Shown here: piece after piece, positions 1 through 60,862 of the stretch
How positions within the stretch are numbered: position 1 is the stretch's first letter
How the letters are laid out: each line of letters begins with the position of its first letter
Source: Bacillus phage vB_BspP_Dartukuta
Length of the DNA stretch: 60,862 nucleotides
Sequence record: MW749009.1
Direction: 5' to 3' (one strand)
The notes under the pieces: generated by a model
What the model was told of the DNA's origin: nothing
The model's database searches: none
Seen by the model: only the letters and a program-made list of their open reading frames with translations
Position numbers and translations under genes: made by a program

Positions 1-101
1 AGTTGCTTCATTCGGTTGTACTCGTCTATCTGTGGATGACTTGGTGCTATACCGGTGCTACATTTAGCACTTCTCAAATCTGTTTTAGCACCGGTGATGG
101 C

Positions 102-1205
102 ATGGGATCTATTTATACTAGGAAAAATCAGGATGGCACTAACAAGTTCACAGCGCAAATACGCATTAAGAGAAAGCAAAAAGTAGTCTATCAAGAGTCG
201 CAAACTTTTAATAAGAAGACAGTCGCGCAAGCATGGATGAAGAAGCGCGAAGCTGAGCTAGCTCTGCCAGGCGCACTGGACGCTATCATAAACAAGTCTG
301 ACGTAAATATCGCACAGATTATCGAGCGCTATTTAGATGAGTATGAAGCCGTCAGGCCGCTAGGTAGAACCAAGCGAGCAACACTGAAAGCAATCGCAAG
401 CACACCACTAGGCGAGGTCATGGCTGAGGACCTTACATCGCAGATCATAGTCGAGTACGCGCAGCACCGAATGAAGAACGATGGAGTGCAGGCCCAAACT
501 ATCGGCAACGACTTGGCGCACCTTGGCGCAGTGCTATCAGTAGCAAGGCCTGCATGGGGTTATGCGATTGACGGTATCGCAATGAAGGACGCCAGAACAG
601 TGCTAAAAAAGATGAACTTAATATCAAGTAGCAAAGAAAGGGACCGCAGACCAACCATCGAAGAGCTTGAGCTGATACTGAGCCATTATGACGACATGAA
701 AAAAAGGCGCAATCAAGAAATCGATATGTTTAAGATTGTTGGTTTTGCGCTATTCTCGACACGTCGCATGGATGAGATAACTCGGATCAAATGGGATCTG
801 GTAGATGAGGAGGGGCAAAGGGTTCTCATAAAGGATATGAAAAACCCCGGCAATAAATGGGGGAATGATATCTGGTGCTACGTGCCTGATGAGGCTTGGG
901 CAATTATGCAGTCGATACCTAGAAGCAAAGAAGGGCCGTTCCCGTACAATTCAAAATCTATTAGCTCGTCATTCACAAGGGCGTGCAAGTTTCTTCAGAT
1001 TGAAAACCTGCACTTCCATGACTTGAGGCATGAGGGTGTCACTAGATTATTCGAAATGGGCTGGGATATACCCAAAGTTGCTTCGGTATCAGGGCATCGC
1101 GACTGGAACTCAATGCGCAGATATACGCACTTGAGGGGCGTAGGTGATAGGTACGAGGGGTGGGAGTGGGTTAATCGGATGGTAGAAAGTAAGAGTATAC
1201 TCTAA
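102..1205 (+). CDS. int: Tyrosine-type site-specific recombinase (phage integrase)
   Basis: ORF track 3..1205; most plausible ATG at 102 (MGSIYTRK...). C-terminal catalytic signature HFHDLRHEG...GHRDWNSMRRYTHL (R/H-x-x-R...Y of tyrosine recombinases). Confidence 0.9.
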   Translation: MGSIYTRKNQDGTNKFTAQIRIKRKQKVVYQESQTFNKKTVAQAWMKKREAELALPGALDAIINKSDVNIAQIIERYLDEYEAVRPLGRTKRATLKAIASTPLGEVMAEDLTSQIIVEYAQHRMKNDGVQAQTIGNDLAHLGAVLSVARPAWGYAIDGIAMKDARTVLKKMNLISSSKERDRRPTIEELELILSHYDDMKKRRNQEIDMFKIVGFALFSTRRMDEITRIKWDLVDEEGQRVLIKDMKNPGNKWGNDIWCYVPDEAWAIMQSIPRSKEGPFPYNSKSISSSFTRACKFLQIENLHFHDLRHEGVTRLFEMGWDIPKVASVSGHRDWNSMRRYTHLRGVGDRYEGWEWVNRMVESKSIL

Positions 1206-1474
1206 GCGCGTTTTCTACCCCATAGACGTTCATGATCATCCTTAGCTGACTGGTGCTGCTTATCTAGGTAGGCGGCAAGATCACGAACATGCACGCCGCG
1301 CGCGGCCTGCCTGCTGCTATCCATCTGCACTAAAGGCAAGTCTATTTTGCCGTGCGCAATGTTTTGCCGCAGATTCTTTGGTGATAAGTGGCTGAAGTAG
1401 TCAGCACAAACAGTATCAACAGGAATGATTGCCTGGCCGTTGTATTGGGCCATTAGTAAAAACAAAGTATTCAT
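1202..1474 (-). CDS. PrtN-like small DNA-binding protein (possible excision or regulatory factor)
   Basis: 90-aa ORF abutting the int stop; N-terminus MNTLFLLMAQY... matches my memory of the PrtN (pyocin activator) family that often sits beside phage integrases. Not searched. Confidence 0.55.
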   Translation of the reverse strand: MNTLFLLMAQYNGQAIIPVDTVCADYFSHLSPKNLRQNIAHGKIDLPLVQMDSSRQAARGVHVRDLAAYLDKQHQSAKDDHERLWGRKRA

Positions 1475-1598
1475 TGGTTGCCTTTTTTAGTTAGTCTCTG
1501 CCGTTCAAGTAGCGCGCCGCATCGTTTGCACTGCTGCTTTTCAGTGGCGCACTGGTCGTTAGGCCGCCGCGTTTTGCGACAGATTACCTTGGTATTCA

Positions 1599-2360
1599 TT
1601 AAGACCCTGTGCTTCCAAAACCACTAGATCCGCGCTCTGTATCGCTAAGGTCTTTGCTCTCTTCAAAAAAAACACGCACCACAGGCTGTATGGCTGCCTG
1701 AGCAATGCGCTCACCTTTCTCTATCTCAAAGCCTGAGCTGCTTGAGTCAGTAACCAGCAAGACTTTAACTTCGCCTCGGTAGTCGTGGTCAATAGTCCCA
1801 GAAAAGGCATGCACACCATGATTGAAAGCCAAGCCTGATCGCGGGCGAATAACCATTTCATAACCTGGTGGAATCTCAACGGATATACCGGTGCTAACTA
1901 TTGCTCGACCGTAAAAACTTTGAGTATCTTCAAGAGCATATAGATCAAAGCAAGCCGCGCCGGCACTGCCGTATGTCGGAGTTTTAGCGTCTGGGTGTAA
2001 TTTCTTTAATTTGATTATCACTTTGCCACCTTGTTTTTCAGTTTCATTTTGTCTAGCAATTTGTCTAGCAATATCGTCGTAGACCTTCCCATCATTGCCG
2101 TTTTGCATTATCGGAATCATTCTTTCGTCTGCTGACGCCGGCCAGTTGCCCTGCCATGCTTCTGTTTCCAATGGCTTCTTTACTTCATCCATGATCTCGG
2201 AGAACTCGACCAGCGGTCTAACAAAGTGCTGCCCGAGCTCGTTGTGGTAAACAACAAAGCTGTCGTCACCACTGGTATTCAGCGATCCGCTGCCTCTTGC
2301 AATTGCATGGATGCGATACGATCCACCTTTACGTTTGTGTTTAAATTGTTTTGTTTGCAT
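1599..2360 (-). CDS. dut: dUTP diphosphatase (dUTPase) with ~110-aa N-terminal extension
   Basis: Motifs AGAACFDLYA, RPRSGLA and GTIDHDYRGEV in the C-terminal ~145 aa; the N-terminal ~110 aa is unassigned. Confidence 0.85.
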   Translation of the reverse strand: MQTKQFKHKRKGGSYRIHAIARGSGSLNTSGDDSFVVYHNELGQHFVRPLVEFSEIMDEVKKPLETEAWQGNWPASADERMIPIMQNGNDGKVYDDIARQIARQNETEKQGGKVIIKLKKLHPDAKTPTYGSAGAACFDLYALEDTQSFYGRAIVSTGISVEIPPGYEMVIRPRSGLAFNHGVHAFSGTIDHDYRGEVKVLLVTDSSSSGFEIEKGERIAQAAIQPVVRVFFEESKDLSDTERGSSGFGSTGS

Positions 2361-2661
2361 TGCTCACCTCAATATCTCGCAAGTGCATCTCTAGCAGCGC
2401 AATCGCGTTCCATGCTTCATGCGCCAGGTGACTTAACCCTGAGTCGGCATCTACTTTCTCAATCGCGCCAAGCAGCATGTGCCTTCCTTTGGCGTCCCGA
2501 TAGCGCTTTTCTTTATCAGCAACTAAAAGCCAATTATCGTCATCGTATTTTTCAGCGCCAAACGCTGCCACCTTTGAGACTTCAAGCATTGCTCGCGCCA
2601 TTGCGCTGAAAATCAGATCAGGGCGCGGCTTACCTTGGTCGTGCTTAACGCCCTTGCTCAT
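2341..2661 (-). CDS. Conserved small phage protein, nucleotide-diphosphohydrolase-like (tentative)
   Basis: 106 aa; pattern DQGKPRPDLI...FGAEKY..NW...SGLSHLAHEAWNAIALLE resembles a small phage domain family I recall as dATP/dGTP diphosphohydrolase N-terminal-like. Family assignment unverified. Confidence 0.35.
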   Translation of the reverse strand: MSKGVKHDQGKPRPDLIFSAMARAMLEVSKVAAFGAEKYDDDNWLLVADKEKRYRDAKGRHMLLGAIEKVDADSGLSHLAHEAWNAIALLEMHLRDIEVSNANKTI

Positions 2662-2885
2662 AGCCCATGCTCCAGCAGATCAGCAATGGCCGCCGTCGAT
2701 TGATCTGGCTCACCAAGCTTAATTAGCGTTATCACCCGATCCATTCGGATCAAGTATTCGACTGCATTATCGATAGCCCCACCAATAAGTTTTGGATCGG
2801 GCATAACGTGCGTATTAACGTCGCTTTTATCGCGACGCCATAAGTTATAGGCAGCAAGAAGCTCTGCCGTTTGCTTGGCGTTCAT
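2658..2885 (-). CDS. Hypothetical protein (75 aa)
   Basis: ORF in the same minus-strand operon, start overlapping the upstream gene stop; no recognisable motif. Confidence 0.4.
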   Translation of the reverse strand: MNAKQTAELLAAYNLWRRDKSDVNTHVMPDPKLIGGAIDNAVEYLIRMDRVITLIKLGEPDQSTAAIADLLEHGL

Positions 2886-2933
2886 AATTCACCACTTACC
2901 GTATTTGTTTGAGCGTGACGCGAGCGCGTGACG

Positions 2934-3179
2934 TTATGAGAAAATTGTTTGTTTCTGCTCTGGCGTTAAGAACTTTGCACCATGGATCAGTCGAGTGATC
3001 ACGTCTTGCGGCTCGTCGATGCCAGTCTCGATCAAGAGCTGATCAAGAGCCTCGTTAGTGCTGTGAAAAAGCTGCAGCTTGATTGTCTTGGCTAGCAGTA
3101 CTGCCAGCCTTTCTTCTTCGCGCAGCTTGTCGCGCGCACGCTTTTCACGCATGCGCTCAGCTGCTGTTTTAGCTGCCAT
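2934..3179 (-). CDS. Hypothetical protein (81 aa), charged/helical
   Basis: ORF track; operon context only. Confidence 0.4.
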   Translation of the reverse strand: MAAKTAAERMREKRARDKLREEERLAVLLAKTIKLQLFHSTNEALDQLLIETGIDEPQDVITRLIHGAKFLTPEQKQTIFS

Positions 3180-3450
3180 GTTTTACAGCCTTGATTTTCA
3201 TGTAGACCCTGCGCCAAAAGACCTCTTTTCTATAGTGAAAACCGTATTTGTTATACAATAGAAATGCTCTGAGCGGTCCGACTACTTTGCTGAAGTCTAT
3301 AATATCAGTACCTGGCGGCATAAAGTTCCGAGCATCGTCCATATCCAAAGCCATGAGCCCTGTGTACCGCTGAATATGAAAACCAGATTGCATTTGCGAG
3401 CCAGATTTTTTAGTTAAAAAAATCCTAAAAAAATCCATTGGTATGGTCAT
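3169..3450 (-). CDS. Hypothetical protein (93 aa)
   Basis: ORF track; its ATG overlaps the stop of the small upstream ORF (ATGA). Confidence 0.4.
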   Translation of the reverse strand: MTIPMDFFRIFLTKKSGSQMQSGFHIQRYTGLMALDMDDARNFMPPGTDIIDFSKVVGPLRAFLLYNKYGFHYRKEVFWRRVYMKIKAVKHGS

Positions 3451-3569
3451 TTTTTAAAAACCTCGATAGTTCCAATTACTACAGCTGCAACAACCAAAAC
3501 TAAAGCTGGCTTTTTCTTGTCGTTTGCATCGTAAATTGCCGCAATTGCTAGCATGTAAAAAAACAGCAT
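3447..3569 (-). CDS. Small hydrophobic protein (40 aa), likely membrane peptide
   Basis: Below the 60-aa track cutoff. Translation MLFFYMLAIAAIYDANDKKKPALVLVVAAVVIGTIEVFKK; AGAGG Shine-Dalgarno 6 nt upstream of the ATG; stop overlaps the start of the next gene. Confidence 0.4.
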   Translation of the reverse strand: MLFFYMLAIAAIYDANDKKKPALVLVVAAVVIGTIEVFKK

Positions 3570-3621
3570 AGATACCTCTTACGCATGCGCTCAGCTACTG
3601 TTTTGTGTTTCATTGCTCTAC

Positions 3622-4131
3622 CTAAATAAGAAGCGCTCGTTTACCGCGGTATGGGTTATCGAACGGAATATCATCATCAAAGCTATCGTAATTAGGCTCT
3701 TGCTGCCCGCCCGCTTGAGCGTTAGCTTTAGGAGCAGGGCTACGCGCTGGCTGTTGAGTTCGCTGAGCGGGCGCGTCTGTATTGTCACTACGGCTATCAA
3801 GCATCTGCATAGTGCCGCCCATATCCACAATAACTTCCGTTGTGTAGCGCTTCACGCCGTCCTTTTCCCATTCACGGGTTTGTAATCGGCCCTCGATGTA
3901 AACCTTTGAGCCTTTGACAAGATACTGCCCAGCAATCTCTGCGATCTTCCCGAAAAGGGAAACACGGTGCCATTCGGTACGCTCCTGCATTTGACCGGAC
4001 TGTTTATCTTTCCAGCTATCGCTAGTGGCTAGCGTTAGGCTTGTAACTGCGTTGCCATTCGGCATGTAGCGGACTTCAGGATCACCGCCAACATTGCCAA
4101 TTAGAATTACTTTGTTTATTCCGCGCGCCAT
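3622..4131 (-). CDS. ssb: Single-stranded DNA-binding protein
   Basis: N-terminus [40 protein letters not shown] (OB fold), Gly/Gln-rich linker, acidic C-terminal tail DDDIPF. Confidence 0.95.
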
Positions 4132-4430
4132 TATTCAGCCCTTTGTTTGTGGTATGCAGATAGCGCTGAGCAGATATGGTCGTACAGCGTTTCTGACCGA
4201 CTAACGTGATTTGGAACCCATATCGTATCTGCGATTGCCGGATCGTCCGATTCAAGTACAGTCTTTACGACTTCTAGCGCGCTCTCTAGCTGAGCGGCTT
4301 GGGCTTGCATAACTTCGCAGTCTGCAATCAAATCAAGAATCATCTGCGCTCGCGGGTTTAGGCCGCCTTTTTCCGATGCTTCGCGTTTTAGCTCTTGCAT
4401 GCTGTCGCGCAATAACTGGTACTTGCTCAT
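4131..4430 (-). CDS. Hypothetical protein (99 aa)
   Basis: ORF track; operon context. Confidence 0.45.
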
Positions 4431-5005
4431 ACATCACCGCCATGTTTTCGATAGTCGGCAATAGCTGCCCTAGCTTTATCAAAATCCTCTCCAGTTGGCG
4501 TTGGGTTGACCATGAATAACTCAAGAACCTCCAGCAGCTTCGCAACTTCAGTCGCTTGCTGCGGGTGAGCATAGAGCGGGGTGGTTGACCCAGGGCTTAG
4601 CTGCTCGCAAAACTCAGCTACATCTTTGTTAGTAATCACATCTCCGCAAAATGTTTTTTCTCTAACGAGCCACGCCGTAGGCTCTACCAGTTTCGTAACG
4701 TCATCAGCTGGATTCTCAGGCTCAACTGGCAGCACTTTGTAATTACATTTATATCCACAATCTGGATCCCAGTAGTCGCCTGCCTCGTCGCGGCCGTCCT
4801 CATCAATTTCACCATCAGGAAAAACCTGATCGCACATCTTGGCTCTATGTGTTATTTTTCCAACACAAACACTGGTCACTTCCTCGCTCCAACCGTCCAC
4901 CAAATATTCTTGTGTCCACTCGCTGGCTTCATCTAGCGCCTCATCTAGAGTTTCAAAACAATCAAAACCACTCTCATTGCAATACACGAAAAATCGATCT
5001 TTCAT
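4427..5005 (-). CDS. Hypothetical acidic protein (192 aa)
   Basis: ORF track; acidic, Cys-containing; no recognisable family. Confidence 0.45.
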   Translation of the reverse strand: MKDRFFVYCNESGFDCFETLDEALDEASEWTQEYLVDGWSEEVTSVCVGKITHRAKMCDQVFPDGEIDEDGRDEAGDYWDPDCGYKCNYKVLPVEPENPADDVTKLVEPTAWLVREKTFCGDVITNKDVAEFCEQLSPGSTTPLYAHPQQATEVAKLLEVLELFMVNPTPTGEDFDKARAAIADYRKHGGDV

Positions 5006-5014
5006 ACTTAATCC

Positions 5015-5449
5015 CTACAATTGAAACTCCAGTTGCACTTCTTCTGAATGCAGCTGGCGCTTTACTTGGGTTTGCTTGCGTACCGCTTCATAGCCACGCT
5101 TGACGCCTGGCAGCGCAAAGCTGCTTTGCTCGACTTCAGAAATAAACTTCTCAGCGGCATCTTTTGCTGAGAAGTAGCGCATGTACAGCTCGTGGCGCTG
5201 CAGCTTCTCAGGTCTGAAAAGATGCTCAGAACAACGACACCCAAGCGGGCAAGTGCTTTTACAGCCGAATGGCTCGTTGCCGTTTGGTATCAGCTTGTTG
5301 AACTCTGCTCGTGCGAATTGGAAAGCATTTTTATCAATACGGTGGCCGCTGCTTGCCAGCCGCTCTAGCGTTTCAACTTGCTGGCCAGCTAGCGCCAAGC
5401 GCTCTTTTAGCTGGCGCTGTTTCTCTAAAAGAACTTCATCATCCATCAT
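5015..5449 (-). CDS. Hypothetical protein with Cys cluster (144 aa)
   Basis: ORF track; motif FGCKSTCPLGCRCSEH suggests a possible metal-binding site. Confidence 0.45.
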   Translation of the reverse strand: MMDDEVLLEKQRQLKERLALAGQQVETLERLASSGHRIDKNAFQFARAEFNKLIPNGNEPFGCKSTCPLGCRCSEHLFRPEKLQRHELYMRYFSAKDAAEKFISEVEQSSFALPGVKRGYEAVRKQTQVKRQLHSEEVQLEFQL

Positions 5450-5460
5450 GAAACCCGCCC

Positions 5461-5838
5461 TTAATTATTCAGCGCAATACCAATACTTTCAGCAATGCGA
5501 ATCACTGACGGCGCTCGCATTTTGTAGCCGCGCTGACGCATAGCTTTTGCAACTTCAGTCGCTGATCTGCGTATTGTTACGCCTTCAATTTCAATTGTTG
5601 ATAGATCTCGTACTAGGCTAGCGATCTCCTCGCGAGCAACACCGACCTGTTTAGCTTTTGTTTGCGACACGTTGATTGCAGAGTTAAAAGCGGGGCGCTC
5701 GTAGCGCGGCACAGTGCGAGTTTCTAGCACAGTGATCTCGTTGGATTTAAGGAACTCATCCATTTTGCTTTGCAGCTCATTGCGCACCGCATCGCGCATT
5801 ACAATTTCTGCTGTATAGACTGATATATACGACTGCAT
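5461..5838 (-). CDS. Hypothetical protein (125 aa)
   Basis: ORF track; operon context. Confidence 0.45.
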   Translation of the reverse strand: MQSYISVYTAEIVMRDAVRNELQSKMDEFLKSNEITVLETRTVPRYERPAFNSAINVSQTKAKQVGVAREEIASLVRDLSTIEIEGVTIRRSATEVAKAMRQRGYKMRAPSVIRIAESIGIALNN

Positions 5839-5913
5839 TTATCAGCTCCATCTAATAAGTAAAAATTAGCGCCCAGCTTGCTGAGCGCATGCTAAAACAG
5901 AGTTGGCTAGGCG

Positions 5914-7518
5914 CTAAGCGGCTTCGAGCAGGCTCATGGCGTATGAATATCCAGACCAATTATCAACACCTGCATTTTCAAGCGCTGTTAGCTTTGCTAA
6001 AGCGTCAAGCAGCTCCCTGTACTCTGCTTTTGTGATTGTGATGAGCTCAGGCGCGGCATTGGCTGTCACTGCTAGATCTTGATCTGACGCTTGCTCTGCA
6101 AAAGTTTCATGTTTCACTTCAGCGGCGGGCTTGGCGCGAGCATTTTCCTCTGCCAGTTTTTGTTTTTTGCTCTCAGCATCACGCTCAGCCTTTGCTTGTT
6201 CTTCAGCGCGAATACGCAAGCGCTCAGCTTCGATGCGCTTTTCCTCTGTCGCCTTGTGGTCAGAAATGCGCAATCTAACCAATGAACAAAAATCATCATT
6301 CGACTTACTGATAAAGCCTTGTATGTCTGAAAACAGAAACTCAAAACCGGAGGCAAGCTCTTTATAACTGTCAATGTTTGTGCTGATGATCTCTGCCTGC
6401 GCATTGATCTCAATTTTGGCGCGAGCAAGCTCAGAGTCTGCTGCATCCTGCAGGCTTGCGATAGTGCGCTTACCTTTCATTGCACCTGCAAAATCAGCAC
6501 GGAAGCTTGGTATTTGAAACGATCCAAGACGCTTATTGATTGCCGCAACATGATCATTTAACGCAGCGGCAGCATTGTTAAGAATCTCAGCGCGGCGATT
6601 GTCCTTCATAGCCTTGACCAGCTTGTCGAGGTTTAGGCGAGTGGTGCGCGTTTCCTCGCCAATATCGTCTAAGGTGCGAAACAACTCTTCAATGCTGGCT
6701 GTCTGGCTTAGCGCGTGCTGCTTGGCTGCTTGAATGCGACCCTCAACGTCCTTACACCATTTGACTGTTTGCTCTGCATCAGCAAAGTCTTGATCTGTTA
6801 CCAGGTCACGATTGATTGAGCCGATAACGCTTAGCGCATGCGACTTAAACAACGCAAGGTTGCTTGCAGTCACCATGCCGGTTACTTCGATACGCAAGGC
6901 TGGCAGCGAATCAGGCGCTTTACCTGCTGCCTCAACCTGCTTAGGCGCAGGCGCAACAAACTCAGCAAGGTCTTGCTCGAATTGCTTCCAGCCGGCAACA
7001 AGCTGCTCAGCACGACCAGGTACAGCCCGGTATTCCATGTGGACCATATTTTCTTCTGTGCCATCGGAGCACACGAAAATCACATACTCAGCACCACTAA
7101 CAAGCAGCTGCTGCTCAAGCTGCCAATAATAAGCTGGGGAAAGATCGCCAGCTTTAACCTGCTCAACAAGCTCAGCATTCCACAGCTTGTGCTCAAAGAT
7201 AACGTCACCGAGCATGCTTAGGCCATCCATGCTTGCTAGGTACTGGTCCTTAGTACAAACGACCGGATAAAGTTCTTCGCCAATCATTTGTTCAACAATT
7301 GGCCGGGCCAGCGCTTCAGTAACATGGCCGCGATCAAAGTTCTTTTGAGTGAATGCGTCGATTTCAGGCGTAAGGCCAGTTTTTTTCTGTGCCAGCAACT
7401 CGGTGCGCGACTGGTATTTAGAGCAGCCCATCATAGCCGGCGCTTCAGAAGCGGTAAAATACTCGGCTCGCAAAGCAAGCCATTCTGGTGTTCCCTGCTC
7501 TACAGTATGAACTTTCAT
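5914..7518 (-). CDS. YqaJ-type phage exonuclease (recombination exonuclease) with long C-terminal coiled-coil region
   Basis: N-terminus QGTPEWLALRAEYFTASEAPAMMGCSKYQSRTELLAQKKTG ... FEHKLWN is typical of YqaJ/lambda-Exo-like PD-(D/E)XK nucleases; it sits directly upstream of RecT. Confidence 0.8.
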   Translation of the reverse strand: MKVHTVEQGTPEWLALRAEYFTASEAPAMMGCSKYQSRTELLAQKKTGLTPEIDAFTQKNFDRGHVTEALARPIVEQMIGEELYPVVCTKDQYLASMDGLSMLGDVIFEHKLWNAELVEQVKAGDLSPAYYWQLEQQLLVSGAEYVIFVCSDGTEENMVHMEYRAVPGRAEQLVAGWKQFEQDLAEFVAPAPKQVEAAGKAPDSLPALRIEVTGMVTASNLALFKSHALSVIGSINRDLVTDQDFADAEQTVKWCKDVEGRIQAAKQHALSQTASIEELFRTLDDIGEETRTTRLNLDKLVKAMKDNRRAEILNNAAAALNDHVAAINKRLGSFQIPSFRADFAGAMKGKRTIASLQDAADSELARAKIEINAQAEIISTNIDSYKELASGFEFLFSDIQGFISKSNDDFCSLVRLRISDHKATEEKRIEAERLRIRAEEQAKAERDAESKKQKLAEENARAKPAAEVKHETFAEQASDQDLAVTANAAPELITITKAEYRELLDALAKLTALENAGVDNWSGYSYAMSLLEAA

Positions 7519-7522
7519 TGCT

Positions 7523-8290
7523 TTACTCCTGACTTGATTCGATGGCTGGATCTGCTTTGATGTTTAGGATTATTTCGCGCTGCTCATCGCTAAGCGTGTG
7601 CTTTGACTCGATCATTGAAACGATGCGCTCAGGTGTAGTTTTGCCGATACCTACGGCCGCTTCCCACTTGGGCAGGTTGGTTGCTAGGCTTTCATCGCAA
7701 TACGCTGGCAGCGACTCAATGCGCTCTGCTGCTGGGGTCGCCGCCCGATTAATGTCACCCATGTCCTTAGTAGGCGTATCCATTAGCTCTTCAGCTACCG
7801 GCATGCCGCGCAGCACATCGGGGAACACATCACGCAAAGCAAAGGCACGCGCTCGCATTTGACGCATACGCTTCGGGTATTGCGACCAGGGTCCCTGCTT
7901 TCCAGACAAGCCAGCAGCTTTAGCATCGGTCATGCTGAAAGTTCGCACTTGTTCTTCTTCGCCGCGACGCTTAACCCGGCAGGTTGCCGTTTCGCCGTCG
8001 TCTGTTTCGTAAATGTGCTCGCACAGTGGCGAGCCTCGAACAATACCGATAACAGCGTCACCCCATAGGGATGGCCGGCCATTGATTACTGCGATGTTTT
8101 GCATGGCCTGCATCGGCTGCAAGCCAAGCTCTAAGCCCCACTGGATAGCAACTAGGATATTGCCAGAGTTGCCCTTGAAGTCTTTGGGCACAATGTCAGA
8201 CTTCGATAAAATCTCAGCAAACCGGATTGCTTCATCAAGTGATTGCGGCGTCAGACTGAAGCCTGGCTTTTGTTCTGTTAAAGCATTCAT
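7523..8290 (-). CDS. recT: RecT-family single-strand annealing recombinase
   Basis: ATG at 8290 (MNALTEQ...) with GGAG 7 nt upstream. Pattern DIVPKDFKGN..ILVAIQWGLELGL.P....NIAVINGRPSLWGDA matches RecT as I remember it; paired with the exonuclease. Confidence 0.8.
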   Translation of the reverse strand: MNALTEQKPGFSLTPQSLDEAIRFAEILSKSDIVPKDFKGNSGNILVAIQWGLELGLQPMQAMQNIAVINGRPSLWGDAVIGIVRGSPLCEHIYETDDGETATCRVKRRGEEEQVRTFSMTDAKAAGLSGKQGPWSQYPKRMRQMRARAFALRDVFPDVLRGMPVAEELMDTPTKDMGDINRAATPAAERIESLPAYCDESLATNLPKWEAAVGIGKTTPERIVSMIESKHTLSDEQREIILNIKADPAIESSQE

Positions 8291-8367
8291 GTTTTTCTCC
8301 ACGCAAATGCAAGCCATCGCAACTTGCGATTGCTAAAAAAAATGATTTAAAAGTTGGTTGTTGCAGA

Positions 8368-8763
8368 TTAGAGCGTTAAATGCAGCTCAATAGCGCCGCT
8401 GATGATTAGTAGATCTTTGGCTAAGCCTTCCAGTCCGTCAGCGCCTACAAGACGCTTGGCGACTGTTTGGGCGCCGCTTGCTCCGTTGCAAGCCATGATA
8501 ATTAGATCAATTTGCGCACTATCCTGGTCTTCGTCCCACTCAAGGCATGAAAGATGCTCGCTAATGTGCGCACGAAACTGGGACTGAGTAATAAAGTCGC
8601 TATCAAATCCCGCTGCCAGCGCTACGGCTTGGCCGTGCAACCAGTTCGAGCCTTCGGTGCTTTCCAGAAACCGATCAACAGCCGATACCGGGTTAAAATC
8701 TTCTTCGTGCAAATTGTCATAATGGAGCTGGGCAGCAGACATGCGCTGAGTATTAGTTTTCAT
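8368..8763 (-). CDS. Hypothetical protein (131 aa)
   Basis: ORF track; no recognisable motif. Confidence 0.45.
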   Translation of the reverse strand: MKTNTQRMSAAQLHYDNLHEEDFNPVSAVDRFLESTEGSNWLHGQAVALAAGFDSDFITQSQFRAHISEHLSCLEWDEDQDSAQIDLIIMACNGASGAQTVAKRLVGADGLEGLAKDLLIISGAIELHLTL

Positions 8764-8805
8764 AAAAGCCTTCCCTTTAGTTCGTTAGGGCGCAGCGTTA
8801 CGCGC

Positions 8806-8994
8806 TCAATAGCCAAGCATCTTTAAATGGCGCTCAGTATCCATACGCTCCTGATCTTCTTTACTCAGGAAGGTAGCGGTCCATAACTGGCTTGAAACGT
8901 GAACCTTTAGCGGGTTACGCAAGCCAAGGCGTGATACCAGCGCTTCAAGCGAGGCACGACTTTTCGCAACGACTTCGACTCTTTGAGTGGTCAT
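8806..8994 (-). CDS. Hypothetical protein (62 aa)
   Basis: ORF track only. Confidence 0.3.
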   Translation of the reverse strand: MTTQRVEVVAKSRASLEALVSRLGLRNPLKVHVSSQLWTATFLSKEDQERMDTERHLKMLGY

Positions 8995-9126
8995 ATCAAT
9001 TCCTTCTTTTCAAAATTAGGGCAGCTGCACACGCCGGCGCTGCGGGGCCGGTTGAATGGGCATTACGTTAAGTAATTGCAGGTGCGCTCTGCGGTATCAG
9101 CCCGAGCGGGCTAAATTTGAATGCTG

Positions 9127-17244: not shown

Positions 17245-18516
17245 ATGCAGATCAGCTTAAACCTGCAGATACCGCACAAGCTCGCACCGCTTTACGAGCC
17301 GAAGCGATACAAAGTTATGCACGGTGGTCGTGGTGGTGGTAAGTCGCATTCTGTGGCTCAGGTGCTGCTTGACCTTGGTGCTCGGCAGCAGCTGCGTATC
17401 TTGTGTGCGCGTGAAATCCAGAAGTCAATGCGTGACTCAGTTCACCGCTTGCTCAAGGACTACATCATCAAGCTCGGGTTGACTGCATTTTATGAGATTA
17501 CTGATACCGAAATACGCGGCGTAAATGGCACGCTGTTCTTGTTCGCTGGCCTACAGGCGCACACAGTTGACTCAATCAAGTCATTCGAGGGTGTTGATAT
17601 TGTCTGGGTTGAAGAGGCGCACAGTGTTAGTAAGAAGTCGTGGGACGTACTAACACCGACCATTCGTAAAGAAGGTAGCGAAATATGGATGACGCTAAAC
17701 CCTGACATGGAGACGGACGAAACTTACGTTAGGTTTGTTGCTGCTGGCACCACTTCTGATACATGGGTTGCGGAAATCAACTGGCGCGATAACCCGTGGT
17801 TCCCAGTCGTACTGAATGAAGAGCGCAAGAAAGCCAAGCGCGAAATGAGTGCTGAAGACTACGAGCATATTTGGGAAGGAAAGGCGCGCACAGTTGCAGC
17901 CGGTGCCATATACCGTCACGAAATCATTGAGCTTGTTGCAGGTAAGCGGTTGCAGCGCATTCCGTATGACCCGCTTATGCCTGTTCACACTGTTTGGGAT
18001 TTAGGTTGGAACGACAGCATGACAATCCTGTTCGCGCAGAAAGGCCCAGCTGATATACGCATCATTGATTACATAGAGGAAAGCCATCGGACATTGGATT
18101 GGTACGTTCAACAGATAGAAAAAAGGCCATACAGATGGGGAGTTGACTATATCCCGCACGATGGGCGGACTAAAAACTTTCAAACAGGAAAAAGCACTGA
18201 AGAGCTGTTAAGGCAGATGGGCAGAAATCCTTTTGTACTCGCAGCAACTGGCATTGAAGAGGGCATTAAGGCAGTACGCATGATGTTTCCGCGCTGCTAC
18301 TTCGATGAAGACAAAACAAAACGGTTGGTTGAGTGTTTAAAGCGCTACAGCAGGCGCATACATGAAAAAACAGGCGAGCCAATGGGCCCATTGCATGATG
18401 AATACTCGCACGGCGCGGACGTGTTTAGATATTTAGGGCAAGCAGTGGAGTTGATGCGCAATGACATTGGACATACAGACTATCAAGAAGCACCCGCTGT
18501 GGACTGGCGCTTGTGA
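17245..18516 (+). CDS. Terminase large subunit (PBSX-type)
   Basis: Walker A HGGRGGGKSHSVAQ near the N-terminus, ...IVWVEEAHSVSKKSWDVLTPTIR... ATPase core; directly downstream of TerS. Confidence 0.9.
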   Translation: MQISLNLQIPHKLAPLYEPKRYKVMHGGRGGGKSHSVAQVLLDLGARQQLRILCAREIQKSMRDSVHRLLKDYIIKLGLTAFYEITDTEIRGVNGTLFLFAGLQAHTVDSIKSFEGVDIVWVEEAHSVSKKSWDVLTPTIRKEGSEIWMTLNPDMETDETYVRFVAAGTTSDTWVAEINWRDNPWFPVVLNEERKKAKREMSAEDYEHIWEGKARTVAAGAIYRHEIIELVAGKRLQRIPYDPLMPVHTVWDLGWNDSMTILFAQKGPADIRIIDYIEESHRTLDWYVQQIEKRPYRWGVDYIPHDGRTKNFQTGKSTEELLRQMGRNPFVLAATGIEEGIKAVRMMFPRCYFDEDKTKRLVECLKRYSRRIHEKTGEPMGPLHDEYSHGADVFRYLGQAVELMRNDIGHTDYQEAPAVDWRL

Positions 18517-18526
18517 GGACTAGACC

Positions 18527-20803
18527 ATGCAAAAACAAGAGCTAAGCAAAGAAGAATACGACGAGATCTTTGAGGAGATCGAGAATCAGCCGCGCTGGCG
18601 AGCCATAGCAGATAAGGAATCGGACTATGCAGACGGTAATCAACTTGATAGCGAACTGCTCAAGCGGCAGCAAGAGCTGGGTATTCCTCCGGCAGTTGAG
18701 GATTTGATTGGTCCAGCACTGCTATCAATTCAAGGTTACGAGGCAACGATACGAACAGACTGGCGCGTGACGCCTAACGGTGATCCAGGCGGCCAAGATG
18801 TAGCTGATGCAATCAACTTTAAGCTGAATCAGGCTGAGCGTGAATCGAAGGCTGACCGCGCATGCAGTGCTGCTTTCAAGTCGCAAATCACATGCGGTAT
18901 CGGATGGGTTGAGGTTGCGCGTGACTCCGATCCGTTTAAGTTTCCGTATCGCTGCAAGACGATCCACAGAAACGAAATCCACTGGGATATGAAGGCCACT
19001 GAGCCGGATTTGAGTGACGCTAGATGGTTACGCAGACAGCGTTGGTTGTCTCCAGAGCGCATTGCGTTAGTGTTTCCTGAGAAAAAGGAGCTGATTCTCG
19101 CAGCAGGTAAACATGGCTCGCAGTGGTGGCAAGATGAAACGCTCACATTTGAAGGCGGCGACGGTACTGGCCTCGAAAACGCATGGAATGAAGGCCGCTC
19201 ATGGACGATGCATGAAGACCGTTGGTACAACCCTCGCAGTAAAGAGCTGTGTGTCGCTGAGTTATGGTACCGCCGATGGGTACGAGTGCCTGTTATTAAG
19301 ACGCCCAACGGCAGGGTCGTTGAGTTTGATGAGTCAAACCTACAGCATGCCATTGCAGTCGCGAGCGGCACAGCTGAAGTAACGCAAGCAACTATCGCTA
19401 GAGTACGCCGTGCCTACTGGCTTGGACCACACAAACTGCATGACGGCCCGACACCTTACGCACACCGCCACTTCCCGTATGTGCCGTTCTTTGGATTCAT
19501 AGAAGACGCCACAGGCATTCCATACGGCTACGTGCGCTCAATGAAGTACGCGCAAGACTCGCTGAACAGTGGTCTATCAAAGCTGCGATGGGGCATGAGC
19601 GTTGTGCGTGCCGAGCGCACAAAAGGCGCAGTCGCCATGACTGATTCACAGTTTCGCAAACAGATTGCTCGACCAGATGCGGATATTGTCTTGGATGCGG
19701 CGCACATGCAGCAGCCTGGTGCGCGCTTTGAAATAAAACGAGACTACCAGCTGACTGACCAGCACTATCAAATGCTGAACGATAACCGAGCAAGCATTGA
19801 GCGCGTATCGAATATCACGGCAGGTTTTACCGGCAGGTCCGGCACAGCAACAAGCGGACTGCAAGAGCAGACTCAAGTCGAGCAGTCGAATCAATCACTC
19901 GCTAGCATCATGGATAACTTCAGAGAGGCACGTTCGCAAGTTGGCGAACTGCTTATGAGCATGATTATCCGTGACATTGGCGAGAAGCAAACTGAGGTGG
20001 TGATTGAGGGCGATGCAATCACTGCGGATCGTACTGTAACGCTCAACGCGCCTGAAACTGACCCCGCAACTGGCGTGGCATACCTATCAAACGACATTAA
20101 CCGCACTCGACTCATGGTGTCGCTCGAAGACGTACCAAGCACTAACAGCTACAGATCGCAGCAGTTACAGGCGTTGACAGAAGCAATCAAGCCACTGCCA
20201 GCCGAGTACCTGAGCGCAGCTATTCCGTTCTTAACGCAGTTGATGGACGTGCCGTTCAAACGTGACCTGATTGAAGCGTTCCGCGCAGTCGGTGAGACGC
20301 CAAGCCCTGAGCAGATCGAAGAACAAACGCAGCAGGCGGTACAGCAGGCGCTGAAGGACGCAGGCAACGAACTGAAGCAGCGTGAACTTGAAATCAAAGA
20401 GCGCAAAGCCGACAGCGAAGTGAAGAACTTGGATGCCAAAGCAGTTCAGGTGGGCGTACAAGCAGCTTTCGCAGCAATGCAGGCGGGTGCTCAGATAGCA
20501 CAGATGCCAATGATTGCGCCTATTGCCGACACAATTATGCAGGGTGCCGGTTACCAGAGGCCAAACCCAATGGGTGACGATCCAGACTTTCCGACACCAC
20601 AGCAGGCAGCCGCTACAGATATCCGTAATCCTTATGTGCAAGGTGAGGGCGCTCAACTAGGTAGCGAGCAGGTTGCCGAATTGTCGCAAGTTAACCAGAA
20701 CACCAGCCCACAATTTCCACCGGTACCTAGCGATGGCCAGTCAGCCATGCAAGGTATTGAAACAACCGATACAGCAGACAACCTGCTAGGAGGCATGCAA
20801 TGA
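18527..20803 (+). CDS. Portal protein (758 aa), inferred
   Basis: Large ORF immediately after TerL with a Gln/Ala-rich helical C-terminal region; assignment by position and size. Confidence 0.6.
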   Translation: MQKQELSKEEYDEIFEEIENQPRWRAIADKESDYADGNQLDSELLKRQQELGIPPAVEDLIGPALLSIQGYEATIRTDWRVTPNGDPGGQDVADAINFKLNQAERESKADRACSAAFKSQITCGIGWVEVARDSDPFKFPYRCKTIHRNEIHWDMKATEPDLSDARWLRRQRWLSPERIALVFPEKKELILAAGKHGSQWWQDETLTFEGGDGTGLENAWNEGRSWTMHEDRWYNPRSKELCVAELWYRRWVRVPVIKTPNGRVVEFDESNLQHAIAVASGTAEVTQATIARVRRAYWLGPHKLHDGPTPYAHRHFPYVPFFGFIEDATGIPYGYVRSMKYAQDSLNSGLSKLRWGMSVVRAERTKGAVAMTDSQFRKQIARPDADIVLDAAHMQQPGARFEIKRDYQLTDQHYQMLNDNRASIERVSNITAGFTGRSGTATSGLQEQTQVEQSNQSLASIMDNFREARSQVGELLMSMIIRDIGEKQTEVVIEGDAITADRTVTLNAPETDPATGVAYLSNDINRTRLMVSLEDVPSTNSYRSQQLQALTEAIKPLPAEYLSAAIPFLTQLMDVPFKRDLIEAFRAVGETPSPEQIEEQTQQAVQQALKDAGNELKQRELEIKERKADSEVKNLDAKAVQVGVQAAFAAMQAGAQIAQMPMIAPIADTIMQGAGYQRPNPMGDDPDFPTPQQAAATDIRNPYVQGEGAQLGSEQVAELSQVNQNTSPQFPPVPSDGQSAMQGIETTDTADNLLGGMQ

Positions 20804-20982
20804 CAGATGATTGCACCGATTGCGGCACATTCGCACGATCAGCGCCCGCTGATTACGACTACAGTAAGGCGCTTGACCTGCTTAATGAGCGTGTAGATAT
20901 GACTGACGAACAGCGCGATCTAGCAAAGGCATACCTAGACAAGGTGCGTGATAGTCAATTTAAAGAAGGTGAACAGCAATGA
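20800..20982 (+). CDS. Hypothetical small protein (60 aa)
   Basis: ORF track; start overlaps the portal stop. Confidence 0.4.
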   Translation: MTDDCTDCGTFARSAPADYDYSKALDLLNERVDMTDEQRDLAKAYLDKVRDSQFKEGEQQ

Positions 20983-21284
20983 GTAGAACAGAAGGCGGCA
21001 AAGTAACCGAGATTATTATCAGCGTTATGGGCCAAGCAGCCGTTTGCGACATTGTTGATACTGAGCAGCATCGTCAGGCTAATGTATATCTGCCACAGAA
21101 CGGTGGTGCCGCATTGTTTGCAATGTTTGACACAGGCACCGATGACGAGACAATCCGACAAGCGCTGATCCCAGTATTGCGTGGTGACCCGCTAGAGGTA
21201 GACATTGAGATCACAGACCAAGTAGCCGGTAGTTTGTTTGCTGGAACAATCGCACGACCAGTAGTTAACCTTCAACGTGCATAG
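20979..21284 (+). CDS. Hypothetical protein (101 aa)
   Basis: ORF track; start overlaps the upstream stop. Confidence 0.4.
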   Translation: MSRTEGGKVTEIIISVMGQAAVCDIVDTEQHRQANVYLPQNGGAALFAMFDTGTDDETIRQALIPVLRGDPLEVDIEITDQVAGSLFAGTIARPVVNLQRA

Positions 21285-21302
21285 CTACAAGGAATCAATC
21301 AG

Positions 21303-21327
21303 ACCCGCCATTGTGCGGGTTTTTTTG
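21303..21327 (+). terminator. Intrinsic terminator
   Basis: CCCGC-cattgt-GCGGG followed by T7 (21320..21326). Confidence 0.6.
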
Positions 21328-21343
21328 TGCCTGCAATAAAGCC

Positions 21344-21365
21344 AGCCCCCTGTAGGTTTTGAATG
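21344..21365 (+). promoter_or_regulatory. Conserved late motif, copy 2 (AGCCCCCTGTAGGTTTTGAATG)
   Basis: Just downstream of the terminator and ~110 bp upstream of the scaffold/capsid module. Confidence 0.35.
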
Positions 21366-21473
21366 CAAGCAAGCAATTAGCAACACTGCCTACCAAGCTG
21401 TGAAAGCAGCGATACATGGGCGCAAGCCCTTTGCGTAACCCTTGCGGCTACGGCGATATGTGGCGGGAAAGGC

Positions 21474-22472
21474 ATGAGTATTAATAACGAGTTAAACCAG
21501 TCGAACGATGGCGACCTAACACCTGATCAGCTTAATCGATTACTTGCGGGTGAAGATTACGAGGGCGATACCGAGGCGCAAGCTACGGAAACGGGAGGCC
21601 AGCCCGAAGCCTCCAGCGGTGATGATGAAGGCGAACCAAAGAACGAAGCAGAGTTAAGCGCTGATAACGCAGTGGTAATGGCGCGTGATAACAAACACAC
21701 CATTCCATTCGAGAAGCTGGAAGAAGCACGTGAGGGCCAGAAGCATTGGCGCGCACAGGCTGAAGCAGCACAGCAAGAGCTTGAAGCATTAAAAGCACAG
21801 GCGCAGGCGAGAGCTGACGCGGGTATTGCACCTACTCGAACAGATGAGTTGGTCGAGCAGGCTGCAGAAGCTATTGAGCAAGGTGCTGACATTAGTTTAT
21901 TCGGTGATTTCTCCGAAGAAGACTTGTCGAGCGGTATTGATAAAAAGTTCGACCAAAAAAGCGCGCCGCTTTTAGAGCGTATCGCACAACTGGAAGCAAC
22001 CTTGAAGCAAACGCTTGGGCCTATTCAAGAGAAGCAGGCAGTTGAGGCGTCAAATGCACATTACGACGCCATCCGCGCAGCGCATCCAGACGCTGACTCA
22101 GTAGTGCAATCACAGGAGCTGGCCGAATGGATTGACTCACAGCCTACTTTTGTTCGCGGATCAATGAATGCCGTGATTCAAAAAGGTAGCACTGATGAAG
22201 TTATTGAGCTGTTTAGCGCTTTCAAATCTGCAACTGGTACGACTCAAGCAGCAGGCAATCACACGGCGGAAGCTGTCCGGTCAGCTGCAAAACAAAAAAT
22301 AGCTAACGTAAAAAGTGATGTGCCTGCAAGCCTGTCGGATTTCCCAGCAGGTCGAGCAGGTGCGGGATCACGCAGCGAAGCTATGCAAGAAATGGCAGGA
22401 ATCGAGCTGCTAGATGCCATGGACTCCATGACTCCACAGCAGATCGAAGATTTCCTAAATAGAACTGTGTAA
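21474..22472 (+). CDS. Putative scaffolding protein (332 aa)
   Basis: Acidic, Ala/Glu/Gln-rich helical protein between portal and capsid; assignment by position and composition. Confidence 0.4.
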   Translation: MSINNELNQSNDGDLTPDQLNRLLAGEDYEGDTEAQATETGGQPEASSGDDEGEPKNEAELSADNAVVMARDNKHTIPFEKLEEAREGQKHWRAQAEAAQQELEALKAQAQARADAGIAPTRTDELVEQAAEAIEQGADISLFGDFSEEDLSSGIDKKFDQKSAPLLERIAQLEATLKQTLGPIQEKQAVEASNAHYDAIRAAHPDADSVVQSQELAEWIDSQPTFVRGSMNAVIQKGSTDEVIELFSAFKSATGTTQAAGNHTAEAVRSAAKQKIANVKSDVPASLSDFPAGRAGAGSRSEAMQEMAGIELLDAMDSMTPQQIEDFLNRTV

Positions 22473-22483
22473 CAGGAGGCAAC

Positions 22484-23767
22484 ATGCCCAGCCAGAACTC
22501 ACATGCGCCGTATGGTGATAAGCACAACATGAAGCAGCAGGCCGCTGGCTTGTTTGCTACCCACTTAAAACGCAACAACAAGCTATCGCACATGATCGGC
22601 AAAATGCCTAAAGGCGAAGCGGGTGCGATTGAAACAATTAAGCGCCAAACATCTTCACACCTACCATTTGTGCGTTGCATGGACTTAGGTAAAGGCACCG
22701 GTGACGAGATTACGTTTGACCTAGTAAATCCATTCGGTGCCGTGCCAATTATGGGCGGCGAAGTCGCTGAAGGTCGAGGTACCGGTTTAAGCCTAAGTCA
22801 AGACCGTTTACGAGTGAATCAGGCGCGTATCCCGATCAATTTGGGCGACACGATGACTACCATTCGCTCACCTGCTGACTTCCGTAAGTTGGGACGCCCA
22901 GTTGCTCAGGCAACAATGGACCGCTACATGGACCAATCACTTATCGTTCATGCAGCCGGTGCGCGTGGTTCTGTAAATAACTTTACCTGGTCAATCCCAC
23001 TCGAAAGCGACTCACGCTTTAACGATGTAATGGTAAACCCTGTGCGCGCCCCGACCAAAAACCGTCACTTCATGGCATCGGGCGGTTACGTTGAAGGCTT
23101 CAATCAGTCTGGTGGTGAGATGACCATTGCCAGCACAGACGTATTGAGCATGGGCGTTATCGATTCAATGCGCGCAGTGATGGATGAAATGATCCTACCG
23201 CCACCAATCGTTAAGTTTGACGGTGACTCTGCAGCAGATGACGAGCCTTTGCGCGTCATGCTGGTTACGCCAATGCAGTACAACCAGCTAGCAGCTGATC
23301 CTGAGTTCCGAAAAATTCAGATGGCGGCGCATACCCGTGCAAGTAGTAGCCAGCACCCGATCTTTAAAGGTGAAGTCGGTATCTGGAACAACTTCTTAAT
23401 CGTTAAGCAGCAGATCCCGATTCGATTCTTTGCTGGTGACAACATTAAGTATTGTGCTGATCACACTGGCGCTGAAAGCACCACAACCGTTCCTCAAGCG
23501 CTTGCAGCCGCTAAGTGCGCAGTTGATCGAGCAATCATCCTTGGTGGTCAGGCTGTTGGTGAAGGTATGGCCAAGTCTGACAAGTCAACGGTGCCGTTCT
23601 TCTGGTCTGAGAAAGAAATGGACCATGGCGACAAGGTTGAGTTGTTGATTGGCGCTATTCGCGGTGTAAGTAAATTCCGCTTTAACGTGAACACTGGCGA
23701 CCGTGTGGAAGCTACCGACTATGGCGTATGCATTCTGGACACTGTGGTTCCGCTGAACAAGGTTTAA
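22484..23767 (+). CDS. Putative major capsid protein (427 aa)
   Basis: Strong AGGAGG Shine-Dalgarno; size and position (after the scaffold) typical of a major capsid protein; no fold motif verified. Confidence 0.5.
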   Translation: MPSQNSHAPYGDKHNMKQQAAGLFATHLKRNNKLSHMIGKMPKGEAGAIETIKRQTSSHLPFVRCMDLGKGTGDEITFDLVNPFGAVPIMGGEVAEGRGTGLSLSQDRLRVNQARIPINLGDTMTTIRSPADFRKLGRPVAQATMDRYMDQSLIVHAAGARGSVNNFTWSIPLESDSRFNDVMVNPVRAPTKNRHFMASGGYVEGFNQSGGEMTIASTDVLSMGVIDSMRAVMDEMILPPPIVKFDGDSAADDEPLRVMLVTPMQYNQLAADPEFRKIQMAAHTRASSSQHPIFKGEVGIWNNFLIVKQQIPIRFFAGDNIKYCADHTGAESTTTVPQALAAAKCAVDRAIILGGQAVGEGMAKSDKSTVPFFWSEKEMDHGDKVELLIGAIRGVSKFRFNVNTGDRVEATDYGVCILDTVVPLNKV

Positions 23768-23843
23768 CTCAGCGTAACAACACAGCGTAACGGTGGGCGC
23801 TAAATCAGCGCTCACTGATTCAGATAAAAATTGGAGGCCAACC

Positions 23844-24320
23844 ATGGCTACAGTAAAAGTTAAATCCCAAGCATATCGCCAGTTCGGTATGACCGTGCCT
23901 TACGGCAACACGACCACTCTTGCTTATGGCTTAAAAACCAATGCAACGGGCGCAGTAATTAATTCCGACGCGACTGCTGCTTTAGCTGTCGGTGATGTTG
24001 TTGATCTTGGTCCATTGCCAGAAGGCATGCGTCTTGATGATGCGTTATTGGTCGTCACTGCTGGCATGACCGCAACTGTTACCGGCTCATTAGGTTTCGC
24101 TTATGAAGACGGCGCAGATAGTACAGATGTACCGCAGGATGCTGCTTACTTTGGTGCTGATCTTGACCTTGCTACAGCAGGACGCGTGCGCTCCACAGGT
24201 TCCAAGCTGGTCAAGCTACCAAAACCTGCACGACTCACATTAACCACTGCAGCAGCAGCTAACGCTAAAGCGAGTGACATTAATGTTCTAGTTACCGGTG
24301 AGTTACTAGGCGCGCTATAA
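23844..24320 (+). CDS. Hypothetical virion protein (158 aa)
   Basis: ORF track 23793..24320; ATG at 23844 with GGAGG upstream; Ala/Thr/Gly-rich. Confidence 0.4.
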   Translation: MATVKVKSQAYRQFGMTVPYGNTTTLAYGLKTNATGAVINSDATAALAVGDVVDLGPLPEGMRLDDALLVVTAGMTATVTGSLGFAYEDGADSTDVPQDAAYFGADLDLATAGRVRSTGSKLVKLPKPARLTLTTAAAANAKASDINVLVTGELLGAL

Positions 24321-24372
24321 GCGGTCAGGGCTGGCTGGTATTACCGGCTAGCCCGTTACTGGAGTGAGTGAC

Positions 24373-25191
24373 ATGAAAGTTCTTATTATCGGTATTGCTC
24401 AAGTAGCGCACGCTATTAATGCCGCATATTGCAAAGCGCTTGGTGATGATACTCAAGTCGATTGGGCTAACGCACCTGAATGGCAGCAGAAGTCTGCTAT
24501 CGCTGGCGTAGAAATGCACTTGGCAAACCCCGATGCTACGCCTGAGCAGTCACATGAGTCGTGGCTAAAACAGAAGCTCGATGAAGGCTGGGTATACGGC
24601 GAAACGAAAGATGTAGAAGCCAAGCAGCACCCGTGCTGTGTTCCTTACGCTGATTTGCCAGCAGAACAAAAGGCCAAAGACTACATTTTTCGCGCAGCTG
24701 TTCATGCGGCAAAGACACTAGCTGACTCTATGCCTAAGCCGACACAAGTTAAGCCGGTTGAAGTCGCCGCGCCTACAGGTTTCTCTGGCAAGGTTATCAA
24801 CGTGCAATATGTTGGTGTGCGCGAAGAATGGCTAGACCATACCTACAGCACAGGTCTGCACTTCACAAAAGGACAGGTTCGAGCGATCCCTGTAGTGATA
24901 GCCAATAAGCTATTGCGCCATGCTGATATCTTCCAGCAAGCCGAAGATTTGCACTCACAGGATGATGAAGAAACTCTAATCCTGATTGACCAAGCACAGG
25001 ATAAAGCAGCCGAAGAGGAGGCTAGCAAGCAACGTCACTACGATATTCTGCACGAAGTATCAAAGATGAACCGTGACGGTTTGGTTCAGTTCGCAGCTGA
25101 ACGCTACCAAGTGAAGCTGAATGGCCGCGGCAAAGCTGATGATTTGCGTGAAGAAGTTAATCAGCTAGTTAATCAGTACGGTGTCGTATGA
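24373..25191 (+). CDS. RyR (ryanodine-receptor-like) domain protein
   Basis: Motif HESWLKQKLDEGWVYGETKDVEAKQHPCCVPYADLPAEQKAKDY matches the bacterial/phage RyR domain signature (W..GW.YG...D...K.HP.LVPY..LP.E.K..D). Confidence 0.55.
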   Translation: MKVLIIGIAQVAHAINAAYCKALGDDTQVDWANAPEWQQKSAIAGVEMHLANPDATPEQSHESWLKQKLDEGWVYGETKDVEAKQHPCCVPYADLPAEQKAKDYIFRAAVHAAKTLADSMPKPTQVKPVEVAAPTGFSGKVINVQYVGVREEWLDHTYSTGLHFTKGQVRAIPVVIANKLLRHADIFQQAEDLHSQDDEETLILIDQAQDKAAEEEASKQRHYDILHEVSKMNRDGLVQFAAERYQVKLNGRGKADDLREEVNQLVNQYGVV

Positions 25192-25865
25192 CTCTTCAGG
25201 GCTTAATTGCGGCATTCCGCGTACAGGCTAACGATAAGGTTGAGCCTTACTTTTGGTCTGACGAGGAAGTCACGGGCTACCTGAACAGCGCTCAAAGCGA
25301 GGCGGCTATTCGTGCGCGCCTGATCTATGAAGTTGCCGATGTAGACGTGTGCAGTATTGACGTGATTAAAGACCAGTCAATCTACAACCTCAATCCACTG
25401 CTGTACGAGTTGTCGCATGTCTCATTCAAGGCGGACGGCGAGAAGCAAGGTAACCGTATTTCAATCATGTCGCCCGAAGATATGAGCGGCCTTTGCGCTG
25501 GCGATTGGCGTGAGCGCACAGGCAAGCCGCGATTCGCTGTACAGGCCGACAAGTGGTTAAGGCTTGCGCCTACGCCTGATTCCGACGGGCTGCTGTTCAT
25601 TGAAGGCTACCGCGTACCTAAGCCGATGGATCTAGTCGATGCAGATACTGCGGCGCCTGAAATATCAGAGCTACACCATGAGCATCTGGTCAACTGGGCG
25701 TTACATAAAGCTTTCAGTATTCCCGATGCAGAAGGTTTTGATCCGCAGCGCGCACAAGATGCTGAGCGAGACTTTACCGAATACTTTGGCATACGCCCTG
25801 ATTCAGACTTACGGCGCATTACTCGCGAAGATGTGCCGCATACCGTGGAGGCATTCTGGGTATGA
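25188..25865 (+). CDS. Hypothetical virion protein (225 aa)
   Basis: ORF track; start overlaps the upstream stop. Confidence 0.45.
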   Translation: MTLQGLIAAFRVQANDKVEPYFWSDEEVTGYLNSAQSEAAIRARLIYEVADVDVCSIDVIKDQSIYNLNPLLYELSHVSFKADGEKQGNRISIMSPEDMSGLCAGDWRERTGKPRFAVQADKWLRLAPTPDSDGLLFIEGYRVPKPMDLVDADTAAPEISELHHEHLVNWALHKAFSIPDAEGFDPQRAQDAERDFTEYFGIRPDSDLRRITREDVPHTVEAFWV

Positions 25866-26056
25866 ACAAGCTAGCAATTGACCTGAAGGTTGGCGAAACG
25901 CTAATAATCGGAACGTCATCTATCCGGCTTGAAAAGAAATCAGGCCAGTTGGCGCGCCTAGTAATCCAAGCAGATAACAACACGCCAATCACAACACCTA
26001 AAACAGCGCGCATGAGTGTGCTCCAAGAAACATCGGAGAGTACACATCATGGCTAA
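25862..26056 (+). CDS. Hypothetical small protein (64 aa)
   Basis: ORF track only. Confidence 0.3.
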   Translation: MNKLAIDLKVGETLIIGTSSIRLEKKSGQLARLVIQADNNTPITTPKTARMSVLQETSESTHHG

Positions 26057-26456
26057 CACGCTATTCGACTTCGCACGTCAACGCTTCCTTGAGGCCCAGC
26101 TGAACTGGATGACCGACACCATCAAGGTGATCTTGGTCGATACCGGCGCATACACACCACAGACAGCAGTTCACCAATACCTAGCTGATATTCCTATCTC
26201 TGCGCGTATTGCTGGGCCAGTGACGCTAACCAGTAAAACCACTACAGGCGGTGCGGCAGATGCTGCGGACGTGACATTTACCAGTGTCACAGGCGCATCC
26301 ATTGAGTCGATCATCATCTATTCAGATAGCGGTACTGAATCGACAAGCCCGTTGATTGCCTACATTGATACAGCAACCGGCTTGCCCATCACGCCCAACG
26401 GCGGTGACATTATCGTTACATGGGATAACGGCACCAACAAAATCTTTAAAGTTTAA
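26049..26456 (+). CDS. Hypothetical virion protein (135 aa)
   Basis: ORF track 26016..26456; likely ATG at 26049 (MANTLFDF). Confidence 0.45.
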   Translation: MANTLFDFARQRFLEAQLNWMTDTIKVILVDTGAYTPQTAVHQYLADIPISARIAGPVTLTSKTTTGGAADAADVTFTSVTGASIESIIIYSDSGTESTSPLIAYIDTATGLPITPNGGDIIVTWDNGTNKIFKV

Positions 26457-26479
26457 TGCGCAGCGCGCAGGAGTGCGGC

Positions 26480-26782
26480 ATGACAAAAGCCACAAAGCCA
26501 CCAACACAAGTCGCAGGCGTAGAAGGTATTGCGCCTAAGCCTATCGTGCTCACGCCTGAGTCAAGCAAGATTGATTGGGCGAGAATTATCCAATTGCCGC
26601 CATTCCAAATGTTTGCCGTCGAGCGCGCGCGCAAGTCTGCCGCCGACGTGATGGCATGGATGCCGGCATGGGCGCGCGAGCACGAGAGCGAACAGGCGCT
26701 GTTCGACGACTACTGCCAGTGGCACAAAGAAAAGGGCTACTGGCCAGCAGAGACGCCAATGGGCGAATTGATCGAGCCGTAA
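26480..26782 (+). CDS. Hypothetical protein (100 aa)
   Basis: ORF track 26456..26782; likely ATG at 26480 (MTKATKPP). Confidence 0.4.
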   Translation: MTKATKPPTQVAGVEGIAPKPIVLTPESSKIDWARIIQLPPFQMFAVERARKSAADVMAWMPAWAREHESEQALFDDYCQWHKEKGYWPAETPMGELIEP

Positions 26783-26796
26783 CGAGAGGTTATTTC

Positions 26797-28683
26797 ATGC
26801 CACACATGCCAGGAAATGGCGCCATTTTCGGCGTTATCAGCGAGGACGGTCTAGCAAAGACTGGCTTCCCCGTGAGCCTTGTTGATAGAACCACGGGTAA
26901 ACTGGTGAGCCGACAACTGTCTGACGGAAACGGCGCGTTCGCCTTTAACGGCCTCAACCAGAACACCAATGACTATCAAGTGATTGGGCAGGACGAAGAC
27001 GGCGAAACGTACAAGAATGCGGTGATTCGTGACCGCATCCAGCCAGTGCCCGGATACCAAGGCGCAAGCTACTGGGGCAACTGGCGCTACGCTGCAATCC
27101 AGTACGGCGTCCACTCTTTCTATGACGGGCAGTTGGCCCACAACTATCTGGAAGACACCCAGTCTGGGACTGTGCCGTCGTACTCGGCGGGACAAGCACC
27201 GCGATTCCGATATTCTCCTAATAACTCGACAGGAACAGTAACGAAGCCAGTCATGGATGTTTCCATCACACAGGGAGACCCGAGCATTCCGGCCACTACG
27301 TTTGATTTGAGCACAATGACGGCCTACGGGATGACAAACCCCGCAGGAACCGTAGAGATCGACGCATTTGGAAGTCCTGCAAAGACCGCGCTAGAGCTGG
27401 TTGCTGACTTTTCTACACTTTCTTCGGAGTCTGGGTGGGCATCTTTCACTCATTCGTTATCGCACGAAAACGAAGACCCGAACACTGGAACCAATGTACC
27501 CCATGTAATTGGCCTTTACTACAACATCTCCGGGAAATACCTTCGCATTCAGGTTAACAACACCGGCGATTACCATCTACGGGCTGAACATAGAGTAAAC
27601 GTCGGCGACTTCTCAATGGAGGAGTATCAAGGCGTACATCATGTAGTGGCCTCCGCTGTGTTCGGCGAGGCGCTTAATTTGTACATCGACGGCGTTCTCG
27701 CTCATACGTTTTCTATGGTCGGAATGTCAGCCGCTTTGCGTTATAGAAACAACTCCGCTTATGGTCGAGTAGGCGGAACCCACATCCATGGGGAATACAA
27801 CCAAACCTCTAGCTCTAATCAAGGCATACATATCGCGCGTGGAATTTCTGGAAAGGTGGCTCTTCTCGCTTGGTATTCCAATGCGCTGGATGACGTTCAA
27901 GTTTTGGACTTACACCAAAGCCTAATGGTCGGGGCTGAGCCGAAGCTAACAGGCTTCGCTAAGGAAGTTTTCGCGGACCACCCCACCTTTTACGTCCGGC
28001 TGAACGAGCCAACTGGAACGACTTTCGTTCGGGACATGCTGCGCGGCCATACATCCGACGTTTTTGCCGGAAGGGTCTACGGCGAGACGCTCATGTTGCA
28101 GCCCTCCATCGTCGTTGGCGGCAACACCTTTGGGTTTAACGGTTCGTCATCCGTGCGCTTTAACTACAGCTCCCCGTCACTCTATAACTCCCAAGGGTTC
28201 ACGGTGCTGTGCGTCTTAAAGCCGGAGTTGGAAACTCCAGCTGCGACCGAGACACTGCTTAGATGCACAAACACTAGCGAGGCATACAATCACGGTGTAA
28301 TACTACAAAGGCTGGTCAATGGATGTTTAGGACTGATCTACCGCGCAGGCGGTTTGAACGAACAGATTGATTTCACTGTCCCTATTGGCACGGAGTCCAT
28401 GTGCTTAGCTGCCATTGCGATTGACAAAGTTGCCTTAACTGCCTCGCTTTTCATAAATGGCGAGTTAGCTGAGCAGCAGGTTATTGTTGGATCGTACATC
28501 GACCGACCGCCAAGCAGGGTATCTAACGCCATGTACTATCAGGCGATGATTGGAGGGATCACATCGGATACTGGGGGCATAACATCCCCTTACAGAGGAC
28601 TTCTCGGCGAACTTGCTGTCCTGCAAAACCCTATCACCGCTCAGCGGGCCAAGCAGATCTTCGACGCCACGCAGGTGGTGTAA
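26797..28683 (+). CDS. Tail-associated protein with two LamG/ConA-like lectin-type regions (628 aa), inferred
   Basis: ORF track 26575..28683; ATG at 26797 with GAGAGG upstream. Beta-rich N-terminus; two segments reminiscent of concanavalin-like lectin domains. Fold unverified. Confidence 0.45.
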   Translation: MPHMPGNGAIFGVISEDGLAKTGFPVSLVDRTTGKLVSRQLSDGNGAFAFNGLNQNTNDYQVIGQDEDGETYKNAVIRDRIQPVPGYQGASYWGNWRYAAIQYGVHSFYDGQLAHNYLEDTQSGTVPSYSAGQAPRFRYSPNNSTGTVTKPVMDVSITQGDPSIPATTFDLSTMTAYGMTNPAGTVEIDAFGSPAKTALELVADFSTLSSESGWASFTHSLSHENEDPNTGTNVPHVIGLYYNISGKYLRIQVNNTGDYHLRAEHRVNVGDFSMEEYQGVHHVVASAVFGEALNLYIDGVLAHTFSMVGMSAALRYRNNSAYGRVGGTHIHGEYNQTSSSNQGIHIARGISGKVALLAWYSNALDDVQVLDLHQSLMVGAEPKLTGFAKEVFADHPTFYVRLNEPTGTTFVRDMLRGHTSDVFAGRVYGETLMLQPSIVVGGNTFGFNGSSSVRFNYSSPSLYNSQGFTVLCVLKPELETPAATETLLRCTNTSEAYNHGVILQRLVNGCLGLIYRAGGLNEQIDFTVPIGTESMCLAAIAIDKVALTASLFINGELAEQQVIVGSYIDRPPSRVSNAMYYQAMIGGITSDTGGITSPYRGLLGELAVLQNPITAQRAKQIFDATQVV

Positions 28684-31600
28684 ATGACATTCCTCATCAC
28701 CGGCGTCACGCTGGGCGATGTCAGCGCGACAGGTGATGATTCTTACGTCAGCAATGCCGCTGACTTAGTTCTTGTGGCGTCATGGGATAGTGCGGCTATA
28801 CCTGCTCCCGTGGTGTCACCAGACGTCTCAGGCGCTTTGGTTTCGCTGGATCTCTCTGAATCCTACAAGTCGCCCGCTGGCTCTGCAGTTTCACTGACGC
28901 TCTCAGGAGCGCCATTTGTCTACGCTGGCGCTGTGGATTCCGCGCGATTCGGCATTCCTACCGCAGGCAATGCTGCGCAGGCCGCATATCCCGTAGGATG
29001 GGAGTCTTTTGCGTATGGGTTTACCACTCGCGCGACATTTGATCTGAGTTCGCGCGAGCTGCCGCTTAGCATCGAGGGCGCCTACACCTCGCCGACTGCG
29101 CTCAACGTGGGGCTGTATCTGGACGGCAAGCCGTTAGTGTCGGCTGCCTCCATTGGTGATCAGACGGAGTTCGGCTCTGCTTCGGTGGAATCGCCATTGT
29201 CGGCGCGTCCATTTGGCTTTGATGCCTCCGACCACTCTATTCCGCGCGTCCACCGAGGCGAGACGGGCGCGCGGGTAGAGCTGAGGCTGGATGCTCACTA
29301 TCAATCCCTTCATGGGTCATCGGTCAGCCTGCCGCTATCCGGTGCGCCGCTGGTGCTGGCATCTGCAGGTCTTCAGCAGTTGTTCGGCCTGCCGTCGGTG
29401 GCCAACGCATCGCAAGCATTCTACCCCTTCGGGTTCGACTCTACTGGCTTTGGCTATCGCACACGCGCGTTTCGATCTGACTTAGATAGTGGAAACCTGT
29501 CTCTCAGTTTGGAGGGCAACTACGCCCCTCCTAACGCTGCGGCCATTCAGCTGCTTTGGGCGAGCGAGTCAAAGACGCTTTCGCCCTTCGGCTTCACGGG
29601 CTTGCAGCTCGGTGAGCCTATTGTTCGGGTTGCTCAGCTCTTTCTTGAGGGGATACAGCCGCCTGCGGATGCGGTACCGGCTCCGAGCCTCAAGAACCTC
29701 AATCGCACCGTCTCACCACTGGGCACCGACTTTCTTGAGTCTGGCGCCCACCACTCGGTTGCCAATAGCGGTGTGGCGGTTCGCCCAACTGGGATTTCGC
29801 ACCCTGGACTTGGCGCTCATCGAATCTGGAACTGGCGTCAATACCGCAACATGCAGGGCTTCAACACGGCTCTGTATGGGCGCCCATACCTCCAAGGTGG
29901 TGTTAAGTACATCACGCCAAGTGGTGTCAGCACGACTGTCTATGGTCGCCCGTCTGTCGTCAATACTACAGCCGATCAGTTTGTCAGCCTTGCTGGTCGG
30001 ATAGCTCCTCCATGGGCTGGTAGGCCCGCTGTATCTCCGCGCACTGTGTTCCCCTATGGCGTACTGGGCGCTACATTCGGATCAGCGTTCGTACAGTTCC
30101 CGCCAAGGCCGGTAGGTTGGTTATCAAGCGCGTTTGGCTATCCGGTTATTGAGGATAAGACCAAGTATCTAGCTGCTGGAGGGATAGGTGCTGATGACCA
30201 GTACGGCTATCCAGTAGTTTTCGATCCAACAATTAAGGTTCTTGTTTCGTCCGTTATTCAGTCGGGCGTGTTTGGTGACACGGCAGTTAAGAACAACCGC
30301 TTTGTTCTGAATGCTGAGGGCATTGATAGCGCAAGCGTTTCGCCTTGGGCAACGCTTAGGAACACCAGAAGACTTACCTATGCGAGCGGCTGGCGCTCAC
30401 TTGATTTTGGCGAGAGCAGTGTTACCAATAAAACGCCAAGCATTGCACCAGTAGGCTTTGATGCGCTAAGACTGCCGAACCCAGCAGAAATAGGTATCAG
30501 CTACGCAGTTAGGTTGATCTACACAAGCGGGATCAACAAAGGCGGCATAGGTGTCGCGACTCTAACCAAGACGCCAGAGATTGCACCGAAAGGCATAGCT
30601 GCGCCTACTTTGGGTTTGACGACTGTATGGCACAGAGTAAGAACACTAGAAGTTCGTGGCGCAGACGCATACAAGTCCGGCAGTGCAGATGTTTGGTTTA
30701 GGTATCGCTTCGTACAGCTACAAGATCGCGGCTGGAACGGCTCAGCATACGGCGCGCCAAGGCTAGAACACGAACACAGGGCTATCAATGGTCTAGGAGC
30801 AGACAGCCTAAGATCAGGCACGCCTTATATCGGGCTGAGAAATAGAACGATTGCGCCTGAATCAGCGTGGGAAGACTTTGCTACAGGCCACATGGTTGGT
30901 GGTCTACGGTTCTTGCGCCCAGTTGGATATGAGGCTACGCGCTGGGGTACGCGGATCATTCCTGAAATAACTCAGGTCTATGTAAGAGGGTTTTCAAACA
31001 GCTACGGCATACCCACGCTGAGGAACAATACTAATCTTATCCTTCCGGCAGGTATCACGACAACGCCTGATCCAGTAGATCAATGGGGAACCGCAAAACT
31101 CCACAACAGCAGGCAGTTCGTGTCAATGTTCTATGACGTTGATAGCGAATTAAACCCTCCTAAGTGGTCGCAGTGGACGCTGATTGAGAACAGGAATAAA
31201 TACTTAGCTACTACTGGCAACGAGATGTTGCGTATCGGTAGATCAGTAGTCGCCAATGCTGCTACAGCAGTTATCCCCTCCGCAATACTTGCGCCGGAGT
31301 GGAGTAAGGCGAGTGCTTCAGGGATGGTCGCGTTCCGTATAAGACCGCTAAACCTTGACTCTATCGAGCCGCCATACTTCAGCGGGTGGCTAAATATATA
31401 CAACGATGCCCCTGTGCTTGGATCTAAAGGTTTCAATGCAGAGAGCTTCGGCGTATCAGTTGTTGAAAATACGCGCAGGACATTTAAGTTCCAAGGCTTT
31501 GATAGTGCATGGTTCGGCTACCCAATGGTTGCGTTCAGGATCCGGCACATTAAGTTTGAGGGTCGCTACACGATTGCGCCACCGCCTATCAGGATGCAAG

Positions 31601-33066
31601 AGGTCAAGCTGTACACACGCTACCTAGATCCTATTGGGTACGAGACTTACGGTTCTGGCGCTCAGTCGCTAAGTATCCACTGGACGCTAATCACACCACG
31701 ATGGACTCATCAAGACCTGTTTGGAGAACCTAGAGTTCATAACGTAACACCTGAAGTGAAAACGCGAGGCAGGGTATCCGAAGAGTTCGGTAATGCTTTC
31801 GTGCGCCTTGAATGGAGAGAACTAATCACTCATGAAGCATTCACGCAGATCATCCCTAAGCCTATCGTGGCTTTCAGGGATCGCGCTATCGAAGTGAATG
31901 GCATCCGGTCAATGGTATTCGGTGACAAGCTAAAGGTAACGAAAACAGGCGCGCCACCTTACTCAGACCAGCTAATCATTCTTGCTAATGCTGACGTTAC
32001 TAAGAACGGTTACGGGATTGAGGTGCCTAAAGATCAGGTTCCTAAACCAATCATGAATCAACAGGTTCTATACCATCGCTCTGATTCAGTGATGACAAAA
32101 TTCGGATCACTTAGAATTACTGCCAACATGATTCGTGTTGAGCCAGGATTCCAAGAGCTTAGCGTAGGTGAGCCTATGGTTAGCTTGAAGATTAGAACCG
32201 TTGAGGTTAAAGAGTTTCCAGGAGATCAGATTTTTCAGCCATCAAAGCCGCGCCTGTCACCTCATACAATCTGGGCTGTGAAAGAAGCGCCTGCGCAAGC
32301 TAAGGTAAATCACACCTCTTCTTCATTGCACTATGTTGATGAATATCCTGGCAGTGGATGGAGAAAGGGATTTGGCAGGCCATCCGTGTTTCTTTATACC
32401 GGACTTGTTAATACAAGAGGGGCAAACCATGCTGCTGTAGGTAAGCCCAGTGCTTATAACGCCTTGTCTTATATCAGGCCGAAAGGCATAAAATTAGACC
32501 GTTATGGGTGGCACACAGTACCTGGCGAGCAAATATCTGAGCAGATCAATTCATCCGATACAATGGTATTTGGTATTACAAAAGTTGGCAGGCCGCCTTA
32601 TGTTGGGCCACAAACAATAGCTGCGAAGGGTTTATCTGCTATTTTTTGGGGAGCTAGCGACATACAGCTATTACACAGGCAAATCTACCCTAGAGGGCAC
32701 TTGTCTATGGCAATGGGTACAAGACGTGGAGGAGATAGTCCGTATATGTGGCAAGGGTTGAGAATAGGCGAGCTGATGCCGACCATACCTGAAGGTTTTT
32801 CAGCTGAGCTAATCGGTGAGCCTTGGCTTTCATTTAGAGTTCGCGAAGTTAATCCCGATGGGTACGATGCGTTTATATCTGATTACGACCTAACTGCTTT
32901 CTCTAGGCGCATGAAAGTATTCCGTAAAGAAGTACCTAGCAGCGTAGATCACATAAAACCTGAAGGCTTTGATGCTTTTGCTTCGAGTGCTTCTGACGTT
33001 AAACCATTAGCGCACTTTATCCGGCCTGATGGAAACAGCGACCAATATCGTAAAGGAGCCTTCTAA
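28684..33066 (+). CDS. Large repetitive virion protein (1460 aa) with >20 F/Y-G-x-P motifs
   Basis: Recurrent FGYPVI, YGRPYL, FGEPRV, FGRPSV, YGIPTL motifs at ~30-60 aa spacing; start overlaps the upstream stop (TAAATG). Confidence 0.55.
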   Translation: MTFLITGVTLGDVSATGDDSYVSNAADLVLVASWDSAAIPAPVVSPDVSGALVSLDLSESYKSPAGSAVSLTLSGAPFVYAGAVDSARFGIPTAGNAAQAAYPVGWESFAYGFTTRATFDLSSRELPLSIEGAYTSPTALNVGLYLDGKPLVSAASIGDQTEFGSASVESPLSARPFGFDASDHSIPRVHRGETGARVELRLDAHYQSLHGSSVSLPLSGAPLVLASAGLQQLFGLPSVANASQAFYPFGFDSTGFGYRTRAFRSDLDSGNLSLSLEGNYAPPNAAAIQLLWASESKTLSPFGFTGLQLGEPIVRVAQLFLEGIQPPADAVPAPSLKNLNRTVSPLGTDFLESGAHHSVANSGVAVRPTGISHPGLGAHRIWNWRQYRNMQGFNTALYGRPYLQGGVKYITPSGVSTTVYGRPSVVNTTADQFVSLAGRIAPPWAGRPAVSPRTVFPYGVLGATFGSAFVQFPPRPVGWLSSAFGYPVIEDKTKYLAAGGIGADDQYGYPVVFDPTIKVLVSSVIQSGVFGDTAVKNNRFVLNAEGIDSASVSPWATLRNTRRLTYASGWRSLDFGESSVTNKTPSIAPVGFDALRLPNPAEIGISYAVRLIYTSGINKGGIGVATLTKTPEIAPKGIAAPTLGLTTVWHRVRTLEVRGADAYKSGSADVWFRYRFVQLQDRGWNGSAYGAPRLEHEHRAINGLGADSLRSGTPYIGLRNRTIAPESAWEDFATGHMVGGLRFLRPVGYEATRWGTRIIPEITQVYVRGFSNSYGIPTLRNNTNLILPAGITTTPDPVDQWGTAKLHNSRQFVSMFYDVDSELNPPKWSQWTLIENRNKYLATTGNEMLRIGRSVVANAATAVIPSAILAPEWSKASASGMVAFRIRPLNLDSIEPPYFSGWLNIYNDAPVLGSKGFNAESFGVSVVENTRRTFKFQGFDSAWFGYPMVAFRIRHIKFEGRYTIAPPPIRMQEVKLYTRYLDPIGYETYGSGAQSLSIHWTLITPRWTHQDLFGEPRVHNVTPEVKTRGRVSEEFGNAFVRLEWRELITHEAFTQIIPKPIVAFRDRAIEVNGIRSMVFGDKLKVTKTGAPPYSDQLIILANADVTKNGYGIEVPKDQVPKPIMNQQVLYHRSDSVMTKFGSLRITANMIRVEPGFQELSVGEPMVSLKIRTVEVKEFPGDQIFQPSKPRLSPHTIWAVKEAPAQAKVNHTSSSLHYVDEYPGSGWRKGFGRPSVFLYTGLVNTRGANHAAVGKPSAYNALSYIRPKGIKLDRYGWHTVPGEQISEQINSSDTMVFGITKVGRPPYVGPQTIAAKGLSAIFWGASDIQLLHRQIYPRGHLSMAMGTRRGGDSPYMWQGLRIGELMPTIPEGFSAELIGEPWLSFRVREVNPDGYDAFISDYDLTAFSRRMKVFRKEVPSSVDHIKPEGFDAFASSASDVKPLAHFIRPDGNSDQYRKGAF

Positions 33067-34256
33067 TGGCAGATTTACCACTGATGCCGCTTGCCGGTAT
33101 GAACAATGTAGCTGAAGAAGCAGCCTTAATGCGTGGCGGCGACTCGCCAGCAGTGTTTGCGCGAGACGTTGTGAATATCAATGTGTCGCCAGCAGGAAAG
33201 GCAATGCTAAGAGACTGCGCGCACCGCGTTAGCACGCTGAAGATCAGGGAGCTATGGCAAAGCCCGTTACATCGAGAGTCGTTCGGTGCGGTTGGTGACG
33301 AGTGGGGAAAGGTTGGCGCATTAAGCTGGTCGTTTGATCCTATGGTCAGTATCGGTAACGGTCCAGTGTCGCATGAAGTGTTGAACAACCTTGTTTGCGT
33401 GGCTGGCGACTCCGGCATATTTACCTATGACGGCAGAACTTCTCAAAAGCTAACGATTGAAAACCCACCCGCACCACTCGTGATAACTGGAAGCGGCTCA
33501 ATGGTTGCTGGTATGTACGGCGTGTCGGTGGCATGGCTTAGGGGGGCTACCGAGTCAGCACCTTCTGCAATCGCGTTTACGGACGTTCCTGATGAAGGCG
33601 GTATGCAAATTATTCTGCCGATGTGCCTTGATGACAGCGTGACAGGTGTGCGGCTGTACATGACACGCCAAAACGGTGGAGAGCTTGCAAGAGTCGGTGA
33701 TTACCAGATTGACGCAACAACCGTTGATATTCCGGCTTTGCCTAAACTTGGCGCGCCACCGCAGTTTCTTAATAAGTCGCCAATGCCTACAGGTAAGTAT
33801 CTGAAGTATTGGCGAGGCCGTCTGCTTACTTCCCGCGCCAATGTGCTTCGCTTTTCTGAGTCTATGGCCTATCACTTGCACGATGAGCGCCACGGGTTCG
33901 TACAGATGCCACAGCGCATAACCTTTGTTGAGCCTGTGGATGGCGGGATATGGATTGGCCAAGTCGATCACGTTGCCTTCCTCGAAGGCGCAACACCTGA
34001 CGAGCTTGTCATGCAAAGAAAGACCGCTTGCGCACCAGTGGCCGGTAGTTCAATTCAAGTGCTGGCCGACACGATTGGTGGCGAGCTTTCACAGGGCGGA
34101 TCTGCCACTGTGTTATGGCTCGCAGAGAATGGTTATGTAGCTGGCACAGCAAGCGGCCAAGTGGTTGAAATGCAGACAGGCGTTATGAAAGGTATCACCG
34201 CAGAAAACGGCACTTCTGTAGTGCTGGATCGCAGAGTGCTTACCGCTGTAACCTAG
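33066..34256 (+). CDS. Hypothetical virion protein (396 aa)
   Basis: ORF track; overlapping start (TAATG) with the upstream gene. Confidence 0.45.
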   Translation: MADLPLMPLAGMNNVAEEAALMRGGDSPAVFARDVVNINVSPAGKAMLRDCAHRVSTLKIRELWQSPLHRESFGAVGDEWGKVGALSWSFDPMVSIGNGPVSHEVLNNLVCVAGDSGIFTYDGRTSQKLTIENPPAPLVITGSGSMVAGMYGVSVAWLRGATESAPSAIAFTDVPDEGGMQIILPMCLDDSVTGVRLYMTRQNGGELARVGDYQIDATTVDIPALPKLGAPPQFLNKSPMPTGKYLKYWRGRLLTSRANVLRFSESMAYHLHDERHGFVQMPQRITFVEPVDGGIWIGQVDHVAFLEGATPDELVMQRKTACAPVAGSSIQVLADTIGGELSQGGSATVLWLAENGYVAGTASGQVVEMQTGVMKGITAENGTSVVLDRRVLTAVT

Positions 34257-34325
34257 AACAAGTTGGCGTAAAGCCTTTTTTTAACGCTGCGCAAGAGTGC
34301 GGCATAGGAACTAATGGAGTCTCCT

Positions 34326-34862
34326 ATGACCATGCACGAAAAAAATGATCAACATGAAGCAGCGTTTGCCGGCGCATTGGCCGCAGGTGAATACTACGAC
34401 CGAGTGAACGGTGGCGAATGGGTGCTCAATCGCAACCTGCTGCCCACTGAAGGTCTTTCGCATATTCTCAACGTAGCGCTTGGAACCACGGCAAAACCTG
34501 CAAGCTATCACCTTGCCTTGTTTAGCGGTAGCGCTGCGCCTGCTCCTAACTGGACAGCTGCAAACTTTGCCTCGGTTGCCTCGGAAATTGTCAGCATGAC
34601 CGAAGGCTACACAAGCCCAACACGCCCAGCATGGACGCCAGTGAACACTGCTACAGGCTCGATTGACAACATGGTCACTGTGGCATCGGTAACTATTGCA
34701 ACTACGTCACAGCTAAACGTGACTGGTGCGGCATTGCTGACTAACAGCACTAAAGGCGGCACTACTGGCGCGCTAATTTCAGCAAGCAAGTATGCAGCGC
34801 CTCGCGTGTTCCAAGATGGTGACTTGTACGAGATTGGTTACCGCGTGAGCTTAACGGTCTAA
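34326..34862 (+). CDS. Hypothetical virion protein (~178 aa)
   Basis: ORF track 34314..34862; ATG at 34326 has a better-spaced GGAG. Confidence 0.45.
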   Translation: MTMHEKNDQHEAAFAGALAAGEYYDRVNGGEWVLNRNLLPTEGLSHILNVALGTTAKPASYHLALFSGSAAPAPNWTAANFASVASEIVSMTEGYTSPTRPAWTPVNTATGSIDNMVTVASVTIATTSQLNVTGAALLTNSTKGGTTGALISASKYAAPRVFQDGDLYEIGYRVSLTV

Positions 34863-34865
34863 GCC

Positions 34866-37472
34866 ATGCACGAACCACGCCCTCACGGCCTAGCGGCTGT
34901 GGGCGGCGAGCCAACAGAAGAAGACTCTGCAGCGGTAGAGCTTCTGGCGCGCCGTCTAACAAACCTACGAAATCTATCAGGCGTTGACAGCTTGAGGATG
35001 GTTCGTGAGTTACCGAGTGGCGGTTACGTTATCGCTCAAAACATGGGCGGAGTTTTCAAGGCGATCACACATAAGCCAGAAACACCACCAGAACCAGAAC
35101 CGTTTGACGGCATTGCTAAAGATTACATACCGATGCTGTTTAGCGGCGTTGTTACTAAGGCTGTTCTTCGTGACGATGAAGGTCTTGGCATAAAGCTGAC
35201 TGAGCAGTGTAGACGGCGTATCGCTGGATACAAATCTAAAAACTTACCGGCAAAACAAGTTGAGCTGAAGCGCTTTAGTATCGAATATCACACAATGTGT
35301 GATGAATTAAAGCCTTTGAACCTTGGTCCTTTCAAGTACACGCAGTATGTTGCACAGAGGCCAACATGGTACAGCGGTGCTATGGCAGAGGTAATGCAGA
35401 TCGTTGGTGGCTATGGCAGGCAGGATCTGGAAGATCTGCCAGACAGTCGGATTGAGAGATCTAGGCTTGCACTGCCTAATAAAGTACAACGGAAAATTGC
35501 ACTCGACCTTGGGAATTTAAGACTACCAGGGTATACCGGATTACCTGACAAAAAGGGTCAGTTCAGGTACGACTACAAGTTCAACAATACAAATGGAGTT
35601 GGCTTTGACGAGCTGGGCAAGCCTTGGCTGCTTAGAGTTAGTTCTTCTGGCGTACATGCGATGCCGCTACCAATAGTTCCAGCAACAATCACTAACGCGT
35701 TCAGAGAGTGGATTGAAGAAGTTGGGGACGATGAGATTCTGAAGATTCTTGACCGTTTTGGCGGGATGCCAAGCGGAGAGGGTTTTCCTATCTTATCTAA
35801 AGACTTTGAGGCATGGCGCAGAGCTGGTGTGATTATTAAGGTGTGCGATACATCGGACTTCTATCAACACATCATGTATTCGAGCGCTATAGGCTGGTCT
35901 TTCAATAGCGAAGGATCTGAAGGCTATAACACTTGTTACGACTACTACGATGAAGAAGGCTTAGGTTACGGCCTTGCCTACAAAATGAGCCTTACGCTTG
36001 GTTCTGCAAAGAACAGTGGGAAATTGCCGCCATCATTCGACCTTGATTCATCGGAGGAGGCAAGAAGACTTGATGCGTACCTTAGCGGTCTTTACAGGCA
36101 GATGGGTGACAACGATTCTGAGCACTTGGCGATCAAGTATAAGTTAAGGCGAGTGCCCGTGTCCGAGATATTGGCGCGCGCTCGTGAGGGCGTTTCAGGT
36201 AAAGCCGAGCTTGATTACTGGAATCGAAAAGAACTTGATCCAATAGCTGTTCATTCAGGAAGTGTCTCAGAAGTGTCTAGGGGTTATCTGTATAACGGCG
36301 CAAAGTTCATGTTTCAGCCGCAGATAAAATACCCTGAGCCTTTCGCTGGCGGTTGCGTATCCCATGACTTCCTACCACTAATCAACGGGCGCTATAAAGA
36401 GTCGTACCCGAACAGTGACACAATAATGTTCGGCTACTACGCTGGCGATGAGTTAAAGGTTGTTAAGTATTTCAGAGAGCGCGGAAGCTACAAAAAAGAA
36501 GTTGATAGTGATTTTGAAGAGTGTATGACCGTTGGCTCATGGACTGAAGTAGTTACCCAAGGTAGCACGCAAATACTAGGCAATTTCTACACAAGCGACA
36601 TTGATGAGAGGCAAGAGGTCGCAGACACCACTACTACTACCAAGATAAGAGGCATAGACAAGGGTTACGACAGGGAGCCTGCTTTTTCTTTTGACGCTTT
36701 CTTCTCGATGTGCGGCTCTATGTGGCGGAATAGGTACTTTGAGCGCCAAACTGAGACGTTCAGGACAGAAGGCAACTGGCTAGAAGTAGCGGTTTGTATC
36801 CCGTATCTCGATAGGAATGCGCTAATACATGCTAAGCGTTCAGGAATAACAGGATCGCTGAAAACAACGGGTAACAGCCTGCTATCAGTAAGGGACCCTA
36901 ATAGTTATAGGTATTTCACTTACGATTTTGTTATGCACTGGGTAGGTTGTAGCACAGAGGGCAATGCTGGCTACGCCCCTAACGTCAATCCGTACCCTAG
37001 AGACGGTAACCCTGTTTGGGTGACTGGGTATAACTATAATCCTGGTGGTTGCTCCGACTTTGCTGATCAGGGCGACTGGGTAGGAGGGCTTCCTTCTGAC
37101 TACACATGGCTTATTCATCCTAACCGTAATGAGTGGCGCTTTAGTGGAGGTGGTGGCGCACCAGTAATTAAAAGGTACTCGACAAGCGTAAAAGGGGAGG
37201 CGAAAACCGAAGGCGACTTGAAGTATAGCGGCGCTTCCTCTGAGCAGCTAATAAACAAGGAAATCCCAAATAATATGTATTTCCTTGGATCACCCGATCC
37301 TTACGTTGGTGTGTTCTACCGCGATGGCTGCAAGAACCAGTTTGGCGACTCTGAATACGCAAACATTTCGGAACCTGAGTCTGCTGGTAGCCCATACAGA
37401 AAGCGCTGGGGGCATAGCTCGTTGGTCGATAACAAGTCAGCGCACCACTTTATAGGAGTTATCAATGAGTAG
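34866..37472 (+). CDS. Large virion protein (868 aa), aromatic/Gly-rich
   Basis: ORF track; in-line with the structural module; no family recognised. Confidence 0.5.
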   Translation: MHEPRPHGLAAVGGEPTEEDSAAVELLARRLTNLRNLSGVDSLRMVRELPSGGYVIAQNMGGVFKAITHKPETPPEPEPFDGIAKDYIPMLFSGVVTKAVLRDDEGLGIKLTEQCRRRIAGYKSKNLPAKQVELKRFSIEYHTMCDELKPLNLGPFKYTQYVAQRPTWYSGAMAEVMQIVGGYGRQDLEDLPDSRIERSRLALPNKVQRKIALDLGNLRLPGYTGLPDKKGQFRYDYKFNNTNGVGFDELGKPWLLRVSSSGVHAMPLPIVPATITNAFREWIEEVGDDEILKILDRFGGMPSGEGFPILSKDFEAWRRAGVIIKVCDTSDFYQHIMYSSAIGWSFNSEGSEGYNTCYDYYDEEGLGYGLAYKMSLTLGSAKNSGKLPPSFDLDSSEEARRLDAYLSGLYRQMGDNDSEHLAIKYKLRRVPVSEILARAREGVSGKAELDYWNRKELDPIAVHSGSVSEVSRGYLYNGAKFMFQPQIKYPEPFAGGCVSHDFLPLINGRYKESYPNSDTIMFGYYAGDELKVVKYFRERGSYKKEVDSDFEECMTVGSWTEVVTQGSTQILGNFYTSDIDERQEVADTTTTTKIRGIDKGYDREPAFSFDAFFSMCGSMWRNRYFERQTETFRTEGNWLEVAVCIPYLDRNALIHAKRSGITGSLKTTGNSLLSVRDPNSYRYFTYDFVMHWVGCSTEGNAGYAPNVNPYPRDGNPVWVTGYNYNPGGCSDFADQGDWVGGLPSDYTWLIHPNRNEWRFSGGGGAPVIKRYSTSVKGEAKTEGDLKYSGASSEQLINKEIPNNMYFLGSPDPYVGVFYRDGCKNQFGDSEYANISEPESAGSPYRKRWGHSSLVDNKSAHHFIGVINE

Positions 37473-38622
37473 TTATCGCGATGATTCGCATGATATAGCG
37501 GTTGCAAGCGACAGCACATGGGTAGGCTTGACCAGTATTATTGAAGATACGGCTCAGGCAGTTGCTACGATGATCGTGTGCATCGGTGTTTTGCACGCTG
37601 ATAGCGCGGTGGCTAGTGACCAGGTTATTGACCGTTCAAGTCACATGATTGTCGAGCAGGCGCAAGCAAGCGATACCGTCACCGATCACCTTTTAAGTAA
37701 GCAGCTTGTTATCGAAAAGGCAAAGGTAAAGGACGGCGCGACAGGTAGGCTTCGCACACTGCTAGAAGATTCTGCGGTCGCTTCAGATCTTGTGTTTGAC
37801 AAGCAGCTCAACATCATCGTCGAGAGAGCTACGGCATCGGACGAGGTGACTGGCCAGCGGCGCGCTAAGTCTCTAGTCGTTGATAAGGCTCGCGCATTCG
37901 ACACATTGGTCAACCGTTCAAGCGTGCTTATTGAAGACGCTGCCACTGCTAACGACTGGGCAGTCGGAAAGCTAAAACGCAAAGACCTTATTGCTGAAAT
38001 CGCTACGGCTGGTGATTTGGTTGTCGATGACCATCACGCTATTGCACCAGTTATTGTTGATCGTGCTCGCACCAGCGATGAAGTAGTTGATCGACTTTAC
38101 GCCAAAGACCTGATCAAAGAAGTCGTTGTGGTCGAGGACGAAGCCTTGTCTATCGGTGGCGACTACGGCCAGGCATGGACGGCAAACGCTGGCAACTGGG
38201 CAATGAGCCGCTATGCGCCTTACTCTTTCCGGCGCTTGGCGGTTGTCGATGGCGTTCTCTACGGGCTTGCTGATGATGGCGTATACGCGCTATCTGGTGG
38301 CGTAGAAGAGATCCAAGGCAGCGTGACTACAGGGAAACTTGACGTTGGCGGTGGTGGCTTGGTTCATCCTGTATCTGCCTACCTTGAGTACGAGCTTGAA
38401 GGCACTGCAGAAATGGACGTTACCACTACGCAATCAGGCTTGGCGCAGACATTCACCTACCCACTCGCTGCAGAGGTTGCAAACGAATTGACCAATGGCC
38501 GGTTTATCTTCGGTCGTGGCTTGCGTGGCCGGCACTTTAGCTTCACCTTGCGAATCAAGGGGCTTGCCGGCTACATAAACGATTTAAGCGTGACTTCCAC
38601 GCCTACGAAAAGGAGAGTGTGA
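37465..38622 (+). CDS. Internally repetitive protein (385 aa)
   Basis: Degenerate ~22-aa repeats of the form [IV]-[IV]-[ED]-x-A-x-A-S-D-x-V-x-D (e.g. IVEQAQASDTVTD, IVERATASDEVTG, IVDRARTSDEVVD). Confidence 0.5.
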   Translation: MSSYRDDSHDIAVASDSTWVGLTSIIEDTAQAVATMIVCIGVLHADSAVASDQVIDRSSHMIVEQAQASDTVTDHLLSKQLVIEKAKVKDGATGRLRTLLEDSAVASDLVFDKQLNIIVERATASDEVTGQRRAKSLVVDKARAFDTLVNRSSVLIEDAATANDWAVGKLKRKDLIAEIATAGDLVVDDHHAIAPVIVDRARTSDEVVDRLYAKDLIKEVVVVEDEALSIGGDYGQAWTANAGNWAMSRYAPYSFRRLAVVDGVLYGLADDGVYALSGGVEEIQGSVTTGKLDVGGGGLVHPVSAYLEYELEGTAEMDVTTTQSGLAQTFTYPLAAEVANELTNGRFIFGRGLRGRHFSFTLRIKGLAGYINDLSVTSTPTKRRV

Positions 38623-40514
38623 TGGGTATCGCACCGGATAGTATTCTTGGGGTGGCGGTTGATACCGTCACTAGCAAGATCAATGACCTAGATACGCTTG
38701 GCAGCAAGTACAGTTCGCTATTACAGAAGTCACTTGTAGATATTGGCAAAATAAAGGTTGCTGATGTTGAGGCCCCGCTAAGGCTTCAGCCGCCAGAAGC
38801 AGCACCGCCACCTGTGACACTTGGACCAATACCTGATTACAATCCACCGCCTTTAGCGCTGCCAGCTATGCCGGATGGGTTTAGTATTGATGACCTGTTA
38901 TCCGGCCTTGATATTGGCGACATGGATGCCATGCCGGACGCGCCCGTAGCAATACCGATAAACATACCTGACGCGCCTGATATGGCTGCAATTCCAGCAC
39001 CAGATCGACCAACAATAGATACGAATGTCGAAATACCGGACGCACCAAACATTGTCATGCCGGAAATGGAGGCGCTTGAGCAGATCAATATCCCTGATTT
39101 TGTTTTCCCTGAGCTACCTACGTTTGATGCTACGCCTCCAGACGCCAGCACTATAAGGGTGCCTGATGTTTTTATTAACTGGTCTGAGCCGGTCTATGCG
39201 TCAGAGGTTTTAGACGATCTAACGGCTAAAGTTAAAACCATGATGGCTGGCGGTACTGGCTTGCCGGCTGCCATCGAAGATGCTTTGTTCTCAAGGGCAC
39301 GCGAGCGTGACAGCGCAGAAACAACAAGGTCAGTTCAAGAAGCGGTTGATACATGGGCTGGACGTAACTTTTCTATGCCACCAGGCATGCTAGTGAAAGC
39401 TACCGATGTAGCGAGAGAGCAAGGACGACTCAAGGCAGCTGAACTTAACCGTGACATTCTGGTTGAGGCCGCTAAGTGGGAGATTGAGAGCATCCGCTTT
39501 GCCGTTGAGCAAGGTATGGCGCTTGAGCAGCTAACCCAGAACCTATACAACAACATGGCTAATCGCTTGTTTGAAGTGGCTAAGTTCCAAGCTGAAGCGC
39601 AGATCCGCGTATTCGATGCGCAGATAAGTCTTTTCAATGCTCAAAACGAAGCATTCAAAACGCTTGGCGATGTGTATCGGGTTAAGCTGGACGGTGCTAT
39701 AGCCAAACTTACGGCCTACAAAACTGCTATCGAAGGTCAAGTTGCGCTTGGCCAGATCAACCAGCAGCGTGTTGATGTATTTAAAGCCAAGCTCGATGCT
39801 GTTCAGTCAAACGTAGAAGTCTACAAGGCCATGATGCAAGGCGCTCAGGTTCGGGCAGATACCATTAAAACCCAATTTGATGCGTACAAGGCAGACGTTC
39901 AGGCATTCGCAGAACAGATCAACGCAGAGAAGGTTAAGTTTGACGCCTATGAAAGTCGGATCAAGGGCGAGCAGGCCAAGGCCGGAGTCTATGACTCACA
40001 GGCACGCGCTTACGCCTCAACTATTCAGGGGCTTGCAAGCAAGGCAGACGTTAAAGTAAAAGGCGCACAGCTCAAGATGGAGGCCGCGCGAGTTAAGGTT
40101 TCCAAGTTTCTTGCTGATGTGGATGCCTACAAGGCGCAGCTTCAAGCAAACCTTGGTGAGGTGCAATATGTGACAACAGCTTTCACCGCTCAAGTGGACG
40201 CATGGAAGTCACAAGCAAGCGCCAACGTAGCTGATGCTGAAATGCAAAGCCGCTTTGCCGATATGAATACGCGCACCGCAATTGCTTACTCTGAAATGCA
40301 GATGAGCGAGTACACGGCCAAGATGACGAACGCGGTACAGCAGGCGCAGATTGCACTTGATGCTGCAAAGGCTTTAGGTCAGTACACCGCTCAACTGGCA
40401 GCAGGCGCAATGTCTGCAGCTCATGTGTCGGCAAGTATCAGCGGCAGTGGATCTGCAAGCTCAAGCGACTCAAGAAGCACTAGCACTTCGACGAGCCATA
40501 ACTACAGCTATTAA
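38619..40514 (+). CDS. Coiled-coil-rich virion protein (631 aa), possible internal/ejection protein
   Basis: Pro-rich N-terminal third, long Ala/Gln/Lys-rich helical C-terminal half, Ser-rich tail. Confidence 0.5.
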   Translation: MMGIAPDSILGVAVDTVTSKINDLDTLGSKYSSLLQKSLVDIGKIKVADVEAPLRLQPPEAAPPPVTLGPIPDYNPPPLALPAMPDGFSIDDLLSGLDIGDMDAMPDAPVAIPINIPDAPDMAAIPAPDRPTIDTNVEIPDAPNIVMPEMEALEQINIPDFVFPELPTFDATPPDASTIRVPDVFINWSEPVYASEVLDDLTAKVKTMMAGGTGLPAAIEDALFSRARERDSAETTRSVQEAVDTWAGRNFSMPPGMLVKATDVAREQGRLKAAELNRDILVEAAKWEIESIRFAVEQGMALEQLTQNLYNNMANRLFEVAKFQAEAQIRVFDAQISLFNAQNEAFKTLGDVYRVKLDGAIAKLTAYKTAIEGQVALGQINQQRVDVFKAKLDAVQSNVEVYKAMMQGAQVRADTIKTQFDAYKADVQAFAEQINAEKVKFDAYESRIKGEQAKAGVYDSQARAYASTIQGLASKADVKVKGAQLKMEAARVKVSKFLADVDAYKAQLQANLGEVQYVTTAFTAQVDAWKSQASANVADAEMQSRFADMNTRTAIAYSEMQMSEYTAKMTNAVQQAQIALDAAKALGQYTAQLAAGAMSAAHVSASISGSGSASSSDSRSTSTSTSHNYSY

Positions 40515-40534
40515 CCAGCAATAATCCTGCAGGT

Positions 40535-40558
40535 TAACACCCTGTAGGATTCGCAACC
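40535..40558 (+). promoter_or_regulatory. Conserved late motif, copy 3 (TAACACCCTGTAGGATTCGCAACC)
   Basis: Between the 631-aa and 662-aa genes, followed by an inverted repeat (40564..40603) that overlaps the Shine-Dalgarno of the next gene. Confidence 0.35.
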
Positions 40559-40607
40559 AAGTTCCGTAGCAGACAACATTAAGCGCAACAGCTAATGCTA
40601 CGGAGTC

Positions 40608-42596
40608 ATGGTTATGCAGGGTTTTAAGCCTCGTGATCAGCGAGATAATCAGTCAAAAAAACAATCAAAACAAAAGAAAGCAAATCTTGGCTTTGCGAAT
40701 GGCGGCATGATTCGCGGCCCCGGCACGGGCACGTCTGATGATATTGAAGCCGAGATGCCTGCTGGCTCTTACGTTATGCCTGCTGATTCAACCGAGCAAA
40801 TCGGTGAAGAAGGTTTAGCCAGCATGGGATCGCCAGCTGATGTACGCGTATCTAATGGCGAATACCAGTTACCACCTGAGCAGGTTCACGCTATAGGCGT
40901 GCAAGCACTTGACCAGATGAAGGACGCTACGCATACACCAGTAGCGCAAGGCTTTAACCCTCAAGTCAATCGTGATGGTGAGCAGTTCTTTAATCAGGGC
41001 GGTGTCACGCTTGGTGATGAAGAAGCCAAGCGAAAGGCAGCGCAGATGCAAAACCAGTCACCGATTGCACCGCCGCCTCAATCATCTTCACCAGCAGCAA
41101 GCACTGAACAACTGAATGCCGAAAGAGCCAATAGATTAGGCGCGCAGAAAGAAGCTGACACAGCTATGCGCTCAGAGCAGAGAAAGGCAGGCGCGAGAGC
41201 TATTGAGAACACTAAAAGCAATGTATCAGCAGCGGTTGATTCTATTGGGGGTTTTGTTGGCGATACATATAAGAACGTCCTTAACGCTGCGACAGTTGTA
41301 CCAAGGACAGCTTATGGCATAGCCACTGGAGGGATAGACCCTCACCAGCCTGCTAGGCACCCAGGCGCAGATATTGTTGATGCTAACAAAGCAAAACTAG
41401 CCGAGCAGGCAGCTTTGTCGCAGCAGCGTAACCAGCAGTTTAGCGCCACAATGGGCGGTGCTCAATCACAGATGGATGCAGTATCTGGTTTATTCCCAAA
41501 TCAAAAACCAGCAGCTTCTGGTACGCCAATGCAGGCGCTTGAAGCCAGCCAACCTGTAGCTGAAACTGGCACGCCAATAGCGCAAGAACAGTCAGGCCAA
41601 CAACCAGCAAGCGAGCAGTCTGCAGCACAACAGTCAGTAACAAGCCAAGAGCCATTACAGCCGCAGAACGCTGGCTTTCAGGCTGAGCTAAACAACGTAA
41701 CCAGAGACGGCAATAGCTTCAGCGGTGGAATTGTTCGCCCCGGCTACACGATAAACGGCCAAGCTCAAGGTGGCGTAAACGTCATGCCAGCAGAGCAAAG
41801 CGCACAGAACAAACAGGCTGTTGCAAATCTATTTGAGCGCACGCCAGAGTTCGGCACCGGCACAGCCCCGATACAGCAACAAGCACAAGGCTTTACTCCT
41901 AACGGTGGTGGTGGCCAACGATTCACAGTTGTTGGTGACAACTCACGGCAGGATGCTGATTACAGAAAAGCATTCAATGCCGCAAGCACTGCGCACCGTG
42001 GCGCTCAAAACGGCCAGCTAACAGCAGCGCAGTTAAGGTCAATGGAAGGCTTAACCAAAAACAAATACGGCACGGCAGACGCAAATCAAAGCAACGCAAC
42101 TTCGCGTGCAAACAGTGATAGCACCAACTCGGCAAATATCCTTCAGACAAATATGCGTGAGGCAGGATCAGACCGTAGAGCCTCAGCTACCAACAACCTT
42201 GATAACCGCAGGCTGGATCAAGCCGAAAGACTTTCAGCGCCACAGATTCAGGCGGCAGAAGAAAAGCAGAGTCTCTACAAGCGCTTTAATGAGGCTGAAA
42301 CAGAAGAGCAGAAAAGTGAAATCCTTAACCAAATGAGAATACTCAACGGCTCTGGTGGCTCACAAGAAAACCTAAGAAACAACTTCATGCAGCTTGGCGG
42401 CGGGCAAGAAATGGTAGACGGCGTACTGCGTAATGTTCCTCAGCGACTCATTGATCTTAGAACAGGTCAAGAAGTTCTAGGGGGCCAGCAAGAGCAAAAG
42501 CCAGACACGAAACGCTTTGAGAAAAACAAGATTTACCGCGACAAGAGCGGGACTCGATTCATGTGGGATGGTGAAAAGGCTGTTCCAGTTAACTAA
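40608..42596 (+). CDS. Low-complexity Gln/Ala/Gly/Asn-rich virion protein (662 aa)
   Basis: ORF track; compositionally biased; directly upstream of the giant gene. Confidence 0.5.
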   Translation: MVMQGFKPRDQRDNQSKKQSKQKKANLGFANGGMIRGPGTGTSDDIEAEMPAGSYVMPADSTEQIGEEGLASMGSPADVRVSNGEYQLPPEQVHAIGVQALDQMKDATHTPVAQGFNPQVNRDGEQFFNQGGVTLGDEEAKRKAAQMQNQSPIAPPPQSSSPAASTEQLNAERANRLGAQKEADTAMRSEQRKAGARAIENTKSNVSAAVDSIGGFVGDTYKNVLNAATVVPRTAYGIATGGIDPHQPARHPGADIVDANKAKLAEQAALSQQRNQQFSATMGGAQSQMDAVSGLFPNQKPAASGTPMQALEASQPVAETGTPIAQEQSGQQPASEQSAAQQSVTSQEPLQPQNAGFQAELNNVTRDGNSFSGGIVRPGYTINGQAQGGVNVMPAEQSAQNKQAVANLFERTPEFGTGTAPIQQQAQGFTPNGGGGQRFTVVGDNSRQDADYRKAFNAASTAHRGAQNGQLTAAQLRSMEGLTKNKYGTADANQSNATSRANSDSTNSANILQTNMREAGSDRRASATNNLDNRRLDQAERLSAPQIQAAEEKQSLYKRFNEAETEEQKSEILNQMRILNGSGGSQENLRNNFMQLGGGQEMVDGVLRNVPQRLIDLRTGQEVLGGQQEQKPDTKRFEKNKIYRDKSGTRFMWDGEKAVPVN

Positions 42597-42616
42597 TTGC
42601 CGATAGGTATTAAATA

Positions 42617-45600
42617 ATGAGCTTTGAAGTTGATTTAGACAGCGCTGTTCTTGAGGGTGATTATTATGGAGATGATACTAGGGTCAAGCCTGAGAGCAGC
42701 AGTTCAGGCTTTAGCCCTGAAGCAGGTCCCGCAAAGCAGCCAGCTCCCTTTAGCGTTGACCTAGAAAGCGCTGAGCTAGACGAAAAAGCCAACCAGGGCT
42801 TTATTGGAACATTAGCTGACGGTGCAAAATCGGCAGGTAGAGCCATTAGCTCTACTTACAATACTTATACTGGCGATGGTCAAGCAGTTGTTGATAACGC
42901 CAAGGCTCAAGAACTGGCCAATGAAGATAAAAGCCAAGACATTAAAAACTTCCAGTCTGACTGGGCGGCAAATACGGGCGCAGGTACTGATGACGAAGTA
43001 GGCTTATGGGGTGCTATCAAAGGCACTGGAAAGGCAATTATTGATAACCCTCGTGGTGCCGCCCTTTCAGTAGTTGAGCAATTCCCTAATTCAGTTCCAG
43101 CACTGGCCGCAGGCTGGGCAGGCGCTAAAGGCGGCGCAATGGCAGGGGGCGCAGTCGGCTCGGCTTTTGGTGGTGTCGGCGCTGGGCCTGGCGCTTTAAT
43201 TGGTGGCGCCGCGGGGTTTGTTGGCGGCATGTTCCTCGGTAATACGTTGACCGAAACGGGCCATAAGGCGCAAGAGTACGCTGCCGATGGTGAGTTCACG
43301 CCAGATGAGCAGTCAGCAGCTATTACCGAGGGCGCGAAAAAAGCCGGTGTTATTACAGCCGTAGATGCGCTTACCTTTGCTGTCGGTGGCAAGGTTTCTG
43401 GATACTATCGGAAAACAGCAGAGTCAACAGTTGAGGCAGCTACTCGCAAAACACTGCTTGACGCTGGTGTTGATATTAGCGATACAGCAGCGCTTACTGC
43501 GGCAAGAGGTAGCCCACAAATTGCAAGCCAAGTTGTTGAAGCGCAGAAAAATGCGGCAAAGATTGCAGACAATCTACGCAAGCGCGCAGGCGAGGCAGGC
43601 GCGCTACTTACAATGGAAACAGTCGGCGAAGGCTTAGGTGAATACTTAGGCGAACTGGCAGCGACTGGACAAGCAAGCGTAGCAGAGGCCGTGCTAGAGA
43701 GCTTCTTGTCGCTAGGTCAGTCTGGCGTTCAGTCGATGTTTAACTTTGCCAAGGCGCGAGAGCGTTCGCTCACTGACCAAGAATGGATTGATGCGTCAAA
43801 CGGTATTGCGCCAGAAGGTATGGCACCAGAGCAAATGCCGGTTGCTGATGGTATATGGGATAAGCCAACTCCAGAAGCCAAGATCGACATGGGGCAGATG
43901 CAGGGTGGCGGCGTAACACCGACACCTGTATTTGACCCGCAAGACATTGATCGCAACCTTGCACCGACACCATCGCAGCAAATGGGAATTAACCCTGATG
44001 CTGGCCCACTTTCTGCTGCTGCAGCGCAGTCAGTTGATAGTGGCTTGTTTACAGGCGGGTTTACCCCACAAGCCGGAATTAACCAATCGGCACTTGAGCG
44101 CGAGGGCGTAACGCCGCCGCCAGTATTAGATACTGACCAGATTGACCGCAACTTAGGAAGTATTGATCCATTAACAGGTGAGTACATGCCTGCACCTGAG
44201 CAGTTAGGTCAGTCGAGTCAAGCGGGAGGCGCCGGTAATTATGAGTATGACCAATGGGGCAACCTAAGCAGCGTTGATGGCCGCACAGTAGATGGTTACG
44301 GTCAAAACCAACCACGCCTTGGTTTTAATAGTAAAGCCGAGCGCAGCACCGCGCCGTTATATGAAGTTGGGCCTGATGGTGTGGCGCGTCCATCTTCAGG
44401 AGAGGCGGCGCGGAGTAGAAAAGAACGTATTGACCTATCATCGCTGAAAGGTAGACAGCAAACCCAAGCGCAAAAACAGCCTGCTGCTATGCCAGAGCAG
44501 CGTAGTCCTGAACAGCAAGCGCAATCTATCTGGGATTCAATGAATACCTTTGAGCGTAACGCTGCAGCAGCAAATGTTCTTGGTATGCGCGGCGTACCGG
44601 CTAAGAATGCAGCCACAAAAGCATGGGATAAGCTAAGCTCTGAACAGCAGGCCAAGCTCGTAACTGGACTTGAGAGCCAGCAAGGGAAACGCTGGATAGA
44701 CCCTAATCAGAAAGTGACTGACCAAACTGGCCCTGTGCTACAAAACCGCGACCGCACAAGCCAAGACTCAATCAATCAGATGCGAAGCATCTCAAACAAT
44801 CCAGACTACAGCAGGTTAAAAACATCAGGCTTCTTGTCTGACGGTGCGCCTGTTGTTGTTGATGAGAATATTCAAATACCAGCGTCACAGATGGGCGTTA
44901 CTGATACTGCTTCTGCAGGAAACGAGCGCTTTAACGTGCAGTACGCAGTAGTTGAAGCCGACCAGTTAATGACCAGTAACAGCATTGACGGTACCACTAA
45001 CGCTGAATACCAGACAGGGGCTGCAGGTAAGGCTAGAGCAATTGCAGGTAATGGACGAATCACTGGCTTGCAATCAGCATGGGCTAAAGGCAACGCCAGC
45101 CAATACAAAGCCGATATGGCAGCCGATAGAATGCACGGCATTGACCCGGCCGTTATTGAAGGCATGCGCAATCCTGTTTTAGTCCGCTTATTGCCGCAGG
45201 ATCAGGTCACTGACAATATTGGCGACCTAAGCAACAGAGACGAGAAAGGCAGACTTTCGCCGGTCGAGCAAGCCAAAACAGATATGGGCCGCATTGACCT
45301 TGATAGCCTAAAGTTTACTGCTGAAGGTGCTATCGGTGGCGAAGCGATCCACCAGTTCCGCATGGCTCAACCTGCAGCTGAGCGCGTGAGTGAGGCAGAG
45401 GCACGGAAGCGACTGACTTCTGCTGTCTTCCAAAAGGCATACGGAAACGATCAGCTTACAGAAATCCAGTCTGGTGAAAGTGACGATGCCAAATCAATCT
45501 TATCAGCACTGGCACAAGCAGCCCCAAGCATGTCACGTCTTGAAGGAGCTGGTGAGTTTGATATTCGCCCACTAATCACGCAGGCAGGCATTGCGGCTGT

Positions 45601-48600
45601 AAACGCAGCGCGTAGAGGCACTAAACTTGCTGATTATGTTCAGCAGTCAGAAATGGGTATTGATCCAATGGTATACCCAATTCTGGAAATGATGCTGAAC
45701 GAGAATGGCAATATCCGTAGTAGCAAATACATCGGCGAACAGCTAACCAATATGGCAAAGTTGGCTTATGATGAAGCCAACTCACCTAGCTCAGATATGT
45801 TTGGCGAAAAACCCAAGCGTACAGCTGAGCAGGTTATTCAAGACGCGCTTACTGGAGTACAAGGTTATGGCCAAATCAATGACGGAAGAGGGCAAGAAAG
45901 TCTGGGGCAGCGAGGGCGGTCAGAACCTGATGCGCAAATGGTTGAAGGGCCAGAAGGCGGACGAGAGCGACCAGCAGACACTAGACAAACTGCACCAACT
46001 CAACCAGAAGCAGAGCAAGAACAACCCGCAGCAGTAGAAAGCAATGCGCCTGAAACATGGCGCAGTAACTACATTCAAGCCGCCAAGATTGCACGCGAAA
46101 AAGGCATTAATCCTAAGCAGCATAAAAAACTCGCTGACTTGGTTGAAGCTATTGATGCGTCAAACACTAAACCTGAAGCTCAAACACAGCTAACAGCACA
46201 ACAGAAGCAGGCTTCAGGCAGTGTAGATGGTGCAAAAGTCCATCTTAACAACAGCATTGACCTAACCAGCGCATTAGCTGCAATCGCACGCGGCGCACAA
46301 TTAAGCACCGAGCCAAACGGTGACGTTATTCTTAGTGGCACCAAGATAATTACGCTTCCAAAGCCGCCAACTTCTATTGATGAAGTTATTGCCCCGTTAG
46401 CCACAGCCTTACTAGAACAAATGCGAGCAGATGGCGTTTCTATGCCTGGCAACCCAGCGGACATGACGCGGGATCAGTTTGCTATTGCCTATCACTTTGC
46501 AAACATAATTCCAGAGTTTGAAATCAGCGGAGCAGATATTGGTGGCGTAGTCCAAGGATCAAGCCGTGGCTTAACAGTAGACTCAGACAAGCTATACGAC
46601 AAGATCATCGAGCAAGCCAAAGAGCAGGCTAAACCAGCCTTGGAGCTTAACCAGCAAACCGAAGAATCCTTAGCTAAAGATGCCAAACGATTAGAGCAGC
46701 TGCAGAAAGAAGAAGCTGCGCAGAAAGTCGCGCAGAAAGCTGCAGAAAGGAAACAGCGTGAGCGTGACGCAGACAAGGCCAGAGCGGACGAAGTGGTTGA
46801 TGACTTCCAGTTGGGGCAGTCTGCAGAAGAAGTAATGTCTGGCATGGGTGATATTTTTGCGACTGAGAGCAAGCCAGCAGATAAAGGCATTGCGTCTCAA
46901 GCCGATGACAGCCATGTCACAGTTGTTGATAACCAATACAACCCAAACCCTACAGAAGCGCAGAAGCAGGCTGGCAACTACAAGAAGGCTCACGTTAAAT
47001 TCCAAGGCCTTGATATCACAGTAGAGAATCCAGTCGGATCAGTGCGCAGTGGCGTAGATCCTGACGGCAATACTTGGTCAAATACTATAAAGCATGATTA
47101 CGGATACATTAAGCGCACTAAGGGCGCTGACGGCGACCATGTTGATGTGTTTATAGGTAAAGATACCGAAAGCGATAAGGTATTTGTAATTGATCAGCCG
47201 CACAAAAACGGTAAGTTCGACGAACACAAAATCATGCTCGGCTTTAAAGACCAGACGCAGGCCGTAGAAGCGTACAAAGGCAACTATCAGAAAGACTGGA
47301 AAGTTGGCTCTGTCACTGAAATGACTGTGGGCGAATTTAAGCAGTGGCTTAGCAATGGTGATACCACCAAACCGGTTGAGCCAGTCGCGAAGCCAGCAGC
47401 GCAAACAAAGCCAAGCCAAGCCATTGAGGACTTTGGTGAGAGGCTGGAAGGCGCACGCAAGGATTACGCCAGCAAACTATCTGACGCTAAAGAGGTAGAC
47501 ATTGCGACTGAGCCACTATCAAAGTCTTGGCCAGAGCCGAATTATCAGAAGTTGATTGACGGAGGAATGCCGCTAGAAACAGCAAGTATTGTTCGTGCTA
47601 TTCGTGATGAGATTCCAGTGAAGCCGCGCGCATCATGGCGACTGAAAGGATGGGTGCGACAAGTAAGCGAAATGCGTGATTTAGCCTTGAATTTGATGGG
47701 GGAAACAGCTACAGCTAAAGTGATTGTAGAGCAGATAAAATCTAATAAATCTTTATCAGACATAGTGAATCGTGCAGACCTGTACTCGGCAGTTGGGCAC
47801 GATAAAAGCCTAAAAGATATTAGTTTAAAACAAAGCTCTTACTCGTTGATTGATGGTGTTAAATACTCGCCACCGAAAGAGCTCTGGACGGTTGAAAGGC
47901 CGATTAAAAGCAGCGTAATAAGCAACATGCCCAGACGTATTGCGACAGCTGAAACAAGAGAGCAAGCGATTGCCAAATTCAAAAATGCGTATGCAACATT
48001 GGACGAAAGCAAACGTGTCAAGAACAAAGCAGTTGAGTTTGGGGTTTATACAGACAGAACCACAAAAGATGTTTTCATTGGCCGGAAGGTTGGCAAAAGT
48101 ATTGCTCGCGTAAAAACTGGATTCGAAACTGCTAAAGATGCAATTGCACACCTAAAGGAAAACTATGCTGCTCTTGAAGAGCGGTTTAACAAGATGAAGG
48201 ATACGCCCGATCATCGTAAGGCTGAAAACTCACCTAGAGTTGGCGTTGATCACCGAAATGGCGCGGATGTAACACCGGAGCAGTTCTCTGATACGTTCGG
48301 GTTCAGAGGGGTGCAGTTCGGTAACTATGTAGAGCAAGGACGTAGGCAGCAGGATCTAAATGAAGCCTATGATGCGCTTATGGACATGGCTGGCGTGTTA
48401 GGTATTCCAGCAAAATCTCTATCTTTAAATGGTGAGCTTGGACTAGCGTTTGGTGCTCGTGGTAAGGGTGGAAAACAAGCAGCTAAAGCGCATTATGAGC
48501 CAGATCAAATTGTTATTAACTTAACTAAGAAAAATGGCGCAGGCAGCCTTGCTCACGAATGGTGGCATGCGCTTGATAACTATTTTGGCCGCGAGCGTGG

Positions 48601-51600
48601 CGGTAAAAGCAATGAAATGTATGCCTCAGACAATCGAGCTCACGCGACAGTCAGACCTGAAATGGCAAAGGCTTATCGTGATATTGCAAGCGCAGTAAGC
48701 CGAACCAAGCTGAAGTTTCGTTCAGACAAGCTCGATAGAATGCGCACAAAACCATACTGGGGTACCGGTATAGAAATGACTGCGCGATCTTTCGAGAGCT
48801 ACGTTATTGAGAAGCTGCGTGATAGCGAGTTATCTAATGATTATTTAGCCAATATTGTTGGCGAAGATTACTGGAATGCTGCGGCAGCACTGGGCATTGA
48901 AAAGGATGGTACTTATCCGTATCCAGAGGCGGCTGAGATACCGGAAATCCGCGCTGCGTATGATAACTTTTTTAACACTCTAGAAACAAAGGAGGGTGAA
49001 GATGGCAATGTCCTGCTTTTTAGCTTTGCAGGCAAGACTGCTCGTGGCGCTGATCTTATGGCGCTGGATCAGGCTCAGTTGCGCATTGCTTCTGGTGACA
49101 ACGCCGAGACTGTACGCCAAGAAACAGGTTGGCACCGTGGCGATGATGGAAAGTGGCGCTTTGAGATCAGCGATGATCAAGCCAAGCTGCGCGTAGCTGG
49201 TAAAAATGCAGGTGAGCTTATTGACTCAGCCGCGCTTGACGCGATCACCGGTGGCCGCAAGTTCCCAGTGACTTCTGACCTGATCGACCACGCTCAACTA
49301 TTTGTTGCCTATCCTAAACTAAGCAATATCAAAGTAGAGAAAATGCCAGAAGGCGGTACCGCTCTAGCGCGATTAAAGCGCAGAGCTACAGGCTTCACTA
49401 TCCAGTTGCGCGATAACTTGCCACGCGAGAAAGTGGCGTCTGCAATCTTGCATGAGCTACAGCACGGCATTCAGGTTTACGAAGGCTTTGCCGTAGGCGG
49501 CTCTAAGAATATGGTCTTCAGTGATCTTGATATGAGTGGAGCCAAGGCGTATCGCGCACTTGCCGGTGAAGTGGAAGCGAGAAATACCCAAACACGCCAC
49601 TCTATGACGCCAGCTTTGCGCCGCAACATTGCGCCTGAGCTGACTCAGGACACGCCAAGTGCAGACGTGATCGTCACGTTCAACGGTAAGGACATTACCA
49701 ACAAGGCAATTCCTAATAACGTCAATAACGCGCCGATAACTGATGCCTCGCTGGTGCGAGCGTTCGATGTACAGTTCCCTCGGTTAACTAAAGCTGTGCG
49801 CACCATGCTTGCCCGTGGTAATAAGGGCGAGCGTGGTGGTGTGGTCGTGATTGATAGCGCTGATCCATTGATGATTGCCCGTGCGTTCGCCAAGAAAACA
49901 GGCAAGCCAATATCGCAGTCGGTGCAAATGTTCTCAGACGCTGGTGTGATCAATGGCTTCTTTGATCCTAAGTCTGGCCTTACCTTCCTTGTTGGTCCGA
50001 ACTTGAATCCAGTCACCGGCACAGCTGTTTTGCTTCACGAAATGATCCACGGTCAACAGCGCCAGAAGATCGACAAGGCCGCACTTGCCATGCTGATGAA
50101 TCGCGGCAAAGAGAAAAACGCAGAAACACGAGCGTTCCTTGATCGCGTAGCTGCTCGCATGGATGATGCTGGCGAAACAGCGAACGCACAAGAGGCAGGC
50201 GCTTACATTGTTGAGCAGGCCGTAATGGAAGGTAAGAGCGCTGGTTATGGCACTGCAGACAGCCGATTCCTTTCATGGGTAGACCAACATATTGGTAAGA
50301 CGGTAGGTGACTTCTTACGCTCGTTCATCGGTAATTTGCGCAGCTGGGCGCTGCGTAACGGCTTGCCTATTGGTCCGATTACTGTGGACGATCTTGTTAG
50401 CTACGCAATGGCAGGTATGAAGCAGGCTGGTCGCGGTAATGTTGATGGCGGTGCCGCTGGGTTCAGTCGTGACGCAACAGCTAGCCTAGAGGATGCTCTA
50501 GCGAAACTTGATGCGCTCGGCCTGAAGCATCGGATCAGCGAGCGCAACGATGTTATTACTGTGAGCAAGATTGAGGTGCCCGAGGGCGCTAGAGGTCAGG
50601 GCGCTGGATCATCGGCAATGCAAGCCCTGATCGACTACGCGGACGCCACTGGTAAGCACATTGCTTTAACACCAACAGCCGATTTTGGTGGTAACAAAGC
50701 AAGGCTTAAGGAGTTCTATCAGCGCTTTGGATTCAAGGAAAATAAGGGTAAAAACAAAGTTTACGAAGTCTCAGAAGGAATGGTTCGCGAAAATCCGAAT
50801 GGGCGCACCCTATATTCAAAGGGCATCACTGAAGATCTAGCAGAAGGCCAGCGGCAGTTTGCACAAACAGAAAATGCTTACGGTGGTCGTGCAGCCTACG
50901 ATCAGGCAAAATCAGAGGGCAAGACCAAGCTGAACTATCAGCAGTGGGTGCAGGTACGTACGCCTGCTTTTAAAAACTGGTTTGGGGATTGGGAAAATGA
51001 ATCAGAAAGAGTTGAGCGAAAAACAGAAAGAGTTCAGGAGGTGGCTGGACGAAACACTGCCAAACCCAACGCCAGAGCAACTCAGCCAGCTGGACGAGCG
51101 TGGCGACTGGATCCAGAAACCGGAGAGCCAAGAATCTTCTATCACGGAACCAAAGACAGCTTCACCGTCTTCGACCTAGATCACCAGAACAGAAAGGATC
51201 ACGGCTGGTTAGGTACAGGTATTTACACTGGAAGCGATAAACTTTTAGCAGAGTCATACGCAAGGCTGAAAGATGGCTCAGGTGAGCCGCGAGTTATGGA
51301 GTTTTTTGCAAATGTAAGGAACCCATATAAGGCTACTATAGAAGATAAGCAGCGGGGAAGATTTGCTGATAGAGCTTACGCCGACAGAGTTACAGAAAAG
51401 TTAAAAGAAGCTGGATACGACGGTGTAGTACTTCCGTTCGCAGATGGCAGTGTCGAGCTGGTGGCGTTTGATAAGCCGCAGATCAAATCAGCCACCGGCA
51501 ACGTCGGTACGTTTAGTGCAGACAATGATGATATACGATTTAGCTTTGCCGGCCAAAGGTCAGGAACAGCCGACCACTACTCATTAGGGTCAGCGCAGCA

Positions 51601-54600
51601 GCGCATTGAATCCGGCGAAAATGCAGAAGCGGTGCGTCAAGACACGGGCTGGCACAAAGGCATTGATGGCAAGTGGCGCTACGAAATTAGCGACCATGAC
51701 GCAAAACTACGCAAGCCATTTCCATCTAAGGGCCAGCTTTGGGGTGGAGTTTACGAAAGTGTCAACCAGTCCAAGGTGCAAAGAGGCGAGGGATACGGTA
51801 TCAGCCTAGGCGAAATACTGGATCACCCTGCACTATTTGCGGCATACCCGCATCTTGCAAGCCTATCTGTAAGCACGCAAAAGGGTAGCGGTGCGTCATA
51901 CGAGTCCGGCAGCCCTTCCAGTCCGGCATCTATCAGTATCGGCACCGATGTGCCAATGTATGACGTGCCAAGCAAGCTGCTGCACGAAATCCAGCACGGC
52001 ATTCAGAATATTGAAGGGTTTGCGCGTGGCGGCACTTTAGAAACGGGCGCTGGTTTGAGCAACCTTCATGCTCTACTTGAAAAGCAGAAGAATGAATTTG
52101 AAAACGAGCACGGGTTCAACGACTGGATTTTTGAACTAATACTGGAGCAGCCAAAACGACATAAAGCCTTGATGGACGAGGGCGCAAAAGATGGGTATTC
52201 ACTCCGTTCGCTATATCAGTCTTTTGCTAGTGAGAAGCTATCAGAAGAAGATCGCGGATATTTCGTATCGAGGATGCTGGGTTATGAAGATAAACTAAGA
52301 AAAGTCGCGCTTTCAAAGCACATAACTCCGAGCGAGTTCTATCAACGATTAGCAGGCGAAGTTGAAGCCCGCAACACCCAGATCCGCCATAAGATGACGG
52401 CTGAACAGCGCAAAAGCACACCGCCAAGCGCAACGCAAGATGTATCCGATGCCGATGCCATTGTCATGTTCAACGGAACGGAAATGCACAACGCGCCCGC
52501 ACCGGCAAACACCGGCACAAGCGACATTCGCTTCAGCCGCTCAGCTAACCCAGCTTCAATAAGCGCGGCACCAAACGGAATGGCAGCTTGGGATAGCCCT
52601 TCGGCATCGAAGTTCGATGACTTTGTTTACAAGATGCAAGATAAGCACGTTGATACAAAGCGCGTGATTGAAGCTATCCGCGACACAGGTAAGGCAATCA
52701 GCGATGACCTAGACGTATACCTGCAAGAAACATTGTTTCATGGGCGAGCAGCTAAGCGCACGCAAGACTTCTTAAACAAGGAAGTAAACCCGCTTATTGA
52801 GTACATGCAAAGCGCCAAGGTTGAAATGAGCGATCTTGAAGAGTTCTTGCACGCACGACACGCACAGGAAGCTAACGCGCTGATTGCTAAGCGCGATCCT
52901 AATATGCCTGATGGTGGGTCAGGTATGACAAACGCTGAGGCCGCAAAATACCTTAATTCGCTAAATGGCGTTCGACGTAAGCAATTAGAGAACGCTGCAA
53001 AGTTTGTCGATAAGATTATCGGTGGAACACGAGAAACCATTGTTAGCTATGGCCTTGAAAGCCAAGAAACGGTTGATGGCTGGACAGCCGGATTCAAGCA
53101 TTACATTCCGCTGCAGCGTGAAGATAAAGACGGCCAGATGGGTATTGGCCAAGGCTTCAGCGTTAAAGGAAAAGAGACTAAAGGACGCACAGGCTCAACA
53201 CGTAAGGTTGTTGATATTCTGGCCAACGTGATGATGCAGCGTGAGCGCGCCATTGTTCGTGGTGAGAAAAACCGAGTAGCAGTTGCATTGCTAGGACTCG
53301 CTAAAGATAACCCGCTACCTGAGTTCTGGCAGGTTGATAAAGTTCCGACAACACGGGTGCTTGATAAAGTAACAGGCTTGGTACGCAACCAAGCGGACCC
53401 TATGTACAAGAGTAGAGACAACGCTATTGTAGCTAAGGTAAACGGCCAAGAGCATGCGATCCTGATGAACGAAGACGACCCACGCGCAATGCGCATGGCC
53501 GAGGCTTTAAAGAATCTTGATGCGGCACATCTGGAAGGGTTGTTAGGTGCTACAGCCACTGCGACACGATACTTTGCAGCAGTGAATACGCAGTACAACC
53601 CGATATTTGGCGTAACAAACTTTGTTCGCGATATTCAAGAAGCCATGCTTCACTTACAAAGCACGCCACTAGCAGGGCAGCAGTCGCGCTTGTTCAAAAA
53701 TACATTCACCGCAGTTGGCGCGGTAATGAAAGCAGAGCGCGACGGCAGAAAAGGAAATAATGCAACAGGGAAGTGGGGCGTTTTATGGGAAGACTTTCAG
53801 AATACCGGTGGGCAGACTGGCTTCAGGGATCAGTTCAGCAATAGCGCAGATCGCGGCAAAGAGATCCAGCGAGCTTTAACACCGGATGGCTGGGCGGAAA
53901 CAGGCTTAGGCAAGTTCTTTACCGCCAATGGAGCACTTAAAGCACCGCTCGAAGTAGTGCGCAAAAAAGCGGCATGGCTGTTTGATCTGCTATCTGATTA
54001 CAACACGGCAATGGAAAACGGCGTGCGATTATCTGCTTATGAGACTGGGATTAACGCTGGCATGAGCAAAGAGCAGGCGGCAGCACTGGCCAAGGGATTG
54101 ACCGTTAACTTTAATCGAAAAGGCCAAGTTACCCAGCAAGTCGGCGCGCTCTATGCGTTCTTCAATGCGAGCGTGCAAGGTACTGCTCGATTAGGTCAGT
54201 CGCTGTTTGATATGGATGCTGGCAAGCCTAAAACGCTACGCCTATCGTCTCTAGGGAAGAAAATCGTATCAGGCGGCGTTATGCTGGGCGCGTCTCAGGC
54301 TGTACTGCTAGCGATGGCTGGCTTTGATGATGAAGAGCCGCCTGAGTTTATCCGTGAGCGCAACATCATCATACCGACGGGCGGAAAAACCTATATCAGC
54401 ATACCAATGCCGCTTGGCTATCACGTTATCGCAAACCTTGGCCGTATACCGATGGAGTTTGTTCTTGGTGGTGGAAAAGATGGCGCTAAGCACCTGTTTA
54501 ACCTAATGGACGTAATGGCAGACATTTACAATCCAATCGGTAACTCAGGCTTATCCATGCAAACAATCGCGCCTACTGTGCTCGATCCGCTTGCTGGCCT

Positions 54601-55228
54601 TGCAGAGAATAAAGACTTCTCAGGTCGTGCGATTGCAAAAGAAAGCTTTAACCGCCAGACGCCAGGTCATGCGCTCGCAAGAGATACGGCATCACTGCCG
54701 GCAACATGGCTGGCTGAATTAGTCAACTATGCAACAGGCGGAACTGAGTTTACCCGTGGCGAGTTATCACCAACACCTGATCAAATTGATTACCTTGTTG
54801 GTCAGCTAACCGGTGGTGTAGGCCGAGAAACCACTAAGTTTATGAAGTCGATTCAGGCGACTGCCACCGGTGATGATTTGCCTTGGCACAACATTCCGTT
54901 AGTCGGCAGGTTTTTTGGTGACGCAGACAGCGACGGAGCCAAGCAGTCAGCCTTTTACAACAGCATGGACAAGGTGCGTAAGCATGCTGAGGAAGTGAAA
55001 GGTTTGCGCGCCTCAGGAAGATCAGGCGAGGCAGTCGAGTACGCCAACAAGCACCCTCATGCCAAGCTTCATCTAGCAGCCAGAGCAGCAGAAAAGCAAG
55101 TGAAGGATATGCGCGATCGTAAGCGTGATCTTGAGCAGGCAGGCGCGCCACGGGAAGAAATACGCGCACTAGAGAAGCGGATGGTTGAGCGCATGGAGCA
55201 ATTTGTTGAGCTGGCCAAGGCGCAGTAA
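42617..55228 (+). CDS. Giant multidomain (polyvalent-type) protein, 4203 aa
   Basis: Single uninterrupted ORF. By eye: Gly-rich hydrophobic segment (aa ~145-215), pyrophosphatase-like DYGYIKRTKGADGDHVDVFIG (~aa 1505), HExxH sites at aa ~1980, 2279, 2474 and 3123, a duplicated ~200-aa module (GWHRGDDGKWRFEISD / GWHKGIDGKWRYEISD), GNAT-like RGQGAGS...FYQRFGF (~aa 2660), ART-like YHGT...GIYTG...VELVAF (~aa 2840-2950), hydrophobic C-terminal region. Confidence 0.7.
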   Translation: MSFEVDLDSAVLEGDYYGDDTRVKPESSSSGFSPEAGPAKQPAPFSVDLESAELDEKANQGFIGTLADGAKSAGRAISSTYNTYTGDGQAVVDNAKAQELANEDKSQDIKNFQSDWAANTGAGTDDEVGLWGAIKGTGKAIIDNPRGAALSVVEQFPNSVPALAAGWAGAKGGAMAGGAVGSAFGGVGAGPGALIGGAAGFVGGMFLGNTLTETGHKAQEYAADGEFTPDEQSAAITEGAKKAGVITAVDALTFAVGGKVSGYYRKTAESTVEAATRKTLLDAGVDISDTAALTAARGSPQIASQVVEAQKNAAKIADNLRKRAGEAGALLTMETVGEGLGEYLGELAATGQASVAEAVLESFLSLGQSGVQSMFNFAKARERSLTDQEWIDASNGIAPEGMAPEQMPVADGIWDKPTPEAKIDMGQMQGGGVTPTPVFDPQDIDRNLAPTPSQQMGINPDAGPLSAAAAQSVDSGLFTGGFTPQAGINQSALEREGVTPPPVLDTDQIDRNLGSIDPLTGEYMPAPEQLGQSSQAGGAGNYEYDQWGNLSSVDGRTVDGYGQNQPRLGFNSKAERSTAPLYEVGPDGVARPSSGEAARSRKERIDLSSLKGRQQTQAQKQPAAMPEQRSPEQQAQSIWDSMNTFERNAAAANVLGMRGVPAKNAATKAWDKLSSEQQAKLVTGLESQQGKRWIDPNQKVTDQTGPVLQNRDRTSQDSINQMRSISNNPDYSRLKTSGFLSDGAPVVVDENIQIPASQMGVTDTASAGNERFNVQYAVVEADQLMTSNSIDGTTNAEYQTGAAGKARAIAGNGRITGLQSAWAKGNASQYKADMAADRMHGIDPAVIEGMRNPVLVRLLPQDQVTDNIGDLSNRDEKGRLSPVEQAKTDMGRIDLDSLKFTAEGAIGGEAIHQFRMAQPAAERVSEAEARKRLTSAVFQKAYGNDQLTEIQSGESDDAKSILSALAQAAPSMSRLEGAGEFDIRPLITQAGIAAVNAARRGTKLADYVQQSEMGIDPMVYPILEMMLNENGNIRSSKYIGEQLTNMAKLAYDEANSPSSDMFGEKPKRTAEQVIQDALTGVQGYGQINDGRGQESLGQRGRSEPDAQMVEGPEGGRERPADTRQTAPTQPEAEQEQPAAVESNAPETWRSNYIQAAKIAREKGINPKQHKKLADLVEAIDASNTKPEAQTQLTAQQKQASGSVDGAKVHLNNSIDLTSALAAIARGAQLSTEPNGDVILSGTKIITLPKPPTSIDEVIAPLATALLEQMRADGVSMPGNPADMTRDQFAIAYHFANIIPEFEISGADIGGVVQGSSRGLTVDSDKLYDKIIEQAKEQAKPALELNQQTEESLAKDAKRLEQLQKEEAAQKVAQKAAERKQRERDADKARADEVVDDFQLGQSAEEVMSGMGDIFATESKPADKGIASQADDSHVTVVDNQYNPNPTEAQKQAGNYKKAHVKFQGLDITVENPVGSVRSGVDPDGNTWSNTIKHDYGYIKRTKGADGDHVDVFIGKDTESDKVFVIDQPHKNGKFDEHKIMLGFKDQTQAVEAYKGNYQKDWKVGSVTEMTVGEFKQWLSNGDTTKPVEPVAKPAAQTKPSQAIEDFGERLEGARKDYASKLSDAKEVDIATEPLSKSWPEPNYQKLIDGGMPLETASIVRAIRDEIPVKPRASWRLKGWVRQVSEMRDLALNLMGETATAKVIVEQIKSNKSLSDIVNRADLYSAVGHDKSLKDISLKQSSYSLIDGVKYSPPKELWTVERPIKSSVISNMPRRIATAETREQAIAKFKNAYATLDESKRVKNKAVEFGVYTDRTTKDVFIGRKVGKSIARVKTGFETAKDAIAHLKENYAALEERFNKMKDTPDHRKAENSPRVGVDHRNGADVTPEQFSDTFGFRGVQFGNYVEQGRRQQDLNEAYDALMDMAGVLGIPAKSLSLNGELGLAFGARGKGGKQAAKAHYEPDQIVINLTKKNGAGSLAHEWWHALDNYFGRERGGKSNEMYASDNRAHATVRPEMAKAYRDIASAVSRTKLKFRSDKLDRMRTKPYWGTGIEMTARSFESYVIEKLRDSELSNDYLANIVGEDYWNAAAALGIEKDGTYPYPEAAEIPEIRAAYDNFFNTLETKEGEDGNVLLFSFAGKTARGADLMALDQAQLRIASGDNAETVRQETGWHRGDDGKWRFEISDDQAKLRVAGKNAGELIDSAALDAITGGRKFPVTSDLIDHAQLFVAYPKLSNIKVEKMPEGGTALARLKRRATGFTIQLRDNLPREKVASAILHELQHGIQVYEGFAVGGSKNMVFSDLDMSGAKAYRALAGEVEARNTQTRHSMTPALRRNIAPELTQDTPSADVIVTFNGKDITNKAIPNNVNNAPITDASLVRAFDVQFPRLTKAVRTMLARGNKGERGGVVVIDSADPLMIARAFAKKTGKPISQSVQMFSDAGVINGFFDPKSGLTFLVGPNLNPVTGTAVLLHEMIHGQQRQKIDKAALAMLMNRGKEKNAETRAFLDRVAARMDDAGETANAQEAGAYIVEQAVMEGKSAGYGTADSRFLSWVDQHIGKTVGDFLRSFIGNLRSWALRNGLPIGPITVDDLVSYAMAGMKQAGRGNVDGGAAGFSRDATASLEDALAKLDALGLKHRISERNDVITVSKIEVPEGARGQGAGSSAMQALIDYADATGKHIALTPTADFGGNKARLKEFYQRFGFKENKGKNKVYEVSEGMVRENPNGRTLYSKGITEDLAEGQRQFAQTENAYGGRAAYDQAKSEGKTKLNYQQWVQVRTPAFKNWFGDWENESERVERKTERVQEVAGRNTAKPNARATQPAGRAWRLDPETGEPRIFYHGTKDSFTVFDLDHQNRKDHGWLGTGIYTGSDKLLAESYARLKDGSGEPRVMEFFANVRNPYKATIEDKQRGRFADRAYADRVTEKLKEAGYDGVVLPFADGSVELVAFDKPQIKSATGNVGTFSADNDDIRFSFAGQRSGTADHYSLGSAQQRIESGENAEAVRQDTGWHKGIDGKWRYEISDHDAKLRKPFPSKGQLWGGVYESVNQSKVQRGEGYGISLGEILDHPALFAAYPHLASLSVSTQKGSGASYESGSPSSPASISIGTDVPMYDVPSKLLHEIQHGIQNIEGFARGGTLETGAGLSNLHALLEKQKNEFENEHGFNDWIFELILEQPKRHKALMDEGAKDGYSLRSLYQSFASEKLSEEDRGYFVSRMLGYEDKLRKVALSKHITPSEFYQRLAGEVEARNTQIRHKMTAEQRKSTPPSATQDVSDADAIVMFNGTEMHNAPAPANTGTSDIRFSRSANPASISAAPNGMAAWDSPSASKFDDFVYKMQDKHVDTKRVIEAIRDTGKAISDDLDVYLQETLFHGRAAKRTQDFLNKEVNPLIEYMQSAKVEMSDLEEFLHARHAQEANALIAKRDPNMPDGGSGMTNAEAAKYLNSLNGVRRKQLENAAKFVDKIIGGTRETIVSYGLESQETVDGWTAGFKHYIPLQREDKDGQMGIGQGFSVKGKETKGRTGSTRKVVDILANVMMQRERAIVRGEKNRVAVALLGLAKDNPLPEFWQVDKVPTTRVLDKVTGLVRNQADPMYKSRDNAIVAKVNGQEHAILMNEDDPRAMRMAEALKNLDAAHLEGLLGATATATRYFAAVNTQYNPIFGVTNFVRDIQEAMLHLQSTPLAGQQSRLFKNTFTAVGAVMKAERDGRKGNNATGKWGVLWEDFQNTGGQTGFRDQFSNSADRGKEIQRALTPDGWAETGLGKFFTANGALKAPLEVVRKKAAWLFDLLSDYNTAMENGVRLSAYETGINAGMSKEQAAALAKGLTVNFNRKGQVTQQVGALYAFFNASVQGTARLGQSLFDMDAGKPKTLRLSSLGKKIVSGGVMLGASQAVLLAMAGFDDEEPPEFIRERNIIIPTGGKTYISIPMPLGYHVIANLGRIPMEFVLGGGKDGAKHLFNLMDVMADIYNPIGNSGLSMQTIAPTVLDPLAGLAENKDFSGRAIAKESFNRQTPGHALARDTASLPATWLAELVNYATGGTEFTRGELSPTPDQIDYLVGQLTGGVGRETTKFMKSIQATATGDDLPWHNIPLVGRFFGDADSDGAKQSAFYNSMDKVRKHAEEVKGLRASGRSGEAVEYANKHPHAKLHLAARAAEKQVKDMRDRKRDLEQAGAPREEIRALEKRMVERMEQFVELAKAQ

Positions 55229-55237
55229 CATTTTGAT

Positions 55238-55274
55238 CGCCTCGCCCTCAGCAATGAAGGCGAGGTTTAATGTT
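55238..55274. terminator. Stem-loop terminator between the convergent giant gene and antirepressor
   Basis: CCTCGCC (55240..55246), 12-nt loop, GGCGAGG (55259..55265), then TTTAATGTT. Confidence 0.45.
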
Positions 55275-55301
55275 AAGTTACGCCTGAAAATGCACAGCTG
55301 C

Positions 55302-56174
55302 TTACTGCCCTACACAGCTGTAATGATTAATCCGAAGCTTGCGCTGGTAGTCGTCTAAGGCTTGCGCGTAGGTTTTGACTAGCTGGTTTGCATGGCGGTT
55401 ACCATCCAGAATATGGTCAATCATTTCAATGCCAGCACGTGAGCCTAGGGCTTTCAGTGATTCATACATATTGTACTTGTTAAAAATATCGTACAGATGA
55501 TTCATGTGATTGCTCAGCAGGTAAACCTTATACAGGTCGTCTTCGGTCATGACGCCGTTAGGTTCCTCTTTGCCAAGAAACTCACCCTCAAGAGTTATGC
55601 GAGCCACTAAGCTGACTGCATCACTAAATTGGTCTGACTCAATCTCTTTGTATGAGCAACCAAACTTGGATTTGAGTGCTGACCAGCAAGTGATGGCTGC
55701 TTTGGCCTGTTTGCTTGGTGGCAGAGTTTCAACACGGGACTTTACTAAATCTTTGATGATGGATTGCTGCTCGATGGTGAGTGGAGTTCGGAGTGTTTTT
55801 TGAGCACGATGGTTAACAGCTTCGCCTTGCTGCCAGTAGTTGGCCAAGACCTGATAGCACTCACGCTTGTACTGAATCAGCGCAGGCCGGATCTCTTCGC
55901 GACAACGGCTCACATCAATGCCGAACAGCCAGCCGTTTAGGTATTCGAGTGGGAGACAGAGAAGTTCACGCTGTTTATTATCTTCGGCAACTGTATTCAT
56001 CATGAATACGGTTGAGCCTAAAACCTCGTCACGCATGATTCGGTTACGCTGTGAGCCCCACGCCAAACCGATGCCTTCGCAAACTGGACGCATAGCAACG
56101 AGCTGCTGATTATTATGGGTTATGACAGTAAGAGTGTGGTTGTGAAACTGGACTGAAGCAACTTGAGTTTTCAT
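55302..56174 (-). CDS. Phage antirepressor (Ant-like N-terminal domain)
   Basis: ORF track 55302..56183 begins on GTG; ATG at 56174. N-terminus VQFHNHTLTVITHNNQQLVAMRPVCEGIGLAWGSQ resembles the P22 Ant N-terminal domain (from memory). Confidence 0.6.
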   Translation of the reverse strand: MKTQVASVQFHNHTLTVITHNNQQLVAMRPVCEGIGLAWGSQRNRIMRDEVLGSTVFMMNTVAEDNKQRELLCLPLEYLNGWLFGIDVSRCREEIRPALIQYKRECYQVLANYWQQGEAVNHRAQKTLRTPLTIEQQSIIKDLVKSRVETLPPSKQAKAAITCWSALKSKFGCSYKEIESDQFSDAVSLVARITLEGEFLGKEEPNGVMTEDDLYKVYLLSNHMNHLYDIFNKYNMYESLKALGSRAGIEMIDHILDGNRHANQLVKTYAQALDDYQRKLRINHYSCVGQ

Positions 56175-56194
56175 AGTGAGCACCTTTCAGATTT

Positions 56195-56420
56195 GAGAGG
56201 TTCACCACCGAAGCGACCAAGCAAGGGTGGCGAACTGTACGCAGGTTGGTCGACCGGGCGAAAGGACCCCGGCACACCCGAAGGTGTCCCACGCACAGCC
56301 CGCCATAACGCGGGCACAAAAAAACCGCTGATGCGGCGTTGTGCGCCTTTCAAGTTCCGGGCGACCAAACCCGTATCGCTGAATTTGCAGCGACGCGGGA
56401 AAGGTAGCCTGAAAATAGCA
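56195..56420. ncRNA. GC-rich structured non-coding region; candidate regulatory RNA upstream of ant
   Basis: Several short GC stems with 4-nt loops (CCGGG..CCCGG, ACACC-CGAA-GGTGT, GCCCGC-cataac-GCGGGC); only short overlapping ORFs in several frames on both strands; GC visibly higher than the flanks. Strand and family undetermined. Confidence 0.3.
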
Positions 56421-56523
56421 AAGCGTCAAATAGAAAGTGATTTTATGTATTAAGTGGCTTACTTGACTAGAAGTGATGGCGTGCTAACTTAACTAATTCT
56501 TATGTTCAAAGGATGGAATCATC

Positions 56524-56886
56524 GTGGTAAACACTAAAGCGCTTGTATGCGCAGCAATTATGTCTACAGGGTTATTATTACCAGCCACTGGTAGTGCCTA
56601 TACAGGTAATGATTTAGATATGTGGTTATCTTCACATGCTAGGGTAGTTAGTGGTACAGGAAATGCTAAGGACTTAGAAAACTTAGATTTTCTTACGGGG
56701 TATGTGGCTGGCACGTATGACGCACTTGATGTGACAGGGAATCTGTGCGCGCCAAATAATGTGACTTTATCTCAGATGATAGCGGCGGTGAGTAAAGAGC
56801 ATAAGAACAGCCCTGAAAAGTGGACTGAAAATGCTCGCGGTATTGTGATTGTCGGCTTGGTCAGATCTTTCCCCTGTGGTAAATGA
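56524..56886 (+). CDS. Secreted hypothetical protein (120 aa) with N-terminal signal peptide
   Basis: GTG start with AAGGA upstream; hydrophobic N-terminus ALVCAAIMSTGLLLPATGSA, then Cys-containing mature region. Confidence 0.5.
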   Translation: MVNTKALVCAAIMSTGLLLPATGSAYTGNDLDMWLSSHARVVSGTGNAKDLENLDFLTGYVAGTYDALDVTGNLCAPNNVTLSQMIAAVSKEHKNSPEKWTENARGIVIVGLVRSFPCGK

Positions 56887-56998
56887 TGCTTACTGAAGCG
56901 GTTTACTCACTGGCATGGCTCTGTGAGAAATGCTCTGAAAACCTTAGAGTTCAGACTTGAGTTGAGCTCTAAGGCTAAAGCGAACAGCATTTGTTTGC

Positions 56999-57820
56999 TT
57001 ATTGAATTGAAGAAACGCACTGGCCTTTGATGTAAACGAATAGTGATCGACCGTCATTTAAGCTGTACACCCATTGCTCTGTGCCGACTATCAGCGAGTT
57101 AACTGATGATGGGGAGCCAATAGCGCTTCGCACCTCGCTACTGGTCATACCTTGCCATATTTCTTTTTGGCCTATTCTCACTATTCCTCGTTTGGGCTTT
57201 CGAGCAGTGCAAGCTTCGCGGCTACCATCTTGTGGGCGCGGGTCATTCATCTTGTTCTCGATTTGCTTGAGTCGTCTGTCGAGAGGGCTCTGGTTAGGAT
57301 TGTAATGCACTTCGCGATCATTTATTTCAGGAAGAGCATAATCAGGCTGGGAAGAAGTTGTCGCCCTTGGTGATGAAGTTAGGCCAACTTCTCTGGCTTC
57401 ACGGCGCAGGCGAACAGCGCGAGCTGCTTGGCTTTCGCGGCTTGAATCGTGAACTACCGTCACACCGCTAGGGTTTTCCTTACGTTTCCTGGCTATAGCT
57501 TCTTCCTTTTCCCGCAAGCGGCGGTTGATTAGGCCGCCAAGGGTAGAAGGGTCTTCTGCACGAGGATCTGGCACGACAGTGACCTTCATTGTTGAGCTAG
57601 AAGGATTGCTGCGAGCATATTCAATTTCTCTGACCTGCTCTGGAGTCGCGAATGTTCCTATCTGATTGGTTTGAGTGTTAACTATCTCGGACACACCTTC
57701 AGGTGTTGTACAAGGCACGTTTGCGAAGCTCACTTTTCCGTCAGGGCTTATGCACTTATAGACTTGACTATAGGCGAGTACTGGGGTCATAAAAACAGCA
57801 AGCATGACGTAATTCCACAT
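56999..57820 (-). CDS. Secreted protein with DUF4124-like N-terminal domain (~274 aa)
   Basis: ORF track 56999..57868; ATG at 57820 with AGGAG upstream; signal peptide MWNYVMLAVFMTPVLAYS then QVYKCISPDGKVSFANVPC; Ser/Arg-rich middle. Confidence 0.5.
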   Translation of the reverse strand: MWNYVMLAVFMTPVLAYSQVYKCISPDGKVSFANVPCTTPEGVSEIVNTQTNQIGTFATPEQVREIEYARSNPSSSTMKVTVVPDPRAEDPSTLGGLINRRLREKEEAIARKRKENPSGVTVVHDSSRESQAARAVRLRREAREVGLTSSPRATTSSQPDYALPEINDREVHYNPNQSPLDRRLKQIENKMNDPRPQDGSREACTARKPKRGIVRIGQKEIWQGMTSSEVRSAIGSPSSVNSLIVGTEQWVYSLNDGRSLFVYIKGQCVSSIQ

Positions 57821-57908
57821 AGCATTTCTCCTGAAAATTCCTTGTGTTGTTTTATAAGCTGCAAGCAAAAAACCTAATATATCAAAGCATCCGGCAGATT
57901 ACCTTAGT

Positions 57909-57931
57909 GCCACCCTGTAGAGTTTCACACG
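57909..57931 (+). promoter_or_regulatory. Conserved late motif, copy 4 (GCCACCCTGTAGAGTTTCACACG)
   Basis: ~50 bp upstream of the holin ATG; followed by a 9-bp inverted repeat (57936..57944 / 57970..57978) that includes the GGAAG ribosome-binding site. Confidence 0.4.
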
Positions 57932-57981
57932 CCATGTAACTTCCTAAAGAATACCCAAAAACGGTATTTGGAAGTTACGTT

Positions 57982-58293
57982 ATGTCTGACGATGTTAAGA
58001 ACGCTATAGGCCAGTTTGCAGCGTGGTTTGCTGGTGCTATCGGAGTCATCAGCCTTGAAATGTGGCTGGCAATCGCAGGTCTTGTCATCTCAGGCTTTAT
58101 GGCTTGGACCAATTACAGGTCGCGAGAGATTCAAGATCGCTTATTGCTCGAAGAAGCGATGCGCAGCGTAGAGTTGCATGACCTTGAAATGCGGCGTATC
58201 AGGGCAGCGATAGATATTCCGCCAGCGGTAAATCGACCAGTTGTAAAAGAGCTTGTAAAAGAATCTGCAACAGCGAAGTGCCGTGATGAGTAA
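57982..58293 (+). CDS. Putative holin / pinholin (103 aa, two TM segments)
   Basis: Two hydrophobic helices (FAAWFAGAIGVISL, WLAIAGLVISGFMAW) and a charged C-terminus; immediately upstream of the SAR endolysin. Confidence 0.5.
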   Translation: MSDDVKNAIGQFAAWFAGAIGVISLEMWLAIAGLVISGFMAWTNYRSREIQDRLLLEEAMRSVELHDLEMRRIRAAIDIPPAVNRPVVKELVKESATAKCRDE

Positions 58294-58828
58294 GCGCGCC
58301 AGAGCATCGGTTATGGCGCTGGTGATTAGCGCCGCAGGTTTTTCTGCTTGGATGACCTCGGAAGGCTTCAGTCCTACGCCATACATTCCCACCAAAAACG
58401 ATGTGCCAACAATCGGTCACGGTTCAACTCGGTACGAAGATGGCTCACCAGTAAAGCTCACAGATAAACCGATCACCAAGCAGCGGGCAGAGCAGCTAGC
58501 TCGAAACCTTATGAGCACTGATGAAGCACGCTTTCGCGCAACAATACCCAACGTCACGCTTTACCAAGAAGAGTACGACTTATACCTAGACTTTGTTGGC
58601 CAGTACGGTATTGGCAACTGGCGCTCATCATCCATGCGCCGGCATCTACTGACAGGCGAATACGCGAATGCTTGCGGGGCATTGCTGCGGTATCGCTTTG
58701 CTGGTGGCTACGACTGCTCAACTATGATCAACGGCAAGCCTAACAACAGATGCTGGGGTGTCTGGGTAAGGCAGCTAGAGCGCCATGACAAATGTATGAA
58801 GGCGCAAGCGTACGGTGATGACGAATGA
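58283..58828 (+). CDS. SAR endolysin (T4-type lysozyme, GH24)
   Basis: N-terminal signal-anchor-release segment MALVISAAGFSAWMTS, then catalytic region SEGFSPTPYIPTKNDVPTIGHGST and RYRFAGG, matching the phage P21 R-type lysozyme pattern. Confidence 0.85.
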   Translation: MMSKRARASVMALVISAAGFSAWMTSEGFSPTPYIPTKNDVPTIGHGSTRYEDGSPVKLTDKPITKQRAEQLARNLMSTDEARFRATIPNVTLYQEEYDLYLDFVGQYGIGNWRSSSMRRHLLTGEYANACGALLRYRFAGGYDCSTMINGKPNNRCWGVWVRQLERHDKCMKAQAYGDDE

Positions 58829-58921
58829 TACAGAAAGCATTGAAGTTGTTTTTTAACGGACTCAGCGCAGAGGCTCGCATCATCCAGCTTAACGCTGCAG
58901 TGAAACAGAGGACGGGATTAA

Positions 58922-59431
58922 GTGAATACAGAACTACGGCAAACACTATTCATGCTGATAGCACTAGCGGTAACAGGACTGGCAGTGTTTGGTATGGGAT
59001 ACGCGCTCGGCAGCAAGGCACCAGCGTTAAAACTCGAAGAGTTAAGAGGCCAAGTAAGTCGGCAGTCAGCGCAGGCAAAAGAAACTCTTGATCAGCTGAC
59101 CAAAGAGCGAGACGAAAAGCAGGCGCTGCTTGATGCCCAGGCAAAACAACAGGAGGAAAACGACAATGCTGCGAAACTTGAAATTGCTCGCCTTGCTGAC
59201 GAGCTTGCAAGTCGGCCTATTCGGGTGCGCGTCATCGCCGCAAGTGGGGCATGTAGTGGTAGCGCCGCTGGTGACACCAGCACCGGTACCGAAACTGGTA
59301 CAGGAAACGATGCCGCGACCAGTGGGCTATTACCAGAACCTAATTCTCGACGCCTTAGAGCAGCAATAGCAGAGGTTGAAACGCTGAGTGCTGCGTACAG
59401 TTCGTGCAGAAAACGATTGTTTAGCCATTGA
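58922..59431 (+). CDS. i-spanin (Rz-like)
   Basis: N-terminal TM helix LFMLIALAVTGLAVFGMGYALG, then coiled-coil periplasmic domain; contains the o-spanin ORF in another frame. Confidence 0.7.
   Translation: MNTELRQTLFMLIALAVTGLAVFGMGYALGSKAPALKLEELRGQVSRQSAQAKETLDQLTKERDEKQALLDAQAKQQEENDNAAKLEIARLADELASRPIRVRVIAASGACSGSAAGDTSTGTETGTGNDAATSGLLPEPNSRRLRAAIAEVETLSAAYSSCRKRLFSH
59166..59369 (+). CDS. o-spanin (Rz1-like lipoprotein), embedded in the i-spanin gene
   Basis: ORF track 59130..59369; ATG at 59166 gives MLRNLKLLALLTSLQVGLFGCASS with an LFGC lipobox and a Pro-rich mature region. Confidence 0.6.
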   Translation: MLRNLKLLALLTSLQVGLFGCASSPQVGHVVVAPLVTPAPVPKLVQETMPRPVGYYQNLILDALEQQ

Positions 59432-59432
59432 C

Positions 59433-60625
59433 ATCCTCCCCGACCTAAAGGACGGGGATTCCTACTGCTAGACGGCCATGCCCGACCGCGAGAATGTTAC
59501 GTGCCGCGTTTACATCGCGATCGTGAGTGACACCGCACTCACACGTCCATTCTCTTATTCCAAGCCCTGCGATACCTTTCGGCCTGCTATCGGGCAGTGC
59601 GCCACAACAGCTACAGGTTTGGGTGGTGTATGCCTCGTTCACTTCCTTAAAAACAATGCCTGCGTGAGCGCATTTATAGTCCAACATTGTTTTTAATTGG
59701 CCCCAGCCAGCATCTAACACTGACTTGGCCATCTTGGTTTTAACGAGTTTTAAACTACTGACATTGCCCACATAGATCTCACCGCAGCGGTTGACCAGCG
59801 TGCGACTGAACTTGTGCAGCGTATCTTTTCTACGGTTAGCAATCTTGGCGTGAATGGTTTTGACTTGAGTTTTATTTCTAGCCCGTTGCGCTATGGCTAA
59901 TTTCTCTTCAAGGCCACGGTAGAAACGACCGGCTTCCAGCTTTGTGCCATCTGAGCAGGTGGCCGTATCCGTTAAGCCTAGATCAATACCGATGCGGTCT
60001 TGTCCGACTGGGATCTCTGACTGCACATCCACCACCACATTAAAGTACCAGCGGCCACGCGCATCCTCATTGAAACTGGCAGTACGAAAACGGTGTTGGC
60101 CAAGGCCGTAGCTGTCCCACACTCCAAAGTATTGGCCGTTGAAATAGACTTGCCCGCTTTTCCACTGTGCTGCACCGGTGTTTACCGGAATCCAGCCTAA
60201 TGAGCGGCGTACGCCGCCTGACTTGCGCCAGTTCAGCCTGGTCTTGTTAAACTGTTTGCGGCGAGTCACGTACTCACCAGCAATGCACTGCAAGGTTTGG
60301 CTGTGCAAGCCCAGTTCCTTGCCTGCACCTTTCGTATAGGGATGCATATCGTAAGCTGATAGAAACACACTGCGCTCTTTGATCGAGCGCTGGCTTAATT
60401 CATTCACAAAGTTCCAGACGAAGTTCACGGCCATGGCTTGCTTGCGCAGCAATGAAATGTGCTTATCCTTGATACGAACTTTGAGTGTTTTGGTGTGCTT
60501 AATCATGCTGTATACAATACCAGTACTTACCCTTAGCGCCAATACTTTAGCAGTCTATTAAGGGGCGGCTTGCGCCGCCCTCGCTATCCATCCTCGCACT
60601 AAAAGTACGAGGTCTTTCGCGAAAC
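59433..60625 (-). mobile_element. IS200/IS605-family TnpB-only insertion element (ends approximate)
   Basis: tnpB flanked by similar subterminal hairpins: CATCC-TCCCCG-loop-CGGGGA at 59433..59458 and CCATC-CTCG-loop-CGAGG at 60588..60612, plus GGGCGGC-ttgc-GCCGCCC at 60563..60580. No tnpA ORF in the window. Confidence 0.6.
59445..60506 (-). CDS. tnpB: TnpB (RuvC-like RNA-guided endonuclease of IS200/IS605-type elements)
   Basis: RuvC-I IGIDLGLTDTATCSDG, zinc finger CSCCG...CECG, RuvC-III THDRDVNAARNI. ORF track 59445..60542 begins on TTG; first ATG at 60506 (MIKHTKTL). Confidence 0.9.
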   Translation of the reverse strand: MIKHTKTLKVRIKDKHISLLRKQAMAVNFVWNFVNELSQRSIKERSVFLSAYDMHPYTKGAGKELGLHSQTLQCIAGEYVTRRKQFNKTRLNWRKSGGVRRSLGWIPVNTGAAQWKSGQVYFNGQYFGVWDSYGLGQHRFRTASFNEDARGRWYFNVVVDVQSEIPVGQDRIGIDLGLTDTATCSDGTKLEAGRFYRGLEEKLAIAQRARNKTQVKTIHAKIANRRKDTLHKFSRTLVNRCGEIYVGNVSSLKLVKTKMAKSVLDAGWGQLKTMLDYKCAHAGIVFKEVNEAYTTQTCSCCGALPDSRPKGIAGLGIREWTCECGVTHDRDVNAARNILAVGHGRLAVGIPVL

Positions 60626-60862
60626 TGATAAAAATTAACATACGAACAATTCTAGAAGCCCTTATCTGGGGCGACTTTATGACTCTAATTACTCAGCGAT
60701 GCTACAAAAGTGCTAAAGCACTGGCTAGGTATTGCGTAAGTCATTGATTTATATTGGATTATTTTAACTGTGGTGCCGATCCATCATAGGGGCCACCGCA
60801 AACACCGAAGCCCAGACCTGCGGGACTTAGGCAGTAACTGCGAGGGATTCGGTGCATTTTCA

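What the first reader, a model, noticed from the sequence alone, without database searches (positions are those of the whole stretch)
43..95. Nested inverted and direct repeats immediately upstream of the integrase start
ACCGGTGCTA (51..60) and TAGCACCGGT (86..95) form a 10-bp inverted repeat, with an inner palindrome GTGCTA/TAGCAC (55..70) and a GGTGCTA direct repeat (43..49, 54..60). Being at the window edge next to int, they could be integrase or regulator binding sites or part of the attachment region.
Basis: seen in the sequence. Interest (0 to 1): 0.2.

Follow-up and report, generated by a model that had tools for sequence, protein, structure and literature searches.

The report
Integrase arm sites of a dusA phage
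The repeats just upstream of the integrase gene are four copies of a short motif that most likely serve as docking sites for the phage's own integrase within its attachment site; this is a known kind of element, but related phages vary the motif in step with three integrase residues.

Summary
Four copies of GTGCTA lie at 44-91 (two forward, two reverse; spacings 11, 9 and 21 bp), where about 0.05 such clusters are expected per 60.8 kb.

The window is a circularly permuted phage genome. Its end joins its start, and the junction region is the attachment site (attP) of a dusA-specific tyrosine integrase. The core CCATCAT (60781) lies 183 nt upstream of the int ATG, against 175-191 nt in 80 relatives. 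The repeats form the int-proximal (P') arm. The far (P) arm has the same motif at 60699-60716, 82 nt from the core, as in 35 other elements.

About 120 relatives keep the architecture but vary the half-site. Base 4, base 1 and base 6 track Int residues 5, 23 and 17 with no exception (94 elements, 18 co-located switches on a catalytic-domain tree, 24/25 out of sample). The Int N-terminus models as a three-stranded sheet plus helix.

Best reading: arm-type Int-binding sites that also cover a putative int promoter, giving self-repression as shown for KplE1 IntS. It is a new member of a known kind; binding and the promoter remain untested.

The parts
44..50 (+).
   Evidence: It is conserved at this position in the relatives L084, L088, L090 and L091. 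In L085-L087, L089 and L092-L094 it lies about 40 bp further upstream.
55..61 (+). P' arm half-site 2, GTGCTAC; left half of the palindrome
   Evidence: A half-site is present at the equivalent position in 94 of 95 related elements.
64..70 (-). P' arm half-site 3 (TTAGCAC on the + strand, GTGCTAA on the - strand); right half of the palindrome
   Evidence: The palindrome gap is 2 nt in the window's clade and 3 nt in 82 other elements.
85..91 (-). P' arm half-site 4 (TTAGCAC on the + strand); it ends 10 nt before the int ATG and abuts the Shine-Dalgarno sequence
   Evidence: It starts 21 bp after half-site 3, and this 21-bp spacing holds in 93 of 94 elements.
36..64 (+). Putative int promoter: -35 ATGACT (36-41), 17-nt spacer, extended -10 TGcTACATT (56-64). 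This is inferred only.
   Evidence: Read from the sequence. TGnTAnnnT occurs on the + strand in 20 of 25 distinct palindromes, against 13 of 25 on the - strand. The consensus promoter scan did not report it.
102..1205 (+). int, a dusA-specific tyrosine integrase of 367 aa. Residues 1-72 form the candidate arm-binding domain.
   Evidence: Pfam Phage_integrase, E = 3.4e-16. The AlphaFold2 model of residues 1-72 has strands 3-8, 14-24 and 27-36 and a helix at 39-53.
60779..60796 (+). att core region, ATCCATCATAGGGGCCAC. This is the reverse complement of the dusA 5' coding sequence (...APMMD).
   Evidence: It lies 183 nt upstream of the int ATG across the circular junction, against 175-191 nt in relatives.
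60699..60722 (+). P arm: direct half-sites ATGCTAC (60699-60705) and GTGCTAA (60710-60716), 11 bp apart, plus a partial inverted copy (AGTGCT-AA-AGCACT, 60709-60722)
   Evidence: The GTGCTA-n5-GTGCTAaaGCAC arrangement is conserved in 8 close relatives whose flanking DNA is unrelated. Thirty-five further P arms have the same layout.
60737..60749 (+). IHF-like site TAAGTCATTGATT (matches YAANNNNTTGATW), lying between the P-arm sites and the core
   Evidence: It is one of only 5 matches in the window. It is conserved in 6-7 of 8 close relatives (read by eye).
60788..60862 (-). Phage-supplied replacement 5' end of dusA. It continues into window positions 1-35 across the circular junction.
   Evidence: The reverse strand reads ...VPQVWASVFAVAPMMD and then breaks at the core. 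Replacement of the dusA 5' end by the element is described for this integrase family (PMC4482086).
1202..1474 (-). PrtN-like gene convergent with int; candidate excision factor. Its role is not tested.
   Evidence: Pfam PyocinActivator, E = 6.2e-30. A homologue is present in 83 of 94 loci, mostly just downstream of int.

Best explanation
The repeats are four copies of a 7-8 bp half-site, (G/A)GTGCTA(A/C/T). They make up the int-proximal (P') arm of attP, the attachment site of a temperate phage that integrates into the 5' end of the host gene dusA.

Proposed mechanism:
1. The integrase has two DNA-binding parts. Its C-terminal domains bind the crossover core in dusA.
2. Its small N-terminal beta-sheet domain binds these arm sites, and two or three matching sites on the other (P) arm.
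3. An IHF-type bend between arm and core lets one integrase molecule bridge the two, which assembles the recombination complex.
4. The P' sites also cover the putative int promoter, the transcription start and the ribosome-binding region. Integrase bound there should therefore repress its own synthesis.

Shown here: the conservation, the placement on both arms, and the covariation with Int N-terminal residues. Inferred: physical binding by Int, the promoter, and the self-repression.
For: Attachment-site context:
- The window is circularly permuted. blastn alignments to four independent contigs cross its end-to-start junction without a break.
- The core CCATCAT at 60781 then lies 183 nt from the int ATG, against 175-191 nt in relatives. 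About 75 of 83 relatives sit directly beside a genuine dusA gene.

Conservation:
- 94 of 95 related elements have a palindrome plus a third half-site exactly 21 bp further on. The window's clade always has a fourth copy as well.

Both arms:
- The window's P arm has the same motif 82 nt from the core.
- 35 further P arms have two direct half-sites. Spacing is 11 bp in 34 of them, and the first copy starts 80-83 nt from the core in 32.
- In five elements with both arms in hand, the arm types agree: the window, P. proteolytica L060 with the arm left of L010, L163/L164, L191/L192 and L175/L176. In P. proteolytica the P arm matches its own element's Int, not the adjacent int.

Covariation with Int:
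- Base 4 = G goes with residue 5 = R (34/34). Base 4 = C goes with T/Y/I (60/60).
- Base 1 = G goes with residue 23 = K/R (33/33), T with M/N/S/H (52/52), and C with F (9/9).
- Base 6 = G goes with residue 17 = D/N (4/4).
- On a catalytic-domain tree these features switch 11, 5 and 2 times. The joint states also change 11, 5 and 2 times, so base and residue always change on the same branch.
- The rule held for 24 of 25 new elements.
- In a scan of all Int columns, the best predictors all fall within residues 2-26. No column of the PrtN-like protein is as good.

Domain:
- The AlphaFold2 model of residues 1-72 (pLDDT 78) is a three-stranded sheet plus helix.
- 5 of 33 family members weakly hit Pfam Arm-DNA-bind_4, best E = 0.0049.

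Precedent:
- In KplE1, an IntS arm-type site overlaps the -10 box of the intS promoter and IntS represses its own gene (PMC2951348).
Against: - No binding was measured.
- The int 5' end and the P' sites lie within 150 bp of each other. Co-inheritance of a swapped module could therefore produce part of the covariation without any physical contact.
- The fold matches are weak (Z no higher than 5.6, among unrelated hits). Foldseek and the PDB sequence searches found nothing significant. Pfam does not recognise the window's own N-terminus.
- The promoter is only a 4/6 + 4/6 consensus match, and the promoter scan did not call it.
- 62 of the 97 non-dusA cores in viral contigs lacked a recognisable P-arm pair. 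They were not examined and may belong to other integrase lineages.
Confidence: 0.72

Rival explanations
1. The repeats are operators for a different phage-encoded DNA-binding protein, such as the PrtN-like protein next to int (a possible excision factor) or a repressor. In this reading that protein controls int, and perhaps the phage-supplied dusA promoter.
For: A PrtN-like gene accompanies int in 83 of 94 loci. Its best alignment column predicts half-site base 4 at 0.91. The palindrome geometry would suit a dimeric regulator. In KplE1, the excision factor TorI also binds the attL/promoter region.
Against: - No PrtN-like column matches the perfect association seen for Int residues 5 and 17, and its best column for base 1 scores only 0.61.
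- The motif does not cluster anywhere else in the window, so it is not shared with an immunity region.
- The sites lie on both arms at fixed distances from the core, which is the pattern expected of integrase arm sites.
- P. aeruginosa PrtN is reported to bind a different P-box motif; this is from background knowledge and was not tested here.
Confidence: 0.13
2. The inverted repeat acts as an RNA hairpin in the int leader. The hairpin hides the ribosome-binding site and the AUG on transcripts that read in from upstream, for example late transcripts crossing attP. Transcripts that start inside the repeat would remain translatable.
For: As RNA, window 40-110 folds at -26 kcal/mol, with z = -3.9 and 0 of 200 shuffles folding as well. 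The stem pairs 43-60 with 86-103, which covers the Shine-Dalgarno sequence and the AUG. The lysis genes upstream are on the same strand.
Against: - Ten of 13 relatives fold no better than shuffles (z > -1.6), and the predicted pairings differ between them.
- In most relatives the complementarity does not extend beyond the protein-type half-site.
- The P arm, and the P' arm of L176, carry direct repeats, which cannot pair.
- This idea does not explain the covariation with Int residues.
- It could still be an added layer in the window's own subclade.
Confidence: 0.08
3. The palindrome is mainly the phage-supplied promoter that drives the rebuilt dusA gene after integration, or a bidirectional promoter. 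In this reading the repeat structure is secondary.
For: The element must supply a new dusA 5' end, and probably a promoter; putative -10 and -35 boxes were reported for this integrase family (PMC4482086). The palindrome also reads TGnTAnnnT on the minus strand in 13 of 25 distinct versions.
Against: - The -10-like pattern is better kept on the int strand (20 of 25).
- A promoter does not explain three or four phased copies, the matching copies on the far arm, or the clade-specific half-site changes that track Int residues.
- This reading can coexist with the main explanation.
Confidence: 0.05
4. The repeats are a chance clustering of a short word.
For: None, beyond the shortness of the motif.
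Against: The cluster statistics and the conservation in about 120 elements both argue against chance.
Confidence: 0.01

Closest known systems
Arm-type sites of lambda-type (heterobivalent) tyrosine integrases: attP arms P1/P2 and P'1-P'3 of lambda, with equivalents in HK022, P2, L5 and Tn916
   Same: Short repeats distinct from the core lie on both sides of it, at fixed distances. The int gene is adjacent to the P' arm. A bending-protein site lies between arm and core. The integrase has a separate small N-terminal beta-sheet domain.
   Different: The site sequence is different. The P' arm mixes direct and inverted copies (two forward, two reverse), whereas lambda has three direct copies. The target is the 5' end of a protein-coding gene. 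Binding has not been shown here.
KplE1 IntS/attL: an integrase promoter embedded in the attachment site (PMC2951348)
   Same: int is transcribed away from the att site. Arm-type sites overlap the -10 box and the leader region. The expected outcome is negative autoregulation of int.
   Different: KplE1 integrates at a tRNA gene and its promoter was mapped experimentally. Here the promoter is only a consensus match, and int is divergent from the target gene dusA.
dusA-specific integrases (DAIs) of prophages and genomic islands (PMC4482086)
   Same: The target is the same (the 5' end of dusA). The semi-conserved core is the same. The element supplies a replacement dusA 5' end. The integrase is 57-67% identical to the Pseudomonas members.
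   Different: That paper defines the core repeats only and contains no mention of arm-type sites or inverted repeats. The arm architecture and its specificity types are added here. The window's clade (GTGCTA type, Y5/K23) is known otherwise only from metagenome contigs.
AP2/ERF-type three-stranded-sheet DNA-binding domains and Pfam Arm-DNA-bind_4 (PF14657)
   Same: The predicted fold is three antiparallel strands plus a helix. The specificity-linked residues lie on strands beta-1 and beta-2.

Membership tests
Lambda-type heterobivalent tyrosine integrase attP with arm-type sites | Tyrosine recombinase catalytic domain | tested here: met
   Pfam Phage_integrase, E = 3.4e-16 and 59.9 bits against a cut-off of 27.1.
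Lambda-type heterobivalent tyrosine integrase attP with arm-type sites | Separate N-terminal arm-binding domain (three-stranded beta-sheet plus helix) | tested here: inconclusive
Lambda-type heterobivalent tyrosine integrase attP with arm-type sites | Repeated sites, different from the core sequence, on both arms at fixed distances from the core | tested here: met
   P' sites are at 44-91 and P sites at 60699-60722, either side of the core at 60781. The layout is stereotyped in 94 P' arms and 35 P arms.
Lambda-type heterobivalent tyrosine integrase attP with arm-type sites | Arm sites match the specificity of the element's own integrase | tested here: met
   The residue-to-base associations have no exception in 94 elements and hold in 24 of 25 out of sample. 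In the P. proteolytica tandem array the P-arm type follows its own element. This evidence is correlative, and linkage is a caveat.
Lambda-type heterobivalent tyrosine integrase attP with arm-type sites | Site for a DNA-bending protein between arm and core | tested here: inconclusive
   An exact IHF-type consensus lies at 60737-60749, one of 5 in the window, and is kept in most close relatives. No equivalent was identified on the P' side.
Lambda-type heterobivalent tyrosine integrase attP with arm-type sites | Physical binding of the integrase N-domain to the arm sites | not testable with these tools
   This needs a gel-shift or footprinting experiment.
dusA-specific integrases (DAI) | Integration into the 5' end of dusA | tested here: met
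   About 75 of 83 relatives, and the close relatives L086 and L089, abut a genuine dusA gene (MMDWTDRHCRFF...; L089 has Pfam Dus). The window itself is in the excised, circular form.
dusA-specific integrases (DAI) | Semi-conserved att core within dusA, with the element supplying a new dusA 5' end | tested here: met
   The core ATCCATCATAGGGGCCAC is at 60779-60796. The reverse strand encodes ...SVFAVAPMMD up to the core. The family definition is in PMC4482086.
Self-repressed integrase genes with the promoter inside the att region (KplE1 type) | int is transcribed away from the att core, so its promoter must lie within the arm | tested here: met
   Only 183 nt separate the core from the int ATG, and int points away from the core.
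Self-repressed integrase genes with the promoter inside the att region (KplE1 type) | An arm-type site overlaps the -10 box of the int promoter | tested here: inconclusive
   TGcTACATT (56-64) overlaps half-site 2. The TGnTAnnnT pattern is kept in 20 of 25 distinct palindromes. The promoter scan did not call it, and no transcription start is known.
Self-repressed integrase genes with the promoter inside the att region (KplE1 type) | Integrase lowers transcription of its own gene | not testable with these tools
   This needs a reporter fusion or RT-qPCR with and without Int.

The most novel reading that the evidence does not exclude
The dusA integrases may carry a simple, naturally re-programmed recognition code in their N-terminal arm-binding domain:
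- Residue 5 (R versus T/Y) reads half-site base 4 (G versus C).
- Residue 23 (K/R versus M/N/S/H versus F) reads base 1 (G versus T versus C or any base).
- Residue 17 (T versus D/N) reads base 6 (A versus G).

This divergence in arm specificity would create mutually orthogonal recombination modules that all share one chromosomal target. Different dusA prophages could then sit in tandem without cross-excising each other. In five loci a GCTAC-type int lies next to a GGTAC-type far arm that belongs to a neighbouring element.
Probability: 0.35. Interest if true: 0.6.

Novelty: new member of a known kind. Interest (0 to 1): 0.4.

Why it matters
For this window, the finding fixes the map. The record is a circular phage genome whose attachment site is split across its two ends. 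The phage targets dusA. The repeats are a working part of its integration machinery, not a stray palindrome.

For the integrase family, only the core sites had been described. The arms are laid out here for about 120 elements.

If the residue-to-base rule reflects direct contact, it offers two things:
- a small natural set of integrases that share one target but differ in arm specificity, which is useful for building orthogonal integration systems;
- a possible explanation of how several prophages can share one insertion site.

Tried and rejected
- **Source record.** Megablast of the first 3 kb against 50,697 phage records found nothing. No genome in the species-representative set holds the source; the best integrase identity there was 67%.
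- **Promoter and terminator scan.** The consensus scan of 1-1600 found no promoter near the repeats.
- **Sequence searches on the N-terminus.** Pfam on the window's own residues 1-72 and profile searches against PDB sequences gave nothing useful.
- **Foldseek.** The N-domain model had no significant match in the PDB.
- **Site calling.** My first two automatic site callers mis-registered the window's clade, because its palindrome gap is 2 nt rather than 3. Anchoring on NTG[C/G]T[A/G]N plus the 21-bp spacing fixed this.
- **RNA hairpin.** The idea looked strong in the window but failed the conservation test.
- **Immunity-type operator.** Rejected because the motif clusters nowhere else in the window.
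- **Prophage with a missing attL.** I first read the window that way. I rejected this once the 183-nt spacing and the unbroken alignments across the junction showed circular permutation.
- **Unexamined cores.** 62 of the 97 non-dusA core matches in viral contigs had no recognisable P-arm pair and were not followed up.

Full report
**1. The observation**

The sequence at 40-101 reads cttGGTGCTAtaccGGTGCTAcatTTAGCACttctcaaatctgttTTAGCACCggtgatggc, followed by the int ATG at 102.
- the perfect 10-bp inverted repeat at 51-60 and 86-95;
- GTGCTA/TAGCAC at 55-60 and 65-70;
- GGTGCTA at 43-49 and 54-60, 11 bp apart.

It also shows TTTAGCAC at 63-70 and 84-91, 21 bp apart.

All of these are views of one thing: four copies of a half-site. 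Two are on the + strand (44-50 and 55-61) and two on the - strand (64-70 and 85-91).

GTGCTA is not over-represented in the window as a whole (32 copies against 37 expected). Four copies within 48 nt is therefore a local event. The Poisson probability for a given span is 1.7e-8. An unbiased scan of all 6-mers finds only one other such cluster in 60.8 kb, where simulations give 0.05.

**2. Where the repeats sit**

The downstream gene (102-1205) is a tyrosine integrase. Three viral contigs and 80 genomes, nearly all Pseudomonas, encode integrases 57-67% identical to it. In about 75 of these 83 loci the DNA upstream of int is a genuine dusA gene on the opposite strand (reverse strand MMDWTDRHCRFF...). 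It is joined at a conserved core, CCATCAT, 175-191 nt from the int ATG. This identifies the family of dusA-specific integrases. These insert into the 5' end of dusA and supply a replacement 5' end (PMC4482086).

The window has the same core, but at its far end (60781-60787). There the reverse strand reads ...SVFAVAPMMD and then breaks off. Joining the window's end to its start puts the core 82 + 101 = 183 nt from the ATG. blastn alignments to four independent metagenome contigs (L084, L087, L088, L090) run across that junction without a break.

The window is therefore a circular permutation of a phage genome. Its attP spans about 60690-60862 plus 1-101.

**3. Conservation of the architecture**

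When the 120 nt upstream of the ATG are lined up, every relative shows the same design. There is a palindrome made of two half-sites, then a third half-site in the orientation of the second.

After anchoring on the pattern NTG[C/G]T[A/G]N, 94 of 95 elements have all three sites. The second and third are exactly 21 bp apart in 93 of 94. The palindrome gap is 3 nt in 82 elements and 2 nt in the 12 of the window's clade.

Ten much closer integrases (78-95% identity), all from metagenomes, keep the window's GTGCTA sites and always have a fourth, direct copy. That copy lies 11 bp upstream of the palindrome in one group (as in the window) and about 40 bp upstream in the other.

Only the half-site is.

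**4. The other arm**

They do.

The window has ATGCTAC and GTGCTAA at 60699 and 60710, 11 bp apart. A partial inverted copy follows, and the first site starts 82 nt from the core. Eight close relatives keep GTGCTA-n5-GTGCTAaaGCAC at this position although the surrounding DNA is unrelated.

A scan of viral contigs for the core found 35 more far arms with two direct half-sites. Spacing is 11 bp in 34, and the first copy starts 80-83 nt from the core in 32.

Where both arms of one element are known, the types agree. The cases are the window, L163/L164, L191/L192 and L175/L176, and a tandem pair in P. proteolytica. In that pair, the arm lying just left of a TTGCTAC-type int is GTGGTAC-type. This matches the Int of the upstream element (L060) to which the arm belongs.

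Elsewhere in the window the motif forms no comparable cluster; there is only one loose opposite-strand pair at 33204/33229. An exact IHF-type consensus lies between the far-arm sites and the core (60737-60749). It is one of five in the window.

**5. Which protein reads the sites**

The half-site differs between clades (TTGCTAC, TTGCTGA, GTGGTAC, TTGGTAC, CTGGTAC, GTGCTAA/C), and the copies within an element change together. These changes track three residues of the integrase N-terminus with no exception in 94 elements:

| Half-site base | Int residue | Association |
|---|---|---|
| Base 4 | Residue 5 | G with R (34/34); C with T/Y/I (60/60) |
| Base 1 | Residue 23 | G with K/R (33/33); T with M/N/S/H (52/52); C with F (9/9) |
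| Base 6 | Residue 17 | G with D/N (4/4) |

On a tree built from the catalytic domain only, these features change 11, 5 and 2 times. The joint states also change 11, 5 and 2 times, so base and residue always switch on the same branch. Examples:
- L075 (K, GTG) is sister to L074 (F, CTG).
- L029 (R, GGTAC) is sister to L037 (T, GCTAC).
- L023 differs from L001 in its first 31 residues only by T17N and I20V, and has TTGCTGA instead of TTGCTAC.

A scan of all roughly 366 Int columns puts the best predictors of each base within residues 2-26. The PrtN-like protein encoded next to int in 83 of 94 loci has no comparably good column. The rule predicted the sites of 24 of 25 newly recovered elements. 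The 25th has the predicted sequence in a different orientation.

Residues 1-72 model as three antiparallel strands (3-8, 14-24, 27-36) plus a helix. Residues 5/7 and 17/19/21/23 alternate along strands 1 and 2. The three variable positions should therefore share a face with the invariant R7, Q19 and R21; this is an inference from strand geometry.

One caveat applies to all of this. The int 5' end and the P' sites are less than 150 bp apart, so recombination that moves them together could mimic functional coupling.

**6. Likely mechanism**

The repeats are best read as arm-type integrase sites of attP. They would let the integrase bridge arm and core during integration into, and excision from, dusA.

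They also cover a plausible int promoter:
- -35 ATGACT at 36-41;
- extended -10 TGcTACATT at 56-64, which overlaps half-site 2;
- half-site 3 at the expected transcription start;
- half-site 4 against the Shine-Dalgarno sequence GGTGA (93-97).

The pattern TGnTAnnnT is kept on the int strand in 20 of 25 distinct palindromes and on the other strand in 13 of 25. Integrase bound here should shut down its own gene, as shown experimentally for KplE1 IntS, where the P'1 site overlaps the -10 box (PMC2951348). The promoter and the repression are inferences.

**7. Rivals**

- **A separate regulator.** This is possible, but the covariation scan and the two-arm layout disfavour it.
- **An RNA hairpin hiding the ribosome site.** It is strong in the window (-26 kcal/mol, z = -3.9). 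However, 10 of 13 relatives fold no better than shuffles and pair differently, and direct repeats on the far arm cannot pair. It may be an extra layer in this subclade.
- **A phage-supplied dusA promoter.** It may coexist with the arm sites but does not explain the repeats.
- **Chance.** Excluded.

**8. Novelty**

Arm-type sites, and their overlap with an int promoter, are well known. For dusA-specific integrases the founding paper describes only the core repeats. No paper in the searchable library links dusA integrases with arm-type sites.

The finding is therefore a new member of a known kind. The added points of interest are the apparent three-position recognition rule and the coexistence of different arm types at one chromosomal target.

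Noticed in passing
window 59428-60627: A 1,200-bp insertion relative to the close relative L087. It carries a 365-aa TnpB-type ORF (59445-60542, minus strand; Pfam OrfB_IS605 and Cas12f1-like_TNB) and a GC-rich hairpin near 60562-60580. It looks like a TnpB-only IS200/IS605-type element that landed between the lysis genes and the P arm, about 70 nt outside the arm sites.
   Followed up: partly
window 56223-56407 (minus strand): Rfam matches above the gathering score to C4 antisense RNA, isrK and the c4 a1/b1 targets. This suggests a P1/P7-type antisense immunity module late in the genome.
   Followed up: no
window 9883-9959 (minus strand): A phage-borne tRNA-Arg with anticodon TCT, found by both ARAGORN and Rfam.
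   Followed up: no
window 46700-46750: GCAGAAAG occurs four times within 48 nt. This is the only other 6-mer cluster of this strength in the window. It lies in a stretch that would encode an Ala/Glu/Lys-rich repeat and looks like an ordinary coding repeat.
   Followed up: partly
L010 and L060 (P. proteolytica contig NZ_VFEV01000002); also L008, L014, L081, L162: dusA prophages sit in tandem. In each of these loci a TTGCTAC-type int lies next to a far arm of the xTGGTAC type, which belongs to a neighbouring element. Elements of different arm specificity may therefore coexist at one attB. I detected the tandem cases by this mismatch, so no frequency can be given.
   Followed up: partly
L087, compared with the window and L085: L087 has the window's P arm, nearly identical up to the core, joined to the P' arm and int of L085. 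It looks like a natural recombinant with the crossover at the att core.
   Followed up: partly
P' arms of the Pseudomonas relatives, about -60 to -110 from the int ATG (e.g. L050, L058): T-tracts recur every 10-11 bp (GCGTTTTnnGGGCGTTTTCAGGCGTTTTT) between the core and the palindrome. This suggests intrinsically bent DNA or sites for another protein. The window's clade lacks them.
   Followed up: no
Elements with Int F23 (e.g. L052, L069, L163, L191): The first base of the half-site is heterogeneous (C, T or G) among the copies within one element. Elements with K/R23 have G in all copies. This fits a residue that no longer discriminates that base.
   Followed up: partly
L176 (IMGVR_UViG_3300028612_001997): A more divergent dusA integrase (MATIRKRRKKDGSFSYLVQIRIARRG) has three P' half-sites, all in direct orientation. 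The orientation of the sites is therefore not fixed across the wider family.
   Followed up: no
window 1202-1474 (minus strand) and 83 of 94 related loci: A PrtN-like (Pfam PyocinActivator) gene overlaps the int stop codon and is convergent with int. It is conserved across the family, which makes it a candidate excision factor.
   Followed up: partly

Follow-up and report, generated by a model that had tools for sequence, protein, structure and literature searches.

At positions 3447..3569 on the minus strand of the genome of Bacillus phage vB_BspP_Dartukuta (MW749009.1) lies orf40, a reading frame of 40 codons directly behind the gene for the single-stranded DNA-binding protein (ssb). The window is the whole stretch of DNA that was analysed, 60,862 nt in length and thus the complete genome, and the features around orf40 are as follows.

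2934..3179, minus strand: orf81 (phrog_4093), the conserved right-hand anchor of the variable segment
3169..3450, minus strand: 93-aa ORF (DARTUKUTA_8), the variable cargo gene 3' of orf40, with no family match
3447..3450, minus strand: ATGA stop/start overlap of the orf40 TGA with the ATG of the 93-aa ORF
3447..3569, minus strand: orf40, 40 codons, a hydrophobic protein with two predicted helices, product MLFFYMLAIAAIYDANDKKKPALVLVVAAVVIGTIEVFKK
3567-3569, minus strand: ATG start codon of orf40
3575..3580, minus strand: Shine-Dalgarno sequence AAGAGG, 5 nt before the orf40 ATG
3622..4131, minus strand: ssb, the left-hand neighbour of orf40 in most contexts

The initial annotation had described a 40-aa ORF at this position with a Shine-Dalgarno sequence and an ATGA overlap with the next gene, and each of these elements proved to be correct. 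Based on the ORF list and family searches, the genome has a temperate lambdoid-type gene layout, with the following landmarks.

3-1205, plus strand: integrase gene
After the integrase gene, minus strand: long leftward operon with a RecT-like gene, a large putative recombination nuclease, ssb and a dUTPase
11639-12277, minus strand: CI-type repressor gene
12380-12577, plus strand: cro
Plus strand: rightward operon with an O-like replication gene, NinB, a YbcO-type nuclease, RusA and the terminase
57982-58293: holin-like gene of the lysis cassette
58283-58828: lysozyme gene of the lysis cassette

The nearest characterised phages are the Pseudomonas F116-like podoviruses, with which the terminase shares 76.5% and the replication protein 57-59% sequence identity. 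vB_BspP_Dartukuta is a temperate F116-like phage, and none of the papers searched mentions it. A simple consensus scan, which weak promoters can escape, gave no promoter-like site on either strand between 2900 and 4200, which argues that orf40, directly behind ssb, is read from the long early transcript that runs leftward under CI control. Around orf40, the terminator scan found nothing and the Rfam search gave no match beyond noise. The gene would then be silent in the lysogen, unless a promoter escaped the scan, and leftward early transcription combined with silence in the lysogen suggests that it acts in the early lytic phase and not as an exclusion factor expressed from the prophage.

Two further small ORFs had been named as similar candidates.

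12651..12818, plus strand: orf55, 55 aa, hydrophilic, between cro and the O-like replication gene
15339..15497, plus strand: orf52, 52 aa, hydrophobic (GRAVY +1.28)

Both are located in the rightward replication/nin-type operon, and orf40 in the leftward recombination operon. The initial annotation presented all three as small genes that had been missed, which was true of its own 60-aa cutoff and not of GenBank for orf40 and orf55: exact-sequence look-up matched orf40 to the CDS DARTUKUTA_9 (QXN70863.1) and orf55 to DARTUKUTA_27 (QXN70880.1), both deposited as "hypothetical protein"; the 93-aa ORF, SSB and terminase were likewise matched to proteins of this GenBank genome. The exact 52-aa sequence of orf52 has no NCBI accession and occurs only in metagenome assemblies, where six Logan/ENA contigs carry it. 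Since no number is free for it among the GenBank accessions from the YbcO-type gene to the terminase, orf52 appears to be without annotation in the deposited genome. Among all 140 ATG-initiated ORFs of 35-60 aa in the whole genome, orf40 ranked first and orf55 fifth in the log-odds score of codon usage, and the score of orf52 was unremarkable (23rd percentile). When the gaps between gene-like ORFs were scanned, the small ORFs preceded by a Shine-Dalgarno sequence and with a non-negative coding score were orf40, orf52, orf55 and a 57-aa CsrA gene; the exceptions were sub-ORFs with internal starts within larger genes and one 22-aa antisense ORF with a TTG start inside orf55.

Homologues of orf40 were found in metagenomes. 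Searching 5.8 billion protein clusters with orf40 returned six homologue clusters (84-90% identity, 38-40 aa), and an HMM search of 1.84 billion representatives added two further distant relatives, P0017 and P0018; the HMM matches P0015 and P0016, proteins of more than 1000 aa with many matched stretches, were set aside. No relatives of orf40 were obtained by alignment searches of IMG/VR and of the GTDB genomes or by tblastn against the GenBank phages (E <= 10), and neither blastn nor megablast with positions 3100-3700 matched the GenBank phages or the E. coli genomes. A search of IMG/VR with the neighbouring 93-aa ORF likewise yielded no related loci.

The initial annotation had taken orf40 for a real small gene and had named conservation of the frame in relatives as the test, and on this point its proposal was strongly borne out. 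The frame is intact in nine metagenome variants of 38-40 aa with 51-90% amino acid identity, none of which contains an internal stop or a frameshift, and it is the only frame open in all variants. An additional chimeric form of 52 aa exists (L021/L022). In the DNA alignment with flanks, conservation is high from CTATG, whose first two bases precede the start codon, as far as AATGAC at the start of the next gene, while the sequences downstream of this block are unrelated and those upstream are divergent. Amid this divergent context every short-form variant has kept a Shine-Dalgarno sequence (GAGG, AAGG or AAGAGG) 5-9 nt upstream, and the chimeric form also has one before its own start.

Substitutions within the block follow the frame. 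The variable columns were distributed as 10/7/17 over codon positions 1/2/3, and the pooled pN/pS was 0.30. With a minimal-change count, 21 synonymous and 20 non-synonymous changes were obtained where a synonymous fraction of 0.22 would be expected (p = 3e-5), and the synonymous excess was confined to frame 0, frames 1 and 2 being not significant (p ~ 0.2). The close homologues are 8-17% diverged. A distant one, L023, encodes 39 aa in the position after ssb with 62% nucleotide and 51% amino acid identity; it has a TGATG stop/start overlap and keeps the Phe-Phe pair by means of a synonymous TTC. Taking conservation, Shine-Dalgarno sequence, frame-specific substitutions and codon score together, we judge with high confidence from these comparisons that orf40 is a translated and selected gene, for which its own Shine-Dalgarno sequence would serve in translation.

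The product of orf40 has a GRAVY of +1.11 and contains two uninterrupted hydrophobic stretches, residues 1-13 (13 residues) and residues 22-38 (17 aa), separated by a polar turn, IYDAxDKxK. Ten columns are invariant when the most divergent forms are included (L2, I12, Y13, D14, A15, K18, K20, G33, E36 and F38). AlphaFold, run with the nine-sequence alignment, predicted a helix-turn-helix with helices at residues 2-17 and 21-39 and a mean pLDDT of 77. Summed Hessa ΔG values, calculated as simple sums, were -1.45 for residues 1-13 and -0.2 for residues 22-38. Helix 1 has just 13 hydrophobic residues, which is short for a membrane span, and the topology is ambiguous because every polar segment is cationic. 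Hydrophobicity and the predicted two-helix hairpin support the membrane-like character that had been ascribed to orf40, and from this model the protein probably forms a helical hairpin within the cytoplasmic membrane of the host. No family match was found for orf40 at E <= 1 in PHROGs and Pfam, and none that was meaningful in NCBIfam and PADLOC; a search of PDB sequences and a Foldseek search of the PDB were negative as well. None of these family and structure libraries related orf40 to a family of toxins, holins, exclusion or defence proteins.

Small phage proteins of known function offer partial parallels. Lambda CIII, a small FtsH inhibitor, is made from the leftward early operon under CI control, where its gene adjoins ea10/ssb, and orf40 is likewise a small protein gene of the early left operon beside an ssb-type gene. 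However, CIII is a largely soluble, amphipathic protein of 54 aa, whereas orf40 is uniformly hydrophobic, with no Pfam match at E <= 1. Type I toxins (Hok/Gef, TisB, Fst, Ldr) are hydrophobic peptides shorter than 60 aa; their ends are charged and their target is the cytoplasmic membrane. Each is encoded by a stand-alone locus that has a promoter to itself, a structured 5' UTR and an antisense RNA.

A host-killing peptide of this kind, or one that damages the membrane in the manner of a holin, would be consistent with the small size of orf40, its hydrophobicity and its cationic turn and C-terminus, as in toxins of the Hok, TisB and Fst type. The locus argues otherwise. The consensus scan between 2900 and 4200 and the Rfam search revealed neither an antisense promoter nor an antisense RNA family, and no promoter-like site lies at orf40 on either strand. 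Instead of an independent transcription unit with a repressed 5' UTR, orf40 is an operon gene, tightly packed and equipped with a strong Shine-Dalgarno sequence and stop/start coupling, and its two short helices differ from the one long span of a toxin. A holin gene would lie next to the endolysin gene in the lysis cassette, but orf40 belongs to the recombination/ssb operon, with the lysis genes far off at 57982-58828. Together with the lack of any PADLOC, Pfam or NCBIfam match, these features make direct membrane damage by orf40 an unlikely function, as they do its classification as a type-I-toxin-like or holin-like peptide.

The genes that surround orf40 are exchanged between relatives. In most metagenome contigs its homologues lie on the same strand directly after ssb, with an 87-aa gene in this upstream position in L004-6 and another small hydrophobic ORF in L021/22 as the exceptions. 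The slot 3' of orf40 is occupied by the 93-aa ORF in vB_BspP_Dartukuta and elsewhere by a 101-aa gene, by Sequestin (PF21825), by Phage_gp49_66 or by an HU-like gene. Sequestin is a 3'cADPR sponge (bioRxiv 10.1101/2025.07.12.664507). The same small gene heads a segment in which the following genes are swapped, and so orf40 can be regarded, from these gene orders, as an independent mosaic module.

Stop/start overlaps of the orf40 homologues (ATGA, TAATG or TGATG) were seen with four different downstream genes. They argue for translational coupling of orf40 to the variable downstream gene, in which ribosomes would be handed from orf40 to the next gene via the ATGA overlap in vB_BspP_Dartukuta. 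It could even be that orf40 is a translated adaptor which loads ribosomes onto the cargo gene behind ...AAATGAC and whose peptide has no function. All eight short-form homologues that were aligned or listed have the 3' junction AATGAC without change, nearly every context brings a different downstream gene, and overlaps of these types are kept even in the distant L023. This explanation nevertheless appears quite improbable: the amino acid sequence itself is under purifying selection, the ten columns remain invariant in the most divergent forms, and in L002, L003 and L011 orf40 ends 32 nt before the next gene, so that coupling is dispensable while the ORF is kept. Because it is retained in spite of this gap, we consider from the comparison that orf40 is more than a coupling device.

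The sequence upstream of orf40 carries the trace of a recombination event, with the following features.

3548..3613, minus strand: 21-codon upstream ORF (uORF), MKHKTVAERMRKRYLCCFFTC ending in a stop codon, out of frame with orf40 and overlapping its start
3557..3563, minus strand: run of seven T (T7), codons F3-F4-Y5 of orf40
3581..3623, minus strand: 43-nt recombination scar, a copy of the RBS, the ATG and the first 11 codons of orf81

In relatives the orf81 product begins with MKPKTSAERMREKR... The 24-mer at 3581-3604 repeats the 5' end of orf81 at 3147-3170 with 23/24 identity (0 in 100 shuffles), and the scar is homologous to the orf81 5' ends of L001, L002, L003, L011 and L023. On this similarity the 21-codon uORF is derived from the 5' end of an orf81-type gene. 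The scar and the true orf81 start form a direct repeat that brackets the orf40 and orf93 pair, and the same scar accounts for the 12 extra residues which ssb has here after the normally terminal DDDIPF (3625-3660). In L021/L022 a scar fragment is fused in frame, giving the 52-aa long form MTTKTPAQLMRKRF-LWYAVLAIEAIYD... We had considered this long form as the ancestral one and rejected it, since its N-terminus copies the 5' end of the neighbouring 81-aa gene; the 52-aa form is therefore chimeric.

The position of the uORF allows a different product to be envisaged, in which a -1 slip on the U7 run (3557-3563) joins the uORF to the orf40 frame and the true product is a protein of about 55 aa spanning ...RYLCCFFYMLAI... 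The uORF starts from the true RBS and ATG of an orf81-type gene and has the heptamer T TTT TTT in frame; a -1 shift there leads exactly into the orf40 frame, and the in-frame 52-aa form of L021/L022 aligns with the hypothetical fusion. Against this, the Shine-Dalgarno sequence and ATG of orf40 itself are kept in all short forms, the uORF is accounted for as a recombination scar, and the T run, which is invariant in the close homologues, simply codes for Phe-Phe. Because the upstream frame is absent from L001, L002, L008, L010 and L023 and in L004 contains a TAG and lacks a start codon, and because the T run is broken in L023 by the synonymous TTC, we regard such a slip as very improbable and retain the 40-codon gene.

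The 52-aa candidate had been described as hydrophobic, with which its GRAVY agrees, and hydrophobicity supports a membrane-like product. That orf52 is a real gene is backed by the presence and absence of a cassette rather than by divergence. The cassette comprises the following features.

15318..15491, plus strand: cassette of about 172 nt with the Shine-Dalgarno sequence and orf52, inserted relative to L013, L016 and L017 (boundaries ±3 nt)
15494..15520, plus strand: vestigial YbcO C-terminus, MSIVEVKA and stop, left 3' of the cassette

The start codon of orf52 and the stop codon of the YbcO-type nuclease gene overlap in ATGA. In the three close relatives L013, L016 and L017 the cassette is absent and a 70-aa gene directly follows the YbcO-type gene; in vB_BspP_Dartukuta the vestigial YbcO tail keeps the GTGA coupling to this 70-aa gene, which starts at 15517. 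GTATG microhomology is present at both cassette junctions, and illegitimate recombination at this motif probably brought the cassette into the 3' end of the gene for the YbcO-type nuclease. In L012 the cassette follows an unrelated 251-aa HNH gene, again with GTGA coupling. The two copies of orf52 show 2 differences in 159 nt, an ATG to GTG change of the start and one Leu to Ile exchange; their similarity stops 21 nt upstream and the flanks beyond are unrelated. Only the orf52 frame is open in the cassette. With a single non-synonymous change, the divergence does not suffice to test for selection; the structural evidence that orf52 is a mobile small gene, drawn from these junctions, is good.

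Classical morons are transcribed from the prophage as units with a promoter and a terminator to themselves. Like a lambdoid moron, orf52 is an extra gene between genes that are adjacent in relatives and is near-identical in another context. Unlike one, it has no promoter-like site in the scanned region of orf52 and orf55 (12300-15800) and is spliced into the operon by ATGA/GTGA coupling. Family searches with orf52 and orf55 gave no PHROGs or Pfam match at E <= 1 and no meaningful NCBIfam or PADLOC score, and tblastn of both against the GenBank phages returned noise only.

For the 55-aa candidate, the description as a real gene was upheld with moderate evidence, and its membrane-like character was not, the GRAVY of orf55 being -1.11. 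The sequence AGAGAGG stands 5 nt ahead of the orf55 ATG, the ORF and the O-like replication gene overlap by 16 nt, and one further feature lies upstream of orf55.

12595..12625: GC-rich hairpin between cro and orf55, with a T6 tail on the minus strand

Seven homologue clusters of orf55 with 82-95% identity were found. In every context the homologue is followed at once by the same replication gene of 332 aa, with which it has the 16-nt overlap, while the immunity regions vary between these contexts. One variant has an in-frame 3-nt insertion. With 16 synonymous and 22 non-synonymous changes, a synonymous excess was detected in frame 0 only (p = 0.004); the C-terminal half is nearly invariant in DNA, which non-coding constraint could explain. 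Gene calls of 88 aa for orf55 homologues were rejected as over-extensions through the hairpin, as the genome has a TAG at 12627-12629. A lambda cII analogue, suggested by the position after cro and the hairpin, was also rejected: F116 has no such gene, and orf55 gave no match to an HTH family. The product of orf55, a gene absent from F116, is probably a genuine soluble protein with a link to replication or to replication control.

That all three ORFs are chance frames, their conservation reflecting a non-coding DNA or RNA element or recent ancestry, could be argued from the 140 ATG-ORFs of 35-60 aa in the genome, many of them spurious, from the limited divergence of the close orf40 homologues, from the near absence of divergence in orf52 and from the few synonymous changes in the C-terminal half of orf55, and is yet highly unlikely in view of the frame-specific substitutions, preserved Shine-Dalgarno sequence and ORF-matched block boundaries of orf40, its same-length homologue at 62% nucleotide identity and the negative Rfam search, the frame-specific synonymous excess and in-frame indel of orf55, and an orf52 cassette whose boundaries are those of the Shine-Dalgarno sequence plus ORF and whose frame has been re-coupled (ATGA and GTGA) to two different upstream genes. 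As a joint explanation that includes the roles proposed for them, we consider it probable that orf40, orf52 and orf55 are all real protein-coding genes.

The role of orf40 can be approached by analogy, as with the host killing or exclusion that the initial annotation had brought up for small membrane peptides of early operons. PfsE (PA0721) of the Pseudomonas filamentous phage Pf4 is a 30-residue inner-membrane protein that binds PilC, and this binding blocks type IV pili and superinfection (PMC8764522). PfsE and the orf40 product, the latter a probable membrane protein, are both very small phage proteins with a short conserved motif, and a mechanism for orf40 is suggested by this likeness. 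The two differ in that PfsE has one helix and a YxWGW motif, whereas orf40 has two predicted helices, G33/E36/F38 as a motif and the turn IYDAxDKxK, and they come from different types of phage and different genomic positions. Sequence similarity between the orf40 product and PfsE was not detected, and the YxWGW motif is absent from orf40. By this analogy the orf40 hairpin may act early in the lytic cycle through an integral-membrane component of the host and not by pore formation. We tentatively propose that orf40 binds a host membrane component for exclusion or take-over, a possibility that we hold at less than even.

A broader reading would make orf40 the founder of an unnamed family of membrane hairpins of about 40 residues, each the constant first gene of an accessory or anti-defence island behind ssb in F116-like temperate phages, and itself a factor that counters host defence or excludes superinfecting phages early on, with a membrane complex of the host as its target. 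In this full form the proposal is a long shot. A still more exotic variant would have vB_BspP_Dartukuta produce a 55-aa trans-frame form as well, by -1 slippage on the U7 run. If it were true, the cargo of the island headed by orf40 would include Sequestin, HU-like, gp49_66 and Lar-like genes. The variable region that orf40 heads does carry a known anti-Thoeris sponge, Sequestin, in relatives.

Length cutoffs routinely lose small membrane proteins, some of which, such as PfsE, govern superinfection and host physiology. For orf40, there is now comparative support for a selected 40-codon gene, with a defined family motif and the behaviour of a mosaic module of its own. The protein family it represents was previously unnamed and is of a familiar kind, and the finding as a whole is ordinary but solid. 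The gains are modest, namely an improved annotation of vB_BspP_Dartukuta and three concrete candidates for functional screens.

Three small ORFs, one of them in relatives of the phage known from metagenome contigs, were located as follows:

1471-1599, minus strand: 42-aa Cys-rich ORF (MNTKVICRKTRRPNDQCATEKQQCKRCG...) between the dUTPase gene and an xis-like gene
10703-10876, minus strand: CsrA/RsmA homologue of 57 aa (PF02599, E = 6e-25)
218-346 of contig L021 and 223-351 of contig L022, plus strand: 42-aa hydrophobic ORF (MIDKLKS.AFFVMLLAGVMGLSLWIGVGIGHGIVTGMRWAL)

The Cys-rich ORF, which overlaps its neighbors by TAATG upstream and ATGA downstream, is likely another gene under the 60-aa ORF cutoff. 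The CsrA/RsmA homologue is also shorter than this limit, and a CsrA gene is present in the relatives L014, L016, L018 and L019. L021 and L022 carry a chimeric long form of the 40-aa hydrophobic orf40, and the 42-aa hydrophobic ORF lies immediately 5' of the long-form gene with ATGA coupling to it, indicating that small membrane ORFs cluster in the orf40 region.

Two features were found on the ssb side of orf40:

3622-4131, minus strand: ssb, with 12 extra residues encoded at its 3' end (3625-3660)
3581-3623, minus strand: 43-nt copy of the start of orf81, the conserved 81-aa gene (RBS plus first 11 codons), between ssb and orf40

The real orf81 start (3147-3170, minus strand) lies 434 nt downstream of the copy and forms with it a 24-nt direct repeat (23/24 identical), which flanks orf40 and the 93-aa orf93 on both sides. 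The copy has the appearance of a scar left by recombination, or of a linker for module exchange. The DDDIPF motif of SSB, normally the extreme C-terminus and partner-binding tip, is here followed by the 12 further residues, while SSB ends in IPF* in the relatives L001, L002, L008, L010 and L023; with this extension, canonical interactions of the SSB tail may be changed or lost.

In the interval between cro and the 55-aa hydrophilic orf55, a GC-rich hairpin (12595-12625, ΔG −19.9) carries a T6 tail on the minus strand, as the lambda oop terminator does. Relative to the adjacent replication gene, the C-terminal half of orf55 (12715-12800) is unusually poor in synonymous changes, with 3 where about 9 would be expected. 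Constraint at the nucleotide level, such as an antisense RNA, is possible; the sole promoter-like site found was a weak one (12648-12676, minus strand).

Elsewhere, the genome contains:

9883-9959, minus strand: tRNA-Arg(TCT), in the early-left region
42617-55228, plus strand: single ORF of 4203 aa
55302-56407, minus strand: C4 antisense RNA with its a1/b1 targets and isrK (Rfam, scores above gathering), ahead of a P22_AR-type antirepressor gene
59445-60542, minus strand: TnpB/IS605 OrfB-type gene with a Cas12f1-like TNB domain, near the right genome end

The 4203-aa ORF, whose L001 counterpart (3437 aa) has ddrB-ParB and LPD domains, probably encodes a giant protein of the polyvalent or injected kind. 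The antirepressor gene lies immediately 3' of the C4 RNA set, which suggests an ant module of P1/P7 style under RNA control within an otherwise lambdoid, F116-like genome.

GenBank labels the phage as a Bacillus phage, but gene content throughout the window is of Gram-negative type (e.g. 56524-56886, 56999-57868 and 17245-18516), including a Rap1a T6SS immunity protein, a DUF4124/BamE-like protein, CsrA and a YbcO/NinB/RusA set. The terminase and replication proteins are nearest to those of Pseudomonas F116-like phages. The Bacillus host assignment looks doubtful.

Follow-up and report, generated by a model that had tools for sequence, protein, structure and literature searches.

The exonuclease gene and its surroundings

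We analysed a window of 60,862 nt from Bacillus phage vB_BspP_Dartukuta (sequence record MW749009.1), whose minus strand carries at 5914..7518 an uninterrupted single open reading frame of 534 codons for amino acids. The encoded protein is 100% identical to QXN70869.1 of the same phage and consists, in this order, of a nuclease, a conserved helical bundle, a disordered charged linker and a 46-aa domain of the gp5.9 family (Table 1). A RecT-like gene lies 4 nt upstream and is translationally coupled to it, as read from the junction sequence, and a phage SSB gene stands downstream in the same leftward gene block; an SSB gene likewise follows the homologous gene in three other loci (L004, L006 and L013). 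In the best explanation, the phage is F116-like and temperate, recombines by single-strand annealing with a RecT/Exo module of two genes, and uses this gene as the exonuclease component. Relatives of the phage infect Pseudomonas or Stutzerimonas, and the host is probably a gammaproteobacterium; RecBCD is reported to be highly conserved in Gram-negative bacteria (PMC6438905). No near-identical DNA was found in the phage and E. coli collections.

Table 1. Features of the exonuclease gene and its neighbours (positions in the window)
Feature	Position	Strand	Basis
Whole gene: 534-aa exonuclease, helical domain and gp5.9-like module	5914..7518	-	ORF listing; stop codon 5914-5916
Lambda-exonuclease/YqaJ-type PD-(D/E)xK nuclease domain, aa 1-190	6949..7518	-	PF09588, TIGR03033, PDB 3syy, Foldseek, pLDDT 83-98
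Catalytic motif D98 ... E109-H110-K111 (SMDG ... FEHK)	7186..7227	-	Invariant in 49-sequence alignment
Conserved helical-bundle domain, function not assigned, aa 205-430	6229..6906	-	Beta-hairpin 210-219; long helices 242-270, 277-331, 353-388, 407 onward
Variable Ala/Glu/Lys/Arg-rich helix into disordered linker, aa 431-488	6055..6228	-	Composition, pLDDT, homolog variability
gp5.9-family (PF25708) module, aa 489-534, APELITITKAEYRELLDALAKLTALENAGVDNWSGYSYAMSLLEAA	5917..6054	-	PF25708, phrog_6234, phrog_4790, hhalign
RecT-like single-strand annealing protein gene (…AGGAGTAAAGCAATG…), upstream partner	7523..8317	-	phrog_561 E 9e-62, PF03837; junction read
Phage SSB gene, same leftward gene block, downstream	3622..4131	-	PF00436 E 1.3e-37

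The original prediction had allowed for a sequencing frameshift that would separate the frame into two genes. We found the same continuous architecture in at least 32 independent protein clusters, counted among the best 120 and drawn from independent metagenomes. Four named genomes of gammaproteobacteria (Bisbaumannia, Halomonas, Photobacterium and Pseudomonas) share it, as does a second ~59-kb contig whose protein is 92% identical. Reading the sequence upstream of the C-terminal module revealed no conserved internal Shine-Dalgarno sequence with a start codon. Because the single-frame architecture recurs in dozens of independent assemblies, a frameshift is ruled out: the 534-aa frame is real and is one gene. 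We accordingly give virtually no credence to the long frame as an artefact in which a frameshift or misassembly fused the gene of a nuclease with the one behind it; the unusual composition of the linker, and nothing further, would speak for this.

The nuclease and the helical region behind it

The N-terminal domain is a lambda-exonuclease-type nuclease with an intact D-E-x-K site, and the YqaJ assignment of the original prediction stands. PF09588 matches aa 12-144 (E 1.4e-13, 51.8 bits against a cutoff of 22), TIGR03033 scores 68.8 against a cutoff of 68.05, and by sequence the domain matches PDB 3syy (E 6.7e-5). In Foldseek comparisons the modelled nuclease resembles lambda exonuclease (3sm4; E 2.5e-8, prob 1.0) and LHK-Exo of Laribacter hongkongensis (3syy; TM (TMt) 0.75, prob 1.0), and D98, E109 and K111 are invariant among 49 aligned homologs. 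The lambda-exonuclease/YqaJ family is characterised by processive 5'-3' degradation of dsDNA and by a toroidal oligomer, and the protein probably acts as an exonuclease on DNA ends. LHK-Exo and lambda exonuclease, its top structural and sequence matches, share the catalytic residues; unlike the 534-aa protein, they are single-domain enzymes of ~200-230 aa with neither a helical domain nor a C-terminal module.

A profile named 'RecE-like recombination exonuclease' (phrog_7655) covers aa 1-498 (E 8e-214), but this tag is a functional label and does not denote orthology. In fold the nuclease resembles RecE only weakly (3h4r, E 0.03, where lambda exonuclease reaches 1e-8), and the domain order is reversed: RecE membership is defined by a C-terminal nuclease with RecE-specific fold features after a long N-terminal region, as in Rac RecE, whereas the nuclease is N-terminal here. 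What the locus does share with Rac RecE/RecT and with Pseudomonas RecTE-type operons such as RecTE_Psy is a RecT-exonuclease gene pair in a prophage, and in one prophage of P. syringae the gene behind RecT encodes a member of the present exonuclease family, 546 aa long (L013).

The ~340 aa that follow the nuclease are mostly helical in AlphaFold2 models. Instead of the ~330-aa coiled-coil tail first proposed, they comprise a helical bundle (aa ~205-430, pLDDT 93 when modelled alone), a linker (aa 431-488) whose length and sequence differ among homologs and whose pLDDT falls below 50 at aa 460-488, and the 46-aa PF25708 domain. The description of the region as helical and rich in Ala, Glu and Lys is borne out by its predominant helix and by the linker (A 26%, E 17%, K 10%), but not by the middle domain (A 13%, E 7%, K 7%). 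Nor is the length unusual, as had been supposed for a YqaJ-type enzyme. More than 7,400 proteins match at E<=1e-5, and since the middle domain is present in over 2,000 clusters (2,380 representatives at 50% identity, nearly always at ~200-430 of proteins of 500-650 aa), ~550 aa is the normal family length.

Structure and family comparison yielded no specific match for the middle domain, which might serve as a stalk or as a scaffold for oligomerisation. The oligomerisation or partner binding suggested by the original prediction is thus possible for this part of the protein; for the C-terminal module, binding to the annealase is not supported by the neighbourhoods described below. We considered whether Burkholderia phage DC1 gp26 could be related to the middle domain while lacking the nuclease, but hhalign showed no similarity between them. 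The last 46 residues, on which the original prediction was silent, are the informative part of the protein.

A gp5.9-family module at the C terminus

The C-terminal module belongs to the core of the gp5.9 family. On PF25708, with its cutoff of 24.5 bits, it scores 62 bits as part of the full-length protein and 66.7 bits by itself, and it matches two PHROGs annotated 'host RecBCD nuclease inhibitor' (phrog_6234 and phrog_4790). A word-indexed protein search with the 46 aa returned three matches. Among the Pfam and PHROG matches of the 534-aa protein there was no Gam family profile, and any likeness of the module to Gam would be one of functional analogy only.

The tested member of the family is T7 gp5.9 (PDB 8B1R), an acidic dimer that mimics DNA, blocks the DNA site of RecBCD and inhibits its nuclease, and the one member for which RecBCD inhibition has been demonstrated (PMC9836394). 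It is an obligate parallel dimer braced by an N-terminal strand, and its C-terminal half touches the RecB arm via E36, D38/E39 and E45 (PMC9836394). A direct sequence link between the module and this protein failed twice: phmmer of the C-terminus against the PDB did not find the gp5.9 chain, and hhalign of a compact-family profile against T7 gp5.9 gave a probability of only 1.4%. The link that stands is transitive and syntenic. The same profile matches gp5.9 of phiYeO3-12 with a probability of 98% (E 6e-14), and in T3-like and Berlinvirus phages the exact position of T7 gene 5.9, flanked by gene 5.7 and exonuclease gene 6, is taken by a gene whose product has an N-terminal half like that of T7 (VTxTRDAWND..AYI..LEK; 57% identical to T7 gp5.9, E 1e-9) and also bears the L-x-A-L-x-A-x-GVDNWxGY motif of the module. 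Because the T3-like protein combines both elements, it ties the module to T7 gp5.9.

The T7 and T3-like proteins and the module belong to one Pfam family, are acidic in overall charge and, by alignment, appear to place a strand-like segment before an amphipathic helix; the T3-like proteins and the module have ALxAxGVDNWxGY in common. In T7 and phiYeO3-12 the gp5.9 gene adjoins exonuclease gene 6 and overlaps its start, but its product is a free protein (52-60 aa in the T7/T3-like group), whereas the module is fused to the C-terminus of an unrelated, lambda-exonuclease-type enzyme. The helix insertion of 7 residues found in the T7/T3 group is absent from the module, as is an acidic tail. The 46 aa of the module carry a net charge of -4 and the last 60 aa of the protein one of -7, compared with -8 for T7 gp5.9 and -8 to -13 for the stand-alone relatives compared; fused modules in general range from -1 to -8 (mean -5.4) and are likewise without the acidic tail. 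E491 aligns with the T7 contact residue D4, the remaining contact residues being matched only approximately. The monomer model predicts a helix at 497-515, a turn at ENAGVDNW and a helix at 524-533, a helix-turn-helix in which LITIT is not assigned as a strand; the alignment retains the strand-like TITxxEY.

Distribution of the module and its probable role

Most members of the exonuclease family do without the gp5.9-like module, which is carried by 3 of 122 family representatives. Where it is fused to a lambda-exonuclease-type enzyme (the 32 clusters and four bacterial genomes above), it always occupies the extreme C-terminus behind a flexible linker, and backbones that are 87-93% identical end in different C-termini. 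The same module also ends proteins of other kinds: a SbcC/Rad50-like ATPase adjoining RecT in a Clostridia (Zhenhengia) prophage (L032), DC1 gp26 (phrog_21091), which lies in a replication-gene neighbourhood, and Streptomyces proteins. In DC1 gp26 and the Zhenhengia protein it follows a charged or low-complexity linker on scaffolds unlike the exonuclease, the N-terminal part of gp26 being helical with no function assigned. Alone, the module forms proteins of 47-60 aa in lytic phages, and it must therefore have an autonomous function. Such proteins occur in Myducvirus, and in T3-like phages they are encoded at the position of gene 5.9. Family members are common in phages of Firmicutes and Actinobacteria.

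These patterns bear on whether the module might merely hold the exonuclease together as a dimerisation or oligomerisation device, with no host target, the C-termini of relatives then being alternative oligomerisation domains. The braced dimer of T7 gp5.9, the retained TITxxEY segment, the lower acidity of fused versions and the constant position behind a flexible linker would all fit such a role. We nevertheless consider it unlikely: the stand-alone proteins of many lytic phages require a function of their own, most family members manage without the module, and lambda-exonuclease-type nucleases oligomerise through the nuclease fold itself. Frequent swapping among nearly identical backbones is also unexpected of a structural element, and is what one would expect of a host-interaction cassette.

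It is very improbable that the variable module is an adaptor that brings the exonuclease to its partner annealase or to SSB. All gp5.9-type fusions examined do adjoin RecT-superfamily annealases (Dartukuta, L004, L006, L007, L020 and L032), and in lambda and RecET the exonuclease is known to make specific contacts with its annealase (for example PDB 6m9k and Muyrers 2000, the latter as cited in PMC3511549). But two other recurrent C-terminal types, b ('RIKLGDINARLGF...') and c ('ARVTDLxALV...GVTLxQVAA', which also ends phrog_16469 proteins), stand beside annealases too, type b with RecT and type c with both RecT and ERF. Module type thus does not track RecT versus ERF, and on this ground we reject an annealase-specific adaptor. 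The module moreover stands alone in Myducvirus and ends DC1 gp26 amid replication genes. To our knowledge T7 has no RecT, so that its version cannot be a RecT adaptor.

The reading we favour, with confidence a little above even, is that RecT works here with an exonuclease carrying a tethered, Gam-like anti-RecBCD decoy. A function that resides in separate proteins elsewhere, Gam in lambda and gp5.9 in T7, would here be flexibly tethered to the exonuclease. Its C-terminal module would pair as a parallel dimer, like gp5.9, and this acidic mimic of a DNA end would fill the DNA-binding site of a host end-processing enzyme, which in the probable gammaproteobacterial host would be RecBCD. Linear ends used by Exo and RecT would thereby be shielded from host degradation, and one protein would probably both chew DNA ends and protect them from the host. 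Fusion would ensure co-expression and may put the decoy wherever the phage exonuclease acts.

For the decoy speak family membership, which is strong as judged from PF25708 and the two RecBCD-inhibitor PHROGs, and the recurrent association of the module with proteins that process DNA ends. Against it, T7 gp5.9 is a divergent outlier of its own family (27.8 bits on PF25708), lacks the GVDNW segment, and has in its RecB-arm-contacting C-terminal half a segment with no apparent counterpart in the module. The module is also predicted to form a helix-turn-helix and not one long coiled-coil helix, and fused modules are less acidic than the stand-alone proteins. As far as is known, hosts among the Firmicutes and Actinobacteria use AddAB or AdnAB, not RecBCD, and because the family is common in their phages its target cannot be RecBCD everywhere.

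Nor is target specificity fixed, since T7 gp5.9 also inhibits MukBEF by DNA mimicry (PMC7617805). The module could then be a DNA mimic aimed at another host DNA-binding machine, either of SMC type (MukBEF/MksBEF) or a DNA-end-sensing defence. Besides the MukBEF result, the spread of the family into phages of hosts without RecBCD and the poor conservation of the part that contacts the RecB arm agree with such a target. We judge it quite improbable: apart from the reported effect on MukBEF, no genetic or biochemical phenotype other than RecBCD inhibition is known from this family, and recurrent fusion or adjacency to exonucleases, a SbcC-like ATPase and RecT modules points to DNA-end metabolism.

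A wider proposal extends the decoy to the whole C-terminal slot, which in the exonuclease family and at least two other scaffolds would be hot-swappable for small host-targeting modules, the gp5.9-like one being the sole module presently recognisable. The C-terminal types other than the gp5.9-like one have no Pfam match, and types b and c among them would be unrecognised inhibitors that block host end-processing or defence complexes; the tether would let the exonuclease of the phage take over DNA ends once the host nuclease is blocked; and the near-universal terminal Ala-Ala would be an ssrA-like degron curbing the lifetime of the whole device. That all of these hold jointly seems to us doubtful.

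If the decoy reading is correct, the protein would be a natural Exo-'Gam' fusion that delivers the three Red functions from two genes. Lambda Red has the same three activities that we infer here, namely a 5'-3' PD-(D/E)xK exonuclease of the lambda fold, an annealase encoded next to it and a DNA mimic directed against RecBCD, but as three genes (Exo, Beta and Gam); in Dartukuta the annealase is of RecT type, the exonuclease has an extra ~230-aa helical domain, and the Gam-like function would reside in a fused domain with no sequence relation to Gam. Anti-RecBCD activity would then be physically joined to the phage recombinase, whereas Gam of lambda reportedly does not bind to its Red partners (PMC11611040). 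Our literature search found no published description of a lambda-type exonuclease fused to a gp5.9-family domain.

The gp5.9 family is far broader than T7. Its common form is the GVDNW type, a stand-alone protein in many phages whose hosts are Gram-positive or Gram-negative and a recurrent fusion partner of proteins that process DNA ends, and this breadth raises the question of its target in hosts without RecBCD. The exchangeable C-terminal slot hints at further unnamed small modules, possibly anti-defence factors. Pseudomonas RecTE and BAS operons, RecTE_Psy among them, are reported to have no RecBCD inhibitor, and adding one boosts recombineering efficiency in some species (PMC6438905). If the decoy reading holds, natural RecT and Exo-gp5.9 pairs from Pseudomonas, Halomonas and Photobacterium prophages would be candidates for recombineering in those genera.

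Architecture of the exonuclease and its gene block

The 534-aa ORF is real in the ORF listing, and its product is 100% identical to QXN70869.1, a 'putative YqaJ viral recombinase family protein' of phage vB_BspP_Dartukuta; searches of phage and E. coli collections turned up no near-identical DNA. The gene belongs to a RecT/Exo/SSB recombination block, in which its Shine-Dalgarno sequence lies inside the end of recT (AGGAGTAAAGCAATG). Just upstream of the block are genes for a CsrA homolog and tRNA-Arg(TCT). Elsewhere in the window we observed a giant 'polyvalent protein' ORF, a TnpB-type (IS200/IS605 family) gene within the phage genome, and an ORF whose dUTPase domain is confined to its C-terminal half, after an unassigned N-terminal region of ~120 aa.

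Features and coordinates (window unless stated; residues for the parts of the exonuclease)
Feature	Position	Strand	Details
dUTPase-domain ORF	1599-2360	-	253 aa; domain aa 125-252
SSB gene	3622..4131		further downstream of exonuclease gene
Exonuclease gene	5914..7518	-	534 aa
Nuclease, lambda-exonuclease/YqaJ	aa 1-190		PF09588 E 1.4e-13; TIGR03033 also
Conserved helical domain	aa 205-430		beta-hairpin + four long helices
Linker	aa 431-488		last helix continued, then disordered; Ala/Glu/Lys-rich
gp5.9-family module	aa 489-534 (APELITITKAEYRELLDALAKLTALENAGVDNWSGYSYAMSLLEAA)		PF25708 'Phage T7 gp5.9 RecBCD inhibitor'
Last residues of exonuclease ORF	5914-5922		
RecT-like annealase gene	7523..8317		precedes exonuclease gene, 4-nt gap; phrog_561 E 9e-62, PF03837
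tRNA-Arg(TCT) gene	9883-9959	-	
CsrA homolog	10703-10876	-	PF02599 E 6e-25
Portal gene	18527-20803	+	
'Polyvalent protein' ORF	42617-55228	+	4,203 aa; ddrB-ParB, InPase, LPD5, LPD1, LPD23, weak GNAT, ART-PolyVal (ADP-ribosyltransferase), LPD38
TnpB-type gene	59445-60542	-	365 aa; OrfB_IS605 + Cas12f1-like TNB domains
phiYeO3-12 gene 5.9	L014 1183-1365		T7 5.9 position
Counterpart of phiYeO3-12 gene 5.9	L015 1195-1380		T7 5.9 position
Counterpart of phiYeO3-12 gene 5.9	L016 1183-1365		T7 5.9 position
Zhenhengia yiwuensis ATPase gene	L032 2105-4141		NZ_JACRSY010000047.1

Four parts of the protein were delimited from profile searches, an alignment of 49 sequences and two AlphaFold2 models. The lambda-exo-type nuclease is intact: D98, E109 and K111 are invariant in the alignment, LHK-Exo (PDB 3syy) is a sequence match, and Foldseek returned lambda exonuclease (3sm4, E 2.5e-8) and LHK-Exo (TM 0.75), with RecE (3h4r) at merely E 0.03. 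A short disordered stretch (aa 193-201) leads into the helical domain, which AlphaFold2 modelled alone with pLDDT 93 and pTM 0.79. This domain is family-wide and matches phrog_16197 (function not annotated); a Pfam search with it returned no family, and the sole BFVD match was a stand-alone 302-aa uncharacterised phage protein. The linker is flexible, with pLDDT below 50 at 460–488 and a length and sequence that differ between homologs.

The original prediction of a YqaJ nuclease followed by a ~330-aa coiled coil was right that both nuclease and helical tail are present, but this 'coiled-coil fusion' is the ordinary, widespread architecture of the family. Nor is the length unusual, as had been supposed: at E<=1e-5 the protein has over 7,400 database matches, the bulk of them ~545–580-aa 'YqaJ viral recombinase family' proteins of Pseudomonas prophages, and the middle domain occurs in 2,380 representatives of 50%-identity clusters, nearly always at about residues 200–430 of 500–650-aa proteins. 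Two separate genes joined by a sequencing frameshift are contradicted by recurrence of the three-domain fusion (PF09588 + PF25708), which is carried by 32 of the 120 best-matching clusters, with identities of 56–92%, and by prophages of Bisbaumannia pacifica, Halomonas sp., Photobacterium damselae and Pseudomonas sp. UMAB-08. Ahead of the module, no internal start codon provided with a Shine-Dalgarno sequence is conserved, and an artefactual ORF is vanishingly unlikely. The noteworthy part of the protein is its last 46 residues, a gp5.9-family cassette.

The C-terminal module and T7 gp5.9

The module is a bona fide, exchangeable PF25708 domain, scoring 66.7 bits by itself and 62 bits in the context of the full-length protein (cutoff 24.5), and it is also matched by PHROGs labelled 'host RecBCD nuclease inhibitor'. 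The experimental data behind gp5.9 function come from T7 gp5.9 alone, which by sequence is an outlier within PF25708: it scores 27.8 bits, lacks the GVDNW segment, has no direct similarity by hhalign (prob 1.4%) to a profile of the family's compact members, and was not found when the module was searched against the PDB with phmmer. In phages phiYeO3-12, KNP3 and ETEP21B, a gene lies at the T7 5.9 position, flanked by 5.7 and by exonuclease gene 6, which it overlaps. The N-half of this phiYeO3-12-type gp5.9 has 57% identity to T7 gp5.9 (E 1e-9), its C-half carries L-x-A-L-x-A-x-GVDNWxGY, and hhalign aligns it with the compact-family profile (prob 98%). The phiYeO3-12 protein thus bridges both groups, and the connection between module and T7 gp5.9, as judged from these comparisons, is transitive but clear. 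The phiYeO3-12 annotation reads 'not homologous to bacteriophage T3 or T7 gp5.9', which sequence comparison contradicts.

Fused modules nevertheless differ from their relatives. Over ~50 aa their net charge is -1 to -8 (mean -5.4; -4 in the window), against -8 to -13 in stand-alone members, whose acidic tails they lack. The window's module is predicted to form a helix-turn-helix whereas T7 gp5.9 is one long helix, and the half of T7 gp5.9 that touches the RecB arm has no counterpart in it. Together these differences weaken a straight transfer of function. A module serving purely for dimerisation is rather unlikely. T7 gp5.9 also inhibits MukBEF (PMC7617805); that our module is a DNA mimic directed at another host machine seems quite improbable.

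Exchangeable endings and other carriers of the module

Relatives sharing the nuclease, middle domain and charged linker carry at least four unrelated types of small domain at the C-terminus, the gp5.9-type ending being a minority variant (3/122 full-length 50%-cluster representatives). Ending type is independent of backbone phylogeny: homolog P0017, a fusion, is 93% identical over its first ~420 aa to P0043, which bears a different ending (type b), versus 88% to its nearest fusion. Likewise, P0025, with the gp5.9-type ending, and P0044, with type b, show 87% identity and have the linker part 'AELSDTAFVAE' in common, after which their C-terminal regions diverge. Ending type is also independent of the annealase partner in the loci compared; RecT neighbours the gp5.9 type (window, L004, L006, L007), type b (L012) and a further ending, type c (L013), while in phage CF63a type c neighbours ERF. 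An adaptor to annealase or SSB is a very improbable role for the module.

Separately, 163/246 family members of >=450 aa (among P0001–P0275) end in Ala-Ala, with ~2% expected by chance, and the dipeptide is kept across module types (…LLEAA, …REDAA, …EQVAA, …QRIAA). Its similarity to the final AA of the ssrA tag, and to other C-terminal degrons of ClpX, may point to regulated turnover.

The module is recurrently joined to, or adjacent to, DNA-end-processing proteins. It also terminates several proteins unrelated to the exonuclease. One is gp26 of Burkholderia phage DC1 (431 aa), whose sister family phrog_16469 ends in a type-c module. A second, independent fusion to a DNA-end-processing protein is found in a Zhenhengia yiwuensis (Clostridia) prophage, where an SbcC/Rad50-like ATPase (AAA_23, SMC_N, phrog_77) with a gp5.9-family C-terminus is followed by one short ORF, RecT and a metallo-hydrolase. 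Streptomyces and Glycomyces proteins of 79–300 aa (L029, L031, L033, L034, L036, L038, L040, L042), several of them 115–300 aa long, also carry it C-terminally, with no N-terminal Pfam domain recognised among those scanned; actinobacterial hosts use AdnAB/RecBCD-like systems. Its commonest form is a free 47–67-aa protein in phages or prophages of Enterococcus, Clostridium, Bacillus, Proteus, Shigella, Lysinibacillus, Brevibacillus, Xanthobacter and others.

Host and proposed role

The record names a Bacillus phage, a host label that looks doubtful. The portal shares 70–76% identity with its counterparts in F116-like Pseudomonas phages and P. stutzeri phage 8P; the exonuclease's closest relatives are from Pseudomonas, Stutzerimonas, Halomonadaceae and Photobacterium, and the recombination genes are similar to ones in Pseudomonas and Halomonas prophages. 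CsrA is encoded by both this phage and CF63a, and the GH24 endolysin, without a cell-wall-binding domain, is a singleton among Bacillus-phage endolysins (PMC11674121). Portal, exonuclease kin, CsrA and endolysin point to a likely gammaproteobacterial host with RecBCD, which is reported to be highly conserved across Gram-negative bacteria (PMC6438905).

We favour with modest confidence a module that would act as a gp5.9- or Gam-like dimeric acidic decoy for a host end-processing nuclease, shielding the DNA ends used by Exo and RecT. We found no description in the literature of a natural exonuclease-RecBCD-inhibitor fusion; Pseudomonas RecTE/BAS operons are reported without an inhibitor, and adding one helps in some species (PMC6438905). 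The exchangeable C-terminal slot would gain in interest should it turn out to hold a range of modules aimed at the host.

Follow-up and report, generated by a model that had tools for sequence, protein, structure and literature searches.

The locus studied here raised the question of why an apparent transcription stop signal should be placed in the middle of the late region of a temperate phage, directly ahead of the scaffold and capsid genes. The window (the whole 60.9-kb stretch of DNA that was analysed) was a temperate phage or a prophage of the F116-like group, with Pseudomonas phage F116 (Hollowayvirus) as a relative, and the DNA of its portal, capsid and terminase genes was about 70% identical to that of H66, LKA5 and F116. 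Megablast searches with positions 20500-22500 against phages and with 20700-21600 against E. coli genomes found no near-identical DNA. The gene order was lambdoid: ninB, ybcO, rusA and a small regulator gene were followed by terS (16586-17242), terL (17245-18516) and the portal gene (18527-20803), which were recognised on the plus strand by PHROG or Pfam matches. After the portal gene came two accessory genes, orf60 and orf101, then the putative terminator, a gene for a scaffold-like protein (21474-22472, plus strand; phrog_479), the major capsid gene (22484-23767, plus strand) and further virion genes. The first-pass annotation had placed the terminator between a terminase/portal block and a scaffold/capsid block, and both the sequence and the comparison with related phages supported this location.

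Further downstream, the window contained a gene for a 662-aa protein, the gene for a 4203-aa polyvalent protein, an immunity region on the minus strand (C4/isrK RNA) and the holin/endolysin/Rz genes. The 4203-aa virion protein (42617-55228, plus strand) combined InPase, LPD1/5/23/38, ADP-ribosyltransferase, ddrB-ParB and GNAT-like domains and contained an internal diverged duplication of ~2.5 kb (49073-49504 versus 51593-52036). Between the virion genes and the lysis cassette, an antisense immunity module of the P1/P7 type was identified at 56223-56407 (minus strand) by Rfam matches above threshold to C4 antisense RNA, to isrK and to the c4 a1/b1 target. The early region carried a tRNA gene (9886-9959, minus strand). 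Five to six iteron-like repeats GGTCGGAAAnnTATCCGA at 13119-13252 (plus strand) were located inside a 332-aa ORF (12803-13801) and probably represented a replication origin within an initiator gene.

The signal itself had the make-up of a textbook intrinsic terminator of the ordinary kind, at 21303-21326 on the plus strand. Its stem was formed by the arms ACCCGC (21303-21308) and GCGGGT (21315-21320), which gave six perfect pairs, five of them GC, around the 6-nt loop CATTGT (21309-21314); two additional pairs, A21301-U21322 and G21302-U21321, could extend the stem to eight. An uninterrupted run of seven T residues (21320-21326) began at the last base of the stem. The textbook hairpin with T7 described by the first-pass annotation was therefore confirmed by sequence, by fold energy and by its uniqueness under a strict definition. 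The interval given for it, 21303-21327, was right in its start and in the hairpin and one base too long at its end, since position 21327 was a G and the T run stopped at 21326. The RNA fold of 21299-21330 had an energy of -12.0 kcal/mol (z = -3.3), which was equalled by none of the 200 shuffles. The terminator began 18 nt 3' of the orf101 TAG, in the same orientation, and sat within the 189-nt gap that preceded the scaffold ATG (21474). Thus, a GC-rich stem-loop, a U tract, a position at a gene end and a pairing maintained among relatives were all present as in intrinsic terminators, and from these features we infer both termination in vivo and its efficiency.

A scan of the 12-31 kb region for terminator-like sites ranked 21303-21326 first, and the intergenic plus-strand sequence of the late region contained no second hairpin abutting an uninterrupted T run. 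Under the strict definition (a perfect stem of at least six pairs with at least four GC pairs, a loop of 3-8 nt and a run of T6 or longer), it was the sole site on both strands of the whole window, where dinucleotide shuffles produced a mean of 0.08. A loose terminator pattern was found 25 times in the 12-31 kb region versus 20 +/- 4.7 times in the shuffles; since this class was not enriched, the terminator claim rests on the single site 21303-21326. In Rfam 15, no match within 21200-21560 reached its gathering score for the terminator, the late motif or the leader described below; the sub-threshold matches, Trp_leader (24 bits versus 41) and STnc370 (24 bits versus 54), were driven by the terminator. 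Another good terminator, AGCCTGCCTTGTGCGGGTT followed by T8 (11590-11608, minus strand), was present after the minus-strand ORF 11639-12277.

The hairpin was also conserved. In every orf101-bearing relative that was fetched (L004 and L035-L040), orf101 was the last gene ahead of the same hairpin. Among them the outer stem pair changed from A-U to G-C, with both sides replaced, or to G-U, which gave the stem variants ACCCGC/GCGGGT, GCCCGC/GCGGGC and GCCCGC/GCGGGT, and the loop was CATTGT, CATCGT or CACAGT. The hairpin together with its T run was the best-conserved block of the alignment, exceeding even the adjacent coding sequence. Stem-loops at 3' ends shield mRNAs from exonucleases, and the hairpin might mainly stabilise the 3' end of the upstream mRNA or hinder its processing; it might also be functionless and have arisen by chance. 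These readings, which we consider very improbable, agreed with such protection and with the loose pattern not being enriched overall. However, chance was excluded by the uniqueness of the site, by its compensatory conservation and by the recurrence of unrelated terminators at the same junction, and a stabilising role would be a by-product of any terminator hairpin and would leave the uninterrupted U7 run unexplained.

It had also been claimed that a copy of a conserved late motif directly followed the terminator. This proved correct: the copy CCCCCTGTAGGTTT (21346-21359; also written CCCCCTGTAGG) was located 19 nt past the last T, and many relatives repeated this order of terminator and motif at the orthologous junction, their hairpins not being homologous. 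Namely, unrelated canonical terminators occupied this junction in L003, L013, L015, L016, H66 and Shewanella phage Y11. In another group (L012, L006, LKA5, L008-10, P. stutzeri phage 8P and several further loci), the motif could pair with an inverted copy upstream of it and thus itself provided the 3' arm of a hairpin. A T-rich run followed this motif hairpin in L012, L006, 8P and several further loci and was weak in LKA5 and L008-10; instead of forming an RNA hairpin, the inverted copies in this class could be a second binding site for a protein. In GenBank, the records of H66 (KC262634) and LKA5 (KC900378) listed ab initio 'terminator' features at the orthologous junction, which are predictions only; their sequences were unrelated to the hairpin of the window, and the LKA5 features actually covered the motif hairpin. 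No recognisable terminator was found at the junction in L005, L007, L011, L027 and L032, and the terminator was therefore not indispensable. It was specific to the portal|scaffold boundary, since the other three motif sites (1, 3 and 4, see below) mostly lacked an upstream terminator. Judging from these comparisons, a predicted stop signal ahead of the scaffold gene was a recurrent, not a universal, trait of the F116-like lineage, and it was apparently under selection.

The two genes in front of the terminator suggested a different origin for it. Both orf60 (20800-20982, plus strand) and orf101 (20979-21284, plus strand; 101 aa) started within ATGA overlaps with the preceding stop codons and had no Pfam or PHROG match. 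The orf101 gene belonged to a real gene family (35 clusters with 65-99% identity), and the pair was absent from LKA5, L012, L029 and other relatives. Among relatives, the portal and scaffold genes were separated by gaps of 145 to 3228 nt, with inserts that were unrelated between clades; such a hypervariable slot was seen at 20800-21284 of the window and at loci L036, L038, L001, L016 and L046. Thus, as in a moron, genes were inserted between conserved genes and the cargo ended in a terminator. It is conceivable that the terminator mainly belonged to such a moron-like cassette, having come with orf101 and serving to end transcription of cargo that may be expressed in the lysogen, so that this transcription does not enter the structural genes; its adjacency to the late promoter would then merely reflect where cargo is tolerated. 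This explanation, which does not exclude the one we favour, appeared rather unlikely to us. It gained from the range of gap lengths with unrelated genes, from the AT-rich inserts of H66 (GC 0.48 versus 0.63 in the flanks), L016 (0.33 versus 0.45), L032 and L015, and from the Phage_gp49_66 and Tad2-like (anti-Thoeris family) genes that occupied the slot in close relatives. Moreover, the terminator co-occurred with orf101 in every examined carrier and could therefore be kept for the sake of the cargo, and a different cargo (L003) came with a different terminator, the sequence after the T run still being homologous. On the other hand, a canonical terminator was present at the junction of cargo-free relatives (L029 and the L019/25/26/33 group), and a motif-embedded hairpin in others (L012, LKA5 and 8P). 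The cargo of the window also differed from an inserted cassette in having no conserved promoter of its own, with the orf60 ATG overlapping the portal stop, and in its near-native composition (GC 0.50 in the gap versus 0.54 in the portal gene). The only sigma-70-like match, a candidate small RNA promoter within orf101 (TTGACA-16-GACAAT, 21127), which would give an RNA of ~170 nt ending at the terminator, was rejected since it was not conserved in the orf101 homologues. Because the terminator travels with the orf60/orf101 cassette, it may equally insulate the cargo or protect the promoter that follows.

The nature of this promoter was suggested by the late motif. The core CCCTGTAG occurred eight times in the window versus 1.0 expected, and CCCTGTAGRnTT had four exact matches, all of them intergenic and on the plus strand. 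In its general form, C(A/C)CCCTGTAG(A/G)nTT, the motif preceded terS (copy 1, CACCCTGTAGAGTTT, 16538-16552), the scaffold gene (copy 2, CCCCCTGTAGGTTTT, 21346-21360), the genes of the 662-aa and 4203-aa proteins (copy 3, CACCCTGTAGGATTC, 40538-40552) and the holin/endolysin/Rz genes (copy 4, CACCCTGTAGAGTTT, 57911-57925), and in H66 it was found at the same four orthologous positions. Each copy was accompanied by a -35-like hexamer at +11 to +16 (TTTACA, TTGAAT, a weak TCGCAA and TTCACA for copies 1-4), a 17-bp spacer and a -10-like hexamer at +34 to +39 (TCAAAT, AACACT, CAACAT and AAGAAT). Thus, copy 1 was followed by TTTACA (16551-56) and TCAAAT (16574-79), copy 4 by TTCACA-17-AAGAAT at the same offsets, and copy 2 by a weak predicted sigma-70-type core promoter at 21359-21387 on the plus strand, consisting of TTGAAT (21359-64), the 17-bp spacer and AACACT (21382-87).

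The geometry was fixed beyond the window. In the scaffold copies of approximately 25 distinct relatives, the motif and the conserved ACACT box were almost always 35 nt apart, with the intervening sequence free to vary. A scan of IMG/VR with the exact 14-mer CCCCTGTAGGGTTT returned 25 distinct F116-like sites, which preceded the scaffold gene, the homologue of the 662-aa gene, the lysis genes or terS. A -10-like hexamer nAnnnT at +34/+35 was present at 25/25 of these sites versus 16/70 unrelated chance matches (Fisher test, p = 2e-12, a value that overstates independence since many of the 25 sites were mutually homologous). Since a -10-like hexamer stood at a fixed offset, the motif was probably an activator box occupying -46 to -37 of weak sigma-70 promoters, and copy 2 would have its centre at about -41.5 relative to a scaffold transcription start predicted at about 21394-96, inside a conserved CCAAGC box. 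In the window (ATG at 16586) as in H66, the terS ATG followed the motif start at a distance of 46-47 nt and lacked a Shine-Dalgarno sequence (SD), and the same was true for the ATG of the lysis genes in L069 and L077. The position of these ATG codons at the predicted transcript start (16574-16588 in the window; L034 5200-5216; L069, L077 and L086), together with the absence of an SD, suggests that the terS mRNA and the lysis mRNAs of some relatives may be leaderless.

Several inverted repeats were observed around these promoters. At these sites, a short inverted repeat often had the -10-like hexamer in its loop. In two long inverted repeats on the plus strand, 40563-40604 and 57936-57978, the 5' arm was placed in the promoter spacer and -10 region, ahead of the predicted start, and the 3' arm covered the SD of the gene that followed, the 662-aa gene and the holin gene, respectively. 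Since their 5' arms were upstream of the start, they could be formed in read-through transcripts only. Fold-back inhibition is known from IS10, and these repeats may work in an analogous manner.

We also considered the motif as a promoter of a phage RNA polymerase, either with a T7-like core CACTATAGGG or for an N4-like virion polymerase, and rejected it. The 4203-aa protein contained no polymerase domain, its domains being InPase, LPD, ART and ParB-like; the motif preceded late rather than early genes, and the fixed -10-like hexamer favoured the host sigma-70 polymerase. A literature search for the motif sequence and for late transcription of F116-like phages found nothing relevant in the collection of papers that was searched.

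If the motif is an activator box, the candidate for the activator was a 143-aa winged-helix protein (phrog_8117; 16096-16527, plus strand) encoded in the 'Q position' after ninB, ybcO and rusA. The listed ORF start at 16009 was probably too early. The protein was 42% identical to its H66 counterpart, which was encoded at the same place and adjoined motif 1, and it was conserved in 40 phage records, some of which in GenBank labelled it as an AbiEi antitoxin. Its AlphaFold model (pLDDT 86) showed a winged helix at the N terminus, a small sheet and a long helix at the C terminus. A sequence search against the PDB gave nothing significant, and there was no Mor/C match in Pfam. The proposed role thus stems from position and co-conservation. 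In Shewanella phage Y11, Pseudoalteromonas phage Y7, Acidovorax phage AP1 and P. stutzeri phage 8P, the motif was not found 3' of the winged-helix gene, because the gene order differed there.

The lambdoid order, with ninB, ybcO, rusA and a small regulator directly before terS, also brought antitermination to mind, as performed by lambda Q or P22 gp23. The terminator would then be silent during lytic growth and affect only polymerase that had not been modified, for instance that of the prophage state, and the motif would be a loading or pause site for an antiterminator, not a promoter element. The motif core TGTAGnnT loosely resembled the ops element GGCGGTAGnnTG (compared by eye). We give this reading little credence. 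The regulator had a winged-helix fold and showed no Q-like match in the tests that were run, so that Q-type antitermination found no counterpart here; there were four motif sites rather than one; the terminator was located upstream of the motif; and the lysis cassette would need its own initiation point.

Downstream of the predicted start, the scaffold gene had a conserved structured 5' leader (21392-21473, plus strand), as seen in per-sequence folds and in the alignment. Three hairpins, P1 (21397-21410), P2 (21418-21429) and P3 (21447-21464), were formed between the start and the scaffold ATG in nearly all relatives. The stems of P1 and P2 were wholly different between clades with the pairing kept, and the loops were mostly of the GNRA type; the leader also had a GGCGAUAU loop. 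The third hairpin was inside a 24-nt block, GCGGCYACGGCGATATGTGGCGGG / GCGGCTACGGCGATATGTGGCGGG (21444-21467), that was almost invariant across phages with capsid proteins only about 50% identical; CCC at 21439-41 paired with GGG at 21465-67, the start of the SD. In the leader alignment, 97% of the cells could pair versus 93.4% in shuffles (0/500 reached 97%), double changes were present at four pairs, and slid controls gave 20-49%. A global RNAalifold run on the MAFFT alignment recovered the last hairpin only, since the variable hairpins were out of register; the others were obtained from the per-sequence folds. Translational autoregulation of the scaffold protein is known genetically in P22, and by analogy the invariant leader hairpin, which would sequester part of the SD, could be an operator for such autoregulation.

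Two other explanations of the invariant block were considered and set aside. The annotation of H66 implied that 21438-21473 was coding, as an N-terminal extension of the scaffold protein. This was rejected: the upstream in-frame ATG of H66 was GTA in the window, where an in-frame stop was found at 21378, a 4-nt insertion broke the frame of the leader block in L003 and L004, and the downstream ATG was conserved in all relatives. The GenBank start of H66_0044, the scaffold homologue, was probably 39 nt too far upstream (L001 6206-6244 = H66 28531-28569). A pac site was unlikely as well, since the packaging start of phiC725A mapped elsewhere, near the terminase genes/terS (PMC5217972).

In view of this arrangement, we consider it likely that a working intrinsic terminator ends the first late unit and shields the activator-dependent scaffold/capsid promoter, so that the two mRNAs can be dosed independently. 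The first unit would be transcribed from the motif 1 promoter through terS, terL, portal, orf60 and orf101 and be closed by the terminator, where the GC-rich hairpin would form behind the U7 tract as the polymerase transcribes 21303-21326, with release at about 21324-21327. The next late promoter, a CCCTGTAGG box directly adjoined by a weak -35/-10 pair, would begin 19 nt further on. It would probably be switched on by the 143-aa winged-helix protein and would drive the scaffold, capsid and downstream virion genes through a structured leader of ~80 nt. The terminator would uncouple the amount of scaffold/capsid mRNA from that of the terminase/portal/cargo mRNA, block upstream polymerases from crossing the activator-dependent promoter and thereby prevent its occlusion, and avoid read-through scaffold transcripts with a different 5' end. 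We regard these effects as its putative selective benefit. The suggestion that the terminator sets the stoichiometry between portal/terminase and scaffold/capsid transcripts is plausible from the sequence, and reasonable because catalytic or 12-copy proteins are encoded upstream and proteins needed in hundreds of copies downstream. The accompanying view that the late region would otherwise be one operon did not hold, as four motif-marked promoter-like sites split it, terminator or not.

It is possible, and we propose it tentatively, that F116-like phages share a late system in which four weak sigma-70 promoters carry the CCCTGTAGG box at about -41.5 and are served by the phrog_8117 activator, the mRNAs are leaderless in some cases, and the scaffold/capsid unit is set apart by a selected terminator or motif-embedded hairpin and a three-hairpin leader. 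If true, this system would span phages of Pseudomonas, enteric-type and Shewanella hosts. The boundary between transcription units at the portal|scaffold junction appears to be undescribed for F116-like phages. The terminator as such was routine and its value was that of a landmark: together with the motif, it would mark the late region of widespread temperate transducing podophages as four separately promoted units, not one antiterminated operon, and the portal|scaffold junction as a boundary that is regulated and at which accessory genes preferentially insert. This could be used in engineering, as a place for inserting cargo and tuning capsid dosage, and in annotation, for promoter and terminator features and for the scaffold start codon in H66-type records. 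More novel were the side findings, namely the four-promoter late system with its candidate winged-helix activator, the possible leaderless late mRNAs and the conserved scaffold leader RNA as a candidate cis-regulatory element.

Several known systems resembled parts of this arrangement. In lambda, a single late promoter (PR') is followed by the terminator tR', which is read through by Q-modified polymerase. The window shared with it the lambdoid order and a regulator gene directly upstream of the first late genes and differed in having four sites and a terminator upstream of the motif, not downstream of a promoter. The morons of lambdoid phages (the Hendrix/Juhala concept) are inserted cassettes with their own promoter and terminator. 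The extra genes between conserved virion genes, the terminator at their end, the hypervariable slot and the deviant GC of several relatives were similar; however, the cargo of the window had no promoter of its own, overlapped the portal stop and was near-native in GC, and cargo-free junctions also had terminators. The T-phi terminator of T7 acts on the T7 RNA polymerase, is leaky by design, follows the capsid gene and tunes the ratios of late mRNAs. It likewise is an intrinsic-type terminator in the late region that shifts the mRNA dose of the flanking structural genes, whereas the site in the window precedes scaffold and capsid, presumably acts on the host polymerase and is followed by a new promoter.

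The closest analogue in logic was phage Mu, whose four late promoters have a -10 but no good -35 element and are activated by C bound at -43.5 (PMC2582627). In both phages, several late promoters with a recognisable -10 and a poor -35 were distributed across the morphogenesis and lysis region, a conserved activator site overlapped the -35 (-43.5 in Mu, about -41.5 as predicted from sequence in the window), and a small phage-encoded DNA-binding activator is made earlier, the window having a candidate for it. In Mu, too, the protease/scaffold and capsid genes that follow the portal block are transcribed from a promoter, PI. The likeness did not extend to family membership, since the candidate of the window was a winged-helix protein, not of the Mor/C family; its box was also a 10-12 bp CCCTGTAGG element compared with the 16-bp dyad of Mu. 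Finally, P2 has four Ogr-dependent late operons, which offered another parallel to the four late units of the window.

Follow-up and report, generated by a model that had tools for sequence, protein, structure and literature searches.

The closest described relatives of the protein analyzed in this study are phage RyR-domain proteins that counteract Thoeris immunity, reported in two recent preprints whose accessible parts are cited here. In the first, gp78 of mycobacteriophage DyoEdafos (RyDEP) was described as a PF02026 protein that cleaves the ribose-ribose bond of 2'/3' cADPR to yield linear ADPR (Lopez Rivera et al., bioRxiv, May 2026; PMC13232231). RyDEP is a single-domain enzyme of 138 aa encoded within a NARP1 NAD+-resynthesis operon, and its activity was seen early to mid infection (PMC13232231). 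Among eight further phage homologues assayed, binding of the signals was seen for six and cleavage for none; H4 and H7, both from this set, were sponges of nanomolar affinity that overcame type I Thoeris in vivo (PMC13232231). The panel in its Supplementary Table 1 also includes H5 (UniProt A0A481V2A2, Pseudomonas, 290 aa), of which only residues 1 to 113 were cloned (PMC13232231). According to the available text of the second preprint, gp68 of Pectobacterium phage vB_PatP_CB1, named RyR Tad, was crystallized with 1''-3' gcADPR, which it binds with a KD of 43 nM (Fedorova et al., June 2026; 10.64898/2026.06.04.730250). Its binding residues are H129/W132, K147/H154, and K170/D171, with activity abolished by the W132A substitution, and its gene lies in an early anti-defense hotspot adjoining the primase gene of an N4-like phage (10.64898/2026.06.04.730250). 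Our sequence comparison revealed that the residue numbering of RyR Tad fits homologue H7 of the RyDEP preprint. As far as the accessible texts go, both structures are dimers, with the homodimer formed through helices alpha1 and alpha4 (PMC13232231; 10.64898/2026.06.04.730250), the RyR domain by itself was enough to counteract Thoeris in the cases described (10.64898/2026.06.04.730250), and RyR domains in other phages are joined to several unrelated partners (PMC13232231). On the trigger side, Thoeris TIR sensors respond to major capsid proteins (PMC12578639), and Thoeris is triggered by side tail fibers in P. aeruginosa phages. The locus described below had originally been predicted to encode a RyR-domain protein of unknown function, a label that is now outdated, since phage PF02026 proteins sequester or hydrolyze Thoeris gcADPR signals in both preprints, as far as their available portions show (PMC13232231; 10.64898/2026.06.04.730250).

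The gene, its neighborhood, and its two-domain product

The window (the whole stretch of DNA that was analyzed, 60,862 nucleotides) represents a temperate F116-like phage of a distinct lineage, whose left arm encodes a CI-like repressor, RecE/RecT, SSB, and dUTPase and whose right end encodes an Ant-like anti-repressor and a transposase. Judged by the RyR gene, the nearest relatives are the Pseudomonas phages 8P and vB_PaeM_USP_18/25, with about 50% amino acid identity, followed by three phages of Hollowayvirus (F116, H66, and LKA5) with 38 to 39%. The gene follows those for the terminase, portal, scaffold-like protein, major capsid protein, and a virion structural protein, and it precedes those for the adaptor and a CsrA-like regulator (Table 1). 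An identical gene order around the RyR gene was found in 8P, F116, USP_25, PA8, and H66, and this placement is common to all F116-like phages. F116 gp45, H66 gp47, and H5 are true orthologues of the F116 type, with 38 to 41% overall identity to the window protein, the same two-part architecture, the same site between the decoration-like and adaptor genes, and the same 4-nt overlap with the latter. The RyR name already stands on the GenBank records of F116-type orthologues in H66, phiC725A, and Baskent_P6, and, with H5 present in the published test panel, the domain is thus already of a known kind. Other GenBank product names on orthologues, "alanyl-tRNA synthetase" and "Anti-CRISPR protein," were considered pipeline artifacts, and no domain supporting them was found.

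Table 1. Features at the RyR-fusion locus, with positions counted from the first nucleotide of the window
Feature	Position	Strand	Evidence
Major capsid protein	22484..23767	+	PF13252 Phage_capsid_3, 423 bits; phrog_334
Second strong hairpin, without T-run, after the capsid gene	about 23791-23817		
Decoration-like "virion structural protein," 159 aa	23841..24320	+	phrog_8260, E 4e-58; H66 homologue MS-verified in virion
RNA hairpin, 12-bp stem, no T-run after it	24328..24354	+	After the stop of the decoration-like gene, ahead of the RyR gene
Shine-Dalgarno GGAG	24361..24364	+	8 nt upstream of ATG; read from sequence
RyR-fusion CDS, 272 aa + stop	24373..25191	+	ORF list, sequence; phrog_11782 full-length match E 3.9e-70
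RyR / Repeat12 domain, aa 1-115	24373..24717	+	Pfam, PDB sequence matches, Foldseek
In-frame 414-nt segment (138 codons, RyR + linker), missing from L016	24382..24795	+	Comparison with contig L016
Flexible linker, aa 116-140, Pro/Ala/Val/Thr/Lys-rich	24718..24792	+	Variable block in orthologue alignment; AF2 pLDDT drop
C-terminal domain, aa 141-272, phrog_19474	24793..25188	+	phrog_19474 E 1.6e-20
ATGA overlap, RyR-fusion stop / adaptor start	25188..25191	+	Sequence
SU10-type head-tail adaptor	25188..25865	+	PF24175, 87.8 bits; phrog_399; H66 homologue MS-verified in virion
CsrA-like regulator	25862-26056		

The RyR-fusion gene runs from an ATG at 24373 to a TGA stop at 25189 to 25191, exactly the extent originally predicted. 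The alternative start, GTG at 24364, lacks a Shine-Dalgarno sequence, and the aligned orthologues all begin with MK(V/P/I). The 4-nt ATGA overlap, a predicted translational coupling of the RyR-fusion gene to the adaptor gene, is also present in F116, 8P, USP_25, and H66, as well as in three loci that lack the RyR domain (metagenomic contigs L006, L016, and L017), and it is thus retained with or without the RyR cassette described below. Upstream of the gene, the segment from 24318 to 24375 folds into the 12-bp stem and a second small stem with −29.5 kcal/mol (z −4.66), and none of 200 shuffled sequences was as stable. The hairpin is kept in contig L016 and is probably an attenuator or an mRNA-stabilizing element; in the H66 record, "terminators" are annotated at the places equivalent to both window hairpins. 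A scan of the stretch from the capsid gene to the adaptor gene detected nothing resembling a promoter or an intrinsic terminator in the immediate surroundings of the RyR gene. Together with the hairpins, this suggests that the gene is probably expressed late and at a level attenuated relative to that of the capsid protein.

The presence of a RyR domain in this gene, the core of the original prediction, was borne out by profile, sequence, and structure comparisons. A Pfam run returned a significant match to RyR (PF02026) with 46.4 bits against a gathering cutoff of 27.4 (E 4.9e-12), covering aa 57 to 103 and profile positions 25 to 71 of 91. In phmmer searches against PDB sequences, the best-matching entries included the Bt-hRyR Repeat12 chimera (E 2.3e-27), most full-length entries of RyR1-3 (about 1e-17 to 6e-21), the RyR-like protein 3NRT of B. 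thetaiotaomicron (E 7e-13), and RyDEP 35TM (E 2.9e-11). The assignment is far beyond chance. The AF2 model of the whole protein (mean pLDDT 92.6) consists of two domains separated by a low-confidence linker, the first of which adopts the four-helix Repeat12 fold (helices 2-22, 36-51, 57-70, and 97-119; domain pLDDT 94 to 98), and Foldseek against PDB returned only RyR-repeat structures for this domain, with a probability of 1.00. The motif reads W64..G72-W73-V-Y75-G76-ETK-D80-VEA-K84-Q-H86-P87-CC-V-P-Y92-A-D94-L-P96-A-E98-Q-K100-AK-D103; the pattern quoted beforehand is essentially present, except that the first tryptophan precedes GW by 7 residues instead of 2 and that the expected "HP.LVPY" is HPCCVPY. 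The fold and the nucleotide-binding pocket are held in common with Repeat12 of animal RyR1-3 and with 3NRT. However, animal RyR domains are tandem repeats inside a 5000-aa Ca2+ channel, whereas the window protein has no transmembrane or channel parts, which rules out a calcium-channel role.

Predicted ligand binding by the RyR domain

Alignment with the published proteins revealed 60.7% identity over 107 aa between the window domain and the sponge H7/RyR Tad, 63.6% over 107 aa with H5, and 38.7% with the enzyme RyDEP. All six ligand residues of RyR Tad are kept, H129/W132/K147/H154/K170/D171 corresponding to H61/W64/K79/H86/K102/D103 in the window protein. Among the orthologues, the RyR domain is far better conserved (about 64% identity with the F116-type H5) than the C-terminal domain (30 to 37%, and about 30% for the Hollowayvirus proteins), which indicates purifying selection on the RyR domain. 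In every sequence and fold feature compared, the window protein agrees with the RyDEP/RyR Tad family. Thus, it is fairly likely, judging from conservation of this kind, that the RyR module acts against Thoeris as a binder or degrader of gcADPR, and a sponge would be clearly favored over an enzyme, because identity to the sponge is much higher and none of the eight assayed homologues cleaved the signals.

The same pocket could alternatively belong to an active RyDEP-type glycosidase that cleaves 2'/3' cADPR to linear ADPR, as residues H75, W78, H100, and D117 of RyDEP are all kept as H61, W64, H86, and D103, including the catalytic dyad H75 and D117 (H61 and D103). However, the non-catalytic sponges H4 and H7 keep the same residues, so that sequence alone does not separate enzyme from sponge. 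Moreover, the homologues that failed to cleave include, in the accessible text of the preprint, the F116-type H5 domain, the window domain is much closer to H7 than to RyDEP, and neighboring-gene annotation placed no NARP1 (NAD+ resynthesis) genes next to the window gene, unlike in DyoEdafos. On this evidence, an active glycosidase appears unlikely.

In terms of architecture, RyR Tad gp68 and the window protein are both two-domain proteins in which RyR is fused to a module that is also found as a separate ORF. In gp68, however, the RyR domain is C-terminal, preceded by a 65-aa beta domain of an unrelated kind, and the gene belongs to the early hotspot of an N4-like phage, whereas in the window protein it is N-terminal and is followed by a disordered linker and a 130-aa head-module domain encoded in a probably late structural operon. 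RyDEP belongs to the same family, with catalytic and ligand residues in common, but it is a single-domain protein of the NARP1 operon and the window protein is not. As a separate observation, the late-operon site is atypical for an immune-evasion gene, given that the activity of RyDEP falls in the early to middle phase of infection and that the RyR Tad gene belongs to an early hotspot.

In-frame joining to a head-module gene

The closest comparison for the fusion is provided by metagenomic contig L016, a close relative with the stand-alone form of the C-terminal module. This contig is collinear with window positions 24255 to 24381, a stretch running from the last part of the decoration-like gene through the hairpin and the Shine-Dalgarno sequence to ATG AAA GTT, and again with positions 24790 to 25314 (76% nucleotide identity downstream). 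Nothing in L016 matches window positions 24382 to 24795, and its gene begins ATG AAA GTT ATC AAC GTG (MKVINV...). The segment missing from L016 is bounded in the window by AAAGTT (24376 to 24381) and AAGGTT (24790 to 24795). The comparison indicates that RyR and linker form a clean in-frame cassette placed just after codon 3 of a pre-existing head-module gene, and, lying behind the existing start codon, such a cassette would use the ribosome-binding site and operon of its host gene. The linker varies in length and sequence among orthologues, forming a gapped alignment block, and is longer in the Hollowayvirus proteins than in the window protein; its AF2 pLDDT is 54 to 65, falling below 50 at residues 128 to 133. 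The RyR domain is found among structural genes because it has been joined in frame to a head-module gene that is itself conserved, and this qualifies the original view of its placement as unusual: the description holds when the comparison is with the early or anti-defense loci of stand-alone RyR genes, but the position is conserved in all F116-like phages and reflects an N-terminal addition to a head-module gene.

The distribution of the cassette was described in a partner-family set of 149 sequences, composed of 148 database proteins and the window protein. Stand-alone members accounted for about 70% of the aligned family (103/149) and were 120 to 160 aa long, and 40 of the 149 were extended at the N terminus by 90 aa or more, in nearly all cases by a RyR domain. 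At stand-alone loci, the capsid gene and a gene of roughly 158 aa are followed by the family gene and then by an SU10-type adaptor, an arrangement seen in three phage isolates (Shewanella Y11, Pseudoalteromonas Y7, and Achromobacter CF418P1) as well as in contigs of metagenomic origin (L006, L007, and L017); three fused loci (L013 to L015) showed the same synteny. All six ligand residues were kept in 28 of the 40 fused members, and the rest had substitutions or truncated RyR remnants; substitution or truncation in about a quarter of the fused members suggests that RyR function is dispensable or variable. Fused and stand-alone members were interspersed in a neighbor-joining tree of the C-terminal domain, with 26 changes by Fitch parsimony, a gain/loss count that is not to be trusted because the sequences are short and mostly about 25 to 50% identical to the window domain. 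In the same tree, 24 of the 40 fused sequences had a fused nearest neighbor, compared with 27% expected by chance. The fusion to a conserved head-module family, the cassette-like indel between close relatives, and the decayed RyR remnants of some family members are not mentioned in the accessible text of the RyDEP and RyR Tad preprints.

The C-terminal domain modeled alone (AF2 pLDDT 92.8) comprises a beta module (aa 141-190), a 34-residue helix (198-231), and a helix-extended-helix pair (234-245 and 255-269). The beta module carries the motif V.YIG.R..W.D.LYG.GL.F..GQ.R.VP..A.K.LRH.D.F, and the stand-alone members start right there. An exhaustive HMMER search with residues 121 to 272 as the query retrieved 384 cluster representatives at E<1e-3, and a word-indexed protein search with the C-terminal domain gave only 2 matches. 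No Pfam match above noise was obtained for 95 members, stand-alone ones included, and the profile of the 95-member alignment gave nothing significant against PDB sequences. For the stand-alone members, PHROGs returned only families of unknown function, besides marginal matches to "prohead protease inhibitor" on the acidic helix, which were judged to be low-complexity noise, and BFVD returned uncharacterized phage proteins for the C-terminal domain. The comparison table for this domain listed T4 endonuclease VII (6.2), the PIAS1 SAP domain (5.8), B. subtilis YqbF (5.5), and the C-domain of lambda gpFI (5.3). Lambda gpFI is a packaging chaperone of roughly 130 aa that is absent from the virion, has a HeH-like motif, and is encoded in the order E-FI-FII; both gpFI and the C-terminal module family are encoded between the major capsid and head-tail adaptor genes. 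The comparison with gpFI is drawn from gene position, size, and the HeH motif only, hhalign of the 95-member alignment against gpFI having given a probability of 0.4%, that is, no homology. With low confidence, the partner is probably a non-virion accessory of head assembly or packaging.

The original prediction had also implied that the product might be a virion protein, a reading that the record of a relative makes less attractive. In the GenBank record of H66, the portal, capsid, decoration-like, adaptor, and two tail proteins (entries 0042, 0045, 0046, 0048, 0052, and 0054) are noted as "verified by mass spectrometry as part of the virion," and the RyR orthologue H66_0047 bears no such note although both of its neighbors do, with other expected virion proteins likewise unflagged. 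A capsid- or neck-associated virion component, in which the RyR domain is displayed or packaged either as a structural part or for the next infection, would be consistent with the location of the gene between MS-verified virion genes and its predicted translational coupling to the adaptor gene. Moreover, the RyR-domain gene of the T4-like phage Ps15 also lies "between two neck proteins," and this phage group delivers large counter-defense proteins with its DNA (a 4203-aa polyvalent protein). Nevertheless, H66_0047 is passed over where 0045, 0046, and 0048 are flagged, close relatives dispense with the RyR module altogether, and an isolated RyR domain was enough for anti-Thoeris activity in the cases published so far as the preprint text is available, and a virion component is considered quite unlikely. 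A proteomics paper on the AH14a prophage was set aside as evidence, as it concerns an unrelated siphovirus.

Least probable is that the RyR domain serves as a sensor of nucleotides (ATP/ADP/ADPR) that regulates its fusion partner in head assembly or packaging with no immune antagonism: Repeat12 of RyR3 holds ATP analogues and ADP in the same pocket, the partner occupies the site at which lambda encodes gpFI, and the covalent fusion is widespread (about 27% of the partner family), but the partner works without a RyR domain in most of its family, a close relative included, the long, variable, and disordered linker argues for independent modules, the gcADPR-contacting residues of RyR Tad are kept without exception (6/6), and RyR fusion partners in other phages are several and unrelated in the accessible preprint text, all of which makes a sensor very unlikely.

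Proposed role of the fusion

Taken as a whole, the preferred explanation, in which the RyR module is a Thoeris-signal sponge joined to an independent head-module protein, is considered probable. Module 1 (aa 1-115), of the RyDEP/RyR-Tad-type Repeat12 fold, would most likely form a back-to-back dimer and bind Thoeris messengers, 1''-3' gcADPR above all and also 1''-2' gcADPR, in a predicted pocket lined by H61, W64, K79, H86, K102, and D103. The signal would thereby be withheld from the ThsA effector, and NAD+ depletion and abortive infection would not be triggered. Module 2 (aa 141-272) would be a conserved head-module protein that normally stands alone, coupled to the adaptor and probably acting as a non-virion accessory. 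With the RyR module and linker inserted in-frame just after its start codon, the late structural operon would drive expression of the fusion, and the sponge would consequently be made together with capsid and tail proteins, presumably alongside the very protein classes known to trigger Thoeris TIR sensors.

It is further conceivable, although doubtful, that the fusion itself is functional, either tethering the sponge at the assembling capsid or packaging machine, where capsid proteins activate TIR sensors, or allowing a few copies to travel with the particle, inside it or on its surface, to the next infection. If true, tethering would constitute spatially targeted sponging of an immune signal, an idea that does not appear in the accessible text of either preprint.

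These results would convert the long-standing label "RyR domain, function unknown" in F116-like transducing Pseudomonas phages into a specific prediction of Thoeris evasion. They also suggest a way in which a counter-defense module may spread, namely, as an in-frame cassette that has no promoter and relies on the start codon of a late gene that is conserved, and the natural alleles with and without the cassette in close relatives suggest a ready-made deletion design. The phrog_19474 family, widespread and lacking a Pfam model, would represent a recurrent docking site for accessory domains. Moreover, whether the six pocket residues are present and intact could help to predict escape from Thoeris when phages are used therapeutically against Pseudomonas.

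Variation at the N terminus of the head-module family

In the alignment of head-module family proteins (A3), some members (P0039, P0094, P0031, P0010, and P0100) were found to carry degenerate or truncated RyR domains, these forms including proteins that retain the first two helices alone and proteins in which the ligand residues are swapped, with HWKHKD, the six RyR ligand residues, replaced by, e.g., YWYNKD or HWIHMA. Such forms suggest that the anti-defense module decays where selection on it is gone. A few other members (P0071, P0084, P0130, and P0131) bear coiled-coil or Ala-rich N-terminal extensions instead of RyR, and the N terminus of this gene appears to serve in general as a place where further domains can dock.

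In GenBank, orthologues of the RyR-fusion gene or of the stand-alone C-terminal domain are named "alanyl-tRNA synthetase" or "Anti-CRISPR protein" (records including MK511039-MK511051, OQ927986, OR791114, and BK061591). Neither name is backed by any Pfam or PHROG result, and both look like propagated pipeline errors.

Neighboring genes and RNA elements

The features accompanying the fusion gene in the window, and those on two related contigs with the fused RyR form and the same synteny (L013 and L015), are compiled in the table below.

Features of the window and of related contigs L013 and L015
Feature	Location	Strand	Evidence
CsrA-like regulator gene, 64 aa	window 25862-26056	+	phrog_8397, E 8e-21
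Stable RNA hairpin, no T-run, 3' of decoration-like gene	window 24328-24354	+	fold of 24318-24375, -29.5 kcal/mol, z -4.66
Stable RNA hairpin, no T-run, 3' of capsid gene	window ~23791-23817	+	fold of 23762-23845, -21.9 kcal/mol, z -2.5
ORF with C-terminal Laminin_G_3/ConA-like lectin domain	window 26575-28683	+	PF13385, 31 bits
"Polyvalent protein" ORF, 4203 aa	window 42617-55228	+	Pfam: ddrB-ParB, InPase, LPD5, LPD1, LPD23, ART-PolyVal, LPD38; GNAT weak
Phage_gp49_66 gene, 3' of portal gene	L013 1145-1765		PF13876
Phage_gp49_66 gene, 3' of portal gene	L015 6513-6905		PF13876

Terminators are annotated at the sites equivalent to both hairpins in the record of the F116-like phage H66 (Hollowayvirus). 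The two hairpins are probably attenuators or mRNA-stabilizing elements that set an expression ratio of capsid > decoration > downstream genes. The CsrA-like gene, which would encode a post-transcriptional regulator, lies within the structural operon, immediately 3' of the adaptor gene, and is also kept in phages F116 and 8P. For the lectin-domain ORF, the TTG start chosen by the ORF finder falls within the preceding gene (26456-26782), and translation probably begins near 26797 (MPHMPG...) instead; the C-terminal lectin domain suggests that the product belongs to the tail or binds the receptor.

In H6 and H8, phage homologues in the RyDEP preprint (PMC13232231), RyR is fused to N-terminal domains that look, by eye, similar to Phage_gp49_66. 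The ORF in the equivalent place in the window (20979-21284) gave no family match in PHROG and Pfam.

The polyvalent protein

Among the domains of the 4203-aa ORF, ART-PolyVal is an ADP-ribosyltransferase. The likely equivalent of the ORF in phage H66 is gp60, an internal virion protein of the IVP-D-like kind that PMC4819975 discusses. If this equivalence is true, the polyvalent protein would be an injected, multi-enzyme counter-defense protein.
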